This document shows positions 1-64,000 of a stretch of DNA of 64,000 bases, piece after piece. The position numbers and the translations under genes are program-made. Each line of letters begins with the position of its first letter. Within the stretch, counting starts at the first letter, position 1. The notes under the pieces were generated by a model, which saw only the letters and a program-made list of their open reading frames with translations, made no database searches and was not told where the DNA came from. Where the stretch lies: assembly GCA_004213955.1 (NCBI GenBank), contig SGZL01000005.1, positions 401-64,400 on the forward strand, read 5' to 3'. The DNA comes from Gammaproteobacteria bacterium (GTDB lineage Bacteria; Pseudomonadota; Gammaproteobacteria; Magnimaribacterales; AG-339-G14).

Positions 1-903
1 TAACTCCTCTTGAGCGCATAAATCTTCGGCATCTACAACTTCATCAAAGTCTCTACAAAAAACTTTGTATTCGTGACTATTTTCGATATTAAATAACTCT
101 TCAAGTTTAGATCTATTTTCAATCCAGTTTTCATCATTTTCCTCTACTTCTTCCTCTTCAAATTCCATCTCTTCAGAAGTTTCAGATTCTGTAGGCGTTT
201 CTTCTGAAGAACCCTGTTCTTCTTGAGACTCATCTTCTTGGTTATCGTCTTCTGCATCATCTTCATCATTATCATCTTCAGAAGAACTTTCCTCTTTTTG
301 TTCTTCCTCTTCTTCAAATTTAATATTAAGTTCATCGAGTAATTCTTTAATGGTCTCTAAGTAAAGTTCTTTATCTTCTAAGTTTTCTTCCAAGAGAGGA
401 ACAAATTGTTTTTCAAGTTTCTTCAAATCATCTCCTAAAGGCTTGAGGATATCTTCTTCAAGAGGAACAAGTTTAGTTTTTAAGATTTTATGTTTTAGCC
501 ATATGTCGAGAGTTTTATTAATACTTTCCAAGGCTGATTGAGGTTGAAATAAAGGCAATTCATCAACAAAATTTTTACGAAGATTATTTTTTAAACCTTT
601 AAATTGGAGAGAACCCAAAATTTCAATACGTACGTTATTCTGTTCATTGAGACTTTGATCTAATTCGACAACTCCTGTTGAACTATTTTTGCGTTCGAAA
701 GAAAATTTTTCTTTTAAAGCTACCTTGTCAGCTTTAGCACGACTGAGAGCTAAATTTTCTGACGACAAGTCATCTAGAGGGATTGAATTAGATTGAATTG
801 AGTCAGAGCCAAAGCTTATTTCGAGATCCTGTTTTGTAGAAATTACTCTCGTGGAAGACGAAAGGGCTTCTTTAATTACCTGTTCTTTTGATCTATCACT
901 CAA
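1..903 (-). CDS. cobT: CobT-like (cobaltochelatase subunit/VWA partner), 3' end runs off the window
   Basis: Not in the ORF track; both ends translated by hand. TTG at 903 overlaps the cobS stop (TTGA) and gives MSDRSKEQVIKEALSSSTRVIS...LEISFG, then an acidic D/E linker, then YKVFCRDFDEVVDAEDLCAQEEL, typical of CobT. Lies directly downstream of cobS. Confidence 0.85.
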   Translation of the reverse strand, partial: MSDRSKEQVIKEALSSSTRVISTKQDLEISFGSDSIQSNSIPLDDLSSENLALSRAKADKVALKEKFSFERKNSSTGVVELDQSLNEQNNVRIEILGSLQFKGLKNNLRKNFVDELPLFQPQSALESINKTLDIWLKHKILKTKLVPLEEDILKPLGDDLKKLEKQFVPLLEENLEDKELYLETIKELLDELNIKFEEEEEQKEESSSEDDNDEDDAEDDNQEDESQEEQGSSEETPTESETSEEMEFEEEEVEENDENWIENRSKLEELFNIENSHEYKVFCRDFDEVVDAEDLCAQEEL

Positions 904-1892
904 TCTTGATCTATTAAATTACTAATTGAGTCAGAAGTTTCCTGATCAAAGCATCTTTGAAAATATTCAGCAATAATTGGTTTTTCTGTTTCGTCACATT
1001 TATTCAAAAAACTTAGTTCAAAAGAAGAAACTAGATCGGAAAAAATTTGATAATTTTCTGCCCAACTAATTACCGTCCTTGGAGACATCAGATTCGAAAT
1101 ATCCCCATTCTTAAAACCTTCTCTAGTTAGGTTCGCAAGCTCAATCATATTTTTGACTATCTCAGAACCTTTTTTGTTATCTAGGTCTTTAACCTTAGAT
1201 AAAACTACCTTGGTCTCAAGCTCAACACTCAGGTAATTTAAGCATGACACAATTTGCCACCTATCCATCTGTCCTTGGTTGATTTGTTGTGTGCCGTGAT
1301 AAAGTCCAGTGCTATCCCCTAGACCTACAGTGTTAGCTGTAGCAAAAAGCCTAAAAAAAGGATTAGGTGTTAGAACTCTATTTTGATCTAAAAGGGTTAG
1401 TCTTCCATCAACTTCTAAGACTCTTTGAATGACGAACATTACGTCAGGCCTTCCAGCATCGTACTCGTCAAAAACAAGTGCCGTTGGATTTTGAATTGCC
1501 CATGGCAGGATACCTTCCTGGAACTTAGTTACCTGTTTGTCTTTTTCTAATGTAATTGCATCCTTGCCTAGAAGATCTAATCTACTAATATGCGAGTCAA
1601 GATTGATACGAACGCAAGGCCAATTCAATCTGGCTGCAACTTGTTCTATATGGGTAGATTTACCTGAGCCATGAAGGCCTTGAACCATTACCCTACGGTT
1701 GTCTGAAAATCCTGCGAGGATTGCAAGAGTAGTGTTTTTATCGAAACAATAAGTATTATCAATTTCTGGTACATATTCATTTGGTTCGGCAAAAGCTGGG
1801 ACTTCAAAGTCGGCGTCAATGCCAAAGGTGTTGCCAACATTTAAAACAATGTCAGGAGTATTTTCAGAAAAATTATTGTAAGTTGTTGCCAT
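900..1892 (-). CDS. cobS: CobS-like MoxR/AAA+ ATPase (cobaltochelatase subunit)
   Basis: Walker A GLHGSGKST, RLNWPCVRINLDSHISRLDLLGKD, Walker B VFDEYDAGRPDVMFVIQRVLE, GLYHGTQQINQGQMDRW, MSPRTVISWAEN. Confidence 0.93.
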   Translation of the reverse strand: MATTYNNFSENTPDIVLNVGNTFGIDADFEVPAFAEPNEYVPEIDNTYCFDKNTTLAILAGFSDNRRVMVQGLHGSGKSTHIEQVAARLNWPCVRINLDSHISRLDLLGKDAITLEKDKQVTKFQEGILPWAIQNPTALVFDEYDAGRPDVMFVIQRVLEVDGRLTLLDQNRVLTPNPFFRLFATANTVGLGDSTGLYHGTQQINQGQMDRWQIVSCLNYLSVELETKVVLSKVKDLDNKKGSEIVKNMIELANLTREGFKNGDISNLMSPRTVISWAENYQIFSDLVSSFELSFLNKCDETEKPIIAEYFQRCFDQETSDSISNLIDQD

Positions 1893-1995
1893 AATTTAAA
1901 AGAGTACTTATTATCCTTTTTTCATTTAAAACAGCAAGATAATATACTTACGATCTAGTAAACTATTTGACTTCAAACCTATCTAACCTAAGCTT

Positions 1996-2784
1996 ATGAC
2001 GGAAAAAGAAATCTGGTCAAAAATTGTTGAAGAAGCTAATTCAATTTTAGAAAGTGAAAGATTATCTGAATCTTACTTAAAAAAATTTGTAATAGATTTC
2101 GAAACTTTATCTGAGGTAATAGCTTATAAAATATCAAACGATTTAGGCAATAAAGATTCTGATGAAATTTTTTCAATCAATTTCATTTTCTCAGAATTAA
2201 AAGGTGTTTTTGAAGACGAAAAAATAATCAATGGTTTGGTTTTAGATTTGCATGCGGTTAAACAAAGAGATCCTGCAGCATCGGGCTATTTATCCACGCT
2301 TTTATTTTCCAAAGGATTTTTAGCTTTACAAACTCATAGAGCAAGCAATTATTTTCTCAATTCAAAAGAGTCTTTGATGGCTAACTTCTTACACAGTCAA
2401 TCTTCTAAACTTTATGGAGTTGATATTCATCCCGCTGCATCAATTGGAGTTGGCGTTATGTTAGATCATGCAACGGGTATTGTTATTGGTGAAACCAGCG
2501 TAATTGAAGACGATGTTTCTATTTTCCAAGGGGTAACCCTAGGGGGAACAGGAAAGGTTACAGGAGACAGGCACCCCAAAGTTAGAAAGGGAGTTTTGAT
2601 AAGTGCCGGAGCAAAAATACTTGGCAATGTAGAGATTGGTCAAGGCGCTAAAGTTGCTGCTGGTAGCGTGGTACTTGATAACGTAGAAATGAATACCACA
2701 GTAGCCGGTGTTCCTGCAGTTGCAGTCGGCAAACCTAGCTCTGATGCACCAGCAATAACTGTAGACCACACGATAGAGGAATAA
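1996..2784 (+). CDS. cysE: Serine O-acetyltransferase
   Basis: RDPAA, KGFLALQTHR, VDIHPAA, DHATGIVIGET, GVTLGGTGK, DRHPKV hexapeptide-repeat motifs. Confidence 0.95.
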   Translation: MTEKEIWSKIVEEANSILESERLSESYLKKFVIDFETLSEVIAYKISNDLGNKDSDEIFSINFIFSELKGVFEDEKIINGLVLDLHAVKQRDPAASGYLSTLLFSKGFLALQTHRASNYFLNSKESLMANFLHSQSSKLYGVDIHPAASIGVGVMLDHATGIVIGETSVIEDDVSIFQGVTLGGTGKVTGDRHPKVRKGVLISAGAKILGNVEIGQGAKVAAGSVVLDNVEMNTTVAGVPAVAVGKPSSDAPAITVDHTIEE

Positions 2785-2785
2785 G

Positions 2786-3652
2786 ATGTCTGATCAAAAG
2801 TTACTAGACGAATTGATTCAAACTTTAAATTTAGAAAAGTTAGAAGAAAACCTCTTTAGAGGTCAAAGTGAACAGACTGCTTGGGGTAGAGTTTTTGGTG
2901 GACAAGTAATTGGTCAAGCTTTAAGCGCAACTCAAGAAACTGTTGATAATTCCAGAAAAGCGCATTCTTTGCATGCTTATTTCTTAAGACCTGGCCGGAT
3001 TGACATGCCTATACTTTATGACGTTCAAAGAATAAGAGATGGAAAAAGTTTTACCACTCGAACAGTTAATGCCATTCAAAATGGAGAATATATTTTTAAC
3101 ATGTCGGTTTCTTTTAAAATTTCTGAAAAAGGCTTTGAGCATCAGTTTGAAATGCCTGACGTCCCGGGTCCAGAAAATTTAAAAAGTGATAGGGAATTTA
3201 GAGAGGAGATGAAGGGCTCCATTCCAAAAGAAATGCTTGAAGGCTTTCTTAGGGACAAACCTATTGAAATTAGAAACGTGGAGAATCTAAATCCATTTGC
3301 CAACGAGAAAGGCGAGCCGTTTAAAAATATGTGGATAAAAGCATCGGGTAAATTACCTGACAACCATTTAATTCATCAAGGGGTACTAGCCTACGCTTCT
3401 GACATGGGTCTGCTCGGAACTTCGCAAAGACCTCATGGTGTAAGCTTCGGCGCATATCATAAACTTCAAGTAGCAAGTTTGGATCACGCGATGTGGTTTC
3501 ATCGAGAGTTTAGAGCAGATGAATGGCTTTTGTATTCGTTGGACAGTCCCTCTGCAAGTAATGCCAACGGTTTCAACAGAGGCAATGTATTTACTCAAGA
3601 CGGTAAATTGGTTGCATCTGCAGTTCAAGAAGGCCTGATAAGGCAAAAGTAA
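2786..3652 (+). CDS. tesB: Acyl-CoA thioesterase II
   Basis: VFGGQVIGQAL, HSLHAYFLRPG, RDGKSFTTR, LAYASD, ASLDHAMWFH, QEGLIR. Confidence 0.95.
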   Translation: MSDQKLLDELIQTLNLEKLEENLFRGQSEQTAWGRVFGGQVIGQALSATQETVDNSRKAHSLHAYFLRPGRIDMPILYDVQRIRDGKSFTTRTVNAIQNGEYIFNMSVSFKISEKGFEHQFEMPDVPGPENLKSDREFREEMKGSIPKEMLEGFLRDKPIEIRNVENLNPFANEKGEPFKNMWIKASGKLPDNHLIHQGVLAYASDMGLLGTSQRPHGVSFGAYHKLQVASLDHAMWFHREFRADEWLLYSLDSPSASNANGFNRGNVFTQDGKLVASAVQEGLIRQK

Positions 3653-3653
3653 A

Positions 3654-4634
3654 TTGTTTCGATCTGTTTTTTTAATTTGTATAGTCACAGTTTCGTTCTA
3701 CTTAGTTGCTGAAAAATTTGTAAATTCTAATGGAGTAGCTAATGAAAAAACTTTTTCTGATTTTTTAAAATGGAGCTTTTCTAATGAATCTCCTGAGAGA
3801 GTTGCCATTGAAATTTCTGATGCTTGGAAAACGCTTGATCTTGAGAATGAAAATTATATTTTATGGATTGGACATGCTAGCTTTTTAATAAATATAGAGG
3901 GTACAACAATTTTAACTGACCCAATTTTTTCTAAGAGAGCATCACCGGTAAGTATTTTTGGTCCAAAAAGATTAATTCCGCCAGCGTTGAAGATAACAGA
4001 TTTACCAAAAATTGATTTAGTTACTATAAGTCATAACCATTATGACCATTTAGATATCAACTCATTGGTTAAAATTTCAAAAAAAAATCCTGATGCACAA
4101 TTTCTAGTGCCTAAAGGGGATAAAAAAATTTTAATAAAAAAGGGAATAGAAAACGTTTCGGAGTTTCTCTGGTGGGAAAATTCATTTGTTAAAAATTTAA
4201 AAATAACTTTCACTCCAGTGCAACATTGGTCTGCTCGAGGCCTTGGCGACAGAAATGAAAGTTTATGGGGCGGGTGGTTTTTTGAAACATCAGGATTTAA
4301 CTTTTTTCATGCTGGAGATACTGGGTATTCAAATGATTTTCTTATGACTAGAGAAAAATTAGGAGCCCCTAACTTCGCTCTAATACCAATCGGAGCATAT
4401 TCTCCCGAATGGTTTATGGCGGAAAATCACGTAAACCCAGAAGATGCGCTTCAGATTGCTGTAGATTTGGATGCAAAAAAATCAATCGGTATGCACTGGG
4501 GCACTTTTATATTAACTGATGAAGCCGTAACTGAGCCTCCTCAACTCTTAAAATCTGCGCTCAAAGAAAGAGGGTTACCGAAAGACTATTTTATTACGCT
4601 CAAGCCAGGAGACTTCGAGTTAATTGAAAATTAG
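3654..4634 (+). CDS. MBL-fold metallohydrolase (NAPE-PLD/RomA-like) with N-terminal signal or anchor
   Basis: WIGHAS, LTDPIFS, ISHNHYDHLD (HxHxDH), QHWSAR, AGDTGY, PIGAY, MHWGTF. Confidence 0.85.
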   Translation: MFRSVFLICIVTVSFYLVAEKFVNSNGVANEKTFSDFLKWSFSNESPERVAIEISDAWKTLDLENENYILWIGHASFLINIEGTTILTDPIFSKRASPVSIFGPKRLIPPALKITDLPKIDLVTISHNHYDHLDINSLVKISKKNPDAQFLVPKGDKKILIKKGIENVSEFLWWENSFVKNLKITFTPVQHWSARGLGDRNESLWGGWFFETSGFNFFHAGDTGYSNDFLMTREKLGAPNFALIPIGAYSPEWFMAENHVNPEDALQIAVDLDAKKSIGMHWGTFILTDEAVTEPPQLLKSALKERGLPKDYFITLKPGDFELIEN

Positions 4635-4676
4635 GAAGTTTAGCTTTTTATACTTATTATTAGATTTTAGAAAATT

Positions 4677-4886
4677 ATGAACTTAGGAATCTTTATTATT
4701 GGCGCTGTAACTTTTTTAGTAAGTTTTGTTTTGTTTAAAATAAGTGCTTTTAACAAAACTAAAAACGATGAAAATTCGTGGCAAAAACTTTTTTTTGTTT
4801 TTTTAGTAGATTATTTTATTCTGATGGCTGGAGTATTAATCACTGGAATAATTTTTGTTTCATTATTTAATACTTTTCATGGTTAA
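4677..4886 (+). CDS. Small two-TM membrane protein, hypothetical
   Basis: 69 aa with two hydrophobic segments; fills the gap between co-oriented genes and ends 3 bp before the next ATG. Confidence 0.6.
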   Translation: MNLGIFIIGAVTFLVSFVLFKISAFNKTKNDENSWQKLFFVFLVDYFILMAGVLITGIIFVSLFNTFHG

Positions 4887-4889
4887 AAA

Positions 4890-5465
4890 ATGGATATAGC
4901 TCATATAGAAACTAAACAAAGAGAAGATTTTCCTGAATTCAAAGACTTATTTGATTTAGTTGAATCTTTTATGGGGTATTTGCCAAATGCCTACTTACTC
5001 ATGGCAGATAAGCCTGATTTAATGCAAGCTTTTGCAAAGATGTCTGCTAGCGTTTTTAGTGCCGACGTTCTCGACATTCCTTCAAAACAATTAATTGCTT
5101 TAGCGTCAAGTTTGAGTGCAGGCTGTAAGTATTGTCAGTCGCACACTTCACATGGAGCAGAGAGAGCTGGAGTGCCGAATGAGAAAATTGCCGAAATTTT
5201 AAATTATCAAACTAGTAAATATTATGAGGCAAAAGAAGTTGCGTTGCTCGATTTAGCTTTTGCTTCAGGCGAGGTGCCAAATAAGGCAACTAAAGCTCAT
5301 TTTGAAAAACTAAGAGAATTTTATTCAAAAGAACAAATACTAGAAGTTGTTGCCGTAATATCTTTTTTTGGCTTCCTCAATCGCTGGAATGATACGTTTG
5401 GAACTGAAATTGAAGAAATTCCGGCAAATTATTTAACGGAAGAACTTCGACCTAAAAATTGGTAA
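4890..5465 (+). CDS. Carboxymuconolactone decarboxylase/AhpD-family peroxidase-related protein
   Basis: ALASSLSAGCKYCQSH (CxxC), FFGFLNRWND. Confidence 0.85.
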   Translation: MDIAHIETKQREDFPEFKDLFDLVESFMGYLPNAYLLMADKPDLMQAFAKMSASVFSADVLDIPSKQLIALASSLSAGCKYCQSHTSHGAERAGVPNEKIAEILNYQTSKYYEAKEVALLDLAFASGEVPNKATKAHFEKLREFYSKEQILEVVAVISFFGFLNRWNDTFGTEIEEIPANYLTEELRPKNW

Positions 5466-5488
5466 TAAAAACTTTTTTTTTATTACCA
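5460..5488. terminator. Perfect AT-rich 12-bp inverted repeat covering the AhpD-like stop codon; possible terminator or processing hairpin
   Basis: TGGTAATAAAAA-CTTTT-TTTTTATTACCA. Confidence 0.4.
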
Positions 5489-5516
5489 TTTAAATCTAAT
5501 AAACTTTCCAGAAAGA

Positions 5517-5547
5517 TTGACGGTTTTTTTAAAAACAATGGTATAAA
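5517..5547 (+). promoter_or_regulatory. Putative sigma70 promoter of the TonB-dependent receptor
   Basis: TTGACG (5517-5522) and extended -10 TGgTATAAA (5539-5547); the spacing is long. Confidence 0.4.
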
Positions 5548-5577
5548 TATCTTTAAATACATACATATGGGGGAGAT

Positions 5578-8208
5578 ATGTTTAAAAAACTTACATTTTA
5601 TTTAATTATTCTCTCTTCTTCTTTCGTTTTTGCCCAAGAAGAAGTAGTGGTAGTTACTGGTTCTTATATTAAAGGAAGCCCAACTGATGGCGCTTCGCCA
5701 GTAGAAATCTACGACAGAGAATTAATCGAAAATATCGGTGCAATGAACGTTGCAGACATAACAGCAAATATGGCTGTTAACTCAGGTTCAGAGAACAACG
5801 CCGATTCATTTACCTCCGGTGCAACCCAAGGAAGGACTAACGTTAATCTAAGAGGATTAGGACTTACTTCAACTTTGGTACTCATCGATGGTAGAAGACA
5901 AACATTTGCTTCTGCGGTTGCAAACGATGGAAGTGTCTTTGTTGACACATCTGTTATTCCAGTCATCGCTTTAGAAAGAGTCGAGGTCCTTAAAGAAGGA
6001 GCGGCATCTGTCTATGGTTCTGACGCTGTTGCCGGAGTAGTTAACTATATATTCAGAAGAGATTTCACTGGGTTTGAAGTTGACATTTCTAGAGAACAAA
6101 AAGATCTAGCAGCTTCATCACGAGATGATCGTCTTAGCTTTATTTATGGTGGAGAGTTTGGAAATTCAAACGTAGTTGTGGCTTATAGCTCACTTGACAG
6201 ATCACCTATGAGTGGTGCGGTAAAAGATCTAGCACCTTTGGGTATCAGTACTCTAGGTAGAACTTTTAGATATTTAGATTTAGATGGAGATGCTGCTACA
6301 AATCCAACCGTTACAGCTGCTGCTGGCCCTTGGGCAGGAAGTTATGGTGACAACAATTCAGCTACTTTAGGATATATACCAGATCCTAATTGTGTCGCTA
6401 ATGGAGGTACGCCTCTATCTGGTGGATTGGTTTGTGGATTTAAATATGGACCAAGGTTTAATATTGTTAACACTGAAAATCACGAGCAGATTTATTCTTC
6501 TGTGACTACTAGCATGGACAATGGTATGGAATTTAATCTTGATATTTTAGTATCAGAGTCAAGAGTTTGGGACAACCCTCAATCTCCGTCTTATCCTGCT
6601 TTATCTTTCCTAAGTACATCTTCTTTAATAATGCCTGGTACTGGAGGAAGTCCATTTGACCAGCCAGTAATGTGGTTAGGTAGACCATTGGGAGCTGACT
6701 CACCTTCGCCACTTGCACCTAGAGAAGCAGACATGACTCGTATTTCCCTAGGATTTACAGGGACTTTTGATAATGGATTTGATTGGGATCTTCGTTACAC
6801 TTCTAGTAAAGAAGACGCTTATGGGTTACAACCGGATACCGGAACATCAGCTTTAAATGCTGCAATTGCGAATAACACTTTCGATTTATTTGTTCCATCC
6901 AATAACACTCAAGCCGTCATAGACTCGCTTGTTTCTAACCAAGAAACAACTTCTGAAGTCACGTTAGATGTTCTTGATTTTGTTATGTCTGGTGAAGTTG
7001 GAAATGTTTCCATGGCTACAGGTATTCAATTAAGAGACGCATCAATTGACATCGACAGAAGCGCTAACTCGCTTGTTGTGATGGATGCAAATGGAAATTT
7101 GACTACACCTGCTGATATGATTTTCTTAGGTGGTGGTATTGAAGTTGATCAATCTACTTCTGCTGAAGCAGTATTTGTAGAAGCAGCGATGGATGTGACT
7201 GATAATTTAGAAATTAGAGGAGCTGTAAGATACGAGAATCTAGAGGCTGATTCTACAGTTGATCCAAAAATTTCTTTAAGATATCAAGCAACTGATGATC
7301 TAGTTTTAAGAGCTTCTGCAAGTTCCGCTTTCAGAGAACCTTCACTTGCTCAACTATATGCTAGTTCTGTCGGATTAGAAGGAATTCAGGATTACGATGC
7401 AAATGGAAATGCAGTAGGTTCTACAGCATTTATCCGTATTGCAGCGGCAGCTGATGCTACTTTGCAACCAGAAGAAGCTGATAACTTCAATATTGGTTTA
7501 ATTTGGTCTCCAAATGATTTTCAAATGAAGCTAGACTACTGGGCAGTTGATTATACAAATGTGATCACTAAAGAATCTGCTCAAGGCATAGTTCAAAGAA
7601 CTCCTGCCGCAGCTGCTGTTAAAAGAACTGCTGGAGGAACTCTTACCGGGGTAACTACTCGTTACTTCAATGCGGCATATGTCGAAACCGATGGTATTGA
7701 CTTAGAAATGTCTTATGACATGGATACACCTGCTGGTTTAGTCAGATTAGGGTTTAATGCTACTCACTTTTTAAGTTACGAAATCCCTGTGGGTCAGGAT
7801 CTTAATTCTGCAGGAACTAGAACAGATGTTGTAGGGTCTTTTAACCATAACAACTTTGCTAGATCTTTGCCTGACACTAAAGCAGTTATATCTGCAAACT
7901 TAATCAATGGACCGCATTCAGTAGCTGCTTATGCTAGACATGTTGCAGCATATGAAACTTCTAGAGGTTTAAGTGCCACTGCAACTGCATTAGGTGGCTT
8001 CGATCAAAATATCGATAGCTTCACAACTCTTGATGTGCAATACAGCTATCAAGTTCAATCTGAAGACATAGTAATCACTGCAGGTATTAAAAATGCCTTT
8101 GATGAAGATGTCCCAGTTGTATTTGATGATGCAAACTGGAGTTATGATCCTAAGCATCACGATCCTAGAGGAAGAATATTTGCTTTAGGTATCAAACTAA
8201 GCATGTAA
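5578..8208 (+). CDS. TonB-dependent outer-membrane receptor
   Basis: Signal peptide, TonB box EEVVVVTGS, plug motifs NLRGLG...TLVLIDGRR and ERVEVLKEGAASVYGSDAVAGVVN, C-terminal beta-strand GRIFALGIKLSM. Confidence 0.93.
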   Translation: MFKKLTFYLIILSSSFVFAQEEVVVVTGSYIKGSPTDGASPVEIYDRELIENIGAMNVADITANMAVNSGSENNADSFTSGATQGRTNVNLRGLGLTSTLVLIDGRRQTFASAVANDGSVFVDTSVIPVIALERVEVLKEGAASVYGSDAVAGVVNYIFRRDFTGFEVDISREQKDLAASSRDDRLSFIYGGEFGNSNVVVAYSSLDRSPMSGAVKDLAPLGISTLGRTFRYLDLDGDAATNPTVTAAAGPWAGSYGDNNSATLGYIPDPNCVANGGTPLSGGLVCGFKYGPRFNIVNTENHEQIYSSVTTSMDNGMEFNLDILVSESRVWDNPQSPSYPALSFLSTSSLIMPGTGGSPFDQPVMWLGRPLGADSPSPLAPREADMTRISLGFTGTFDNGFDWDLRYTSSKEDAYGLQPDTGTSALNAAIANNTFDLFVPSNNTQAVIDSLVSNQETTSEVTLDVLDFVMSGEVGNVSMATGIQLRDASIDIDRSANSLVVMDANGNLTTPADMIFLGGGIEVDQSTSAEAVFVEAAMDVTDNLEIRGAVRYENLEADSTVDPKISLRYQATDDLVLRASASSAFREPSLAQLYASSVGLEGIQDYDANGNAVGSTAFIRIAAAADATLQPEEADNFNIGLIWSPNDFQMKLDYWAVDYTNVITKESAQGIVQRTPAAAAVKRTAGGTLTGVTTRYFNAAYVETDGIDLEMSYDMDTPAGLVRLGFNATHFLSYEIPVGQDLNSAGTRTDVVGSFNHNNFARSLPDTKAVISANLINGPHSVAAYARHVAAYETSRGLSATATALGGFDQNIDSFTTLDVQYSYQVQSEDIVITAGIKNAFDEDVPVVFDDANWSYDPKHHDPRGRIFALGIKLSM

Positions 8209-8220
8209 TTGTGCGAAGTT

Positions 8221-8251
8221 AAAAAAAAGGCTCCTTTGGGAGCCTTTTTTT
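8221..8251. terminator. Bidirectional rho-independent terminator between the TBDR and gltD
   Basis: A8-GGCTCC-TTTG-GGAGCC-T7 between convergent genes. Confidence 0.9.
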
Positions 8252-8262
8252 ATGAAAGTTTT

Positions 8263-9714
8263 TTATTCTAAGGTTGTTGTCCCCATTAATTCCAGATCTA
8301 TTTCTCTTGCGGCAGCTCGACCTTCATTGATGGCCCAAACCACAAGTGATTGACCGCGACGACAGTCGCCGGCAGCAAAAACTTTAGGATTGGATGTTTT
8401 GTGAATATTATGTTCGGCTTTAAAGTTAGATCTTTCGTCTAATTCAAGTTCCAGATTATTGTTTAAGTAGTGCTCAGGCCCTAGAAAACCCATTGCTAAA
8501 AGAATTAAATCAGCTTTCCAAGTTTTTTCAGTTCCTGGAATTTCTTTAAAATCTTTATCCACTTTAACTGTCTTAATTCCAGTTAGATTTCCATCTTCAT
8601 CTCGAATAAATTCTTTACCAGAGACTGAGTATTCTCTTGGATCTTTACCAAATACTTCTCTGGATTCTTCATGGCCGTAATCCACTTTGTATATCCTCGG
8701 AAATAAAGGCCAAGGGTTATTTTCTAATCGATCTTTTGGTAATTCCGGCATGATTTCAAAGTTAGTCAAAGACTTGCAGCCATGTCTTAGAGAAGTGCCT
8801 AAGCAGTCATTACCAGTGTCACCACCGCCAATAACAATAACGTCTTTATCTTTTGCGCTAATAAATTTTTCATCCGCCAGTTCGCTGTCTAAAAGACTTT
8901 TAGTATTTTCTCCCAAAAACTCCATGGCGAAGTGAACACCCAAGCCGTCTCTATTTGCTATTGGAAGGTCACGAGGTTTGGTAGCACCTGTTGTCAACAA
9001 GACAATATCATTGTCTTCAATGAGGTCGTCCATACTAATAGCATTTTTGTCATTGCCGCCAATATTTGTATTGGTGTGGAATTTGATACCTTCTTGTTCC
9101 ATGATCTCAATTCGCATATCTATAATTGATTTATCAAGCTTCATGTTGGGAATTCCGTACATCATCAAACCACCAATTCGATCAGCCCTTTCGTAGACTT
9201 CGACATTGTGACCCACGCTATTGAGTTGTTGTGCCGCAGATAATCCTGCAGGACCCGAACCGACAATAGCAATCTTACGGTTTGTTCGAACCGATGGGAC
9301 TACAGGTTGAATCCAGCCTGACTCAATACCTTTATCCGCTATAGCAAATTCTAAATTTTTTATTGTTACTGGAGATTCGGTGATGCCTAAAACGCAGGCA
9401 CCTTCACAAACGGCCGGACAAACTCTACCGGTAACTTCTGGAAAGTTATTAGTTTTTAATAATCTTTTAAAAGCTTCTTCCCATTTTTCGTTATAAACCA
9501 AATCATTCCATTCAGGAATTAAGTTGTAAACGGGACAACCTTCACCCGATTGGCAGAAGGGCACTCCACAATTCATACATCTCGAAGCCTGGGTGTTTAG
9601 CAGTGATTCGTCATGATCAGTATAAATTTCCTTAAAATCTATAACTCTATCTTTAGCAGGTCGGTAAGGCTCTACGACTCTTTCGTGTTCTTTGAAACCA
9701 GTAACTTTCCCCAT
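8263..9714 (-). CDS. gltD: Glutamate synthase (NADPH) small subunit
   Basis: MGKVTGF, RCMNCGVPFC, TNNFPEVTGRVCPAVCEGAC, GSGPAGL, IGGGDTGNDC, AGDCRRGQSLVVWAI. Confidence 0.97.
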   Translation of the reverse strand: MGKVTGFKEHERVVEPYRPAKDRVIDFKEIYTDHDESLLNTQASRCMNCGVPFCQSGEGCPVYNLIPEWNDLVYNEKWEEAFKRLLKTNNFPEVTGRVCPAVCEGACVLGITESPVTIKNLEFAIADKGIESGWIQPVVPSVRTNRKIAIVGSGPAGLSAAQQLNSVGHNVEVYERADRIGGLMMYGIPNMKLDKSIIDMRIEIMEQEGIKFHTNTNIGGNDKNAISMDDLIEDNDIVLLTTGATKPRDLPIANRDGLGVHFAMEFLGENTKSLLDSELADEKFISAKDKDVIVIGGGDTGNDCLGTSLRHGCKSLTNFEIMPELPKDRLENNPWPLFPRIYKVDYGHEESREVFGKDPREYSVSGKEFIRDEDGNLTGIKTVKVDKDFKEIPGTEKTWKADLILLAMGFLGPEHYLNNNLELELDERSNFKAEHNIHKTSNPKVFAAGDCRRGQSLVVWAINEGRAAAREIDLELMGTTTLE

Positions 9715-9715
9715 C

Positions 9716-12700
9716 TTAACTAACCTTTAATTTTTTTTGATCCATTTCTTGTAAAACTCTTTTGTAATCAGTAGGCATAACTTTACTAAAATTATGAAGT
9801 TCCTTTTTCCAATTATCCAGAATTTTCTTGGCAACTGTTGATTTTGTATATTTAAAGTGATTTTCAATTAACTCTTTCAATTCAGCTTCGTCTTCTTTAA
9901 TTTTAATTTTTTCTAAATCAAATGTACTCAAATTACACTTTCTTTCAAATGTTTTATTTTGGTCATAAATATAAGCTATGCCTCCACTCATTCCTGCGCC
10001 AAAATTTCTTCCAGTTTTACCCAAAATCACTGCTCTACCGCCGGTCATATACTCGCAACCATGGTCACCAATTCCTTCAACTACAACTCTGGCTCCACTA
10101 TTTCTTACACAGAACCTCTCTGCTGCAATACCTCTAAAGTAAGCCTCTCCACCCGTTGCACCGTAAAGCGCAACATTACCTAATAGGATATTTTCTTCAG
10201 GTATAAATTTACTCTCTTTCGGAGGATAAATAATTATTTTTCCTCCAGACAAGCCCTTACCAACGTAATCGTTTGCGTCGCCTTCTAAATTTATTGTGAT
10301 GCCTTTGGCAATCCAAGCTCCGAGGCTTTGTCCGGCCGATCCTTTAAGATTTATTTTAATAGTATCTTGAGGCAACCCGTTGGCACCCCAAATTTTAGAA
10401 ACTTCGTTAGACAATATTGTTCCAAATACTCTATTGGTGTTACCAATCTTTAAATTCACGTTAATTTTTTGCTTAGTTTTAATATTATTTTTAATAGCCC
10501 TCACCAAAGCCATGTCCATAGATTTTTTGAGGTTATGATTTTGTTTTTTAGTATTGAAAACTTCAGTGTCTTTAAAAACTTTTTGAGCTGGAGAAAGAAT
10601 ATTTGATAGATCCAATCCATCTCTTTTCCAATGATTTAGCGCGGCTTCCATTTCAAGTAAATCCACTCTACCTATTAGTTCATTCAAAGTTTTTACACCC
10701 AGTTTTGCCATTATCATTCTAAGTTCTTTGGCTACCATGAAAAGATAATTAACTACATTCTCTGGGCTACCATGGAATTTTTTTCTCAGCTCTTTGTCTT
10801 GAGTAGCAATACCTACCGGACAAGTATTTAGGTGACATTTACGCATCATAATGCATCCCAAGGTAACAAGCGGTGCTGTAGAAAAGCCAAATTCTTCGGC
10901 GCCTAGAATAGCTGCAATTGCAACATCTCTTCCAGTTTTAAGCTGGCCATCGGTTTGAAGAACTACTCTGGACCTCAAATTATTCATAACTAAAGTTTGA
11001 TGCGTTTCAGCAATTCCAAGCTCCCACGGAAGCCCAGCATGCTTGATAGAAGTTAGTGGAGAGGCTCCAGTGCCACCATCATGACCTGCTATCACCAAGT
11101 GATCAGTTTTTGCTTTAACTACACCCGCGGCAATAGTTCCTACACCTATTTCCGATACCAATTTGACACTAATTCTAGAACTACGATTAGCATTTTTGAG
11201 ATCATGAATTAACTGAGCTATATCTTCGATTGAATAAATATCGTGGTGCGGCGGCGGACTTATTAATCCAACTCCAGGTGTTGAATGTCTTATTTTGGCA
11301 ATGTAATCGTCAACTTTAGTTCCAGGCAATTCTCCACCTTCTCCTGGTTTAGCTCCTTGAGCAATCTTAATTTGAAGTTCGTCGGAGTTGGTTAAATACC
11401 ACATTGTTACTCCAAATCTACCTGAGGCAACTTGCTTAATCGCTGATCTTTTAGACCTTCCATCTTCAAGAGGTTTGAATCTTATTGGATCTTCTCCTCC
11501 CTCTCCGGTATTTGATTTTCCTCCAAGTTTATTCATCGCCAATGCTAAAGATTCATGTGCTTCGGTTGAAATGGAGCCAAGAGACATAGCTCCCGTGGCA
11601 AATCTTTTAACTATTTCCTTTTCAGGTTCTACTTCTTCTAAAGGAAGGGAATCAGTAGCATATTTGAATTTCATCAAACCTCTTAAAGTACTGTTCTTAG
11701 TAGTTTGTTCATTGGCATGATTAGCGAACTTCCAATAAGCGGATTCGTCGTTATTTTTTGATGCTAGTTGTAATGCTGAAATAGATTTAGGATCCCACAT
11801 GTGACTGTCTCCACCATTTCTCCAATGAAAGTCTCCAGGATTTGGAAGGGTCGCAATTTTATTTTGTTCAATTTCAGGAAAACCTAATTCGTGACGCCTT
11901 TCAATTTCCTTTGTAAGGACTTCAAAATTAATTCCCTGAACCCTGCTAGGAGTTCCTGGAAAAGAAAGATCTATGATGTCATCTGCCAATCCTACAGCTT
12001 CAAATATCTGAGCACCTTTGTAGGATTGAAGGGTTGAAATACCCATTTTAGCCATAACTTTTAACATACCTTTGGCTACACCTTTTTTGTAAGCCTTGAC
12101 AAGGTCTCTTGAAGTTTTTAGAGCTTCATCTTTGAGTAAACCGTCTTTGAGAGATTTTTCTAAAACATTAAAAGCTAAGTAAGGGTTTACTGCATCTGCT
12201 CCATACCCAACAAGAAGGCAATGATGATGTACTTCACGAGCTTCACCAGTCTCTAAAATTATTCCTATTTGAGTTCTTTTTTCATTTTTTACTAAATGAT
12301 GGTGGACAGAAGAACAAGCCAAAAGTGAGCTTAGAGCAATATTGTCACGGCTGATTTTTTTATCTGAAAGAACTATGAATGAAAAACCCTTTTCGATTGC
12401 TTCTTCAGATTCTTTACAAATTCTTTTTAAGGCAGCTTTCAATCCTCTTTCTCCTTTGCCCCTGGGATAAGTGATATCAATAGTCTTAGTTTTCCAACCA
12501 AATTTTTTAATTTCTTTAATTTTTGCTAGTTCATTATTCGAGAGGATGGGGTGTTCAAGATTAAGTCTGTGAACATTTCTTTCTTTAGTTGCTAGTAAGT
12601 TTTCCTCAGGGCCTATCAAACATTTTAAAGACATGATCACTTCTTCTCGAATTGAATCAATGGGCGGATTAGTAATTTGCGCAAATAGCTGCTTGAAATA

Positions 12701-14278
12701 GTCGTAAATCATCCTAGGCTTATCAGACAAACACGCAAGTGCAGCATCATTTCCCATTGAACCGAGAGGGTCTCTCAGTTCTGTAACTAATGGCAATAAC
12801 ATGAACTCTAGTGTCTCTGTGGTATAACCAAAGGCTTGCATTTTAGAAATTAAATTTTCTTCCTTAGCCTCTTTTTTATTAGAAATTAAATCTCTGAGAT
12901 TTACTATTTGTTTTTTATTCCAATCCTTGTAAGGATTTTGAGAAGCAACATCTTTTTTAATTTCTTCATCAGAGATTAATTTTCCTTGTTCAAAATCTAT
13001 TAAAAACATTTTTCCTGGTTGTAACCTCCCTTTAGAAACTACATTTTTAGGATTCACAGGAAGGACTCCGACCTCTGAAGCCATGATCACTTTGTCATCG
13101 TCAGTAACATAAAACCTACTAGGACGAAGACCGTTTCTATCGAGAACAGCGCCCACCATTTTTCCGTCAGTGAAGACAATTGATGCCGGGCCATCCCATG
13201 GTTCCATAAGTGATGACGAGTATTCGTAAAAAGCTTTCTTTTTGGGGGACATCTCTTTGTCATTTTGCCAAGCTTCAGGAATCATCATCATGATTGCTTC
13301 GGGTATCTTTCTTCCCGACATAATTAAGAACTCTAGAACGTTATCAAAACTTCCTGAATCTGAGCAGTCAGGCTCCGCAATGGGGAATAGCTTTTGTAAT
13401 TTTTTTCCAAATAATGGGCTTTCTGCCATACCTTGCCTGGCTCTCATTAAGTTTACATTACCTTTAAGAGTATTTATTTCGCCGTTATGACACATGTACC
13501 TACAAGGTTGAGCTCTATCCCATGAAGGAAAAGTATTTGTGCTGAAACGAGAATGAACCATTGCAAGATGGGTCTTTAATTTTTTATTTTCTAAATCCGA
13601 AAAAAAAGGAAATAATTGGGCGGGTGTCAGCATTCCTTTATAAATGATTAGTCTTGATGAAAGTGAACAAGCATAAAACATTAAACCCTGAGTTAAGCCT
13701 TCTTCGAATCTTAATCTCTTGCTAAAAATTTTTCTGCATAAATAAAGTTTTCTTTCAAAATCATCCTGAGATATGTTTCCCTTAGTTCCAACAAAAAGTT
13801 GTTCTATTATTGGTTGACAATTTAGTGCCGCTGGACCGACATTTGCTTTTTTTTGATTTGTCGGGACTTTTCTCCATCCGAGAAATTCAAGACCTTCCTG
13901 AGATAATATTTTTTCGACTGTTTCCTTACAAAAGCTATTTTCTGAACTTTTTTGAGGCAGGAATATGTTGCCTACTGCATATTCGCCTTTTTTTGGTAGT
14001 TTTAAGCCTAAGGTTTTAGCTTCAGTTTGGAAAAAGGAATCGGGAAGGGCGAGTAATATCCCGGCACCATCACCAGTATTTTCTTCAAATCCACATCCGC
14101 CACGATGGTCCATTCTAGAATTAATTAGATAGGCATTATCCATTATCTCTCTAGAAGGAAGACCTTTCACATTCGCAACAAGACCTACTCCGCAAGAATC
14201 TCTTTCGAAATCCGGATCGTAAAGACCTTTTTTCTTAGGTCTGGTTACAAAATATTCGTCTTTTGGCACAAAATACAC
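9716..14278 (-). CDS. gltB: Glutamate synthase large subunit (true start may be the GTG at 14269, after an AGGTG SD)
   Basis: ERDSCGVG (catalytic N-terminal Cys after processing), HSRFSTNTFPSW, HNGEINT, SNTGEGGED, CIMMRKCHLNTCPVG, GXGXG C-terminal domain. Confidence 0.97.
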   Translation of the reverse strand: MYFVPKDEYFVTRPKKKGLYDPDFERDSCGVGLVANVKGLPSREIMDNAYLINSRMDHRGGCGFEENTGDGAGILLALPDSFFQTEAKTLGLKLPKKGEYAVGNIFLPQKSSENSFCKETVEKILSQEGLEFLGWRKVPTNQKKANVGPAALNCQPIIEQLFVGTKGNISQDDFERKLYLCRKIFSKRLRFEEGLTQGLMFYACSLSSRLIIYKGMLTPAQLFPFFSDLENKKLKTHLAMVHSRFSTNTFPSWDRAQPCRYMCHNGEINTLKGNVNLMRARQGMAESPLFGKKLQKLFPIAEPDCSDSGSFDNVLEFLIMSGRKIPEAIMMMIPEAWQNDKEMSPKKKAFYEYSSSLMEPWDGPASIVFTDGKMVGAVLDRNGLRPSRFYVTDDDKVIMASEVGVLPVNPKNVVSKGRLQPGKMFLIDFEQGKLISDEEIKKDVASQNPYKDWNKKQIVNLRDLISNKKEAKEENLISKMQAFGYTTETLEFMLLPLVTELRDPLGSMGNDAALACLSDKPRMIYDYFKQLFAQITNPPIDSIREEVIMSLKCLIGPEENLLATKERNVHRLNLEHPILSNNELAKIKEIKKFGWKTKTIDITYPRGKGERGLKAALKRICKESEEAIEKGFSFIVLSDKKISRDNIALSSLLACSSVHHHLVKNEKRTQIGIILETGEAREVHHHCLLVGYGADAVNPYLAFNVLEKSLKDGLLKDEALKTSRDLVKAYKKGVAKGMLKVMAKMGISTLQSYKGAQIFEAVGLADDIIDLSFPGTPSRVQGINFEVLTKEIERRHELGFPEIEQNKIATLPNPGDFHWRNGGDSHMWDPKSISALQLASKNNDESAYWKFANHANEQTTKNSTLRGLMKFKYATDSLPLEEVEPEKEIVKRFATGAMSLGSISTEAHESLALAMNKLGGKSNTGEGGEDPIRFKPLEDGRSKRSAIKQVASGRFGVTMWYLTNSDELQIKIAQGAKPGEGGELPGTKVDDYIAKIRHSTPGVGLISPPPHHDIYSIEDIAQLIHDLKNANRSSRISVKLVSEIGVGTIAAGVVKAKTDHLVIAGHDGGTGASPLTSIKHAGLPWELGIAETHQTLVMNNLRSRVVLQTDGQLKTGRDVAIAAILGAEEFGFSTAPLVTLGCIMMRKCHLNTCPVGIATQDKELRKKFHGSPENVVNYLFMVAKELRMIMAKLGVKTLNELIGRVDLLEMEAALNHWKRDGLDLSNILSPAQKVFKDTEVFNTKKQNHNLKKSMDMALVRAIKNNIKTKQKINVNLKIGNTNRVFGTILSNEVSKIWGANGLPQDTIKINLKGSAGQSLGAWIAKGITINLEGDANDYVGKGLSGGKIIIYPPKESKFIPEENILLGNVALYGATGGEAYFRGIAAERFCVRNSGARVVVEGIGDHGCEYMTGGRAVILGKTGRNFGAGMSGGIAYIYDQNKTFERKCNLSTFDLEKIKIKEDEAELKELIENHFKYTKSTVAKKILDNWKKELHNFSKVMPTDYKRVLQEMDQKKLKVS

Positions 14279-14355
14279 CTAAATTTAGTAAATCGGAGTC
14301 CTTATCGCTTGGACTGGGCGTCACTTTTCGCGCATGTGATATGCAGTTTCTTTAA

Positions 14356-14384
14356 ATCTTATTAAAAAAACGGCTAAAAGTGAA
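14356..14384 (-). promoter_or_regulatory. Putative sigma70 promoter of gltBD
   Basis: On the minus strand TTCACT-N17-TAAGAT, implying a ~70-80 nt 5' UTR. Confidence 0.5.
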
Positions 14385-14392
14385 TTATTTGC

Positions 14393-15472
14393 TTATATCT
14401 TTAAGCTTTCGATAAGGGAATTTTCGTCAATATTTTCTGAAATTTGGGCTCTTCCTATCGAATTTAACGTTATAAATCTAAGTTTGTTGGAAAGAATTTT
14501 CTTATCACGACTCATTGCCTCTTTAAACTCATCGTAATCAAAATTTGTTGGTAATTCTGTTGGCAAACCTGCTGACTCTATTATTTTCTTAATTCTTTCA
14601 TATTCTTTGTCCTCAATCTTGCCTAATAGCAAAGAGAGTTTAGAGGCACATATCATTCCTAGCCCAACTGCTTGACCGTGTGTAAAGCCTTTGAGGGACA
14701 TAGATGACTCAAAAGCATGTCCAAAGGTATGCCCAAAATTAAGTAATGCTCTATCACCTTTCTCCCTTTCATCATTTGAAACGATAGAAGATTTAATAAG
14801 AGATGAATCGTAAATGATCTTAATTAGGTCTTCATCATTAGTTATCGAGCCATTATTTATTTTTTGTTCTAATTCTTCAAAGAGAGATTTATCGGCAATA
14901 AGAGAGTGCTTTATGATCTCTGCTAGACCCTCTGAAATTTCAGATTTTCTTAAACTAGATAAAAGATCTATATCAATTAGAACCAAATTTGGCTGGTAGA
15001 AAGCACCAATATTATTCTTAGCCCCTTGAAAATTAATCCCTGTTTTACCTCCGATGGCTGCATCTACTTGAGACAAAAGAGTTGAGGGAATTTGGATTAG
15101 ATCTACCCCTCTTAAATAACTAGAAGCAACAAAACCTGTCATATCTGTAGTAATTCCCCCACCAAGGGAAATGATCACACAATCTCTATTAAATTTATTT
15201 TGATTTAAAGTTTCGTAAATCGGTTGAATTCCTTCGATGCTTTTATTTTCTTCGCTAGTTTGAATTTCTAAAGAGATTAAAGCCTTAGGATCGAATTGAG
15301 CTAAATTTTTATTTAAATCATCTAAGAATTTCTCTGGAACATTTGAATCTTTAATAATTAAAATCTGCTTATTTTCTACCAGCCACTGAAAGTTGTAATT
15401 TTTCAATAAAGATTTATCTATTAACACTTCGTAGCTCGAAGAAGCGGTTCTAACCAGTATTGATTTAGACAT
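14393..15472 (-). CDS. aroB: 3-dehydroquinate synthase
   Basis: LGGGITTDMTGF, PSTLLSQVDAAIGGKTGIN, KNNIGAFYQP, LLNFGHTFGHA. Confidence 0.95.
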   Translation of the reverse strand: MSKSILVRTASSSYEVLIDKSLLKNYNFQWLVENKQILIIKDSNVPEKFLDDLNKNLAQFDPKALISLEIQTSEENKSIEGIQPIYETLNQNKFNRDCVIISLGGGITTDMTGFVASSYLRGVDLIQIPSTLLSQVDAAIGGKTGINFQGAKNNIGAFYQPNLVLIDIDLLSSLRKSEISEGLAEIIKHSLIADKSLFEELEQKINNGSITNDEDLIKIIYDSSLIKSSIVSNDEREKGDRALLNFGHTFGHAFESSMSLKGFTHGQAVGLGMICASKLSLLLGKIEDKEYERIKKIIESAGLPTELPTNFDYDEFKEAMSRDKKILSNKLRFITLNSIGRAQISENIDENSLIESLKI

Positions 15473-15974
15473 TAAAATGATTAATTATTTTATTTGCGAT
15501 TTCTTCATTAGACATGGAATCAGATAAAAGTTCCAACTTTGACACTTTTTTATAACTATCTAATCTTTTTTCATAGAGAGTTTGAAGGGTTAATTTAGGA
15601 TCACTTGTTTGTAAAAGAGGCCTCTTTTTAGAATCTTTAGTATTTTCAAATTGACTTTCAACGCTACAGTTTAAGAAAACTACATTTGTCTCATTTGCCA
15701 ACAATTCTAAATTTTTAATTTTTTCAACAACCCCGCCACCAGTTGAGATAATACAATCATTAAATTTTTTAGTTTTAATTAAGTAATTAGTTTCGGTAGT
15801 TCTAAAAAACTCTTCTCCCTTGGAGGCAAACATTTCAGTTATGGGCATATTCAAATCTTTTTCTATTTCTTTATCAATATCAAACAAAGAAACGCCTAGC
15901 TTTTCACTCAAGATTTTACCAATTTTTGATTTACCAGACCCCATAGGACCAATTAGAAAAATTTTCATTAGCAC
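15465..15974 (-). CDS. aroK: Shikimate kinase
   Basis: GPMGSGKS, GEEFFR, STGGG, RPLL; overlaps aroB. Confidence 0.95.
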   Translation of the reverse strand: MLMKIFLIGPMGSGKSKIGKILSEKLGVSLFDIDKEIEKDLNMPITEMFASKGEEFFRTTETNYLIKTKKFNDCIISTGGGVVEKIKNLELLANETNVVFLNCSVESQFENTKDSKKRPLLQTSDPKLTLQTLYEKRLDSYKKVSKLELLSDSMSNEEIANKIINHFNV

Positions 15975-16019
15975 TTAGTAACCATTAGAATATATTTTAC
16001 CTTATCGAAGTATTAGACA

Positions 16020-18395
16020 ATGTTTTTCAATAAATATTTTTTTATATTACTAATTATCTTCTTACTCCCAATTCATTTTGGTTTAGGTATCTATATTTAT
16101 CTATCTCATGATCTGCCAACAACAGAAGACGTAAGAAATGTGGAGCTCCAAGTTCCTCTTAAGATATTTACTTCCGATGGTAAATTGATCGGTGAATACG
16201 GGGAAATTCATCGAACTAAATTAAATTTTAATGAAATTCCAGAAAATTTAATAAATGCTTTTTTAGCTGCTGAAGACAGCGATTTTTTTACTCACACGGG
16301 AGTAGATTTTCTGAGTCTGCTGAGAGCTACTTACCAATATATAAAAGAAGGAGAAATCATCAGCGGTGGTGGAACCATTACCATGCAAGTGGCGAGAAAT
16401 TATGTGTTAACTAAAGACCAAACCTTCGAGAGAAAGCTCAAAGAGATATTTATGGCCTTTAAGTTAGATTTATCTTTTACAAAAGAAGAAATATTCGAAC
16501 TTTATGTCAATCAAATCTTTCTTGGAAATAGAGCTTATGGTGTTGCAGCAGCATCAGAAATTTATTATGGAAAAGGTTTATCTGAATTGTCTATAGCACA
16601 ATCAGCTATGATAGCTAGTCTGCCTAAAGCACCGTCTCGAATCAATCCAATTGCTAATCCAAAAAGGGCCTTAATTAGAAGAAATTGGGTTTTAAGTAGA
16701 ATGGAATCCTTAGGATATATTGACGAAGATAATTTTTTACAAGCATTTAATGAGCCAATATCTGCCTTTTTTAATGGCATCGGTTCGGAAGTTGAGGCAG
16801 ATTATCTTGCTGAGCAAATACGAAGGTATATGATCCAAAACTATGGTTTATCTGCTTACAAAGAAGGATATAAGGTTTACTCGACTTTAAATTCGTCTTA
16901 TCAAACAGCTGCTGTTAATTCTGTAAGAAGAGGAATAGAGTCTTACGAATCAAGGCATGGCTTCAGAAAACCTGAAAATTATAGTGAATTAATTCCAGAC
17001 GACTTTATCCAGAGAACAGATTTATTTTATAAAGTTGCCTACGATCCAAACAACTTTAAAGACGAGTTTGGAATTAAAAAAGATTTAACTAATCCTCTAG
17101 ATGAACTATTAGACTTTCTAGCCGACCAAGCTGCCTTCAACTCTTTTCAACCAGTACTAGTGCTATCTTCTAAGAATAAGAAGATGACTCTTTTAAACAA
17201 AGACTCAGAAATAATTACCATGGACATAAGTAATTTAATTTCCAATATCAAACCAAAAATAAATGAAAATAAAAAAGGCAAAAATATAGAGAGTTTTTTA
17301 AATTTTTTTGAAGTAGGGGATTTAATTTGGTTGAGATTAGATGAAGACAAAAAATTTGAGATAGCAATGCATCCTGAAGTGCAAAGTGCTCTAGTTAGCA
17401 TCGATCCAAACTCTGGCAAGATTCTTGCTTTAGTTGGCGGCTATAGTTTTAGCTCTAGTAAGTTTAATAGAGCCATGCAAGCTAAACCTCAACTTGGATC
17501 AAATTTTAAGCCTTTTTTATATGCTGCGGCTTTTGAAAACGGCTTTAATCCAGCAACTATAATAAACGATGCTCCGGTTGTATTTGAAGATCAAAATTTA
17601 GAGGAATTTTGGAGACCCAAAAATGCTAGTGGGAAATTTTATGGACCAACTAGATTAAGAGAAGCATTGTTGCAATCGAGAAATGTAGTCACTGTAAGAT
17701 TGCTAAATGATCTAGGAATATCTAAAACAAAAAACTACCTCACAAGATTTGGATTCGAAAGAGACAGTTTGCCTGAAGATTTATCAATGGCATTAGGATC
17801 TTATGGAATTAGCCCTTACAAAAACGCAGAATTTTTCTCCATTTTTGCTAATGGAGGAAAAAAAATTAATCCGACTTTCATTGAAAAAATCGTAGATAAG
17901 GATGGTAATGAGATACTTTTTGACCAAAAAGACGCTTCGAAAAAAACTTTGGAACAATGGATAGGAAATTCTTTAACTGTAGAACAGACCTTTGCTATTG
18001 ACCCTAGAGTTTCATTTGTTGTAACTGATATTTTAAGAGAAGCAACACGAAGGGGCACCGGAAGAGGGATTAAAAAACTCCAAAGAGACGATTTTGCTGG
18101 GAAAACAGGTACGACTAATAACTCCGAAAGCACCTGGTTTACTGGGTACAACAATAAGATTTTAACAACAGTTTGGTTCGGCTATGATCAACCAAGGTCT
18201 TTAGGACAAAAAGAATATGGTAGTACTACTGCACTACCAATCTGGTTGGGCTATATGGAAGACATTGTCGATTCGATCGAGTATTCTCCCCCTACAATTC
18301 CTGCGAATCTAATTGCAAAAAAAATAAATCTAGCTAATGGATTAGATGCCAGCCCTTCAGATCAGAATACAGCGTTTGAATATTTTTTCGATTAG
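16020..18395 (+). CDS. mrcA: Penicillin-binding protein 1A (bifunctional glycosyltransferase/transpeptidase)
   Basis: N-terminal TM, AAEDSDFFTH, GGTITMQVARN, RKLKE, LYVNQIFLG; transpeptidase motifs SNFK, SRN, KTG. Confidence 0.95.
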   Translation: MFFNKYFFILLIIFLLPIHFGLGIYIYLSHDLPTTEDVRNVELQVPLKIFTSDGKLIGEYGEIHRTKLNFNEIPENLINAFLAAEDSDFFTHTGVDFLSLLRATYQYIKEGEIISGGGTITMQVARNYVLTKDQTFERKLKEIFMAFKLDLSFTKEEIFELYVNQIFLGNRAYGVAAASEIYYGKGLSELSIAQSAMIASLPKAPSRINPIANPKRALIRRNWVLSRMESLGYIDEDNFLQAFNEPISAFFNGIGSEVEADYLAEQIRRYMIQNYGLSAYKEGYKVYSTLNSSYQTAAVNSVRRGIESYESRHGFRKPENYSELIPDDFIQRTDLFYKVAYDPNNFKDEFGIKKDLTNPLDELLDFLADQAAFNSFQPVLVLSSKNKKMTLLNKDSEIITMDISNLISNIKPKINENKKGKNIESFLNFFEVGDLIWLRLDEDKKFEIAMHPEVQSALVSIDPNSGKILALVGGYSFSSSKFNRAMQAKPQLGSNFKPFLYAAAFENGFNPATIINDAPVVFEDQNLEEFWRPKNASGKFYGPTRLREALLQSRNVVTVRLLNDLGISKTKNYLTRFGFERDSLPEDLSMALGSYGISPYKNAEFFSIFANGGKKINPTFIEKIVDKDGNEILFDQKDASKKTLEQWIGNSLTVEQTFAIDPRVSFVVTDILREATRRGTGRGIKKLQRDDFAGKTGTTNNSESTWFTGYNNKILTTVWFGYDQPRSLGQKEYGSTTALPIWLGYMEDIVDSIEYSPPTIPANLIAKKINLANGLDASPSDQNTAFEYFFD

Positions 18396-18976
18396 ACAAA
18401 AATAGTTTTTTTGATTAGTTCCCAATGTTCCTGCCATGAGGTAACTGGGCTATTTTTAAAATTACTTCTTAGAAAACTTTGAATCTGTCCTTCCATGCAA
18501 GTCATTAAAAGATCGGAACAGCTTGCAGAATTAATGGCTAACTTTTTCTTAGTATCTCTTTCATAAGCCTGAAAAGACTGTTTGATTTCCACATTTAGTT
18601 TTTCCAAAATTAAAGATATTTTGTCGTCTATTTTTGCTTCGGCTGCACTTAACGCTTGCTTGTTGATAATTTTCGCAAACCCTTTGTTTGTTTCTAGAAA
18701 AGTTAAAATAAGAGTAACTATTAGCCCTGGAATCTCATCTGATGATTGATTTTGCTTCATTGTTTCTATTCTTGGAAAAATATTCGATTCAAAGAAAATT
18801 ACCATTTCTTCATAAATTTTTCTTTTGCTTGGGAAATGTCTGTATATCGCTGCTTCAGTTATGTTCGTTCTTCTGGCCAATTCTGCAGTGGTAATTTTTA
18901 CAGGAGTTTTTTCTTCAAGCATTTCTGCAAGAGTCTGCATGATCTGAATTTTTCTTGATACTTTACTCTCTGCCAT
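18392..18976 (-). CDS. slmA: Nucleoid occlusion factor SlmA (TetR family)
   Basis: RKIQIMQTLAEMLE, ITTAELA, TEAAIYRHFPSK; position in the algC-argB-slmA block. Confidence 0.85.
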   Translation of the reverse strand: MAESKVSRKIQIMQTLAEMLEEKTPVKITTAELARRTNITEAAIYRHFPSKRKIYEEMVIFFESNIFPRIETMKQNQSSDEIPGLIVTLILTFLETNKGFAKIINKQALSAAEAKIDDKISLILEKLNVEIKQSFQAYERDTKKKLAINSASCSDLLMTCMEGQIQSFLRSNFKNSPVTSWQEHWELIKKTIFV

Positions 18977-19837
18977 CTATCTATTAATCAAAGTGCCTAC
19001 ACCTTTTTGAGTAAGAATCTCTAACAATACAGCATGAGGAACTCTTCCATCAACTATGTGAGCATAATTTACACCTTGATTTAAGGCATCTATTGCAGCC
19101 GTAAGTTTAGGCACCATTCCGCCTTTAACTATTGTTTTATTTTTTAATAGTTTTTTCGAATCTTTAAAACTTATTTGAGAAATTTTCTTACCACTCTCAT
19201 TTTTAATTCCTAAGACATCTGTCAAAAGGATTATTTTTTCTGCCTTTATAGTTCCGGCAACAAAACATGCAACCTCATCAGCGTTTATATTAAGAGGTGT
19301 TTTTTTTGGGCCCCATCCAATTGGGGAGATGATGGGAATCTGATGAGACGTTAAAGCTTTTAAAAGTTTTGATTTATTTATTTTTGTGATTTGACCAACT
19401 TCTCCCAGCGATTTATTTTTCGATTTTATTGCATTGATAAGACCCATTTTTTTTCCAGCAAATGATTTTCCTTGTCCACCCCATGAATTAATTAACTTCT
19501 TAATTTCAGGATTAATTTGTAGATCAAGAACTTTTTGAATTACTTTTACCATCTCAGGAGTAGTAACTCTGATTCCATTTTTGAATTTAAAATCAAGTTT
19601 GAGTCGATCCAATTCTTTACCTATTTGAGGACCTCCTCCGTGAACAATGACGGGATTTATTCCAACTGTTTTCATTAGCACTACGTCTCGAGCAAAGCTT
19701 TTTCTAAGATAACTATCTCGCATGGCACTACCCCCGTATTTAATCACAATGGTTTTTCCTGAAAATTTTTGTATGTAAGGCAGTGCTTCAGAAAGAACTT
19801 TAGAGATATTAATAGCCGATTTTTTTGAGATGCTCAT
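18977..19837 (-). CDS. argB: Acetylglutamate kinase
   Basis: EALPYIQKFSGKTIVIKYGGSAM, VHGGGPQI, NINAD, GGMVPK, DGRVPHA. Confidence 0.96.
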   Translation of the reverse strand: MSISKKSAINISKVLSEALPYIQKFSGKTIVIKYGGSAMRDSYLRKSFARDVVLMKTVGINPVIVHGGGPQIGKELDRLKLDFKFKNGIRVTTPEMVKVIQKVLDLQINPEIKKLINSWGGQGKSFAGKKMGLINAIKSKNKSLGEVGQITKINKSKLLKALTSHQIPIISPIGWGPKKTPLNINADEVACFVAGTIKAEKIILLTDVLGIKNESGKKISQISFKDSKKLLKNKTIVKGGMVPKLTAAIDALNQGVNYAHIVDGRVPHAVLLEILTQKGVGTLINR

Positions 19838-19842
19838 GATCT

Positions 19843-21216
19843 TTACTTTATGAAATTCAGTTTATCGTCTATTTTGAGCAAAGCGTTTTGAAAAAGTTCT
19901 TTTATTTGCATAAGTTTTTTTTCAGTGTTTGCTTCAAATCTTAGTACTAAAGCAGGAGTTGTATTTGAAGCTCTGATCAATCCCCATGAATCTTCTTCTT
20001 CAAGCCTTAACCCATCTAACAAAATACTATTATAACCTTCAGGTTTGAAATTATTTTTTAATTCCTCAACAACTCTAAACTTTTCAGTATCATTTATTGA
20101 TATTTTTATTTCAGGTGTACTAAACATCTTTGGAATCTTTTTAAAAACTTCATGGGTTGAAATATTTTGTGTTGATAATATTTCTAACAATCTTAAGCTT
20201 GCAAAGATTCCATCATCAAAACCATACCAATTATCATTGTAAAAAATATGACCGCTCATTTCGCCTCCTAGAATCGCACCAGTTCTAGTGATTTCGGATT
20301 TTATGAAAGAATGACCAGTTTTGGTCATGATTGGTATGCCATTATTTCTTCTAATTACCTGTTCGAGTTGTTTAGAGCATTTCACATCAAAAACAATTTT
20401 CCCTGATTTATTTTTTCTCAAAATATCTTCTGCCATTAGAGCTAAATATCTGTCAGGAAATATCATTTCTCCTTCACTATCTATAACACCAAGTCTGTCT
20501 CCATCACCATCAAAAGCAATACCCAAATCAGCATTTTCTTTTTTAACTGTTTCGATTAATTTTGATAAATTTTTTGGTTCACTTGGATCGGGGTGATGAT
20601 TAGGAAAATTTCCGTCAACTTCGCAAAATAATTCTATTAATTCAGAAGAGTAGTTTCTTAAAATTTCTGGTCCTAACACTCCACCTGAGCCGTTGCCGCA
20701 ATCCAGAACAATTTTTAATTTATTTTTTATATTAATTTTTGTTGAAATTTTTTTTACGTAGGTTTCGTTAAAACTTTCTTTTGATAATTTTCCGGATCCA
20801 ACTCTAAAGTCACTTTGTTCAATTTTAAGTTTAAGATTTTGTATGTCATCTTCTTTTAGCGAGGAATTATTTATGACAATTTTAAATCCATTATATTCTT
20901 TTGGGTTGTGACTACCTGTAATCATTACTCCATTCTTGGTAACACCTTCAAATGTCGCGAAATATAGTAGCGGTGTATGCACTAAGCCAATAAAGATGAC
21001 ATCGCAGCCTGTTGCTAAAATACCTTCTATAAAATGGTCCGATACTTCTTTGCCTGAAATTCTTCCATCTCTTCCAACGTATATTTGTTTAGAATTTTCA
21101 TCTAATACTTGCGAACCTACAGCCTGACCAATTTTATATATTAGATCTTGAGATAACTCTCTCTCAAAAATCCCTCTGATATCGTAGGCTCTAAAAATTT
21201 CAGAATTAACTTTCAT
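19843..21216 (-). CDS. algC: Phosphomannomutase/phosphoglucomutase
   Basis: FRAYDIRG, TGSHNP, DGNFPNHHPDP, FDGDGDR, GEMSGH, RASNT. Confidence 0.93.
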   Translation of the reverse strand: MKVNSEIFRAYDIRGIFERELSQDLIYKIGQAVGSQVLDENSKQIYVGRDGRISGKEVSDHFIEGILATGCDVIFIGLVHTPLLYFATFEGVTKNGVMITGSHNPKEYNGFKIVINNSSLKEDDIQNLKLKIEQSDFRVGSGKLSKESFNETYVKKISTKINIKNKLKIVLDCGNGSGGVLGPEILRNYSSELIELFCEVDGNFPNHHPDPSEPKNLSKLIETVKKENADLGIAFDGDGDRLGVIDSEGEMIFPDRYLALMAEDILRKNKSGKIVFDVKCSKQLEQVIRRNNGIPIMTKTGHSFIKSEITRTGAILGGEMSGHIFYNDNWYGFDDGIFASLRLLEILSTQNISTHEVFKKIPKMFSTPEIKISINDTEKFRVVEELKNNFKPEGYNSILLDGLRLEEEDSWGLIRASNTTPALVLRFEANTEKKLMQIKELFQNALLKIDDKLNFIK

Positions 21217-21259
21217 AAAAGATTCTCCCGCTTATAATGACTCTCTTTAAATTAAAAAT

Positions 21260-22183
21260 ATGACTAATTTCGAAGAAAAAGATGGATTCATCTGGATGGA
21301 CGGTGAGTTTGTTGACTGGTCACAAGCTAAAGTACATGTTTTGACTCATACTTTACATTATGGTCTTGGTGTATTTGAAGGGGTAAGAGCTTATTTAACA
21401 GATGAAGGCACAAAAATTTTTAGGTTAGAGGATCATACTAACCGTTTGTTTGAATCTGCTGAAGCAGTAAATATGAAAATCCCATTTTCTAAAGAACAAT
21501 TAAATGACGTTCAAAAAGAGATTTTTAAAGTCAATAACCTTGAAGAGGGCTATATACGTCCTATGTGTTTTTATGGTGCTCAGGGGATGGGTTTAAGAGC
21601 AGACAACTTAAAGACGCATTGTATTGTTGCCGCTTGGGAATGGCCAAGTTACATGTCACCAGAAGCTTTTGATGAAGGCATAAAAATAAAAATCTCTTCT
21701 TATAAAAGACAAACCAATAATTTAGTTTCTAGATCAAAAGTTAACGGAAACTATGTAACCTCTATTATGGCTTTGCAAGAAGCCATGCAGGAGGGTTTTG
21801 ATGAAGCACTTCTTCTCGATGACGAGGGTAATATTTCAGAAGGATCCGGAGAAAATTTGTTTTTAGTCAAAGAAGGAGAGCTTTTTACTCCTGATTTAGC
21901 TGCTTCTTTGAATGGAATTACTCGAAAAAGCATAATTAGTTTAGCGCAAGAAGATGGAATTGAAGTGAGAGTAAAAAAAATAAATCTTACAGAAATTTTA
22001 AATGCGGATGAACTTTTTTTTACCGGTACTGCCGCCGAAGTGGTTCCTATAAGGACAGTGGATCAGAATACAATCGCAAGCGGAAAACGAGGACCTATTA
22101 CTACTATTCTGCAAAAAAAATATTTTGATCAAGTCAGAGGAAAGCGAGATTCTTTTTCTGAGTGGTTAACACCGATTGAATAA
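21260..22183 (+). CDS. ilvE: Branched-chain amino acid aminotransferase
   Basis: LHYGLGVFEG, SKVNGNY, EGSGENLF, LNGITR, GTAAEV. Confidence 0.95.
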   Translation: MTNFEEKDGFIWMDGEFVDWSQAKVHVLTHTLHYGLGVFEGVRAYLTDEGTKIFRLEDHTNRLFESAEAVNMKIPFSKEQLNDVQKEIFKVNNLEEGYIRPMCFYGAQGMGLRADNLKTHCIVAAWEWPSYMSPEAFDEGIKIKISSYKRQTNNLVSRSKVNGNYVTSIMALQEAMQEGFDEALLLDDEGNISEGSGENLFLVKEGELFTPDLAASLNGITRKSIISLAQEDGIEVRVKKINLTEILNADELFFTGTAAEVVPIRTVDQNTIASGKRGPITTILQKKYFDQVRGKRDSFSEWLTPIE

Positions 22184-22199
22184 TTATTAGTTAATTGAC

Positions 22200-23435
22200 A
22201 TGTCAAAATTGAAAGTAGCTTTACTAAGTTACAGAAGTAATCCCTATTCTGGCGGGCAAGGAATTTATGTCACTCACTTAAGTAAGGCCTTAGCAGATTT
22301 AGGTCATCAAGTTACTGTATTTTCAGGACCTCCTTACCCAAATCTTGATCCAAAAGTAAGCTTGGTTAAAGTTCCAAGTTTAGACTTATATAGCAGATCA
22401 AATAAATTTTCGGACGTCTCGATATCAGAATTAATAAACCCATTGAACTTTTTTGAGTGGCTTAGCATCAATTCAGGAGGATTTCCTGAGCCTTATACTT
22501 TTGGGAAAAGATTAAAAAAAATCTTCAAGAAGAGATTAAACGAATTTGATGTAGTTCACGACAATCAGAGTCTTTGCTATGAGTTGTTAGATTTTCAAAA
22601 AAAAATCCCTCTAGTAACTACTATTCATCATCCTATTTCTAAGGACTTAAAATATGAATTACAAAGCATCAATTCGATATTTCTCAAGCTTTTAAAAATT
22701 AGGTGGCACTCTTTTTTAAAGATGCAAATGCAAGTTGCAAAACGTTTAAAAAAAATTATTGTCCCTTCTTTATCTTCTAAAGAAAATATTGAGGAAGACT
22801 TTAAAGTTGAATATCAAAATATGTCAGTTATTTTAAATGGCATTGATTCAAGTATTTTTTTTCCAGATCAAAATAAAACTATTGCAAAAAGAATAGTTAC
22901 GATCGCAAGTGCGGATGTGCCTTTAAAGGGATTAGACTTTCTCCTCAAGGCTTTTGCAAATCTCACGAACCATTTACCTGACCTTGAGCTTCATGTCATT
23001 GGCTCTTTTTCAGAAGGCGGGCATACCGATAGAAAAATAAAAAATTTAAAAATAGAAAAAAAAGTCTTTTTTAAAAGTGATTTGAGTTTCACAGAAGTAA
23101 GAGATATGTACTGTTCAGCTGATATAGTAGTAATCCCTTCTTTATATGAAGGATTTGGATTTGCTGTTGGAGAAGCAATGGCATGCAAAAAAGCTGTGGT
23201 GACAACTAACGGTGGTGCAATTCCTGAAGTAATTGGTGATTGTGGAATTGTCGTAGACGCTGGGAATTCAGAACAACTTGAAAAGGGTATTTTGCAGTTA
23301 TTAAATGATGAAAATTTAAAAAATGATTTGGCTGACAAGGGATACCAGCGTGCATTAGATGTATTAAGTTGGAAAAAAGTGGCTTTATCAGTAACTGATA
23401 TTTATGAAGATGCTATCAATACATTCAGGAATTAA
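22200..23435 (+). CDS. GT4 glycosyltransferase, ManT-like (MMP alpha-1,4-mannosyltransferase family)
   Basis: KVALLSYRSNPYSGGQGIYV, FSGPPYP, GGFPEP, DVVHDNQSL, TIHHPI, SADVPLKG, PSLYEGFG...EAMAC. GT4 assignment is secure; ManT orthology is from recalled motifs and gene context. Confidence 0.85.
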   Translation: MSKLKVALLSYRSNPYSGGQGIYVTHLSKALADLGHQVTVFSGPPYPNLDPKVSLVKVPSLDLYSRSNKFSDVSISELINPLNFFEWLSINSGGFPEPYTFGKRLKKIFKKRLNEFDVVHDNQSLCYELLDFQKKIPLVTTIHHPISKDLKYELQSINSIFLKLLKIRWHSFLKMQMQVAKRLKKIIVPSLSSKENIEEDFKVEYQNMSVILNGIDSSIFFPDQNKTIAKRIVTIASADVPLKGLDFLLKAFANLTNHLPDLELHVIGSFSEGGHTDRKIKNLKIEKKVFFKSDLSFTEVRDMYCSADIVVIPSLYEGFGFAVGEAMACKKAVVTTNGGAIPEVIGDCGIVVDAGNSEQLEKGILQLLNDENLKNDLADKGYQRALDVLSWKKVALSVTDIYEDAINTFRN

Positions 23436-24157
23436 TGCAAACAATAAGATTTAATAATTTTGAGTTTCATCCCAATCAAAAGATTTTAGATATTGGATGC
23501 GGGCAAGGGCGACATTGTTTTGGAGCCTACATGCAAGCGAATTTAGATGTTTTTGGAATAGATATGGGAAAGGAAGATGTAAAAAAAGCAAAAGAAAATT
23601 TTGATCAATTTGATGAAGATTTAGGAAAAAAAAGCTGTAATTTCCTCGTCGGTAATGCAAAAAAATTACCTTTTGCAGAGAATACTTTTGATCATGTGGT
23701 TTGTTCTGAAGTTCTGGAGCATATAATAGATTTTGAATCTGCCTTAAAAGAAATTAAAAGAGTTTTAAAACCTAATGGGACTTTTGCTCTAAGCGTGCCA
23801 AAATTTCTCCCTGAATGGATTTGTTGGAAATTGAGTAGAGATTATCAAAACGAACCAGGAGGCCATGTAAGGATTTTCAAATATAAAGAATTGAAAAATT
23901 CCGTGAAATCTTTAGGTTTTGCTTTCAAAAAAAGACATTGGGCGCATGCCTTGCACTCTCCTTATTGGTGGATGCAATGTTTGTTTTGGAATACAAAAGA
24001 AAAATCTTATCTGATTAAGCTTTACCATTCTTTTTTGGTTTGGGACATGACCAAAAATCCCTTGCTAACTAGAGTATTAGAATCATTGCTCCAACCATTA
24101 ATCGGTAAAAGTGTAGTTATGTATTTTGAAAACGAAGAGAAAAAGATTGAAAAATAA
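23435..24157 (+). CDS. Class I SAM methyltransferase, MeT3-like (putative mannose 3-O-methyltransferase)
   Basis: LDIGCGQGRH, SEVLEHI, PEWICWKLS...GGHVRI, HALHSPYWW, YHSFLVWD, PLIGKSVVMY; coupled to the GT4 gene (TAATG). Confidence 0.82.
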   Translation: MQTIRFNNFEFHPNQKILDIGCGQGRHCFGAYMQANLDVFGIDMGKEDVKKAKENFDQFDEDLGKKSCNFLVGNAKKLPFAENTFDHVVCSEVLEHIIDFESALKEIKRVLKPNGTFALSVPKFLPEWICWKLSRDYQNEPGGHVRIFKYKELKNSVKSLGFAFKKRHWAHALHSPYWWMQCLFWNTKEKSYLIKLYHSFLVWDMTKNPLLTRVLESLLQPLIGKSVVMYFENEEKKIEK

Positions 24158-25136
24158 AAATTCTTTAGCTCCTCTAGGTAAGTATATTTCTGAATGCCAA
24201 AATCTCGATGGTTCAATAGCTTGGGAGCCAGATGGAAAAATAGACCCCTGGGATCATGTTGAGTCTTTAATGGGTTTAAATGTGCTTGATATGAATGTTG
24301 AAGCTAAGGCTGGATTTGAATGGCTAAAATTAACACAACTATCAGATGGATCTTGGTATTCCGAGTACAACGGAAATAAAGTAATTAATTACAATAAAGA
24401 AACAAACTTTGCTGCCTACATTTCCTCTGGCGCCTTGCATTATTATCTTCATTTTAATGATGAAGAATTTTTGGAAGACCTATGGCCTTTTTTAAAAAAA
24501 TCTGTTGATTTTGTCTTGTCTGGCCAAACCTCGGAGGGGGATATCTTATGGGCCAAAGATAAGAATGATAAATGGATGGACGACTCTTTAGTTACTGGAT
24601 GTTCATCAATTTATAAAAGTTTGAAAGATTTCATAAGAATTTCTGAAATTTTAGGAAAAAAGAATATTTCTTTAGCACAAGAACTGGAAGCTCTTCACAA
24701 TTCACTTAGAAATAAGCCAGAACGATTTGATAGAACTTGGAAAAGCAAATCAAGATACAGTATGGACTGGTACTATCCAGTTCTCTGTGGAGTATATGAT
24801 GCTGATGAATCAAAGAAAATTATAAAAGATAAGTGGGCGAACTTCGTCGTGCCTGGCCTTGGGTGTAAATGTGTTGAAGAAGAGCCCTGGGTAACTATTG
24901 CGGAAACATGTGAACTAATTTTGGCTTTAAATAAAATTGGGGAAAAAAAACTTGCATCGAATTTATACGATGAAATTTTAAATCTTATGGATAAAGAAGA
25001 TAATTTATTTTGGACAGGATTTGTTTATAAAGATCAGAAGTATTGGCCAGTTGAAAAACCAAGTTGGACCGCTGCGGCAGTAATTTTAGCGGCTAATTCA
25101 TTATTTGAATTGAATTCAAATTTCGATTTTTTTTAA
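24147..25136 (+). CDS. (alpha/alpha)6-barrel 'prenyltransferase-like' protein, MmpH-like endo-mannosidase
   Basis: DPWDHVE, QLSDGSW, ETNFAAY, LVTGCSSIY, RYSMDWYYPVL, PWVTIAETCEL, WPVEKPSWTAAAVILA. Start probably TTG 24147 (ORF track gives 24126). Confidence 0.78.
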   Translation: MKNKNSLAPLGKYISECQNLDGSIAWEPDGKIDPWDHVESLMGLNVLDMNVEAKAGFEWLKLTQLSDGSWYSEYNGNKVINYNKETNFAAYISSGALHYYLHFNDEEFLEDLWPFLKKSVDFVLSGQTSEGDILWAKDKNDKWMDDSLVTGCSSIYKSLKDFIRISEILGKKNISLAQELEALHNSLRNKPERFDRTWKSKSRYSMDWYYPVLCGVYDADESKKIIKDKWANFVVPGLGCKCVEEEPWVTIAETCELILALNKIGEKKLASNLYDEILNLMDKEDNLFWTGFVYKDQKYWPVEKPSWTAAAVILAANSLFELNSNFDFF

Positions 25137-25721
25137 AATCGCGAGACTTTTAACAAGAGATATCTCTTTAAATTTTTTAGACTTTTTTGCCTTACTAAAT
25201 ATTTCATATGGTGGTCTTCCTCCATCCTCTGGATTTGGGAAAACATCATGTATTAATAGGTATCCATTTTTAACAATATGCGGTGACCAATTTTCATAAT
25301 CAGCTAGCGCAGCTTCCATGCTATGACCGCCATCAATAAAGACCATTCCCAAAGGTAATTTCCATTCTTTAGTCAATTCTTTTGAAGTACCAATCAATGG
25401 CAAAATATAATTTCCTAGATTTGAATTTTTTAAATTTTTAAGGAATTCGGGCAAAGTGTTAAAGCTTGATACGTTTTTATCATAGAGTTCACTATCATGA
25501 TATTCTTCACCTAATTGATGTTCTTCGGATCCGGTGTGATGATCGATGGTAAATAAGAGATTGTTAGATTTTTTGCATGCTTCGCCTATAATCAAAGCTG
25601 ATTTGCCACAGTATGTTCCTATTTCTAAACAAGGTCCTAAATCAGAGCATTTGGTTGCAATTTTTGCTAATTCATTGCCTTCAATATTGTCAAGAAAACC
25701 TTTAACAGTGTTTAATGTCAT
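25116..25721 (-). CDS. Class I SAM methyltransferase (Methyltransf_24-like), MeT1-like 1-O-methyltransferase
   Basis: VKGFL, EIGTYCGKS, DHHTGSEEHQLGEEYHD, FIDGGH, IHDVFPNPEDGGRPPY. Confidence 0.82.
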   Translation of the reverse strand: MTLNTVKGFLDNIEGNELAKIATKCSDLGPCLEIGTYCGKSALIIGEACKKSNNLLFTIDHHTGSEEHQLGEEYHDSELYDKNVSSFNTLPEFLKNLKNSNLGNYILPLIGTSKELTKEWKLPLGMVFIDGGHSMEAALADYENWSPHIVKNGYLLIHDVFPNPEDGGRPPYEIFSKAKKSKKFKEISLVKSLAILKKIEI

Positions 25722-25745
25722 TTTTTAAATATTAAATCATTCAAT

Positions 25746-26648
25746 ATGTTTTCAAAAGTTATTAGAAAAAAAGTTTTTGCTGATTCAGAAGAAGGTTACT
25801 TTTCTTATATTGAATTAGAAGGCCTTGATAAAAGTGAGCCGTTAGTTTTTTTTCATGCGACTGGTCTTAACTGCGAAACTTATTTAGATCTATTAGAAAA
25901 AATTTATTTAATGTTGGACTCAAAAAAAACCATCATTGCTCTTGACCAGAGAGGTCATGGTAAAACAACTTTAGCCGCTGACCCAGATAGACTTAAATCC
26001 TGGGATCAATATGCAGTTGATGCAGATGTATTTTTACGAACAATGAATATTTCGTCTGCAATTTTTTTTGGACACTCAATGGGTTCTATAGTTGCATCAG
26101 AAGTAATTAAGCGCGGTGATTTTAAAGTTTCACACTTAATAATGCTTGATCCTGTACTTTTTTATGATCCATACACGGCAATTTTTTCTGAAATCAAAAA
26201 TAAATTTATTCTTTTAAGATCAAACGATAAAGTAGTCGGCGCTGCCAAAAGACGAGATAAGTTTGAAAGTTTTGAACAAGCGACCATGCATTATGAAGGA
26301 AGAAGTATGTTTAAAACCTGGCCTTTGGAATCTCTTAAAAATTACTTAGCAGGTGGTTTAAGTGAAGAAGATTCAGGATTAAAACTTTCTTGTTCGCCTA
26401 CATGGGAGTCTAAGACTTTTGAAACTGTTTCTTTTAACACTTATCGGACTTTAAATTGTTTAAACTTGCCTACTCTAATTTTGAGAGCTGAGCACTTTTC
26501 TACATTTTCTAGTAAAGGCATGAAATATTTATCAAAAAAAAATAATTTTGAAGTCATTGAGGTTGAAGGCTCACATTTTTTTCCTATAGAAAATAGTAAA
26601 AAGACTTCAAATTTAATTCAAAAATTTATTTCCCAAACTAATGACTGA
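25746..26648 (+). CDS. Alpha/beta-fold hydrolase
   Basis: FFHATG, DQRGHG, GHSMG nucleophile elbow, GSHFFP catalytic His. Confidence 0.88.
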   Translation: MFSKVIRKKVFADSEEGYFSYIELEGLDKSEPLVFFHATGLNCETYLDLLEKIYLMLDSKKTIIALDQRGHGKTTLAADPDRLKSWDQYAVDADVFLRTMNISSAIFFGHSMGSIVASEVIKRGDFKVSHLIMLDPVLFYDPYTAIFSEIKNKFILLRSNDKVVGAAKRRDKFESFEQATMHYEGRSMFKTWPLESLKNYLAGGLSEEDSGLKLSCSPTWESKTFETVSFNTYRTLNCLNLPTLILRAEHFSTFSSKGMKYLSKKNNFEVIEVEGSHFFPIENSKKTSNLIQKFISQTND

Positions 26649-27366
26649 TACGGTAAATATTATTTGTATGAAGTGGGGCAAGAAATACGACTCGTCTTAT
26701 GTGAATAAACTTTTTAATATGGTTTCAAGAAATCTAGATCGTGATTTTAGATTTATCTGTTTAACAGACGACAACTCGGGTTTTTTAAACTCTATTGAGT
26801 CCTTTGATTTGCCAAAGTTGAATTTACCTGATGGAATTCCAGAACGTGGATGGATGAAATTGGTAACCTTTTCAGAAAATTTATTTGATATCAAAGGCCA
26901 GTGTTTATTTTTAGACTTAGATTTGATTATAGTAAACAGGATAGACGAGTTATTTGAACTTGAAGGAGATTTTTTTATCATTAAAGACTTCATAAGAAAA
27001 GATTCTACTGGAAACAGTTCAGTTTACAGATTTGAGATGGGAAAATTTTTTGACGTTTTAGAATACTTTCAGCAAAATTTCTTGGAAATAAAATCAAAAT
27101 ATAGGAATGAACAAGAATATTTGTCAGATTATATGAAAAAAAATCACTCTTTAGATTATTGGCCCATTCAGTGGTGCCAAAGTTTTAAAAAAAATTGTGT
27201 TCAGAAAGGTTTCAAACAACTTTTTTATGCTCCTCTTTTACCGCAAGAGGCAAAGATAATTATTTTTCACGGCAAACCAAACCCACCCGATGCTTTAAAA
27301 GGCAAAAGTGGCAAATGGTATAGAAAAGTTTTACCAACCCCATGGGTTGCAGATCACTGGAGATAA
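26641..27366 (+). CDS. Putative GT-A-fold glycosyltransferase (DxD, GT8-like)
   Basis: ICMKWGKKY...YVNKL, FICLTDD, FLDLDLII, GNSSVYRF, NEQEY, FHGKPNP. Confidence 0.72.
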   Translation: MTDTVNIICMKWGKKYDSSYVNKLFNMVSRNLDRDFRFICLTDDNSGFLNSIESFDLPKLNLPDGIPERGWMKLVTFSENLFDIKGQCLFLDLDLIIVNRIDELFELEGDFFIIKDFIRKDSTGNSSVYRFEMGKFFDVLEYFQQNFLEIKSKYRNEQEYLSDYMKKNHSLDYWPIQWCQSFKKNCVQKGFKQLFYAPLLPQEAKIIIFHGKPNPPDALKGKSGKWYRKVLPTPWVADHWR

Positions 27367-27370
27367 ATTT

Positions 27371-28183
27371 ATGTCAACAGAATCAAAAAAACCTATTTCA
27401 TTACAAACATTAAGGGATTTAAAAAAAGCTGGTAAAAAATTTGCTGCTTTAACATCTTACGAATCGACAATGACTTCGATGATGTGTGATGCAGGGGTCG
27501 AATTGATATTAGTGGGGGATAGCCTTGGAATGGTTATTCAAGGGCATGACTCAACTGTGCCAGTGTCTATGGAAGATATTCTTTATCATTTGAGATGTGT
27601 TAAAAACGGAAATTCTAATGCCCATGTAATGGCGGATATGCCTTTTATGAGTTACGCAACAGAGCAACTAGCCTATACAAATGCAACAAGATTGATGCAA
27701 GGTGGAGCCAACAGTATCAAAGTAGAAGGAGGGGAGGTCATACTCAAAATTACGGAACTTTTGGCTAATAAAGGTATTCCAGTTTGCGCTCATTTGGGAT
27801 TGACGCCTCAATCGATAAATAGAATTGGCGGTTATTTTGTTCAAGGAAGAGATCCTTCTTCCCACGATAAGTTTATTGCCGAAGCAAAAGACTTAGAAAA
27901 TGCTGGAGCAGAGCTTTTACTTTTAGAATGTATTCCCATCGGATTAACTGAAAAAATAGTCGATGCGTTATCGATTCCAACAATTGGAATTGGTGCCGGT
28001 CCTGCTACAGATGGTCAAATAATGGTCGTTCACGATTTATTAGGAATTACCTGTTTAGATAAACCGCCCAAATTCATCAAGAATTTTTTAGAAAATGGAG
28101 AAACTATTCAAAGCGCTCTGCACAATTATGTCCTAGACGTTAAATCAGGAGCTTATCCGTTACCAGAACATTGTTTTGAATAG
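27371..28183 (+). CDS. panB: 3-methyl-2-oxobutanoate hydroxymethyltransferase
   Basis: LVGDSLGM, ADMPFMSY, KVEGG, HLGLTPQS, IGIGAG, DGQIMV. Start ATG 27371 preferred over the track's 27308. Confidence 0.95.
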   Translation: MSTESKKPISLQTLRDLKKAGKKFAALTSYESTMTSMMCDAGVELILVGDSLGMVIQGHDSTVPVSMEDILYHLRCVKNGNSNAHVMADMPFMSYATEQLAYTNATRLMQGGANSIKVEGGEVILKITELLANKGIPVCAHLGLTPQSINRIGGYFVQGRDPSSHDKFIAEAKDLENAGAELLLLECIPIGLTEKIVDALSIPTIGIGAGPATDGQIMVVHDLLGITCLDKPPKFIKNFLENGETIQSALHNYVLDVKSGAYPLPEHCFE

Positions 28184-29034
28184 TGATTATTGTAGAATCG
28201 ATAGAACAGCTCTCTCATAATCCTTTTAAATCTCCTTTTGCATTAATCCCAACCATGGGAAATTTACATTCGGGGCATATAAATCTACTAAATTTAGCAA
28301 GCAATAAAAATTATAATCCGGTAGTTTCAATTTTTGTGAATCCTTTGCAGTTTGGGCCTAGCGAAGATTTAGAAACTTACCCACGATCTTTAGAACAAGA
28401 TTTAGAAATTTTGAAAGAACATAATTGTCACGGGGTCTTTGTTCCAAAACAAGAAGAAATTTTAAAAAATATCGAAAATCTTATTGCCCCAATGTCTAAT
28501 AAGTTGTGCAGTAAATCTAGACCAGGACATTTCGATGGCGTTATAACAATAGTGAATAGGCTGTTTGAAGTAACTAAACCCGAGGCTTGTGTTTTTGGTA
28601 TGAAAGATTTTCAACAACAATTAATAATCAAACATTTAATAAGACAAAAAAAATATGAAATTGAATTTCTATCAGCTCCAACTGAAAGAGATAAAAATGG
28701 ATTGGCTCTCTCATCTAGAAATAATTATTTACAAGAAAGAGAAAAAATTGAAGCATCTGTAATTTTTAAATCTCTTTCGGATATGGGCTCTGAATTAAAA
28801 TTGCTCTCGCAAACTAATAAAAAAAATTTTTTGACCGAATTAGAATCAATTCAAAAAAAATATACTAAAAAAATTGAAGAACAAGGTTTTGAAATAGATT
28901 ACTTAGAGCTTTCAGATCCAGAAACCTTAGAAAAATTTGAATTTAATTCAAATAGAATCTTGATTGCTATTGCTGTTTTTTTTAAGAAAGTGAGATTAAT
29001 AGACAATCTAGTTATAGATTTAGCCTCTTCTTAA
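28183..29034 (+). CDS. panC: Pantoate-beta-alanine ligase
   Basis: PTMGNLHSGH, SIFVNPLQF, SRPGHFDGV, FGMKDFQQ, GLALSSRN, RLIDN. Confidence 0.95.
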   Translation: MIIVESIEQLSHNPFKSPFALIPTMGNLHSGHINLLNLASNKNYNPVVSIFVNPLQFGPSEDLETYPRSLEQDLEILKEHNCHGVFVPKQEEILKNIENLIAPMSNKLCSKSRPGHFDGVITIVNRLFEVTKPEACVFGMKDFQQQLIIKHLIRQKKYEIEFLSAPTERDKNGLALSSRNNYLQEREKIEASVIFKSLSDMGSELKLLSQTNKKNFLTELESIQKKYTKKIEEQGFEIDYLELSDPETLEKFEFNSNRILIAIAVFFKKVRLIDNLVIDLASS

Positions 29035-29910
29035 TAAATCTTGAGGATAAAAAGATTCTTCGCCTTCGGGTCTATTTTTGAATCTTCTATGCGACCACAA
29101 ATAGTTTTCTGGGTTTTTAGAAATAAATTCCTCAATTTCATAATTTATTTGTCTTAAATCTTTTTCTATATCAACGCCATCTAGTAATAATTTGTCTAAG
29201 TGAGCTACATATTTAAATCCTTTCTTTTCAAGAGAAAATAAATAAATATCACAATTTGATCTTTTTTTAGCAATGTAAGGAAATTTCACCGTTAATGCTT
29301 TATGACCAAAAAAATTAACAAAGATAGAGTTCTTATAGCCGTAATCCTGATCTGGAGCATACAGACAAGCTTTTCCTATTTTTAAATAATTTAGAAGCTC
29401 AAGAATTTCCTTTGGATTGAAAATTCTTTCAGTAAATTTCTTTCGACTTGCTTTAAATAAATTATCAACAATCTTATTACTTTGTGGTCTAGCCATTCCT
29501 GATACAGGCATAAATAACGAAGCTGCTCTAACAACCAAATCTAAATTTGGAGTATGCATGAATAAAAGTAATTTTCCTTTTGAAGAACTAAGATCGTTTG
29601 AAGTTTTTTTCAAATCTTCAAAATTTACAATTAGCTTTTGTAGTTTTTTATCAGAGGCCCAGAAAGCATTTAAAAATTCAAAAAGAGATTCTCCCAGCCT
29701 TATAAAACTTTGTTTTAAAATTGAGTTTATTTCGGTTTCGCTTTTTTTAGGAAAGCATTTTTTTAAATTCCATCTTGAAATTTCTCTTCTTTTTTTAAAA
29801 GACATAAAAAAAATAATGCCTAATAACCGCCCGAGAAAATATTGGAGTCTTTGTGGCAAGATACTCAATATTTTTAATAATAAATATATAAAATATTCCA
29901 GTATGCTCAT
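29020..29910 (-). CDS. lpxL: Lipid A late acyltransferase (LpxL/HtrB family)
   Basis: HTPNLD (HxxxxD/E), APDQD, FVNFFG, PENYLWSHRRFKNRP; divergent from waaA. Confidence 0.85.
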   Translation of the reverse strand: MSILEYFIYLLLKILSILPQRLQYFLGRLLGIIFFMSFKKRREISRWNLKKCFPKKSETEINSILKQSFIRLGESLFEFLNAFWASDKKLQKLIVNFEDLKKTSNDLSSSKGKLLLFMHTPNLDLVVRAASLFMPVSGMARPQSNKIVDNLFKASRKKFTERIFNPKEILELLNYLKIGKACLYAPDQDYGYKNSIFVNFFGHKALTVKFPYIAKKRSNCDIYLFSLEKKGFKYVAHLDKLLLDGVDIEKDLRQINYEIEEFISKNPENYLWSHRRFKNRPEGEESFYPQDLLRRG

Positions 29911-29984
29911 ATTTTTATTTTAACTTACTCAAAAGTACTAAATTAATTATTTTGTATATATCCGTCTGATAAAATGAAACAGAA

Positions 29985-31217
29985 ATGATTTTCTATAATC
30001 TTTTTTTGTATTTCCTTTTTCCTTTTGCAATCTTACGCTTGTTCTCAAAAAAAGAATTTAATGCTGCGCAAATCTCTAGAATTAAAGAAAGATTGGGTCC
30101 CAAGGAGTATACAAATTGCAAAGAACCTATATGGATTCATGCAGTTTCAGTTGGGGAGGTAAAGGTAGCTGCTTTGTTAGTTAAAGAATTAAAAAAAAAA
30201 TATCCTAATTCAAATTTTCTAATCACTACCTCCACAGTCACGGGATCAAATGAAGTAAATAAAAATTTTAGTACTGAAATAGCGCATCAATATCTTCCCT
30301 ACGATTTAAATAGTTTTATAAAAAAATTTTTGAGCAGTCTAAATCCTAAATGTTTGATTTTGGTTGAAACGGAAATTTGGCCAAATTTAATTAATAATTG
30401 TAATAGAGCTAACATACCAGTAATTCTTCTCAACGGTCGAATGTCTGAAAAGTCATTAAGCAAATATCTAAAATTCCCAAAATTTTTCAACAAAATCTTT
30501 TCAAAATTAGATTTAGTCGTGGCGCAAAGTAAGAGTGATTTAGAGAATTTTAAAAAACTTGGCGTTGATTCAAAATCTATTACCGAAGATTATTCTCTAA
30601 AATTTTCTAAATCATCTAGTGAAGAAAGCTTTGAGACTATAAAAAAGAATCCACGCGAATCTTCAAAAAAAATTATCGTCTGTGCCAGCACCCATCCAAA
30701 CGAAGAAGTTTTTTTAATAGATAGTTTTTCAAAACTCGATAATACTAAATTTCATTTAGTTTTGATTCCCAGACATACGCATAGAGCTTCTGAAATAACA
30801 GAAATTTTTGATGAAAAAAAACTAAGCTATGGAATATTTTCGGATTTTTTAGATTTAAATTCAGAAATAACACTTGTTGATAAAATGGGCTATGTTGAAT
30901 CTTTCTTTAAGATTGCCGACATCGCTTTTATAGGAGGGACCATAGTCCCTCATGGCGGTCAAAATTTTCTAGAAGCTGTGAAATACGGGTTGCCAATATT
31001 TTCAGGACCACATACTTACAATTTCAAGGATATTTCTGAAGATTTGCAAAGGCTTCAAATTTTAAATATCATAGATTCCATAGAGGATTTAGCGTTGGAA
31101 TGGGGAGAATTTCCACACGATTCACAAATCAAAGAGCTAAGTCAAAACTATCTTTCATCTAGACAGGGCGCCGTCCAGAGATCAGTTGAGAAACTAGTCG
31201 TTTTAGTGAAGGATTAG
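29985..31217 (+). CDS. waaA: Kdo transferase
   Basis: WIHAVSVGE, YLPYD, ETEIWPN, NGRMS, ASTHPNEE, PRH, GGQNFLE. Confidence 0.93.
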   Translation: MIFYNLFLYFLFPFAILRLFSKKEFNAAQISRIKERLGPKEYTNCKEPIWIHAVSVGEVKVAALLVKELKKKYPNSNFLITTSTVTGSNEVNKNFSTEIAHQYLPYDLNSFIKKFLSSLNPKCLILVETEIWPNLINNCNRANIPVILLNGRMSEKSLSKYLKFPKFFNKIFSKLDLVVAQSKSDLENFKKLGVDSKSITEDYSLKFSKSSSEESFETIKKNPRESSKKIIVCASTHPNEEVFLIDSFSKLDNTKFHLVLIPRHTHRASEITEIFDEKKLSYGIFSDFLDLNSEITLVDKMGYVESFFKIADIAFIGGTIVPHGGQNFLEAVKYGLPIFSGPHTYNFKDISEDLQRLQILNIIDSIEDLALEWGEFPHDSQIKELSQNYLSSRQGAVQRSVEKLVVLVKD

Positions 31218-31243
31218 TTGTTTTTATTTGAGGGAGGAATTTT

Positions 31244-31582
31244 GTGAAGTTTGTTACTGCAGTCATTAAACCATTAAAATTGGATGAGATAAGGTGTGCT
31301 TTAGACAAACTTAACGTTACCGGCTTAACAGTCTCAGATGTCAAAGGCTTTGGGAGGCAAAAAGGAACCACCGAACTCTATAGAGGCCACGAATACAAAA
31401 CAGACTTTTTACCTAAATTGAAAATTGAAGTCGCACTAAAAGACTCGCAGGTTAATGATGTGATTGACGCAATATCTGAAGTTGCGAATACTGGAAAAAT
31501 AGGCGATGGAAAGATATTTGTTTACGATCTAGAAAAGGTTACTAGAATTAGGACTGGAGAGATCGACGAAGAAGCGATTTGA
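31244..31582 (+). CDS. glnB: Nitrogen regulatory protein P-II (GlnB/GlnK family)
   Basis: 112 aa; IKPLKLD, GFGRQKG, YRGHEY (Tyr51 retained), FLPK, TGKIGDGKIFV, RIRTGE; SD GGAGG. No amtB next to it. Confidence 0.9.
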   Translation: MKFVTAVIKPLKLDEIRCALDKLNVTGLTVSDVKGFGRQKGTTELYRGHEYKTDFLPKLKIEVALKDSQVNDVIDAISEVANTGKIGDGKIFVYDLEKVTRIRTGEIDEEAI

Positions 31583-31619
31583 ATATTCTTTCGGTAAATT
31601 TTATTTTAAAAAATTATAA

Positions 31620-32528
31620 GTGAAACCACTAATTGCTATTTATGGACCTACCCATACTGGCAAAACGGACTTAGCAAAAGATTTATACTCAAAACTACCT
31701 TCTGAATTAATTAGTGTTGATTCAGTACAAATATACAAAGGTTTTGATATAGGCAGTAACAAGCCTGAGAAAAAAGAATTACAAAAATACCCCCATCATC
31801 TAATTGATATTTTAGAACCTAACGAAACATTTTCCGTTGGGGATTTTAAAAAAAGAAGTATAGAAATCCTTCGTAAAGCAGATAATCAATCAAAGCTCCC
31901 TATTTTTGTGGGAGGGACAATGATGTATTTTTACAGTTTATTAGAAGGTTTAGCAGAGCTGCCAGAGCGAGACGACTTAATAAGAGCAGAATTAATATGT
32001 GACATGGAGGCTCTTGGTTTGGCTTCTTTATATGAAAGATTGAAAGAGTTAGATCCAGAAGCAGCGCAAGTAATTCATCCTCATGATAGTCAAAGAATAA
32101 TAAGGGCAATAGAAGTTTGCTTAATATCAAACGATAAGTTCAGCAAAATTCAAAAGTACGCAGTGACGGAAAATATTTTAAAGAGAAAGATTTTGACCTT
32201 TGCAATAATTCCTCAAGATAGACAACAATATAAAATTGAACTTTATGAAAGATTTAAGTCAATGATAAAAAAAGGATTGGTAGATGAAGTCAGAAGCATA
32301 AGAGATAGATTTTCAAAGAATCTGCCAGCTTTGAAGGCAGTTGGGTATAAGCAGTGCTTAGATTTTCTTGACGGGAAAATAAACGAAGAAGAGTTTCTAA
32401 CCAAAGCTGTGAATGCCACTTATCAGTTGTCTAAAAGGCAAATCACCTGGCTTAATAAGTTGACCACTACCTCAATTTTTCAAAAAGATGAATCGAATAA
32501 AGTTATAAAGATTGAATCATTTTTGTAA
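31620..32528 (+). CDS. miaA: tRNA dimethylallyltransferase
   Basis: GPTHTGKT, ISVDSVQIYKGFDIG, PHHLID, VGGTMMY, AVGYKQ, KRQITW. Confidence 0.94.
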   Translation: MKPLIAIYGPTHTGKTDLAKDLYSKLPSELISVDSVQIYKGFDIGSNKPEKKELQKYPHHLIDILEPNETFSVGDFKKRSIEILRKADNQSKLPIFVGGTMMYFYSLLEGLAELPERDDLIRAELICDMEALGLASLYERLKELDPEAAQVIHPHDSQRIIRAIEVCLISNDKFSKIQKYAVTENILKRKILTFAIIPQDRQQYKIELYERFKSMIKKGLVDEVRSIRDRFSKNLPALKAVGYKQCLDFLDGKINEEEFLTKAVNATYQLSKRQITWLNKLTTTSIFQKDESNKVIKIESFL

Positions 32529-32573
32529 ATCTAGTGTTTCTTTATTCTTAATCAACACATAAAATACGCATCT

Positions 32574-33719
32574 ATGTCATGGAACGATCAAAACAATAAT
32601 AACAATGGCTCAAGAGATCCTTGGGGGAACAAAAATGATGCCCCAGATATCGATGAGGCCATTAAAAGATTTAAAGCAATTTTCGGCCCAATTTTTGGGG
32701 GAAGTTCTGGCGGCGGCGGTGGTGGCAAAAAAGTGGGCTTCTCGAAATATATTTCTTATTTCTTTGTTGCTCTAATTATTCTTTACGGAGCTGCTGGTAT
32801 CTACACAGTTGATGCGCAGGAAGAGGCAGTGATTTTAAGATTTGGTGAGTACACAGATACCAAAGGCCCTGGTATTCATTGGAATCCTCCACTAATTGAT
32901 ACGAGATCAATAGTTAACACTGAAAAATTATTTACACACACTACTAATTCCTCAATGCTTACTAAAGATGAGAATATTGTGAACGTAGAGGTAGCTGTTC
33001 AATATAAAAGATCTAATCCAGTCTTCTTTCTTTTAGAGGCGTCAGCACCAGAAGATAGTTTATCTCAGGCTGCTGAATCGGCTCTTAGACATGTTGTTGG
33101 CAGTAATACCATGGATAGTGTATTGACCACTGGAAGAGAACAAATTGCTACCGACGTGAGAAGTAGATTACAAGAACGACTAAATACTTATTCTACTGGT
33201 ATTGAAGTGGTTACAGTTTCGATAAGAGAATCCAGACCACCCGAAGCAGTTAGAGCAGCTTTTGATGACGTGGTTAAGGCTAGAGAAGACGAGGTCACTT
33301 TAAAAAACCAAGCAGAAACTTATGCTAACGAAATTGTTCCAATTGCGAGAGGGGCAGCGAAAAGAGCTATCCAAGATGCTGAAGGTTACAAAGCCAAAGT
33401 CATATCTGAGGCTACTGGTGAAGCAACAAGATTTGATCAACTGCTGGCTGAATATAAGAAATCGCCAAAGGTTACTAGAGAGAGGCTTTACTTAGACGCT
33501 GTTCAATCAGTTATGTCTAACAGTACAAAGGTCATGATAGATGTGAAAAATGGAAACAACATTATGTATTTGCCTTTGGATCAAATTGCTGCGGCTTCAT
33601 CACTTCGACCTTCTGAACAGCAAAACAATTCTACTTCCAATGCACTAAATCCTAATGCAATAGAAGATCTCACTGACCGAGTCATTGAGGAAATTAGAAA
33701 AAGGCAAGAGAGGAGATAA
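32574..33719 (+). CDS. hflK: FtsH modulator HflK
   Basis: MSWN...DPWG...PDIDE, Gly-rich linker, MLTKDENIV, AFDDVVKARED, VTRERLYLD. Confidence 0.95.
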   Translation: MSWNDQNNNNNGSRDPWGNKNDAPDIDEAIKRFKAIFGPIFGGSSGGGGGGKKVGFSKYISYFFVALIILYGAAGIYTVDAQEEAVILRFGEYTDTKGPGIHWNPPLIDTRSIVNTEKLFTHTTNSSMLTKDENIVNVEVAVQYKRSNPVFFLLEASAPEDSLSQAAESALRHVVGSNTMDSVLTTGREQIATDVRSRLQERLNTYSTGIEVVTVSIRESRPPEAVRAAFDDVVKAREDEVTLKNQAETYANEIVPIARGAAKRAIQDAEGYKAKVISEATGEATRFDQLLAEYKKSPKVTRERLYLDAVQSVMSNSTKVMIDVKNGNNIMYLPLDQIAAASSLRPSEQQNNSTSNALNPNAIEDLTDRVIEEIRKRQERR

Positions 33720-33720
33720 A

Positions 33721-34608
33721 ATGGGTTCGATGAGATTAGGTTTTATAGGTTTGACCTTATTATTAATAATAATAATTGCTAACAGTATTTATATTGTCAC
33801 TGACAAACAAACAGCAATCTTATTAAGATTTGGAGAAATAGTTAACCCAAAAATAGAGTCTGGTTTGCATTTTAAAGTGCCTATTCTTCACACTGTAAGA
33901 AAATTTGATTCGCGTGTTCTCACCTTAGACGCCATTCCGCAGCCATATTTTACGGCTGAAAAAAAACGTTTAATTGTTGATGCTTTCGTAAAATGGCGTA
34001 TCACGGACAATGAACAATTTTACATTACCTCATCTGGTGGTCAGTTAGGAGCATTGAGAACGCTACTTACTCAAAGGGTTGATGAAGGTTTAAGGAACCA
34101 ATTTGGGGTTCGTACAGTCCAAGATGTGATTTCAGGTGAAAGAGATCAATTAATGAGCGCCTTAACTACAGATTTAAATATTGTTGCCAATCAAGAATTA
34201 GGAATAGAAGTCATTGACGTAAGAGTAAAGAAAATTGAGCTTCCTAATGAAGTAAATGATTCAGTCTACAACAGGATGAGAACTGAGAGAGAAAGGCTTG
34301 CCCAAGAATTAAGAGCTGAAGGAAATGAGCTCGCCGAAGAAATTAGAGCTAATGCCGATAAAGAAAGAACGGTCATCTTAGCTGAAGCATATAAATTAGC
34401 TGAGATTTTAAAGGGTGAAGGCGATGCTGAAGCGACCGGAATTTACGCAAAAGCCTTTGACAAAGATCCTGAATTTTATGAATTCACCAGAAGCTTGAAT
34501 GCTTATCAATCAACTTTCCAGAATAAATCAGATGTATTACTGATTGATCCCGAAAGTGACTTTTTTAAATATTTAGACAGTTCAACTGGCTCGCAAGATC
34601 AAGAATAA
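33721..34608 (+). CDS. hflC: FtsH modulator HflC
   Basis: LRFGE, GLHFKVP, EKKRLIVD, VYNRMRTERE, DPEFYEFTRSL, SDFFKY. Start ATG 33721 preferred. Confidence 0.95.
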   Translation: MGSMRLGFIGLTLLLIIIIANSIYIVTDKQTAILLRFGEIVNPKIESGLHFKVPILHTVRKFDSRVLTLDAIPQPYFTAEKKRLIVDAFVKWRITDNEQFYITSSGGQLGALRTLLTQRVDEGLRNQFGVRTVQDVISGERDQLMSALTTDLNIVANQELGIEVIDVRVKKIELPNEVNDSVYNRMRTERERLAQELRAEGNELAEEIRANADKERTVILAEAYKLAEILKGEGDAEATGIYAKAFDKDPEFYEFTRSLNAYQSTFQNKSDVLLIDPESDFFKYLDSSTGSQDQE

Positions 34609-34610
34609 CA

Positions 34611-35564
34611 ATGCCCTCAAATTCTTCTAATCTTCCTGATGGAGTAGAAGATTTAACTTCTCTTGATGCCTCAGAGTTAGAAACGCTTAAAAGATCATTA
34701 ATAGACTTTTATCAATCAAAGAATTTTCAATTAACTTATCCCTCCTTAGTTGAATTTGCTGATGCGATTGGAGGCACACAAAATTCTTCTTTGAGAGAGT
34801 CCGCCTTTACATTTTTCGACGATTTATCTTCAAATGAACTGGCGATTCGTCCAGATATCTCACAACAAATAGCAAGAATTGACCAGGCAGAAGAATCAGA
34901 AAAAGAACAAAGATATTGTTATGTTGGTGAAGTTTTAAAAAAGAGAAAAGATTCTTTTAGTCGATCTAGAATTACCATAAAAGCCGGAGTTGAAATTTTT
35001 GGCGGCGGAGATAATAAATATGAGGTATTAAGTTTATTGTCAGATAGTGTGAAAATCGGAAACTTAAATGAGTTAACTTTGTCTTTTGGAAAAACTGAAA
35101 TTTTGAATGAGGTTTTGGAGCCTTTAGATCTCGATTTCGACGACAGTATTAGCTTAAATAAAATAATTTCTTCTAAGTCAAAATCAGATTTGTCTGCTTG
35201 GGTAAAAGAAAAGAAGATCAGTAATGAAGAAGCAAACAAGTTACTAACTTTAATAGATTGCAATGGAGATTTATCAGTAATTTCTAAACTTCAAAATATT
35301 GAAACGAGCGAAGGGCATCTTTCTGAAATTCAAGAAATATGGGACTTTATTGAAAAAGAGACCTGTTTCAAACCTCACATTGATTTGACAGATTTCCCTG
35401 GCTTTAATTATCACGATGGATTAGTTTTTTCAGCACACTCAGATAGATATGGATTTTCAATTGCAAACGGTGGAAATTATTTTTCTCAAACATCGTCTGG
35501 AAAGTTAAGGTCTGCAATTGGCTTCGATCAAGATATTATTGCAATGATAAAATTAAAGGCATAG
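34611..35564 (+). CDS. hisZ: ATP phosphoribosyltransferase regulatory subunit HisZ (short)
   Basis: LPDGVED, IRPDISQQIARID, RYCYVGEV, AGVEIFG, YHDGLVF, NGGNY, AIGF; hflC-hisZ-purA synteny. Confidence 0.85.
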   Translation: MPSNSSNLPDGVEDLTSLDASELETLKRSLIDFYQSKNFQLTYPSLVEFADAIGGTQNSSLRESAFTFFDDLSSNELAIRPDISQQIARIDQAEESEKEQRYCYVGEVLKKRKDSFSRSRITIKAGVEIFGGGDNKYEVLSLLSDSVKIGNLNELTLSFGKTEILNEVLEPLDLDFDDSISLNKIISSKSKSDLSAWVKEKKISNEEANKLLTLIDCNGDLSVISKLQNIETSEGHLSEIQEIWDFIEKETCFKPHIDLTDFPGFNYHDGLVFSAHSDRYGFSIANGGNYFSQTSSGKLRSAIGFDQDIIAMIKLKA

Positions 35565-35567
35565 ATT

Positions 35568-36851
35568 GTGAAAAATAATTTTGCTGTATTGGGACTTCAA
35601 TGGGGAGATGAAGGAAAAGGGAAAATCGTAAATTTTTTATCAGACAGGGCAGATGCAGCTTGTCGATATCAGGGAGGACATAATGCCGGACATACACTTA
35701 TTATTAATGACGAGAAAATAGTTCTTCACCTCTTACCTTCGTCTATTTGTCATAAAAATGCTCTGTCTTTGATAGGCAAAGGGGTTGTAATATCCTGTGA
35801 AGCTTTGTTTGAAGAAATAGAAAAAATTGAACCAATTGCAAAAAATATTCAAGAACGTTTAAAAATTAGCCCTGCTTGTTCACTCATTCAGCCTTACCAT
35901 ATTCTAGTTGATCAACTAAAGGAAAAATCTAACAGCTTTAATACCATCGGCACTACCTTAAGAGGAATTGGACCTGCTTATGAAGATAAAGTTGCAAGAC
36001 GTGCTATTAGAATAATTGATACGTTGGAAGAAGCAAAGTTGACAGAAAAATTAGAAGAAAACGTATCCTTTTATAATTTTTGGTTAGAAAACTATTTTGG
36101 TCATGAAAAATTAGATTATGAAAAAATTAAAGATCAAAATCTCGCATACGGGGAAAAACTAAAACCACTGTTAGCAGACGTGTCCTCTGTAATCCAGTCA
36201 CTTAATGATTCTGGTAAGAGGGTCTTATTTGAAGGAGCACAAGGAGCTTTATTGGATGTAGATCAAGGTACTTATCCATTTGTGACCTCAAGCAATTGTT
36301 CTCCAGCAGGGATAGCTTCGGGAGCAGGTATCGGCCCTTTAGATGTGAATTACATCCTTGGGGTAGTTAAAGCATACGTGACGCGAGTTGGCGAAGGACC
36401 CATGCCAACTGAAATTCATGATGCTTTAGGCGAAGAGATTGCCAATAAAGGAGGAGAAGTTGGTGCAACTACTGGCAGGCCAAGACGATGTGGTTGGTTT
36501 GATGCAGTTACAGTGAAAAGAATAATAAGATCAAATAATGTATCTGCTTTGTGTTTAACTAAAATAGATGTTTTAGATTTTTTAGAGACGATAAAAATTT
36601 GTGTTGATTACGATTATAAAGACGGTACGAATGATTATGCAGAGTGCATGGATCTAGAATCTGCTGAACCTAAATACATTGAGTGCAAAGGGTGGAAGAC
36701 TTCATTGAAAGGTATAAATCGATACGAAGATTTGCCTTTGGAGGCTATTGAATTCATAAAAAAAGTTGAGGAAGTATGCGAGCTTCCCGTTGACATTATT
36801 TCTACTGGACCCAACGATATGGGAACGATTGTAGTTAATAAAGATATCTAG
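35568..36851 (+). CDS. purA: Adenylosuccinate synthetase
   Basis: GLQWGDEGKGK, GGHNAGHT, GIGPAYEDK, FEGAQG, GATTGRPRRCGW. Confidence 0.97.
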   Translation: MKNNFAVLGLQWGDEGKGKIVNFLSDRADAACRYQGGHNAGHTLIINDEKIVLHLLPSSICHKNALSLIGKGVVISCEALFEEIEKIEPIAKNIQERLKISPACSLIQPYHILVDQLKEKSNSFNTIGTTLRGIGPAYEDKVARRAIRIIDTLEEAKLTEKLEENVSFYNFWLENYFGHEKLDYEKIKDQNLAYGEKLKPLLADVSSVIQSLNDSGKRVLFEGAQGALLDVDQGTYPFVTSSNCSPAGIASGAGIGPLDVNYILGVVKAYVTRVGEGPMPTEIHDALGEEIANKGGEVGATTGRPRRCGWFDAVTVKRIIRSNNVSALCLTKIDVLDFLETIKICVDYDYKDGTNDYAECMDLESAEPKYIECKGWKTSLKGINRYEDLPLEAIEFIKKVEEVCELPVDIISTGPNDMGTIVVNKDI

Positions 36852-37249
36852 TTTTTTACTTTATCTAAGACGGCATTAATAAATTTATAGCTCGAATCCT
36901 GTCCATATTTTTTTGCTAACCTAATGGCTTCGCTCAGTGAGATGGAACGATCTATAGAATTTTTTTTCATTTCATGAATCATTGATCTTAATATAGAGAT
37001 CTCAATTTCTCCGATGTCGTCTAACTTAATCTTTGAGTTTGCAATAATTATTTCGTCGATAGTTTTTTGGTCTTTTTTAATCCCTTTTAAAATTTCATTT
37101 AGCTCAGTTAAATCAAGCTTTTTATGTCTTTCCTTTAATTGTTTTAAAACTTCGGTATTGGAGTCACCACTGATCTCTTTTTGATACAAAGCTTGAAGCA
37201 GTAACTCTCTTTTTTTTGCTGGAGAAGGAATTACTTTTTGCTTAGCCAT
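36848..37249 (-). CDS. nusB: Transcription antitermination factor NusB
   Basis: RELLLQALYQ, SILR, EAIRLAKKYG...FINAVLD; follows ribH. Confidence 0.9.
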   Translation of the reverse strand: MAKQKVIPSPAKKRELLLQALYQKEISGDSNTEVLKQLKERHKKLDLTELNEILKGIKKDQKTIDEIIIANSKIKLDDIGEIEISILRSMIHEMKKNSIDRSISLSEAIRLAKKYGQDSSYKFINAVLDKVKN

Positions 37250-37685
37250 CTAATTCATCAAGCAAAGCAAGAGTGCTTAATGCCAATTCTTTGCCTTTAG
37301 TTTTCGATCTCTCTATAGCTTGATCAATATTATTAGTTGTGAGAACTCCAAAAATAACGGGTTTGTTTAATTCAATTCCAAGGGTCATTACTTGATCACT
37401 AACTGATTGGGCAATGATATCAAAGTGAGGTGTTTCGCCCTTGATGATTGCTCCTAAAGTTATGACGGCATCAAAAGAATTGGCTTTATTGTTTACCATG
37501 AAAGGAATTTCAAAAGCTCCGGGCACAGTGACTGTCGAAAAATTAGCGTTCACTTGAGTCAAAACATCTGAGCAATCATCCAACATTGGTTGAATTACCT
37601 CCTCGTTCCAATTAGTTTTGACAATTAAAATATTTGAATTTGAATAATCACTTTTTTTTAAAACTAAATCTAAAACCTTTTTCAT
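37242..37685 (-). CDS. ribH: 6,7-dimethyl-8-ribityllumazine synthase
   Basis: VPGAFEIP, LGAIIKGETPHFD, PVIFGVLT, QAIERS. Confidence 0.95.
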   Translation of the reverse strand: MKKVLDLVLKKSDYSNSNILIVKTNWNEEVIQPMLDDCSDVLTQVNANFSTVTVPGAFEIPFMVNNKANSFDAVITLGAIIKGETPHFDIIAQSVSDQVMTLGIELNKPVIFGVLTTNNIDQAIERSKTKGKELALSTLALLDELDG

Positions 37686-38770
37686 TTTTGAATGTATTTA
37701 ACGACTTCTAAACCAAACCCAGAGATAGAAGGGTATCTTGTTTTAGAGCCAAGCAGAGCTATTTTTTGAACGCCTAAATCTCTTAAAATTTGTGAGCCAG
37801 CCCCGATTCTCCTGACATCTATTCCACCAGGAATGGACTGCTTGTAAGATTTTTTTAAATCCTGAATTTCTTCTTCTTTATCTTTTCCACCATCGATTAA
37901 AATTATTAAACCCGATCCATTTTTATTAATTTTTTTCATGGCAGCATCGAGCGACCATCTGCTTCCAAATTCTTCAATTTGTAAGGTGTCGTGTAAAAAG
38001 TTAGTTTGCTGGACTCTAACGTAAGTAGGTTTCGATTTGGTAATTTTTCCTTTTTTTAAAGCCAAATGAGTTTCACCCGTAATGCCATCTTTATATGAAA
38101 TGATTGTAAATTTCCCATGTTTTGTATTGACCGATTTTTGACTAATTTTTTCAACGGTTTTTTCATTTATGATTCGATAGTTGATTAAATCAGCTATCGT
38201 GCCAATTTTTAAATCATATTTCTTACTGAAAGCAACGAGGTCTTTTTTTCTGGCCATGGTTCCGTCTTCGTTCATAACCTCAACTATTACTGCAGCTGGA
38301 TTAAGACCAGCCAATTTACATAAATCAGTACTACCCTCGGTATGACCTGCTCTTGATAAAACTCCTCCTTTGATAGCTTTAACAGGAAAAACGTGTCCAG
38401 GAGAAACTATTTCGTTCGCTTTAGCATTGGCTTTAGAAGCCACTTTAATAGTCCTTGCTCGGTCGGCAGCAGAGATGCCAGTGCTAATGCCCGTGGCCGC
38501 TTCAATTGAAACAGTGAAACCGGTCCCATGACCACTTTTATTGTCGGTCACCATTTGATTAAGGTTAAGTTTTTTGCACTTCTCTTCACTTAAGGCCAAG
38601 CAAATTAAACCCCTGGCGTTTTTAGCCATAAAATTAATTTTGTCTGGAGAAACTTTTTCCCCAGCTAAAATAATATCGCCTTCGTTTTCTCGATCTTCGT
38701 CATCCATTAAGAGAACCATTTTGCCTTTCTTAATATCAGAGATAAGTTCTTCTGTTTTATTTAGTCCCAT
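37682..38770 (-). CDS. ribB: DHBP synthase fused to a degenerate GTP cyclohydrolase II-like domain (RibBX type)
   Basis: [43 protein letters not shown]; the C-terminal domain has no Cys residues. Confidence 0.92.
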
Positions 38771-39870
38771 TTTTGTTTTTTTCTTAGAATAATTTTTTTA
38801 TCTATACCAACTTTTGTCGACTCAATTTTTTCATACTTTTCAGAAAGCATTGGATTCAATGAGCTTTTACCGTTAAAAAAATAATTTGCAGTATTTGATA
38901 GCATCTTGGGCGAGATGTAAATAATAAACTCATCTATTAAATTTGCTTTTATGAATGAAGTAAGAAGACCTGGACCAGCTTCGATTAAAACGTCTTTGTA
39001 ATTTAACTTTATCAAGCGGGATCTCAGATCTTTTAAATCTATCTTTGTGCCCTCACTTTTAACGGATTTGATTTCGGTGTTGGAAAGCTTTTTTGAGGCA
39101 GGAACTTTATTTTTTTTCGAGGTGAAAATAAGTTTTTTTGATTTGTCTTGAAAAAATTTAAATGTTTCAAAATCTAGCTGTGAATTAGTAATTACTGCTT
39201 TATCGGGTTGGCTAAAACCTTTTAGTTTAATTATTTTTTTGCTTCTTACGTTGAGACTTGGATTGTCGTTAATTAAAGTTCCGCCACCGGTAACGATTAA
39301 ATCAGATATCGCTCGATAATGTTGGGCATCGTTTCTTGAGGCTATAGAAGTAATCCATTTATTTTTTTTATTTTTGAAAGATGTTTTTCCATCTTTTGAC
39401 ATTGCAATTTTTGCTCTAATGTAAGGACTAGTGGTATTAATCTTTTTAAAAAATCCTTGATTAATATCCAAGCTTTTTTGCTTAATCTGTCTAATTTTGA
39501 ATCCAGACTTAATCAATTCCTGAATTCCATATTGAGACGTATCTTCATGCCCAATTACAATTTCTTTGAAATCATATTTTTTTAATTCATCAACACAAGG
39601 AGGGGTTTTACCAGTTGTGCTGCAGGGCTCTAAAGAAATGAAAATTGAACTTTGACTCAATACTGTTTCGTAAGACTTAGGGTATTTTCTTTTTAAGCTG
39701 TTGATGGCATTTATCTCTGCATGCGATCCTCCGTATTCTTCATACCAGCCTTTGCTTAGAATTTTATTGTTTTTAACAATCACACAACCAACATTCACCC
39801 CGGGTTTGGTTGAATATTGGCCAAGTTTAGCTAATTCATATGCCTCAGCCATGAATTTTTTTTTAGTCAT
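38761..39870 (-). CDS. ribD: Riboflavin deaminase/reductase
   Basis: VGCVIV, HAE, SLEPC...[27 protein letters not shown]. Confidence 0.93.
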
Positions 39871-40315
39871 CAGATAGGCGTTTTACTTCTTCACTAAATT
39901 CTAAAGGATCTTGAAAACTTCTATAGACAGAAGCAAATCTAACAAAAGCAACTTCGTCTATCTTTCGTAAAAATTTCATAACCGTCTCACCAATTTGCTT
40001 AGAAGGAATCTCTCTTTCGCCAAGCGATCTGATTTCTTTTTTTATGTCTTCAATGAGTTTCAGAAATTCTTCCTGACTGACAGGTCTTTTTTCCAAGGAT
40101 CTGGCGATGCCCTCTTTAAGCTTAGTTTCATCAAAAGGAACCCTCGATTTATCTTGTTTGATTATTTTCGGCATTACCAACTCTGCCAATTCGTAAGTTG
40201 TCCACCTTTCTTGACACCTTAAACATTCTCTACGGCGGCGGATTTCATTTCCGTCAGCCACAAGGCGTGAGTCAATTACCTTACTTTCTTCAAAGGTGCA
40301 AAATGGGCAATGCAT
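39863..40315 (-). CDS. nrdR: Transcriptional repressor NrdR
   Basis: [24 protein letters not shown] cone, [13 protein letters not shown]. Confidence 0.97.
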
Positions 40316-40318
40316 GGG

Positions 40319-41572
40319 TTATCTTGAATATACTGGAAATTGCAAACAGAGATCTCTTACCTCATTTTTAGTAGTTTCTATTAGTTTTTTATTGTCGATA
40401 TCATTAATGATATCAGTGATCCAACTTGCAATCATATTCATTTCATTTTCTTTAAATCCTCTTCTGGTAACGGCTGGCGTTCCAATTCTAATTCCCGAGG
40501 TGACGAAAGGGGATTGAGGATCGTTTGGAACGGAATTTTTATTCACGGTAATATGAGCATCACCAAGTGCGGCATCTAGAACTTTTCCGGTTAAGTTATT
40601 TTTTACTAAATTCACTAAAAACATGTGATTAGCTGTTCCATTTGAAACTATATCAATGTCTTTATTCATCAAAGAATTACTTAGTTCTTTAGCATTGGTT
40701 AAAATCTGCTTTTGGTAGTCTATAAATTCAGGTTCCATCGCCTCTTTAAAGCAAACCGCTTTAGCTGCAATGATATGCATTAAAGGACCGCCTTGCGATC
40801 CTGGGAATAAAGCAGAGTTTAATTTTTTATGCAAATCTTCGTTTTCTCTAGCCAAAATTAAACCACCTCGGGGACCAATTAAAGTTTTATGAGTTGTGGT
40901 AGTAACTACGTCAGCATAAGGAACTGGACTAGGATAGAGACCAGCTGCAACTAAACCTGACACGTGAGAAATATCTGCCAAAAGGTAAGCGCCAATCGAA
41001 TCAGCGATTTCTCTAAATTTTGGAAAATCTAAAACACCGGAAAAAGCTGAAAAGCCGCAAATGATAAGTTTTGGTTTATGCTCGTTCGCTAATCTCTGAA
41101 CCTCTTCATAATCAATGTCACCAGTTTCATCGATACCGTAACTGTAGGATTCGTAAATTTTTCCTGAAAAGTTTACTTTTGAACCATGCGTCAAGTGACC
41201 ACCATGATCCAAACTCATTCCTAGAATTTTGTCGCCAGCATTGAGTAAGGCTAAAAAAACCGCAGCATTTGCACTCGCGCCAGAATGCGGTTGAACATTG
41301 GCAAAATCTGCTTTAAATAATTCTTTGGCTCGATCAATCGCAAGTTGCTCGGCTACGTCAACAAATTCACACCCACCGTAATACCTTTTTCCAGGATAGC
41401 CTTCGGCATATTTATTGGTCAAAATTGAACCTTGAGCTTCAAGGATTCTAGGTGAAGCATAATTTTCTGATGCAATCAGCTCAATATGCTCTTCTTGTCT
41501 TTTTTTCTCGCCCTCAAAAGCTTCCCAAAGCTCTGAATCAAAACTTTCAATTGTAAAATTATTACCATACAT
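40319..41572 (-). CDS. glyA: Serine hydroxymethyltransferase
   Basis: [48 protein letters not shown]. Confidence 0.97.
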
Positions 41573-41604
41573 AGAGAAAATTATACCTCTAAGAAAAGGT
41601 ATTT

Positions 41605-42258
41605 CTATGCTTTATTGGTTATAACCTTACTTCTTCTTTTGGGATAAAGCTTATTACAGATCTTACATTCTAAGCCATAGCATTCCCGAGCCGAGCAAAA
41701 TTCACGACCGTAAAAAATGATTTGCAAATGTAATTTGCCCCAATCTTTTTCTGGGAAAAGTTTTTTCAAGTCTTTTTCTGTTTCTTCGACGTTTTTTCCT
41801 TTACTTAAGCCCCATCTTTGCGCCAAACGATGGATATGCGTATCGACAGCAAAACTGGGTTGACCAAAGGCCTGATTCACTACCACTGAAGCTGTCTTAT
41901 GACCGACTCCAGCTAGGGTTTCCAAAGTCTTTATATCTCTGGGTATTCTGGAATTATATTTTTCTTTTAGTATCTTTGAAGTTTTTAAAATGGCTTTAGT
42001 TTTTTTTGGGGCGAGCCCACAGGATTTGATGATTGCATAGATTTTTTTCTCACCAAGTCGCAGCATAGCCTCTGGATTTTTAGCCAATTTAAATAAATCC
42101 TTAGTGACTATATTTACTCGTTCATCGGTACATTGAGCACTCAGCAACACGGCAATGAGTAAAGTGTAGCTGTTAGAAAAATTTAGCGGAGGCTTTGGAT
42201 TAGGATACATCCGATTTAGAGTTCTTTGAACATACCTGGCTCTTTCTTTTATGTTCAT
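41605..42258 (-). CDS. nth: Endonuclease III
   Basis: [12 protein letters not shown], Hh[18 protein letters not shown]-terminal four-Cys cluster. Start probably ATG 42258 (track gives 42279). Confidence 0.92.
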
Positions 42259-42284
42259 GAGTACTTTATTTAAGCACAATTATA

Positions 42285-42432
42285 TTTGCGATAACGATCA
42301 ATTTATGTAGAATATTTCCAAGTTTAGGGAAAAACTAATTAAAAGTGACAAAGTTTAGGAGAAACTTGTTTCATTTTTTATTCTTTAAAAATTTATCCCT
42401 TCACGTTTTTTATTAACCAAGGAGGGAGAGTT
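42285..42432 (+). promoter_or_regulatory. Promoter and structured 5' leader of TBDR-A with GGA-loop hairpins (CsrA/RsmA-like sites)
   Basis: TTGCGA-N16-TAGAAT (42286-42313); AGTTT-AGGGAA-AAACT (42321-42336); AAGTTT-AGGAG-AAACTT (42351-42367); SD region CAAGGAGGGAG. Confidence 0.55.
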
Positions 42433-45400
42433 TTGAAAAATCCAACCAAATATTTTTTTATAAGTTTAACTTTATTATTACTTAATGCCACTGCCTTTGC
42501 GCAGACAATAGAGGAAGTGACAGTCACTGCAGCTAGAAAAGAACAATCTGTTCAAGACGTTGCAATTTCTGTGCAAGCGATTACAAATGAAGATCTGCGT
42601 TTAGGTCATATTGAAACTGCTGATGACCTTACTTCTACCATTCCTGGTTTTGATTTCACAGAAGGCTTGGGTAGTGGAGTCATTTTGAAAATTAGAGGAC
42701 TTACGATGGTTACTATCGGGTCTGCCATTGTAGAAGCTGGTATCACAGCACAAAACGGTCACCACATAAATAACCGACCGTTTTCTACAACAGGTTTTTA
42801 CGACGCCGATAGAATTGAAATTTTAGAAGGCCCTCAAGGGACTTTGTATGGCAGAAACAGTACCACTGGATTGATTAATTTCATCACGGCAAAACCAGGC
42901 GCTGACCAATACCTTTCTTTAACAGCAGGCGCTGATGGTTTGTCCCAATTTAAGTTTGCAAGAGATTTTGAATTATCCGATACCGTTATGATGAGAATAG
43001 CCGCTACAAAGTACGATAGCGATGGCGTCATTTACAATGCTGGCACAGGAAACGATATTGACGACAGAGATTCTTTTGGAGCAAGAGCTACGCTAGTAGC
43101 TGAAATGAATGATCAAAATACACTAACAGTGCAATTTGAAAAAGTCGCAATTAATGACTCTCGTCAAAACTATGGACTTTCTGCTTGCGACAGAGATGCT
43201 TTTTTTGGTTGCAATCCTTTGACCAGCGATTTCTCTCCGCACCTCAATGCGCCAACTTTAGAAAGTGGGGCGATTACTAGTACTTTCACCACTCTTACAG
43301 ATATTAATGCATCCGGAGCTGATTTATTTGCAGACACTTTTGCAAACAGAATCAATAGCATCGATTCAATTAATAAGGATTTAGATCCTTACAGAAAAGA
43401 TAACATGAAAATTTTCTCACTCACTAACGTTTCTGAGTTAGACGATCTGACAGTGACTGTCAAAGGAACTTTTGTAGATCAGGATTTAATTCAATTTAAT
43501 GACAACGATCACTCCAATGCTACAGGAGCTTTAAACAGTACTTTCATTCCAGCACCGGCATTTAGTATTGCCGAGTTAAGAACACATTGTCTCGGCACTT
43601 TGACTAATGTCACAACAAACCAAGCCTTTGAATGTTCTGACACAGAAACCACGACACAACAATATGAAGTTAATGTCGTAAGTGACTTTGATGGGCCTTT
43701 TAACTTTACTGCTGGAGCTTATGTTTACAAAGATACCACTTGGAATCAGTACAACATTCAATTGACTCCATACTTGTTGCTAAACGATTTTGATCAGCAT
43801 CCGTATTCAACTTCTGGTTTGTTTGGAACTTACACACCAACGATGAACACTTATGGTGGACAAGGGTTTTATGCAATGTTTGCCGGCCAATTACAAGCTA
43901 ATGCTGCTGACATTACTGCTGCTACGAATGCTGCTGGTGCAGCTGCTATTCAAAGCGGGGCAACTCAAGGCGATGCTACTTTTGTTGGCGCAACCACAGT
44001 TGCGTTAGTAGGTCAATTGCAAACTAATGTCGGACCAGATATTACAGCTGCTTGTATAGCTTTAAACCCAGCTTTTGCTATTTCAGGTCATGCTGCCGAA
44101 GGAGTTAACCCTTGTGTGAAAAGTTTACCTGCTCAAGCCGGTGGTTTGAATACCGATCAACATACGCAAAGAAATTCTCAAGCCCTTTACGGAGAGCTAT
44201 ATTTCGACGTACTTGATAACTTAAAAATTACTTTAGGGGCGCGTTACATGGATGATCGATTTGGATCTCAAGTCATACAAGGTTTATCAGATACTGCTGG
44301 CGCGTACGCTGGCACTGCAGCTTGTCTAACCACTAATTACGATGCTTGTTGGCAATCAGCAGCGCTTCCTTCAGATGATAAAAATGAAGTGGCAACCTAT
44401 AAAGCCGCAGTTCAATACGATTATGCCGACGGTATGGTTTACGCATCTTATGTCACTGGAAACCGTCCACAAGGCGCTAATCCCGATAGTACTGTCTTCG
44501 CAGAATCCGAGTCGAAGCAAATTGAAATTGGGACTAGAAATATTCTCTTTGGCGGAGCTTTAAGATTAAATGCGACTTACTTCACTACTGATATTGAAGA
44601 TGGACAGACAAGTACTATAAGGTTTGCGGCTGCTTACGTTGAGCCCCATGACATGACACATGAAGGACTCCAATTTAATGTCCAAGGTTTTGTAACTCCA
44701 ACTACGATTATTTCAGTCAGCGCCTTGGCAACCGACAGCACATACGACACGGTAGCTGCGACTACAGATAACGTAACAGCTTCAACAACTTTAGGCTATA
44801 TCTATGCTAACGGTTCACTGTCACTGGATCCGCATAATCCAACTAATGCTACAAGTTTTACTAACTACACTAGAGCTCAAGCAGGGGCTATTGCAGTCGG
44901 AGCATCTAATGCTGACACAGTTTTGCAAACGATTTGCAGTAACGTAGCTGCAATAGCTAATTTTTGCCCAACAGTAACTTATGCACAAGACAGCAATGGA
45001 AACTGGCTTATTAATCCACTAGGTGAAGTTTATGCAATAGCTAATTCTTCGTTTACGCCACTTGATTCAGAAGCAGGATTTTCTACTTACAATCAATTGC
45101 AAGAGATCGGGGGGAATAAAGTCGTAGGTACTGTTGATCTTGAGACTACTGTGACTTTGACACAAATGTATCAATTTGCAGGCGGATCAGGAATGTTAAA
45201 TCTTTCATATCATTACAAAGACGCTTACTTTAATGATTTCTTTAACACCCCGAGATTTACCTCGCCTTCAACAGAGTATTTTAATTTCAATGCTACTTAT
45301 GAGCCAGATAATGCCGATTGGTATTTAAACTTGTGGGCAAGAAATCTTACAGATAAAAGGTACATCAACTCTATCGCTAAGAACAGTAACTTACAAGGTG

Positions 45401-45465
45401 GAAACCCATATTTAACTTTCGATCAAGGAAGAAAAGTTGGGTTAGACTTTGGATACAATTTCTAA
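42433..45465 (+). CDS. TonB-dependent receptor (paralog A)
   Basis: Signal peptide, IEEVTVTAARKEQSVQDVAISV, RIEILEGPQGTLYGRNSTTGLIN, C-terminal GLDFGYNF. Confidence 0.93.
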   Translation: MKNPTKYFFISLTLLLLNATAFAQTIEEVTVTAARKEQSVQDVAISVQAITNEDLRLGHIETADDLTSTIPGFDFTEGLGSGVILKIRGLTMVTIGSAIVEAGITAQNGHHINNRPFSTTGFYDADRIEILEGPQGTLYGRNSTTGLINFITAKPGADQYLSLTAGADGLSQFKFARDFELSDTVMMRIAATKYDSDGVIYNAGTGNDIDDRDSFGARATLVAEMNDQNTLTVQFEKVAINDSRQNYGLSACDRDAFFGCNPLTSDFSPHLNAPTLESGAITSTFTTLTDINASGADLFADTFANRINSIDSINKDLDPYRKDNMKIFSLTNVSELDDLTVTVKGTFVDQDLIQFNDNDHSNATGALNSTFIPAPAFSIAELRTHCLGTLTNVTTNQAFECSDTETTTQQYEVNVVSDFDGPFNFTAGAYVYKDTTWNQYNIQLTPYLLLNDFDQHPYSTSGLFGTYTPTMNTYGGQGFYAMFAGQLQANAADITAATNAAGAAAIQSGATQGDATFVGATTVALVGQLQTNVGPDITAACIALNPAFAISGHAAEGVNPCVKSLPAQAGGLNTDQHTQRNSQALYGELYFDVLDNLKITLGARYMDDRFGSQVIQGLSDTAGAYAGTAACLTTNYDACWQSAALPSDDKNEVATYKAAVQYDYADGMVYASYVTGNRPQGANPDSTVFAESESKQIEIGTRNILFGGALRLNATYFTTDIEDGQTSTIRFAAAYVEPHDMTHEGLQFNVQGFVTPTTIISVSALATDSTYDTVAATTDNVTASTTLGYIYANGSLSLDPHNPTNATSFTNYTRAQAGAIAVGASNADTVLQTICSNVAAIANFCPTVTYAQDSNGNWLINPLGEVYAIANSSFTPLDSEAGFSTYNQLQEIGGNKVVGTVDLETTVTLTQMYQFAGGSGMLNLSYHYKDAYFNDFFNTPRFTSPSTEYFNFNATYEPDNADWYLNLWARNLTDKRYINSIAKNSNLQGGNPYLTFDQGRKVGLDFGYNF

Positions 45466-45480
45466 AGCCAAAACTTAAAT

Positions 45481-45509
45481 AAAAGCCCTGCGTTTGCGGG
45501 GCTTTTTTT
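45481..45509 (+). terminator. Rho-independent terminator
   Basis: AAAAGCCCTGC-GTTT-GCGGGGC-T7. Confidence 0.88.
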
Positions 45510-45533
45510 ATGCTTTCAAAGCCCTACATTTGC

Positions 45534-45683
45534 TTGTCATCTATAATTAGCTAGGGTATTATTTTGCCAAAGGGGAGAAATCTTTTCGTCAAGGACTGAC
45601 GAATCTTTCATAAAAGCTCAAGGGAATGAGATACAACTAGTATTTCTTCTGTATTAATTATTGAGCTCAAGAGGGAGGAGTCA
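45534..45683 (+). promoter_or_regulatory. Promoter and structured 5' leader of TBDR-B with GGA-loop hairpins (CsrA/RsmA-like sites)
   Basis: TTGTCA-N17-TATTAT (45534-45562); AAAGG-GGAGAAA-TCTTT (45569-45585); TTCGTCA-AGGAC-TGACGAA (45585-45603); CTCA-AGGGAA-TGAG (45617-45630); SD GAGGGAGGAG. Confidence 0.6.
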
Positions 45684-48650
45684 GTGAAAAATTTTATAAA
45701 ATATCTAATAATTGGTGCAACCTTAGTGTTACTTAACACTTTTGCGTTTGCCCAAACATTAGAAGAAGTAACAGTTACAGCAGCTAGGAAAGAACAGTCA
45801 GTTCAAGACGTTGCGATTTCAGTACAAGCCATCACAGGTGATGATTTGGAACTACAACACATCGATACAGCTGATGATTTAGCTTCTACAATTCCAGGTT
45901 TCGACTTTTCTGAAGCCCTAGGAAGTGGAGTGCTCTTAAAAATTAGAGGATTATCAATTGCAACTATTGGTTCTGCTGGTACCGCACCCGCGATAACTGC
46001 ACAAAATGGTCACCAAATTGGTAACCGACCTTTTTCAACCATTGGGTTTTACGACGCCGATAGGATTGAAATCTTAGAAGGTCCTCAAGGAACTTTGTAT
46101 GGAAGAAACAGTACAACTGGTTTGATTAATTTTATTACTGCAAAGCCAGGAGCAGATCAATACTTAACTATATCAGCTGGTGCTGATGGGTTAAACCAAG
46201 TTAAGTTTGCTAGAGATTTTGAATTGTCTGACACAGTTTCAATGAGAATAGCTGGAACAAAGTACGACAAGGATGGAGTTGTATACAACGCAGGTACCGG
46301 TAATGATATTGACGACCGTGACTCTTTTGGACTCAGATCAACTATCGTTGCTGAATTAAATGATACGAACACTTTAACTTTTCAGCTAGAAAAGACAGCA
46401 GTAAACGATAATCGTCAAAATTATGGTTTATCAGCTTGTAATAGAGACGCATTCTTTGGTTGCAGCCCTCTAACCACAGATTTCTCTTCGCATCTAAATA
46501 GACCCACATTAGCTAGCGGTTCAATCACTAACACCTTTAACGCTTTAACTAACATTAATGCTTCCGGTGCGGATTTATTTGCAGCTACTGACGCAGCTAG
46601 AGTGAATAACATTGACACTATCAATAAAGATACTGATCCATCTAGAAAAGATAATTTTGAAATGGCATCATTAACTAATGTGACCGAATTAGACAATATG
46701 ACAGTTACATTAAAAGCAACTTTTGTTGATCAAAACTATCACCACATCACTGATAACGATCACTCCAATGCGACTGGAGCTCTAAACAGTAGCTTTATTC
46801 CAGCGCCAGCATTTAGTATTCCTACGTTAAGAACTTTCTGTTTAGGCGATCTGACTAACGTTACTACCGATAGAGCTTTTGAATGTAGTATCGTGGACAC
46901 TACAAGTGAGCAGTTCGAAGTGAACTTAGTTTCTGATTTTGATGGGCCTTTTAACTTTACTGTTGGGGCTTACAACTACATGGATAACACTTACAACCAG
47001 TACAACATTCAAACAACTGCCTACTTGTTGTTGAACGATTTCGATCAGCACCCGTATTCTACAAGTGGATTGTTTGGAACCTATACCCCGACTATGAACA
47101 CCTTTGGTGGACAAGCTTTTTACAGTGTTTTCGCTGGGGCATTGCAAGCAAATGGTGCTGCTTTAGCAGGGGCTGCAGCACAAGGAACAGCAGCAGTAGT
47201 TACTGCTCTTCAAGATTTAGTTGGTCCAGGAATCAATACTGCCTGTGAAGGACTAAATCCTGCTTTCGGAGTAGCAGGTCAAGCTCTTGCAGCATTTAAT
47301 CCGTGTGTGAAAAGCATGCCTACGGAAGCTGGTGGACTTATCTCAGACCAAAGAACACAAAGGGATTCGCAAGCGGTTTACGGTGAATTCTACTGGGATG
47401 CAACTGACAACTTAAAAATAACATTAGGGGCTCGTTACATGGATGACCGATTTGCTACTAGAACAATGCAAGGGTTATCAGATACTGCATATACAGGCGG
47501 TGCGGCTTGTGTAACAACTGATTATCAAGCTTGTTACAATCAAGGTTCAACTACTTCAGCGTCTAAAAATGAAGTTTCTACTTACAAAGCTGCTATTCAA
47601 TACAGCTACGATGCAGGTATGGTATATGCATCATTTGTGACTGGTAACCGACCTCAAGGAGCTAACCCAGACGCAACGATTTATAAAGAATCTGAATCTG
47701 AGCAAATAGAAATTGGGACCAGAAACGTCTTATTTGGTGGAGCGCTTCGTTTGAACGCAACTTTCTTCTCGCAAGAAGTTACCGATTCACAACAAAGTGT
47801 TATCAGGTTCTCCTCAGCTTACGTTGAACCTCATGACTTCACACACGAAGGCTTTCAGTTAAATCTTCAAGGATTTATTACACCTACAACAATCATCTCT
47901 GTGAATGCTTTAACTACTGACAGTACGTTTGACACAATCGCGGCATCAGCAACTAATACTACTTCATCAGCTAGTCTTGGTTATGCATATTCCGCGGGAT
48001 CAATGTCATTGGACCCACAAAATCCAACGGCAGCAACTAGTTTTACTAACATCAGCAGAGCTACGGCAGCTGCGACTACAGTAGGTGCCACTACTTTGGA
48101 TGCTGGACTTCAAGCGATTTGTGGAGCTCTTCCAGCAGCTATTGCTAGGACTTGTGCAACTGTGAGCTATGCTCAAGACAGCTCGGGTAATTACCTGATC
48201 AACTCTTTTGGTGATGTCTACGCAATTGCTAATCAGACTTTAACTCCAATCGGAGCACAAGGATTTAGCACTTACAATGTCATGCAAGAAATTGGTGGCA
48301 ATAAAGTTCCTGGCACGGCCGACTTGGAGACAACCGTGACTTTAACTCAGCTTTACCAATTTGGTGGTGGTTCTGGAGCAATAAACCTTTCTTATCACTA
48401 TAAAGATGTGGTTCAAGGAGATTTATTTAATAATTCTAGATATGCATCTCCTGACACTGAGTACTTCAACTTGAATGCTACTTACGAGCCAGATAATGCC
48501 GATTGGTATATCAACCTTTGGGCAAGGAATATCTTAGATAAAAGACATATCAACTCCATATCTAAAAACAGTAACCTTCAAGGAGGTAACCCATTCTTAA
48601 CTTTTGACCAAGGTCGAAAACTAGGATTAGATTTTGGATACAATTTCTAA
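45684..48650 (+). CDS. TonB-dependent receptor (paralog B)
   Basis: Same architecture and long stretches of identical residues relative to paralog A; ends GLDFGYNF. Confidence 0.93.
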   Translation: MKNFIKYLIIGATLVLLNTFAFAQTLEEVTVTAARKEQSVQDVAISVQAITGDDLELQHIDTADDLASTIPGFDFSEALGSGVLLKIRGLSIATIGSAGTAPAITAQNGHQIGNRPFSTIGFYDADRIEILEGPQGTLYGRNSTTGLINFITAKPGADQYLTISAGADGLNQVKFARDFELSDTVSMRIAGTKYDKDGVVYNAGTGNDIDDRDSFGLRSTIVAELNDTNTLTFQLEKTAVNDNRQNYGLSACNRDAFFGCSPLTTDFSSHLNRPTLASGSITNTFNALTNINASGADLFAATDAARVNNIDTINKDTDPSRKDNFEMASLTNVTELDNMTVTLKATFVDQNYHHITDNDHSNATGALNSSFIPAPAFSIPTLRTFCLGDLTNVTTDRAFECSIVDTTSEQFEVNLVSDFDGPFNFTVGAYNYMDNTYNQYNIQTTAYLLLNDFDQHPYSTSGLFGTYTPTMNTFGGQAFYSVFAGALQANGAALAGAAAQGTAAVVTALQDLVGPGINTACEGLNPAFGVAGQALAAFNPCVKSMPTEAGGLISDQRTQRDSQAVYGEFYWDATDNLKITLGARYMDDRFATRTMQGLSDTAYTGGAACVTTDYQACYNQGSTTSASKNEVSTYKAAIQYSYDAGMVYASFVTGNRPQGANPDATIYKESESEQIEIGTRNVLFGGALRLNATFFSQEVTDSQQSVIRFSSAYVEPHDFTHEGFQLNLQGFITPTTIISVNALTTDSTFDTIAASATNTTSSASLGYAYSAGSMSLDPQNPTAATSFTNISRATAAATTVGATTLDAGLQAICGALPAAIARTCATVSYAQDSSGNYLINSFGDVYAIANQTLTPIGAQGFSTYNVMQEIGGNKVPGTADLETTVTLTQLYQFGGGSGAINLSYHYKDVVQGDLFNNSRYASPDTEYFNLNATYEPDNADWYINLWARNILDKRHINSISKNSNLQGGNPFLTFDQGRKLGLDFGYNF

Positions 48651-48664
48651 GAAAACTCATATGT

Positions 48665-48697
48665 AAAAAAAGCCCTGCTTTAGCAGGGCTTTTTTTT
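48665..48697 (+). terminator. Rho-independent terminator
   Basis: A7-GCCCTGC-TTTA-GCAGGGC-T8; stem nearly identical to the one after paralog A. Confidence 0.9.
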
Positions 48698-48780
48698 AAA
48701 ACAGAATAGAATAACTATCGTAAATTATTTATAATCATCTTTCGGTACAGAGACCGAGTTAACGAATTTTAGGAGAAATT

Positions 48781-49974
48781 ATGAGAAATGTAGTGATCGT
48801 AGACAGTGTAAGAACTGGTCTAGCAAAATCATTTAGAGGGGGATTCAATCAAACACGTGCAGACAATATGGGGGCTCATTTGGTCGACGCACTCTTGGAA
48901 AGAAATCCAGGATTAGATCCAGCAGCCGTAGAAGATATGATCTTAGGTTGTGGAGCTCCGGAAGGCGCCCAAGGACATAACATTGCAAGAAATGTAGCAG
49001 TGTTATCTAAGCTTCCAATTGAAGTTGGTGGGACAACTGTGAATAGATATTGTTCTTCTGGCTTACAAACTGTAGCCATGGCAGCAACTCAAGTTCAAAG
49101 CGGTTTCAGTGACTGTATTATGGCTGGTGGAGTAGAATCAATTTCTACAACTCAAGGTAATACCAATATGCACATGTATGTGAACGACAAACTTGCTGCT
49201 GATGTTCCCGGCATTTATCACGCCATGGGCCAAACTGCCGAGTGTGTCGCCAAACGTTACAATGTCACTAGAGAAGCTCAAGATGAATACGCGCTTTCTA
49301 GTCAAGAAAGAACTGCTGCAGCTCAAGAAGCAGGTCTTTACAGTGACGAAATTGTTCCAATGGATACAGTTATGAAACTTGTCAATAAAGAAACTGGAGC
49401 TGAAAAAGATGTTGAAGTCACAGTAGATAGAGACGACTGTAATCGTCCAGAAACTACGCTTGAAGGTCTTTCGTCCTTAAAACCAGTTTTTGATCCAGAA
49501 GGCGGATCTGTTACCGCTGGAAATTCTTCACAACTTTCGGACGGTGCATCTGTTACTTTAGTTATGAGTGAGGAGAAGGCTTTAGAGATGGGCTTAGAAC
49601 CTAAATTGTATTTCAGAGGCTTCACTGTGGTTGGTTGTCAGCCAGACGAGATGGGTATTGGACCAGTGTATTCAATTCCTAAATTACTTAAGTCAGCTGA
49701 TCTGAAGATAGAAGATATTGATCTTTGGGAACTTAATGAAGCTTTCGCTTCTCAAGTAGTCTATATCAGAGATACCTTAGGGTTACCGACTGATAAATTA
49801 AATGTTAACGGTGGATCAATTTCTATTGGCCATCCATTTGGCATGACCGGATCAAGGCAAGTAGGTCATATGGCTCGTGAACTTAATCGCAAAGGCGGCA
49901 AGTACGGAATCGTTACTATGTGCGTTGGTGGCGGTATGGGAGCTACTGGTCTTTTTGAGGCTTATCAATCCTAA
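48781..49974 (+). CDS. Acetyl-CoA C-acyltransferase (3-ketoacyl-CoA thiolase)
   Basis: TVNRYCSSGLQ, TAGNSSQLSDGA, ELNEAFA, GHPFGMTG, TMCVGGGMG. Confidence 0.95.
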   Translation: MRNVVIVDSVRTGLAKSFRGGFNQTRADNMGAHLVDALLERNPGLDPAAVEDMILGCGAPEGAQGHNIARNVAVLSKLPIEVGGTTVNRYCSSGLQTVAMAATQVQSGFSDCIMAGGVESISTTQGNTNMHMYVNDKLAADVPGIYHAMGQTAECVAKRYNVTREAQDEYALSSQERTAAAQEAGLYSDEIVPMDTVMKLVNKETGAEKDVEVTVDRDDCNRPETTLEGLSSLKPVFDPEGGSVTAGNSSQLSDGASVTLVMSEEKALEMGLEPKLYFRGFTVVGCQPDEMGIGPVYSIPKLLKSADLKIEDIDLWELNEAFASQVVYIRDTLGLPTDKLNVNGGSISIGHPFGMTGSRQVGHMARELNRKGGKYGIVTMCVGGGMGATGLFEAYQS

Positions 49975-49998
49975 CTTAAAATTTTTCCGTATCTTTAA

Positions 49999-50943
49999 AT
50001 GAAAGATTCGGATGAATTTAGTTTTTTAAAAGAAACTTTTAAATCTTTGGGGAATCAATATTTTGATTCCTCGGAGATTATCATTGGACCAGGCGATGAC
50101 GCAGGTTTAGTAAAAAATTCTCAAGAAACAGTTTATTCCGTAGATGCTTCGGTGGCAGGCGTTCATTTTCCTGAAAACTTAGCGGCAGAGCATATCGCTT
50201 TTAGATCTCTCAGTACCGCTGCAAGCGATGTGGTTGCCTGCGGAGGTGCTTTAAAATGGGTCTTAGTATCTTTAACAACAGACAGAGCCGACCTAAATTG
50301 GATGAAAGAATTTGTAAAAGGACTAAAAGATTTTTCGGATGAATATTCGTGTCCAATCTTAGGCGGAGACTTAAGTAGAGGAAAACAATGCAATATAGCG
50401 ATTACTGTTTGTGGAAAATTAGATCAACAAAATTTTATGAAGCGTAGTGGAGCAGAGGTTGGCGATAAAATTTTTGTAACCAACGAACTTGGTTTAGCTA
50501 AAAAAGGCTTGGAAGAGATTAAGCTGAATCCAGAAGACTTAGATTTCACCTCGAAAAATATATCTAAATTTATACGCCCAAAATTACATTTTAATTTCGG
50601 ACAAGAAATCTCTCATTATGCAAATTCCTGTATCGATATTTCAGATGGCCTTATTTCAGATCTCGGTCATATTTGTGAAGCTAGTAATGTTGGCGCTCAA
50701 TTGAATGCTGATTTAATACCTGTTGAAGGTGAAATTGAGGATGCGTTAACTTGGGGAGACGACTACGAATTATGTTTTACTGTCCCGTCAGAAATGGAGT
50801 CAAAAATAGAATCTTTAGGAAAAAAACATGGGCTTGAAATTACACAAATTGGTGAAATCACAAAAACTTCTGAAGTTGAAGTTTTTAAAGATTGTCGTTT
50901 AGTAACTTTTAAGAAAAGGGGATACAATCATTTTGATGAGTAA
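49999..50943 (+). CDS. thiL: Thiamine-monophosphate kinase
   Basis: GPGDDA, GVHF, SDVVACG, LGGDL, IDISDGLISDLGHI, GDDYELCFT, GYNHF. Confidence 0.93.
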   Translation: MKDSDEFSFLKETFKSLGNQYFDSSEIIIGPGDDAGLVKNSQETVYSVDASVAGVHFPENLAAEHIAFRSLSTAASDVVACGGALKWVLVSLTTDRADLNWMKEFVKGLKDFSDEYSCPILGGDLSRGKQCNIAITVCGKLDQQNFMKRSGAEVGDKIFVTNELGLAKKGLEEIKLNPEDLDFTSKNISKFIRPKLHFNFGQEISHYANSCIDISDGLISDLGHICEASNVGAQLNADLIPVEGEIEDALTWGDDYELCFTVPSEMESKIESLGKKHGLEITQIGEITKTSEVEVFKDCRLVTFKKRGYNHFDE

Positions 50944-51445
50944 AAAGTTCTCTGTTTTTTCATCTCCCTTTGCTTTTATTTCGACACTATTTGGAATCGG
51001 ACGTTTACCATTTGCACCTGGAACATGGGGTTCACTAGCTGCATTGGTTGTGTTTTTATTTTCTGTAATTTTTTTTGCATTAAATTTTATAGAGGTTTCT
51101 TTTATCACGGTTTTTATAATTCTGTTTTCCTTTTGGATTTGCGATCGAGCCACCATTAAGTTGCCTGAAACTGAAAGAGATCAAAAAGCAATCGTTCTGG
51201 ATGAATTTGCAGGATTATGGGTCGCATGTTTACCAGCTGCCAGTATTTTAATGGTAAGAGAGCTACTAATTTTTTCACTAATAGCTTTTGTTTTTTTTCG
51301 AATATTTGATATTTGGAAACCAGCTCCAATAGGTCTAATAGATAAAAAATTCAAAAATGGATTTGGGATAGTTGGGGACGATTTAATTGCTGGAGTGTAT
51401 GCAGCAATAGCTACGAGTCTAGTTTTTTATTTATTTGTTCAATAA
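50933..51445 (+). CDS. pgpA: Phosphatidylglycerophosphatase A
   Basis: APGTWGSL, IVLDEFAG, FRIFDIWKP, GIVGDDLIAG. Confidence 0.93.
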   Translation: MMSKKFSVFSSPFAFISTLFGIGRLPFAPGTWGSLAALVVFLFSVIFFALNFIEVSFITVFIILFSFWICDRATIKLPETERDQKAIVLDEFAGLWVACLPAASILMVRELLIFSLIAFVFFRIFDIWKPAPIGLIDKKFKNGFGIVGDDLIAGVYAAIATSLVFYLFVQ

Positions 51446-53285
51446 TTTTTGTTTTCTCTAGATTTGCTTCAGTTTTTTGATCAGCTGGAGAACCAATCGA
51501 TGGAAAGTAATCAGGAATTCCAATGTTCAATATTTTAGTAGAAGCACCACTATTATTTAAAAATTCATTCACTGCCGAACCCGCGCCACCAGCAATCATG
51601 TTCTCTTCAAGAGTTACTAGCAATTCGTGCTTTTCAGCAAGTTTTGCAATCAAATCTTCATCAAGAGGTTTGACAAAACGCATGTCAATTAAACTGCAGT
51701 TCAATTCATCTGCAATCTCATCAGCTAAATTTAATAGAGAGCCAAAAGAAAGAATTGCAACGTTATTATCTTTTTCTCTTAATATCTTTGCTTTTCCAAC
51801 TGATAAAGTTTCATGATTGTTTTCAATTTTTTCTCCAGGTCCTGAACCTCTTGGATATCTCACTGCGACTGGACCATCAATTGCGTAACCAGTATTTAAC
51901 ATTTTCCATAATTCGTCCTCATTAGAGGGGGTCATGATGGTTAGATTAGGCACACATCTCAAATACGTTAAATCAAAAATCCCTGCGTGAGTGGCACCGT
52001 CTTCTCCAACGAAACCGGCTCTGTCTATAGCCAATAAAACATTTAAGTTTTGAATTGCAACATCGTGAATTAACTGATCATAAGCTCTTTGTAAAAAAGT
52101 AGAGTAGATTGCTAAAACTGGTTTTTTGCCTGCGCAAGCTAAGCCGGCAGCAAAAGTCATACTGTGCTGCTCAGCAATAGCCACATCGTAAAATTGATTC
52201 GGAAAAGTTTTTGAAAAATTTACTAATCCTGAACCTTCCGCCATTGCCGGTGTAATGGCTACAAAGTTTTCGTCCATCCCAGCTTTCTCACAAGCCCATT
52301 CTCCAAAGATATCGGAATACTTTGCTTTCTTATTTTGGTTGACCTCTTCTGGAGAGGGCATTTTAGAAATAGCATGATACCCCACTGGATCTGCTTCAGC
52401 TGGAATAAAACCTTTGCCCTTTGTAGTAATGATGTGGAGAAATTTTGGGCCTTTTAAATTTTCTAGATTTTTTAGGGTTTCCACCAAAAAATTTAAATCG
52501 TGCCCATCAATTGGACCAATGTAATGAAAACCTAATTCCTCGAACATTGCTCCAGGAGTAAACATGCCTTTGAAATGAATTTCTGCTTTACTGGCGAATC
52601 TCTTAGCCGAAGGTATAAATCTCATGGCTTTTTTCCCACCTTCTCGAATTTGCGTATACCATTTACTCGACCAAATTTTATTTAAGTAATTGGAGATGCC
52701 TCCGATATTATTAGAAATAGACATGTTGTTGTCGTTAAGCACAATGAGAAAATCTTCATCTTCTAAGGACCCTGCATGGGCAAGTGCTTCAAATGCCATT
52801 CCTCCTGTGATTGCTCCATCACCAATTACTGCTATTTGTTTATTATTAGAGTCGGAATTACCTCTTGCCATTCCTAAGGCTGCGCTTATCGAAGTACTAG
52901 AGTGACCTACACCAAAGGCGTCATGGGGGCTTTCTTCTCTCGAAGGGAAGGGATGCAGCCCGTCTTTCTTCCTTATACTTTCTATACTTGTTTTTCTACC
53001 AGTAAGAATTTTATGTGGATAAGCTTGATGACCGACATCCCAAACAATCTTATCATCTGGAGAGTTATAAACGTGATGCAGTGCAACGGTTAACTCAACC
53101 ACACCAAGACCAGCACCAAAATGTCCTCCAGATTTTCCAACCGAATATAGTAAAAATTCTCTTACTTCGTCTGCTAGTTGATTTAGTTCAATCTTTGAGA
53201 GATTTCTTATACCTTCAGGCAAATCTAGTGTATCCATTAGATTGGTTGAGGGTAAATCTTTTGGAATTTCTTTAAAAGTTTTCAT
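51411..53285 (-). CDS. dxs: 1-deoxy-D-xylulose-5-phosphate synthase
   Basis: GGHFGAGLGVVEL, WDVGHQAYPHK, GDGAITGGMAFEAL, IAEQH, DRAG, VRYPRG. Confidence 0.97.
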   Translation of the reverse strand: MKTFKEIPKDLPSTNLMDTLDLPEGIRNLSKIELNQLADEVREFLLYSVGKSGGHFGAGLGVVELTVALHHVYNSPDDKIVWDVGHQAYPHKILTGRKTSIESIRKKDGLHPFPSREESPHDAFGVGHSSTSISAALGMARGNSDSNNKQIAVIGDGAITGGMAFEALAHAGSLEDEDFLIVLNDNNMSISNNIGGISNYLNKIWSSKWYTQIREGGKKAMRFIPSAKRFASKAEIHFKGMFTPGAMFEELGFHYIGPIDGHDLNFLVETLKNLENLKGPKFLHIITTKGKGFIPAEADPVGYHAISKMPSPEEVNQNKKAKYSDIFGEWACEKAGMDENFVAITPAMAEGSGLVNFSKTFPNQFYDVAIAEQHSMTFAAGLACAGKKPVLAIYSTFLQRAYDQLIHDVAIQNLNVLLAIDRAGFVGEDGATHAGIFDLTYLRCVPNLTIMTPSNEDELWKMLNTGYAIDGPVAVRYPRGSGPGEKIENNHETLSVGKAKILREKDNNVAILSFGSLLNLADEIADELNCSLIDMRFVKPLDEDLIAKLAEKHELLVTLEENMIAGGAGSAVNEFLNNSGASTKILNIGIPDYFPSIGSPADQKTEANLEKTKIIEQINKKLDS

Positions 53286-54182
53286 TTAGGATTGTCTCTC
53301 AACAATTAATTTACATAAATCTTCTAATTTTTTTGTATCGTAAGGAAGTGACGTTAAGATATTGATTGCAGTATTTGCAAGCCTTTGAGCTTTTTTTTGA
53401 GATTTTTCTAATCCTAAAACAGAAGGGTATGTTGATTTATTTTTGTTTTGATCGGAACCAACAGGTTTGCCAATATTTTTCTCATCACCGATTACGTCGA
53501 GGATATCGTCTCTAATTTGAAAAGCTAATCCGAATTTTTTTGAAAATCTAATTAACTTATCTATTTCATCTTTTTTAATTTTTTTCTTTAAAAGGCATAC
53601 CGATAGGACGCATGCTTCAATAAGCTTGCCAGTTTTTAGATAGTGAACTTTATCCAATTGAAGTTCATTCAATTTTTTATTTTCTGCTTTGATATCTAAG
53701 TTTTGACCTTCCACCATTCCCTTTGGTCCGCAAGCTTTAGCAAAAACGTTGATAATTTTACATTTAGACTCAGCTGATAAGTTTTTATCATTTATTGAGG
53801 TAAGGATTTCTAGTGACAAAGGCTGAATGGCGTCCCCGGCAAGAATTGCGGTGGCTTCACTAAATTTCTTATGACAACTTAGTTTTCCACGTCTGAAATC
53901 GTCATCGTCCATTGCTGGTAAATCGTCATGAATCAGTGAATAGCAATGAATTAATTCGCCTGCAGCAGCCATTAAATCAATTGTTTTATTCTTAACATCT
54001 ACCTTGAGCGCATCTGCCATTAATAACATCAGCTGAGGCCTCATTCTTTTACCTCCGTTCATTACAGAATAATGAATGGCTCTAGTTATCTCTGAATAGT
54101 TTTTTTTAGGGATAGAATCAAGTAAAGCCTTATTTATTCTGACAAGATTCTTGTCCAGATAAGTTGCTTTATTATTCTTCAT
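53286..54182 (-). CDS. ispA: Farnesyl diphosphate synthase
   Basis: [49 protein letters not shown]. Confidence 0.95.
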
Positions 54183-54408
54183 CGAAAGTTTCTAAGTCTA
54201 TAGACCCATCTTTACTTTCGACAAGTTTTTGGATTTTTAATTCCGCTTTGGATAGTAGATTTTGGCAATGCTTAGTAAGCTTCACACCTTCTTCAAACGT
54301 TTTAATTGATTCTTCTAGCGGAAGATCGCCGTTTTCAAGATCAGAAACTATTTTTTCTAATTTCTTAAGAGAAGTTTCAAAATCTTTATTGTTTTCTTGT
54401 TTACTCAT
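54172..54408 (-). CDS. xseB: Exodeoxyribonuclease VII small subunit
   Basis: [35 protein letters not shown]. Confidence 0.95.
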
Positions 54409-57400
54409 TTATCAAAGAATCTGATTTTACAGATTTAATATTCACAAAGAAATATTTAATTTTCTCAGGAAGCATCAACCAGCAAGGAGTTAAGATCAAT
54501 GTCAAAAAGGCAGAAAAAGTTAAACCCCAAACCACTGCAAAAGACATAGGACTCCACCATTCTGCAACTCTGCCGCCAATCTCTACATCTCGAGCTAGTA
54601 AATCAACACCAAACCCTGAAGCTAATGGAAGCAATCCAATTACAGTTGTTGCAGTTGTTAATATTATCGGACGTAATCTTTGCGAAGCAGTTCTGATAAT
54701 TATCTCTTTAAGAGAGGAATTTTTGTTTTCGCGTCTCAATATGTTGAAAGTATCCACAAGCACGATGTTGTTATTAACTACTATTCCCGCCAAAGCAATT
54801 ATTCCTAAATTAGTGAAAAGAAAACTCATTGGTGTTTGCGTAATGGTTAGGCCCAAGTACACCCCAGCAGTGGAGAGAAATATAGCTGAGATTACTATCC
54901 AAACTTGATAAAAACTATTGAGTTGAATAGTCAAAAGTATAGCCATTAAGAAAACTCCTACAGCTGCAGCACCTCTCATGAAAGAAGCATTTTTATCGGT
55001 TTCTTCTTGCTCTCCTCCAAATACAAATTCAATGTCATTATATTCTTTAGCATCCTCGATCCATTGATTTAGAAGGGGGATGACGTCTTGTGTTAATGCT
55101 CCAGGAGCATAGTCGGCAGCTACAGTAAAGGCTCTCTCGCCGGAAACTCTTCTGATATAAGGAGCTTCGTATTCTGGCTCATAAGAAACAAAGCTGCTAA
55201 GTGGTACTGAACCAAAATTGGTGAGAACGTTTAAATTTTCAAACATATCTAACCTTCTTTCTTCTTGAGGAAATCTAATTCTTATGTCTAATTCTTCGTC
55301 GACATCATTAGGCCTGTACTCACCTACTTTTACACCGCCTGTCATAAATTGAATTGCCGCACCTATATCAGATGTTTCGACGCCATATTGAGAGGCTTTT
55401 TCCTTATCAATTTTTATCTTCCACTTCAGTTGTTTTGTAGGAATAGTTGTATAGGTGTTCATGACCCCAGGTATATTTGCTTTCATGAAATTGGAAAGTG
55501 CTTCTGTTGCTTCGTAAACCATCTCGAAATCACTACCAAAAACTTCTATTTCAATCGGCGAGCCTACTGGCGGACCATTGTTTCTTTCTCTAATGGTTAC
55601 ATTTAATCCAGGAGTATTTTGTAATTTACCTTGTAATTCTTTCATTACATCTGATCCAGATTGAATATGAACATCTTTATCAAATGGCATCTCAATATAG
55701 ATTGCTCCCAATCTATCTGAATTACCTCTATCTCTTGGATCATCTCTTCCTGCTTGCTGCATACTGACAGTCTCAGGACCTGGAACGGTCATTACTACTT
55801 CTTGAATTTCTTTTAAAAAATTAAATTTTTCTTCTACGTTTAAATTTCCTCTTCCTTCTACTTCTACAATTATCGTGTCTGGATCTTCTTCAACAAAAAA
55901 GTTTCCACCAGGACCATGTTGAAAGAAGACAACGTAAATACTTACCACAAGCAAAAAAATAAATGTAATCACTTTTGCTGGGTAATCTAAAATCTTGTCT
56001 AAAAATCTTGCATATTTTCCTGTGAATCCTTCTAAAGATTTCGGATCTCCAGTTTCTAAAACTAAAGAATTTTTTATCGATTTATTATTTCTGTTTCCAA
56101 GGTTCCCGAATATTGAGCCGATGGCTGGAGTAAAAATTAATGCATAAAGTATTGAACCAGATAAGACAGCTACTAAAGTAACTATCATTGGCCTCATGAA
56201 CTCACCCGACATACCTTCCCAAAATATGAACGGGAAAAAAATTGCTAGAGTAGTCAAAATTGATACAACTACGGGCCAAAACATTCGGGTCCCAGCAATT
56301 CTATAAGCTTCTTTTTTGTCAAAGCCTTCACTCATCTTTCTGTCGGCATATTCAACGACGACTACTGCTCCATCAATTAACATGCCAAGAGAGATTAAAA
56401 TCCCAAAGCAAACCATAAAATTGAACGTGTAACCAATAGGAGAAAGAAATAGGCACGCAAATAAGATACAAGTAGGAATAGAAAGGCCAACTAATATAGA
56501 GGACCTTATTCCCATCGCAGCCACTACAAGAGTCATAACTAAAACAAGAGCAGTCATAATATTACCCATGAGCTCTGAAACTAACTCAACAGACATATCA
56601 GTTCTATCTTCGGTGATAATTATCTCCATGCCTTCAGGTAAAATTTTCACAGCTTCATTAACAATGGCATTTACTCCTTGAGCAACGACAACTTCTCTTG
56701 CATCACTTTTTTTAAATATGGTCAAAGCAATAGCTCTTTCGCCGTTAACGTTTGCAATCGAATCTTTATCTTTGAAAGTTCTTTTGAGCTTGACCAAATC
56801 ATCCAAGGTCACAACTGCATTGTTATTTTCTAAAACTGGAATATTTCCAACGTCATCTAAAGTTTCAAAAACAGAAGGCACTGAAACATAAAATTCTCCT
56901 GTACTAGAAACAATTTTTCCAGCTGGAATGGCTTTATTATTTTGTGAAATAGCATTGTAAAGCGCAAAAGGAGAAACATTGTAGCTATCTAGTTTTGTTT
57001 TATTAATTTCAGCTTCTAAAACTTCATCGGGCACTCCATTTATGTTGGCCTCTAAAATTCCGGGAAGTTTTTCGATGTCGTCTTGTAGAGCCTTGGCAGT
57101 ATTTAACAGCTCTCGGTCGGTAGCATTTTTGGAAGTAATGTTTATATTCATTACTGGAAATTCATCAAGTGTAAATTCTTTTACTTGAGGTTGTTCCGCA
57201 TCTTGAGGCAACTCAGGAATTACTTCGTCCACCGCATCTTTTACATCTTGGACAGATTTTTCGACCGGATAAGACGTAGGAAATTCTAAAATAATGTGGG
57301 ACAGACTTTCCCTGCTATAGGATTCTATTTTTACTAACTCATCTACAGTTTTTAGTTTGTTTTCAAGAGGTTTAGCGATTAGTCTTTCAGCATCCTCAGG

Positions 57401-57568
57401 AGAAACGCCATCATAAAAAGTACTTACGAAAACATATGGGATGTTGATGTCAGCGTAAGCAGAGGCAGGAATTTGGGATAGAGACGCAAAACCTGTTGCT
57501 ATTATGAAGGAAAGAATAGTAAAGGTAGATCGATACCTTTCTATAAAAAAATTAATTAAGCTTTTCAT
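54401..57568 (-). CDS. RND efflux permease (AcrB/AcrD/AcrF family)
   Basis: [43 protein letters not shown]; 12-TM pattern with two periplasmic loops. Confidence 0.93.
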
Positions 57569-58619
57569 TAGGATTTAGTCGTTGATCCAAAGCAAAATTT
57601 ACTTTTTCTCCATCGTTTACATAATCCTGGCCAACAGTGATAATTTTTGATGAAGAAGGTAATCCTGAAACCCAAACTCCACTTTTTGTATCTTGAATTA
57701 AATTTATTTTTTTAAATTCTACTGTTCCTTCATTCGAAACCAATCTAACGCCCAAATTACCTTCGTCATCTAACCTGAGAATTGAAAGCGGCACTATATT
57801 TGCCATTTGTTCTTTTCCAGAAACAAAAATTTTTGCAGAAGCCCCATCTTTAATTAAGCCATTCTTATTTGACACTTCAACTTCTATTCTGAAGGTATGA
57901 GTGTATGGGTTTGCTGAAGATGCTATGTATGAAATAGTTCCATTGAATTTGTTTCCATCAATAGTTTCAATCAATGCCGAAGATCCTGTCGAGATGTTCA
58001 TTAAATCAGATTCTGAAATTTCTCCGACTAAAATCATAGGGTCAAGATCAAGCAACGTAGCACAAGTACTGCCTCTGCTTAAAAAATCTCCTTCATCTAT
58101 TGAGATTCTGTCTACTATTCCAGCGAAAGGAGCTTTGATTGAAGCGTTGTCTAATTCGAGTTTAGCTCTTTCAAAATTTGATTTAATATTTTGGAACTGA
58201 TTTGAAGAGTAAAGTCCTTCCTCAAATAATTTTTCTGCAGATCTAAATTCTAATTCAGCTTTTTTAAAGAAAGATTCTTTTTCTGCTATGAAAAGAGAGC
58301 AGATAACATCGCCTTTGTTTACAAAAGATCCTTGTTGAATTGGTAGGCTGATTACTTTTCCTGAGGTTTCTGACTTTAATTCAACTTTTTTGTCAGCTTC
58401 GGCAAAACCTTTAATTAAAATTTCTTCTTGGTAAAGAATAGAATTCTGATTCATAACTCTGACAGTAATGTCTTCCTTTATGATTTCGTCTGTTTTGATT
58501 TCAGGAGAATAGAAATAACCAGAAATCATCCACACCATTGCGAACGATATGAACATAATGGACCACTCGATGTTTGAACGAGAGGTAAGATAATTTTTAA
58601 CAGCAATTATTCTGGTCAT
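57552..58619 (-). CDS. RND periplasmic adaptor (membrane fusion protein)
   Basis: N-terminal anchor, ETSGKV...GSFVNKGD, IKAPFAGIV, THTFRIE, WVSGL, ITVGQ. Confidence 0.9.
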   Translation of the reverse strand: MTRIIAVKNYLTSRSNIEWSIMFISFAMVWMISGYFYSPEIKTDEIIKEDITVRVMNQNSILYQEEILIKGFAEADKKVELKSETSGKVISLPIQQGSFVNKGDVICSLFIAEKESFFKKAELEFRSAEKLFEEGLYSSNQFQNIKSNFERAKLELDNASIKAPFAGIVDRISIDEGDFLSRGSTCATLLDLDPMILVGEISESDLMNISTGSSALIETIDGNKFNGTISYIASSANPYTHTFRIEVEVSNKNGLIKDGASAKIFVSGKEQMANIVPLSILRLDDEGNLGVRLVSNEGTVEFKKINLIQDTKSGVWVSGLPSSSKIITVGQDYVNDGEKVNFALDQRLNPNEKLN

Positions 58620-58630
58620 AGCAAAGCGTT

Positions 58631-58680
58631 ATAATATATTTTAAGTTTACACTGTCAACATATAAGTTAACAGTGAAAAC
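58631..58680 (-). promoter_or_regulatory. Promoter of the MFP-RND operon with an overlapping palindromic operator
   Basis: Minus strand TTGACA-N16-TATTAT (58658-58631); inverted repeat GTTT-A-CACTGTCAAC-ATATAA-GTTAACAGTG-A-AAAC (58645-58680). Confidence 0.55.
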
Positions 58681-58723
58681 ATTACTATAAATGTAAATTT
58701 GTCTTTCTCAAGGAATTCAAAAC

Positions 58724-59311
58724 TTAATTAATAAGCTTATTCTTTAATTTTTGGATTTGAGACAATTGAGATGCTTTATTAGGGACAGACTCTACTTTTT
58801 TAGGCAGCTTAGGAAAATTTGGATTTTGAAAAGATTTTCCATCAATGAACTCATCCAATAGGTTGTCGTAATTTATTTTAAATTCTTTGAAACTATCTTT
58901 CTCTGAATGCGTCCATAAAAAATCCCAGCCAGTTTCTGTTCCCATATAAAAAATAATAGGGTGTGACCAAGAGAATCTTTCAAAATTACTTTTAGAATTA
59001 CATACTTCTTGATGTGCTTTTGAGACGCTTGGAATCCCACTTAGATTTGCTTTTAGCTCTTTGCAACTTACCACTAGTTTAGAAAGACTTGGAAGATATT
59101 CTGAAGAAACCATTAAACTACTGACACTATCAAATACAATTTTTTCTTCAAATTTCTGTAATTGAGACAACCAAAGTTGTTTAGCTAAGCTTAAGCTATT
59201 TTTGTCAGGATAAGCTTTATGAAATTGATTGTGATAGGTAACTTCCAATTGAGTAAAAATCAGGTTTACCAATTCAACTTTATTGTTTGGAATTTTAATG
59301 CTCGACATCAA
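58724..59311 (-). CDS. Lambda P-like replication protein (putative domesticated helicase loader)
   Basis: VNLIFTQL...YHNQFHKAY...AKQLW, SEYLPSL, GIPS...AHQEVC, WSHPIIF...ETGWDFL, consistent with the 'replication protein P' family as I recall it; coupled to the upstream DnaT-like gene. Confidence 0.7.
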   Translation of the reverse strand: MMSSIKIPNNKVELVNLIFTQLEVTYHNQFHKAYPDKNSLSLAKQLWLSQLQKFEEKIVFDSVSSLMVSSEYLPSLSKLVVSCKELKANLSGIPSVSKAHQEVCNSKSNFERFSWSHPIIFYMGTETGWDFLWTHSEKDSFKEFKINYDNLLDEFIDGKSFQNPNFPKLPKKVESVPNKASQLSQIQKLKNKLIN

Positions 59312-60251
59312 CCGCCCATTCCTTATCGTTCAGTCTAGATATAATACCAGATGCTTCAGGATTGTTTTTGTACCATTTGTACTTAACGTGCTGAATAAAT
59401 TTAGAATTCCAGGAAGTCATGATTTCATTCGAATCAATCCAAAAAATTCTAAACTCTGCTAATTGTTCGACAGCAAATTTTTTGTTAATTTTTGCTAGTT
59501 TTAAAACATCATAGCAACTTGGATCTGGTTCCCAACTTGAGGTCATTTTTTTTGGTTTATTTTTGTCGTTAATTTTATTGGTAAACTTTGCCCATTCTTT
59601 TCGGACGTGATTAACAAATAAGGTATTCCAAGAATCAGATTTAAAATTTTTTTCTCTCCAAAATAAAATAAATTCTGGAATTGAATTGGTGATAAATTCT
59701 TCTGAAACCTCTGCTGACTTAAGGATGCTGACCGCGTCCATATTAGGCAGCCAAGTCTTTTCAATAGGTTTTTTTAGATTAGGTAAATAATTTAGTTTAT
59801 TTACCTTCTTTTGTTCAGCAACCAAAAATTTGAGAATTCCATCTCTGATAATATTTTTTTGCTTGCTTGAAGATAATTGTTTTTTTAAATTTTCCAAATT
59901 TGATTGTATCGTCTTTTTTTTCACCCCTAGTTGTTTTGCCTGGAAGGTTATTTCTCTCAAAAAAGAGCTTGTGTTATCCCTTGTCGATTTTGTTTTAACG
60001 GGTCTGGTTTTAATGATTTTTAATGATGCGAAATCATTATTTAATTCGACCAAATTTAATTTTTTTAATTTTTGAAGGCACCTAATTATCTTTGTTTCGG
60101 GAATATATGAAAGAAATTTGATTAATTCTTTTATAGAAATTCTTTTGATTTCTTGGGATTTTATTGTTTCAAAAATTATTGCTTCTTCAAGTCCTATAGA
60201 TTCTGCAATGTCTTTGGAAAATACTTGGTGATTTGGGAAGTCTCCCATCAA
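59295..60251 (-). CDS. DnaT-like ssDNA-binding domain protein (lambda O-like, two repeats)
   Basis: N-terminal FSKDIAESIGLEEAII; two repeats W.P...(I/L).EF(I/R).FW......SWN..F..HVK/R. Confidence 0.7.
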   Translation of the reverse strand: MMGDFPNHQVFSKDIAESIGLEEAIIFETIKSQEIKRISIKELIKFLSYIPETKIIRCLQKLKKLNLVELNNDFASLKIIKTRPVKTKSTRDNTSSFLREITFQAKQLGVKKKTIQSNLENLKKQLSSSKQKNIIRDGILKFLVAEQKKVNKLNYLPNLKKPIEKTWLPNMDAVSILKSAEVSEEFITNSIPEFILFWREKNFKSDSWNTLFVNHVRKEWAKFTNKINDKNKPKKMTSSWEPDPSCYDVLKLAKINKKFAVEQLAEFRIFWIDSNEIMTSWNSKFIQHVKYKWYKNNPEASGIISRLNDKEWAVDVEH

Positions 60252-61318
60252 GCTGATTTATTGAGTTTTTTTCTTCTAGTCTCTATGGCAGTCGAGAGTT
60301 GATTGAGCATTATTTCAGTATCTTTCCAACCTACGCAAGCATCCGTAACGCTTTGCCCATATTTAATCTGGTCTAGTGGTCCAATTTTTTGATTCCCTTC
60401 TTCTAAATGACTTTCTATCATCACCCCAAAAATTCGATCTTCTCCGGAAGAAATTTGATCAGAAATATCTTTGTTGACAATAAGTTGTCTTTTAAATTGC
60501 TTTTTGCTATTTCCATGGCTCATATCGATCATTACCGTGGAGGCTTTTTTAGCTTTATCTAATTCTTTAGAAGTTGAGTCGACAAAGGATGCTTCGTAAT
60601 TAGTGTCTGAACCACCTCTTAAAATTACATGACAATCCTCATTTCCAGAAGAATTAAAAATAGCAGATTTACCTTCTTTAGTTATGGAAAGGAAAATATG
60701 CGAATTAGAAGCTGAACCAATGGCGTCGATAGCAACTTGAATTGATCCGTTAGTAGAATTTTTAAAACCCACAGGACAAGATAAGCCAGAAGCTAACTCT
60801 CTGTGTATTTGACTTTCAGTTGTTCTAGCACCAATTGCTCCCCAAGAAATCAAGTCAGCAATGTATTGAGGGGTAATCATGTCTAAAAACTCAGTTCCAG
60901 CTGGTAATCCAAGATTATTAATGTCTAGAAGAACCTTTCTAGCTTTTCTTAATCCTAGGTTAACATCGAAGCTGTCATCAAGATTGGGGTCATTTATTAA
61001 ACCTTTCCAACCTACTGTAGTTCTAGGTTTTTCAAAATAGACTCTCATTACAATTTTAAGCTGATCACAGAACTTTGTTTCTAAGTTTTTAAGTCTTTTA
61101 GCATATTCAAAAGCTGATTTAGGGTCATGAATTGAACAGGGACCAACCACAACCACAAGCCTGTCATCATTACCATGTAGGATGTCAGAAATCTCTTTTC
61201 TTGATTTGAAAACAAGCTCAGAAGCCCCAGGCGAAATAGGCATCTCAGAAATTACCTCATTGGGAGGGGAGACCTCCATAAGTCCAGATATTCTGGTATT
61301 ATCAGTTAGGTATTGCAT
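60248..61318 (-). CDS. aroG: Class I DAHP synthase (AroG/AroF/AroH family)
   Basis: GPCSIHD, MRVYFEKPRTTVGWKGLIND, IGARTTESQIHRELASGLS, DMSHGNS, YGQSVTDAC. Confidence 0.93.
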   Translation of the reverse strand: MQYLTDNTRISGLMEVSPPNEVISEMPISPGASELVFKSRKEISDILHGNDDRLVVVVGPCSIHDPKSAFEYAKRLKNLETKFCDQLKIVMRVYFEKPRTTVGWKGLINDPNLDDSFDVNLGLRKARKVLLDINNLGLPAGTEFLDMITPQYIADLISWGAIGARTTESQIHRELASGLSCPVGFKNSTNGSIQVAIDAIGSASNSHIFLSITKEGKSAIFNSSGNEDCHVILRGGSDTNYEASFVDSTSKELDKAKKASTVMIDMSHGNSKKQFKRQLIVNKDISDQISSGEDRIFGVMIESHLEEGNQKIGPLDQIKYGQSVTDACVGWKDTEIMLNQLSTAIETRRKKLNKSA

Positions 61319-61375
61319 TGCTCAGAAGACTGATTGTAAACATTTTCATTTTAAATTAAAGCTTTTTAATAATTA

Positions 61376-62983
61376 ATGATCAAGATTAAGGCTATTCAAG
61401 AAAATCCTAAAGTAGGCGATATAAAAGGCAATACTTCACTTGTCGAAAACCATCTAAATTTAGCTAAAAAGGAAGGCATAGATCTGTTAGTTTTTTCTGA
61501 AATGTTTTTGTCAGGATATCCACCAGAAGATTTAGTCATGAGAGAAGATTTTCTTGACGAGATACAGAAATCAATTGAGCAAATAATGCCCCAGACAGAT
61601 GGAATTTCTTTAATTTTTGGGGCTCCTTTGAAGAAAAATAATACTTTGTTCAATGCTGCTATTTTTTTACAAGACGGTAATTTAAAAGATACTTACTTCA
61701 AACAAATATTACCCAACTATAAAGAATTTGATGAAAAGAGGTATTTTGCAACAGGAAGTGAAAACAAAATTATCAACGTTAATGAAGTTTCTATAGGCCT
61801 TTCAATTTGCGAGGACATCTGGTCTGAAACATTTGTAGACAAAATAATAGATGATGGAGCTGAAATAATATTGAATTTAAGCGCTTCACCATTCACAACA
61901 TCAAAGAAAGAAACCCGCGTAAAAATGCTACTTGAATATTATGAAAAATATAAGCGTCCTATAATTTACGTAAACCAAGCTGGAGGCCAAGATGAGTTAG
62001 TTTTCGATGGTTCATCGCTAGTATTAGGCAATGAAAAAGAAACTTTCAAAATTTTAAAAAGCTTCAAAACTGATTCTCTCTCTTTTATGTACAAAGATAC
62101 AAAATTTATTTTTGAAAACTCTGAGTCTGAAGCTAAGCCAGACAAATTAGAGGATATTTATAAAGCTTTGGTTTTAGGAACCAAGGACTATGTTCAAAAA
62201 AATGGTTTCAACGGAGTAATTATAGGATCTTCAGGAGGAATTGATTCAGCTTTAACAACGGTTATAGCGCATGACGCTTTAGGAAAGGAAAAAGTAAAAA
62301 CAATCATGATGCCATTTGATTTTACGGCTGATATAAGCATTGAAGATGCATATGAGCTAGCCAAAAACTTGGGAATAAACCATTCTGAAATCTCAATTAA
62401 AGAAATGTTTGAATCTTTCAGTAAAAGTTTAAGCGAATCTTTTGAGGGTCTAAAAACTGATAAAACCGAAGAAAATTTACAATCAAGATGCAGAGGAGTA
62501 ACTTTAATGGCCTTGTCAAATAAATTGGGTTATTTGGTGCTTACTACTGGCAACAAGAGTGAAGCCGCTGTTGGCTACTCTACTCTTTATGGAGATACGG
62601 CGGGAGGGTTTTCAGTTCTTAAAGATGTGAGCAAGACTTTAGTTTATCAACTGTCGACATATAGAAATACTATCTCGAAGGTAATTCCGCAAAGAATAAT
62701 AGACAGACCTCCCTCTGCAGAACTTGCTCCAGATCAAAAGGATACCGACTCCTTACCCGATTACGATCGATTGGATCCAATTATTGAGATGTACGTAGAA
62801 AAAGATAAAAGTATTCAAGAAATTATTAACAAAGGTTTTGACGAAGTTGAAGTAAGGAGAATAATCTCTCTGATTGATTTTAATGAATATAAAAGGCGTC
62901 AAGCTCCTTTAGGAATAAAAATTTCTGATAGAAATTTTGGAAAAGATCGAAGATATCCTATTACGAATGCTTGGAAACCCTAA
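61376..62983 (+). CDS. nadE: Glutamine-dependent NAD+ synthetase
   Basis: Nitrilase triad (FSE, YFKQILPNY, ICEDIW) plus SGGIDS, ENLQSR, TTGNKSE, PPSAEL, NEYKRRQ. Confidence 0.95.
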   Translation: MIKIKAIQENPKVGDIKGNTSLVENHLNLAKKEGIDLLVFSEMFLSGYPPEDLVMREDFLDEIQKSIEQIMPQTDGISLIFGAPLKKNNTLFNAAIFLQDGNLKDTYFKQILPNYKEFDEKRYFATGSENKIINVNEVSIGLSICEDIWSETFVDKIIDDGAEIILNLSASPFTTSKKETRVKMLLEYYEKYKRPIIYVNQAGGQDELVFDGSSLVLGNEKETFKILKSFKTDSLSFMYKDTKFIFENSESEAKPDKLEDIYKALVLGTKDYVQKNGFNGVIIGSSGGIDSALTTVIAHDALGKEKVKTIMMPFDFTADISIEDAYELAKNLGINHSEISIKEMFESFSKSLSESFEGLKTDKTEENLQSRCRGVTLMALSNKLGYLVLTTGNKSEAAVGYSTLYGDTAGGFSVLKDVSKTLVYQLSTYRNTISKVIPQRIIDRPPSAELAPDQKDTDSLPDYDRLDPIIEMYVEKDKSIQEIINKGFDEVEVRRIISLIDFNEYKRRQAPLGIKISDRNFGKDRRYPITNAWKP

Positions 62984-63056
62984 ATGTAGTATTAAATTTC
63001 TTTTTAAGCACTATATGATGGGCAAAATAGCTTAAAAAGCTTATAATTCAGCGAAT

Positions 63057-63872
63057 ATGGATGATTCAGTTGAATTGAAACCATTACAGCAAGAATTTAA
63101 TCTGGCCTTATTAAATGGCGAGGAAATATCTTTCGCCGCTGATGATCTATACATCCCACCAAACGCCTTAAAGATATTCCTAGAATCTTTTGAGGGACCA
63201 TTAGATTTACTTTTATATTTTATTAGAAAACAAAACTTAGATATTTTAGACATTAACGTGCTAGAAATTACTAACCAATATGTACGTTATATCGATTTAA
63301 TGGAAAAGATTCAATTTGATTTAGCCGGCGAATATCTAGTAATGGCAGCTTATCTTACTGAGATTAAGTCAAGAATGATGCTGCCTAAAGAAACAGACTC
63401 CGAAGAGGAAGAAAATGATCCTCGCTCAGAATTGATAAGAAGACTCCAAGAATACGAGCGATATAAAACAGCCTCAAAAAGTTTAGATTTGATGCCAAGA
63501 GCTGGGAGAGATTTTTACGTTGCTTCTTCAGCATTGCCGGATTTCGAATCAAGTAAAAATTTACCGGATGTTGATTTAGAGCAGCTTTCAAATGTATTTG
63601 CAGAATTAATTCAAAGACAAAAACTTTCAGCAAGTCACATCATAGAATTTGAAAAGCTTTCTACGAGAGAGAAAATGTCTCAAATATTAGATTTGTTAAT
63701 CAAAGAAAAGAATATTGAGTTTCATAGGTTGTGTAATACCAAAGAGGGAAAAATAGGAATTATCGTCAACTTTTTAGCCTTATTGGAGCTGGTTAAAGAT
63801 TCTTTAATAAGAATTATCCAATCGAAAGATTATGGAATTATTAATCTATCCACAAAAGAAGAGGTGCATTAA
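63057..63872 (+). CDS. scpA: Segregation and condensation protein A (kleisin)
   Basis: FEGPLDLLLY, EYLVMAA, IKSRMMLP, DPRSELIRRLQEYE, FLALLELVK. Confidence 0.95.
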   Translation: MDDSVELKPLQQEFNLALLNGEEISFAADDLYIPPNALKIFLESFEGPLDLLLYFIRKQNLDILDINVLEITNQYVRYIDLMEKIQFDLAGEYLVMAAYLTEIKSRMMLPKETDSEEEENDPRSELIRRLQEYERYKTASKSLDLMPRAGRDFYVASSALPDFESSKNLPDVDLEQLSNVFAELIQRQKLSASHIIEFEKLSTREKMSQILDLLIKEKNIEFHRLCNTKEGKIGIIVNFLALLELVKDSLIRIIQSKDYGIINLSTKEEVH

Positions 63873-64000
63873 TTGATAGAGCTTGAAAATATTCTTGAAT
63901 CACTTTATTTTTCCGCTTCTCGACCAATTAGCACATCAGAAGTCTTAAAAATATTAGACGATCCTAATTACGATCTTAAGGCAATTAAGGAGGCAATTTT
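63873..64000 (+). CDS. scpB: Segregation and condensation protein B, truncated by the window end
   Basis: Translated by hand from TTG 63873: MIELENILESLLFSASRPIS..., the ScpB N-terminal (I/L)EA(L/I)LF...P motif; immediately after scpA. Confidence 0.8.
   Translation, partial: MIELENILESLYFSASRPISTSEVLKILDDPNYDLKAIKEAI

What the first reader, a model, noticed from the sequence alone, without database searches (positions are those of the whole stretch)
22200..25721. Complete mycobacterial-type methylmannose polysaccharide (MMP) gene cluster in a streamlined gammaproteobacterium
Seen: four adjacent genes encoding a GT4 (LLSYRS..GGQG.YV, GFPEP, VHDNQ, HHPI), a methyltransferase (GCG.GRH, CW.LS..Y....GGH.RI, HALHSPYWW, LVWD), an alpha-barrel protein (DPWDHVE, YSMDWYYPVL, PWVT.AETCEL) and a second methyltransferase (EIGTYCGKS, GSEEHQ..EYHD, IDGGH, HDVFP.P.DGGRPP). 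Established: this gene set and these motifs match, from my recollection, the actinobacterial MMP cluster manT-meT3-mmpH-meT1. It makes cytoplasmic alpha-1,4 3-O-methylmannose polymers that form helical complexes with long-chain acyl-CoAs. Inference: a low-GC, probably marine, lipid-consuming gammaproteobacterium may make an MMP-like intracellular acyl-CoA carrier or buffer. To my knowledge this has not been shown chemically outside Actinobacteria. The genes have host-like AT content and survive in a heavily pruned genome, arguing for long residence and selection. A PMM (algC, Man-1-P supply) lies about 1 kb upstream.
Basis: partly seen in the sequence, partly recalled or inferred. Interest (0 to 1): 0.88.

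Follow-up and report, generated by a model that had tools for sequence, protein, structure and literature searches.

The report
Methylmannose polysaccharide gene cluster in SAR86
A very abundant ocean bacterium with a tiny genome (SAR86) keeps the same four genes that mycobacteria use to build a small methylated sugar chain thought to hold fatty chains inside the cell, so this supposedly mycobacterial molecule may be much more widespread than thought.

Summary
Window 22200-25721 holds four intact genes. By sequence, gene order and reciprocal best hit they are orthologues of the mycobacterial manT-meT3-mmpH-meT1 cluster. PDB matches: ManT 7QSG E 8.7e-89, MmpH 7QSJ E 3.3e-77, MeT1 6G7D E 8.6e-50. 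All mutagenesis-tested residues of ManT and MmpH are kept.

The genome is a 1.06-Mb SAR86 assembly. An MmpH homologue was found in 39 of 41 SAR86-order genomes, in all four families, always in the same chromosomal setting. The cluster tree follows those families and puts Actinomycetota in a separate clade. That indicates old, vertical residence. The cluster also occurs in Parvibaculales/OCS116, Syntrophales and a few other Gammaproteobacteria.

Most likely product: a cytoplasmic, self-primed, O-methylated alpha-1,4-mannan-like oligosaccharide.

Open points:
- There is no canonical GDP-mannose pyrophosphorylase.
- The proposed guanine-contact Asp of ManT is replaced.
- A cytidylyltransferase-like/PMI-cupin fusion alternates with ManC across SAR86.
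- The lipid-buffer role is inferred. All 6 other cluster-bearing Gammaproteobacteria are rich in acyl-CoA dehydrogenase matches.

No paper found reports this cluster outside Actinobacteria.

The parts
22200..23435 (+). ManT-like GT4 glycosyltransferase (411 aa), predicted alpha-(1->4)-mannosyltransferase
   Evidence: PDB 7qsg_A E 8.7e-89 over residues 4-406. Pfam Glycos_transf_1 and Glyco_transf_4. Equivalents of Lys240, Glu313 and Glu321 (window K243, E317, E325) are kept in 81 of 81 aligned rows; the Asp293 equivalent is Phe297. It is the sole hit of Mycobacterium and Streptomyces ManT in the genome.
23435..24157 (+). MeT3-like class I SAM methyltransferase (240 aa), putative 3-O-methyltransferase
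   Evidence: Pfam Methyltransf_31/11/25. PDB gives only generic hits, and no MeT3 chain appeared among the matches. Orthology rests on position between ManT and MmpH in 74 of 80 loci from five taxon groups. It also rests on reciprocal best hit: 204-206 bits against 39-48 for the next hit. The ATG shares one base with the ManT stop codon (TAATG).
24126..25136 (+). MmpH-like (alpha/alpha)6-barrel endo-alpha-mannosidase (336 aa, TTG start, 32-nt overlap with MeT3)
   Evidence: PDB 7qsj_A E 3.3e-77 over residues 19-328. Window D40, W42, D43, F95, T157, M213, Y217, E260 and E263 stand at the places of Asp47, Trp49, Asp50, Phe102, Thr163, Met215, Tyr219, Glu262 and Glu265 named in PMC9883506. No Pfam GH15 match anywhere in the genome.
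25116..25721 (-). MeT1-like Methyltransf_24 enzyme (201 aa), predicted 1-O-methyltransferase that caps the reducing end
   Evidence: PDB 6g7d_A (also 6g80, 6h40) E 8.6e-50 over residues 5-198. Pfam Methyltransf_24. 34 columns are at least 97% identical across 67 rows, including D60 H61 H62 G64 S65 E66 E67 Q69, D130 G131 H133 and H158 D159. It is convergent with MmpH, and the 3' ends overlap by 21 nt.
19843..21216 (-). PMM/PGM (AlgC type): context only, a possible source of mannose-1-phosphate
   Evidence: Four PGM_PMM Pfam domains. NCBIfam PgmG 451 bits, below the cut-off of 600. In 9 of the 10 long SAR86 loci PMM and ilvE lie next to the cluster, beside argB or the SlmA-like gene where the locus reaches that far. 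No link to the cluster was shown.
25746..26648 (+). alpha/beta hydrolase (300 aa): context only, a conserved neighbour of MeT1 in SAR86 family f1
   Evidence: Pfam Abhydrolase_1. Present next to MeT1 in the 14 family-f1 loci, and not found by tblastn in the 6 loci of families f2-f4. Any link to the pathway is unknown.

Best explanation
The four genes are a vertically inherited SAR86 orthologue of the mycobacterial methylmannose polysaccharide (MMP) pathway. They most likely make a short, soluble, cytoplasmic, O-methylated alpha-(1->4)-mannan-like chain.

Proposed mechanism, transferred from the M. hassiacum and M. smegmatis work:
- The ManT-like GT4 lengthens oligomannoside primers from an NDP-mannose donor.
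- The MeT3-like enzyme 3-O-methylates the chain.
- The MeT1-like enzyme methylates the anomeric 1-OH, so the chain has no free reducing end.
- The MmpH-like endo-mannosidase cuts finished chains into oligomers that prime new chains ('self-recycling').

What is shown here: orthology, intact catalytic residues, no membrane or signal segments, conservation across the order, and vertical descent.

What is inferred:
- The product itself.
- The donor. It may not be GDP-mannose made by a classical ManC; a cytidylyltransferase-like/PMI-cupin fusion is the best candidate supplier.
- The role. My best guess, at about 40-50%, is that the chain wraps long acyl chains (fatty acids or acyl-CoA) in a cell whose carbon metabolism centres on beta-oxidation. 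Help with lipid handling in the cold is an alternative.
For: Homology: searches give E 3.3e-77, 8.6e-50 and 8.7e-89 to the solved MmpH, MeT1 and ManT. Reciprocal tblastn from two Mycobacterium loci and one Streptomyces locus returns these four genes as the sole or top hits.

Gene order: ManT > MeT3 > MmpH in the same order and strand in 74 of 80 loci, and all four genes in 55 of 80. The loci are SAR86 11, other Gammaproteobacteria 5, Alphaproteobacteria 19, 'Delta' 20 and Actinomycetota 25; many of the loci lacking a gene are short or have the match near a contig end.

Residues: ManT Lys240, Glu313 and Glu321, and MmpH Asp47, Asp50 and Glu262, whose alanine variants lose activity in PMC9883506 (passages), are all kept in the window proteins.

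Location: no transmembrane or signal segment in any of the four (maximum Kyte-Doolittle 19-residue mean 0.96-1.31).

A 1-O-methyltransferase implies a free glycan, not one linked to a lipid carrier.

Selection and descent:
- MmpH found in 39 of 41 SAR86-order genomes (f1 22/24, f2 6/6, f3 5/5, f4 5/5).
- All 20 SAR86 loci examined have the four genes in one arrangement.
- In trees of the three concatenated proteins, family f1 is one starred clade (99* FastTree, 100* IQ-TREE). f1 and f2 join only in the IQ-TREE tree (98*). Actinomycetota are a separate clade (100*).

Role:
- PMC9883506 says MMP is proposed to sequester fatty-acyl-CoA.
- PMC11582366 says beta-oxidation is central in SAR86.
- In an even sample of Gammaproteobacteria, 6 of 6 MmpH-positive non-SAR86 genomes, from six families, have at least 10 acyl-CoA dehydrogenase matches, against 32 of 297 overall. 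Hypergeometric P = 1e-6; the threshold was chosen after seeing the data.
Against: There is no chemical evidence. MeT3 activity is only putative even in mycobacteria ('pMeT3').

Donor supply:
- The genome (93% complete) has no canonical GDP-mannose pyrophosphorylase. TIGR01479 matches only two C-terminal cupin parts at 92.8 and 60.8 bits (cut-off 373).
- The three NTP_transferase genes over Pfam's cut-off are RmlA-like, GlmU-like and a MurU-like gene beside an APH-type kinase.
- There is no type I PMI and no Gmd.
- The residue that PMC9883506 proposes to contact guanine N2 (Asp293) is Asp in 24 of 25 Actinomycetota rows but in 0 of 20 SAR86 rows; it is Phe here.
- Three SAR86 genomes with an MmpH homologue (G027, G036, G040; the cluster itself was seen in G027) show neither ManC, nor the fusion, nor any PF01050 domain.

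Setting: in some SAR86 lineages the cluster lies among LPS-core genes (HldE, RfaP-like, WaaC, LpxL). In the window, LpxL-like and WaaA genes lie 3-4 kb downstream.

Against the lipid-buffer role:
- Family f4 keeps the gene (5 of 5) although G027 has only 4 acyl-CoA dehydrogenase matches.
- In M. smegmatis the mmpH mutant grows normally except at 15 deg C.
- Neighbouring genes in 26 non-SAR86 loci show no recurrent fatty-acid or mannose-supply gene.

The trees use sequences of uneven composition, and the root is not inferred.
Confidence: 0.75

Rival explanations
1. The enzymes and logic are the same, but the polymer or the donor differs. The SAR86 version would make a methylated glycan from a donor other than GDP-mannose (ADP-, CDP- or UDP-linked), or from a hexose other than mannose. 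It would then be a polymethylated polysaccharide that is not chemically MMP.
For: No canonical ManC in this genome, and none in 34 of 41 SAR86-order genomes. The Asp293 equivalent of ManT is never Asp in the 20 SAR86 rows. G027, G036 and G040 lack any PMI-cupin domain. G027 and G036 do have a roughly 300-aa NTP_transferase that I did not type further.
Against: The sugar-side residues of ManT (Glu313, Gly314 and Phe315 equivalents) are invariant in 81 rows, and every MmpH substrate-site residue named in PMC9883506 is kept. This argues for the same backbone. A fusion carrying a mannose-6-phosphate-isomerase cupin domain is present full length in 29 of 41 genomes, and none of these 29 has a full-length ManC. 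That pattern points to mannose.
Confidence: 0.15
2. An envelope glycan. The four genes would decorate LPS core or another surface glycan rather than make a cytoplasmic polymer.
For: The cluster is flanked by HldE, an RfaP-like kinase, WaaC, LpxL and another GT4 in SAR86 family f2 and in genus g3. LpxL-like and WaaA genes lie at 29020-31217 in the window.
Against: The same four-gene unit occurs in Actinomycetota, which as I recall (established knowledge) make no LPS, and in other phyla with unrelated neighbours. No flippase, ligase, signal peptide or membrane segment is present. A 1-O-methyltransferase blocks the reducing end that attachment to a carrier would need. In the window the immediate neighbours are ilvE, an alpha/beta hydrolase and panBC.
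Confidence: 0.05
3. A catabolic reading. The barrel protein would be a glucoamylase-type hydrolase for imported oligosaccharides, and its neighbours would be unrelated.
For: NCBIfam gives a weak match to 'oligosaccharide amylase' (E 1.8e-7, 30 bits, cut-off 821). PMC11582366 states that most SAR86 encode 'glucoamylases (sga1)', yet this genome has no Pfam GH15 match. That call may therefore refer to this gene; this is unverified because the supplement is closed.
Against: The match to MmpH is E 3.3e-77. The gene is fixed between two methyltransferases and a GT4 across five taxon groups. It has no signal peptide, and no transporter is adjacent.
Confidence: 0.03
4. Recent horizontal arrival or assembly contamination from an actinobacterium, with no function in SAR86.
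For: The family was first described in Actinobacteria, and the closest solved structures are mycobacterial.
Against: G+C of 0.33 is like the host. The genomic site is identical across four SAR86 families. Identity to actinobacterial genes is only 38-46%. Actinomycetota form a separate clade at 100*. Frames are intact in 38 of the 39 genomes with a match; one has an in-frame TAG.
Confidence: 0.01

Closest known systems
MMP biosynthetic cluster of Mycobacterium hassiacum / M. smegmatis (ManT 7QSG, pMeT3, MmpH 7QSJ, MeT1 6G7D; Maranha et al. 2023, PMC9883506)
   Same: The same four families in the same order. Identity to Mycobacterium loci is 38-46%. All mutagenesis-tested residues of ManT and MmpH are kept. 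The proteins are predicted soluble.
   Different: The host is a 1-Mb marine gammaproteobacterium. The Asp293 equivalent of ManT is Phe. There is no classical GDP-mannose pyrophosphorylase. Whether this genome has FAS-I or MGLP was not examined here, and the product has not been analysed.
Acetylated MMP (AMMP) of Streptomyces griseus
   Same: A related MMP outside Mycobacterium, made by a homologous cluster (PMC9883506 passages). Streptomyces loci carry the same three genes in order, with MeT1 about 4 kb away in two of the three loci.
   Different: It is still actinobacterial, and it carries acetyl groups. SAR86 family f1 has an alpha/beta hydrolase next to MeT1 whose role is unknown.
Methylglucose lipopolysaccharide (MGLP) of mycobacteria
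   Same: It is the other cytoplasmic polymethylated polysaccharide proposed to sequester acyl-CoA (PMC9883506 passage).
   Different: The sugar, the linkage, the acylation and the gene set all differ. No MGLP-type genes were sought or seen here.
GH15 glucoamylase / glucodextranase and the database labels given to this protein
   Different: There is no Pfam GH15 match. The one named homologue is labelled 'prenyltransferase' by NCBI, which shows that the family goes unrecognised in marine genomes.

Membership tests
MMP biosynthetic gene cluster (manT-meT3-mmpH-meT1) | All four gene families present, adjacent, in the order ManT > MeT3 > MmpH with MeT1 next | tested here: met
   The same order is seen in Mycobacterium loci L100, L092 and L078. 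Reciprocal best hits agree.
ManT (GT4 alpha-(1->4)-mannosyltransferase) | Residues whose alanine variants lose activity: Lys240, Glu313, Glu321 | tested here: met
   Window K243, E317 and E325 are invariant in 81 of 81 rows. The residue roles come from PMC9883506 passages.
ManT (GT4 alpha-(1->4)-mannosyltransferase) | Proposed guanine N2 contact, Asp293, implying a GDP-mannose donor | tested here: not met
   The window has Phe297. Asp is found in 24 of 25 Actinomycetota rows, 0 of 20 SAR86 rows, 9 of 18 Alphaproteobacteria rows and 3 of 16 'Delta' rows. The paper models this contact and does not demonstrate it.
MmpH (MMP endo-alpha-mannosidase) | Catalytic base Glu262 and acid candidates Asp47/Asp50, plus substrate-site residues Trp49, Phe102, Thr163, Met215, Tyr219 and Glu265 | tested here: met
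   All nine are present in the window protein (D40, D43, E260, W42, F95, T157, M213, Y217, E263).
MeT1 (1-O-methyltransferase of 3-O-methylmannosides) | Close homology to the solved enzyme over its full length, with family-invariant motifs conserved | tested here: met
   E 8.6e-50 to 6g7d over residues 5-198. There are 34 near-invariant columns across 67 rows. The roles of individual residues were not checked, because the 2019 PNAS paper is not held.
MeT3 (putative 3-O-methyltransferase) | Orthology with the methyltransferase that lies between manT and mmpH | tested here: met
   Synteny in 74 of 80 loci and reciprocal best hit of 204-206 bits against 39-48. The activity is unproven in any organism.
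MMP pathway | Supply of GDP-mannose (PMI, PMM, GDP-mannose pyrophosphorylase) | tested here: inconclusive
   PMM is present. There is no canonical ManC or type I PMI. Two CTP_transf_like + MannoseP_isomer fusions are candidate substitutes. Their distribution is complementary to that of ManC.
MMP pathway | Product: a chain of 11-14 alpha-(1->4)-linked 3-O-methylmannose units with a 1-O-methyl cap | not testable with these tools
   This needs GC-MS or NMR of cell extracts.
Polymethylated polysaccharides | Complex formation with long-chain fatty acids or acyl-CoA | not testable with these tools
   There is only a correlation with richness in acyl-CoA dehydrogenase matches.

The most novel reading that the evidence does not exclude
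Polymethylated mannans would not be an actinobacterial oddity. They would be a widespread cytoplasmic 'acyl-chain chaperone' of bacteria that live on lipids and hydrocarbons: SAR86, Parvibaculales/OCS116, Syntrophales such as Smithella and Syntrophus, and the mycolate actinobacteria.

In most SAR86 the donor NDP-mannose would come from a previously uncharacterised cytidylyltransferase-like/PMI-cupin fusion that has displaced ManC.

Probability: 0.3. Interest if true: 0.85.

Novelty: new member of a known kind. Interest (0 to 1): 0.68.

Why it matters
MMP and MGLP are described as polysaccharides 'unique' to mycobacteria (abstract of PMC2674218 in the listing). After 50 years their physiological role is still unsettled.

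This finding gives three new handles on that question:
- A natural experiment in minimal cells. The complete pathway is a core trait of SAR86, in roughly 1-Mb genomes that have shed most dispensable genes. Whatever MMP does, it is worth about 3.5 kb, or 0.3%, of such a genome.
- An unrecognised intracellular polymer in a dominant ocean lineage. One homologue of the barrel protein is labelled 'prenyltransferase' in a database, and the 'glucoamylase' call in PMC11582366 may refer to this gene (unverified).
- Direct testability. A SAR86 isolate is now in culture (PMC11582366). As I recall, Parvibaculum and Syntrophus species are cultivable.

It also points to an untested sugar-nucleotide enzyme (the fusion). 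And it points to a possible microbial source of methyl sugars in marine dissolved organic matter (PMC4817625 passage citing Quan and Repeta 2007).

Tried and rejected
Curated family libraries. Pfam and NCBIfam gave only generic names. All NCBIfam hits for the four proteins were far below their cut-offs, for example BshA at 92 bits against a cut-off of 274. There is no curated model for these families.

PDB search for MeT3. It returned only generic class I methyltransferases.

Expression.
- The look-up of sequencing runs listed seawater metatranscriptome runs whose contigs hold 0.26-0.43 of the sampled words of window 21260-26648. These are X1, X2, X3 and X5 of study P1, and X4 of study P2.
- I therefore cannot say which genes are covered. 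ilvE is in the stretch too, and I count this as no evidence of expression.

Neighbourhood survey. I scanned 116 flanking ORFs from 26 non-SAR86 loci for recurrent mannose-supply or fatty-acid genes. None was found. The only recurrent families were a B12-binding radical SAM gene (7 ORFs), alpha/beta hydrolases (5) and hexapeptide transferases (5). ORFs were called crudely (longest non-overlapping, at least 130 aa, within 2.4 kb), so real genes may have been missed.

Gmd was sought as an indirect sign of GDP-mannose use. It was not found; the only match scored 64 bits against a cut-off of 415.

The MurU-like NTP_transferase was rejected as a ManC candidate. It sits next to an APH-type kinase, which I read as the amgK-murU pairing known from peptidoglycan recycling.

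Acyl-CoA dehydrogenase association. This is exploratory:
- I chose the threshold of 10 after seeing the table.
- One genome (G287) was not scored.
- Three background genomes flagged unpublished (G079, G180, G334; 3, 3 and 1 matches) are counted among the 297.

Closed or unavailable sources:
- The 2019 PNAS paper on MeT1 is not held. Any remark it makes on distribution outside Actinobacteria is unseen.
They may bear on the novelty claim and on the 'sga1' point.

No structure prediction or complex prediction was run.

Full report
WHAT IS THERE.
- a 411-aa GT4 glycosyltransferase (22200-23435, +);
- a 240-aa class I methyltransferase (23435-24157, +), whose ATG shares one base with the stop codon of the first gene (TAATG);
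- a 336-aa protein with almost no Pfam signal (24126-25136, +, TTG start, 32-nt overlap with the gene before it);
- a 201-aa Methyltransf_24 protein (25116-25721, -), convergent with the third gene, with a 21-nt overlap of the 3' ends.

All quoted motifs are present, with two trivial slips in spacing. G+C over the cluster is 0.33. The window ranges from 0.29 to 0.41 and the contigs of the assembly from 0.305 to 0.374. The assembly is 1,057,244 bases in 28 contigs, 93% complete and 0.4% contaminated.

IDENTITY OF THE GENES. Curated libraries give only generic names, and every NCBIfam hit is far below its cut-off. A search of all PDB sequences is decisive for three of the four genes.
- The GT4 matches chain 7qsg_A at E 8.7e-89 over residues 4-406; the next chain scores 8.3e-17. 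The entry is deposited under a generic name; I take it to be the M. hassiacum ManT structure described in PMC9883506.
- The third protein matches 7qsj_A, 'Methylmannose polysaccharide hydrolase (MmpH)', at E 3.3e-77. The only other match is at E 0.73.
- The fourth matches 6g7d/6g80/6h40 at E 8.6e-50. As I recall, these entries are M. hassiacum MeT1.
- The second gene has no solved orthologue, so I tested it by context and reciprocity.

In 80 public loci fetched with an MmpH alignment, ManT > MeT3-like > MmpH lie in this order and strand in 74. All four genes are in the locus in 55. The loci include Mycobacterium parascrofulaceum, two further Mycobacterium loci, Nocardia, Streptomyces and Embleya. 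Many of the loci lacking a gene are short or have the match near a contig end.

Proteins read from two Mycobacterium loci and one Streptomyces locus, searched back against the whole SAR86 genome, hit only the window's genes:
- ManT 302-312 bits, with no second hit at E 1e-3;
- MeT3 204-206 bits, against 39-48 for the next hit;
- MmpH 250-253 bits, sole hit;
- MeT1 180-183 bits, sole hit.

ARE THE ENZYMES INTACT? I read passages of Maranha et al. 2023 (PMC9883506).
- They report that Glu262Ala abolishes MmpH activity and that Asp47Ala and Asp50Ala reduce it drastically.
- They name Trp49, Phe102, Thr163, Met215, Tyr219 and Glu265 in the substrate site.
- For ManT, Lys240Ala is inactive and Glu313Ala is strongly impaired. 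A Glu321Ala variant was also made and tested; I did not see its result.

In alignments of 91 MmpH rows and 81 ManT rows, the window proteins carry every one of these residues: MmpH D40, D43, E260, W42, F95, T157, M213, Y217 and E263, and ManT K243, E317 and E325. Most of these columns are invariant.

One residue differs. Asp293 is modelled in the paper as a contact to the guanine N2 of GDP-mannose. It is Asp in 24 of 25 Actinomycetota rows but never in the 20 SAR86 rows (F, H, K, Q, E, R or N), and it is Phe297 here.

None of the four proteins has a hydrophobic stretch compatible with a membrane or signal segment.

WHOSE GENOME, AND HOW LONG HAS THE CLUSTER BEEN THERE? The nearest named records are SAR86 single-cell and metagenome genomes.
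- An MmpH homologue was found in 39 of 41 genomes of the same order, the window's own included: 29 of 30 high-quality genomes, all 12 genera, and families f1 22/24, f2 6/6, f3 5/5 and f4 5/5. The two genomes without a match are 81% and 92% complete. One match carries an in-frame TAG.
- In all 20 SAR86 loci I examined, the four genes have one arrangement. In 9 of the 10 long loci the PMM and ilvE genes lie next to the cluster. In family f1 an alpha/beta hydrolase and panBC lie on the other side.
- I built trees of concatenated ManT+MeT3+MmpH: FastTree with 76 rows, and IQ-TREE LG+C20+F+G4 with 42 rows. The window falls inside a family-f1 clade (99* FastTree, 100* IQ-TREE). f1 joins f2 only in the IQ-TREE tree (98*). 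f3 and f4 branch deeper. Alphaproteobacteria, a 'Delta' clade (Syntrophales and Desulfarculus) and Actinomycetota each form their own clade (100*).
- Composition is uneven and the root is not inferred, so I draw only two conclusions. The SAR86 genes descend vertically within the order, and they are not a recent import from Actinobacteria.

DISTRIBUTION ELSEWHERE.
- Besides SAR86 and Actinomycetota, the best 80 are Parvibaculum, Tepidicaulis, OCS116, Rhodobiaceae and related Alphaproteobacteria; Smithella, Syntrophus aciditrophicus and other Syntrophales; Desulfarculus; and a few other Gammaproteobacteria.
- In an even sample of the class, 9 of 300 genomes have the gene. Three of these belong to the SAR86 order, so 6 of 297 others have it, each from a different family.
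- The family has 1193 representatives at 50% identity with E up to 0.001, among 1.84 billion proteins.
- Of the 120 closest proteins listed, the only one with a name is labelled 'prenyltransferase'.

MECHANISM. I transfer the mycobacterial scheme.
- ManT extends oligomannosides of three or more units and prefers methylated acceptors.
- MeT3 methylates O-3.
- MeT1 methylates the anomeric hydroxyl.
- MmpH cuts mature MMP into oligomers that are re-used as primers. The mmpH deletion mutant makes no MMP (passages).

Keeping the whole set, including the hydrolase and the end-capping enzyme, in genomes of about 1 Mb argues that the same self-priming cycle operates here. It also argues that the product is a free, soluble chain.

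THE OPEN QUESTION OF THE DONOR. The genome has a PMM/PGM but no canonical GDP-mannose pyrophosphorylase.
- TIGR01479 matches only the last 110 positions, in two ORFs (92.8 and 60.8 bits against a cut-off of 373).
- The three NTP_transferase genes over Pfam's cut-off are RmlA-like, GlmU-like, and a MurU-like gene next to an APH-type kinase.
- There is no type I PMI and no Gmd.
- The two partial matches are fusions of 258 and 268 aa. Each joins a cytidylyltransferase-like (HIGH-motif) domain to the mannose-6-phosphate isomerase cupin domain. Databases call them only 'cytidyltransferase-like'.

Across the 41 SAR86-order genomes the pattern is as follows:
- 29 genomes have the 258-aa fusion full length, and none of these has a full-length ManC.
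- 7 genomes have a full-length ManC-type gene (4 over the cut-off), and all 7 lack the fusion.
- 2 genomes have fragments at contig ends.
- 3 genomes (G027, G036, G040) show neither.

This complementary pattern suggests that the fusion does ManC's job with a different nucleotidyltransferase fold. Together with the lost Asp293, it suggests the nucleotide may not be guanine. That is inference. The three genomes with neither gene, which also have no PF01050 domain at all, are evidence against a mannose donor, or else reflect assembly gaps.

ROLE. PMC9883506 states that MMP is proposed to sequester fatty-acyl-CoA. It reports that loss of MMP slows growth only at 15 deg C.

Evidence on the lipid link:
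- Passages of two SAR86 papers say that beta-oxidation is central to SAR86 carbon metabolism, and that lipases and acyl-CoA dehydrogenases are expanded (PMC11582366 and PMC3358033).
- The other carriers include syntrophic alkane and fatty-acid degraders (titles and abstracts in the listing).
- As an exploratory test I counted acyl-CoA dehydrogenase matches in the same class sample. At least 10 matches occur in 32 of 297 non-SAR86 genomes, and in all 6 that carry MmpH (hypergeometric P = 1e-6).

Against a strict link:
- Family f4 keeps the gene although G027 has only 4 such matches.
- Flanking genes in 26 non-SAR86 loci show no recurrent lipid gene.

RIVALS.
- A surface-glycan role is suggested by LPS-core genes beside the cluster in some SAR86 lineages and 3-4 kb downstream in the window. 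The unit keeps its integrity in phyla with unrelated neighbours, there are no export functions, and the reducing end is capped. These points make this rival unlikely.
- A catabolic 'glucoamylase' reading fits only a weak family hit. It may explain the 'sga1' call in PMC11582366, since this genome has no GH15 match. I could not check that paper's Table S5.

NOVELTY.
- Full-text searches found no paper that joins methylmannose with SAR86: 0 papers.
- The 15 papers listed show none that holds both a polymethylated-polysaccharide term and Parvibaculum, Syntrophus or Smithella.
- The 39 papers that mention MMP terms did not, by their titles and abstract starts in the listing, report MMP outside Actinobacteria.
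- In PMC9883506 the words 'proteobacteria', 'phyla' and 'outside' do not occur, and homologues are listed only from actinobacterial genera.
- The 2019 PNAS paper and all supplements were not seen.
- I therefore rate this a new member of a known kind: a known pathway, but with a new and ecologically important host range and a possibly different donor supply.

VERDICT. Confidence is 0.75 that an MMP-like methylated mannan is made, and about 0.4-0.5 that its role is to hold acyl chains. Interest is 0.68.

Noticed in passing
L002:169-942 (-) = G000 C12:169-942; second copy L001:1495-2298 (-) on G000 C16: Fusion proteins of 258 and 268 aa join a cytidylyltransferase-like (HIGH-motif) domain to a mannose-6-phosphate isomerase cupin domain. 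Across 41 SAR86-order genomes the 258-aa form is full length in 29, none of which has a full-length ManC. The 7 genomes with a ManC-type gene all lack it. This may be a non-orthologous replacement of GDP-mannose pyrophosphorylase. At least 7983 relatives exist in public data, named only generically.
   Followed up: partly
window 26641-27366 (+): A 241-aa protein with no Pfam or NCBIfam match. The protein atlas places it by features with clusters auto-named 'predicted glycosyltransferase', and at lower score with GT8-like clusters. Among the loci long enough to show it, it was found between the alpha/beta hydrolase and panB only in L025 and L027, the window's closest relatives at 65-66% MmpH identity.
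   Followed up: partly
window 25746-26648 (+): An alpha/beta hydrolase, divergent from MeT1, is conserved at this spot in the 14 family-f1 SAR86 loci examined. tblastn did not find it in the 6 loci of families f2-f4. Alpha/beta hydrolases also turn up next to the cluster in 5 of 116 neighbour ORFs of other phyla. A possible accessory role (de-esterification or acylation) was not tested.
   Followed up: no
L021:421-3023 and 6698-9093; L023:2138-3481 and 7925-8878; window 29020-31217: In SAR86 family f2 and genus g3 the cluster is embedded among LPS-core and lipid A genes: HldE, an RfaP-like kinase, WaaC, LpxL and a second GT4. In the window an LpxL-like acyltransferase and the Kdo transferase WaaA lie just beyond panBC.
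   Followed up: partly
L045:7099-9403, L063:7110-9404, L069:7135-9489, L082:7057-9399, L102:7040-9456: In Syntrophales loci two extra genes sit downstream of MmpH, before MeT1 where it is in the locus. One is a 240-aa ORF (5 loci). The other is a 523-533-aa ORF (7 loci), which I take to be the seven B12-binding radical SAM matches. This may be an additional methylation step in that lineage.
   Followed up: no
MmpH alignment column of window D43 (loci L040-L098, Alphaproteobacteria rows): The equivalent of Asp50, one of the two candidate catalytic acids of MmpH, is Asn in 19 of 19 alphaproteobacterial rows. It is Asp in all 72 other rows.
   Followed up: no
L006 (G002:C10:31309-32313): The MmpH homologue of one same-genus genome (76% complete) carries one in-frame TAG. 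This could be a sequencing error or a pseudogene in that lineage.
   Followed up: no
window 24126-25136, in relation to PMC11582366: That paper says most SAR86 encode 'glucoamylases (sga1)'. This genome has no Pfam GH15 match, so the annotation may in fact refer to the MmpH-like gene. Table S5 could not be opened.
   Followed up: partly
window 18392-21216 and 16020-18395: Ordinary housekeeping context: a PBP1A-like gene (16020-18395, my reading of the translation; not scanned), a SlmA-like TetR regulator (18392-18976), argB (18977-19837, my reading of the translation; not scanned) and PMM/PGM.
   Followed up: no
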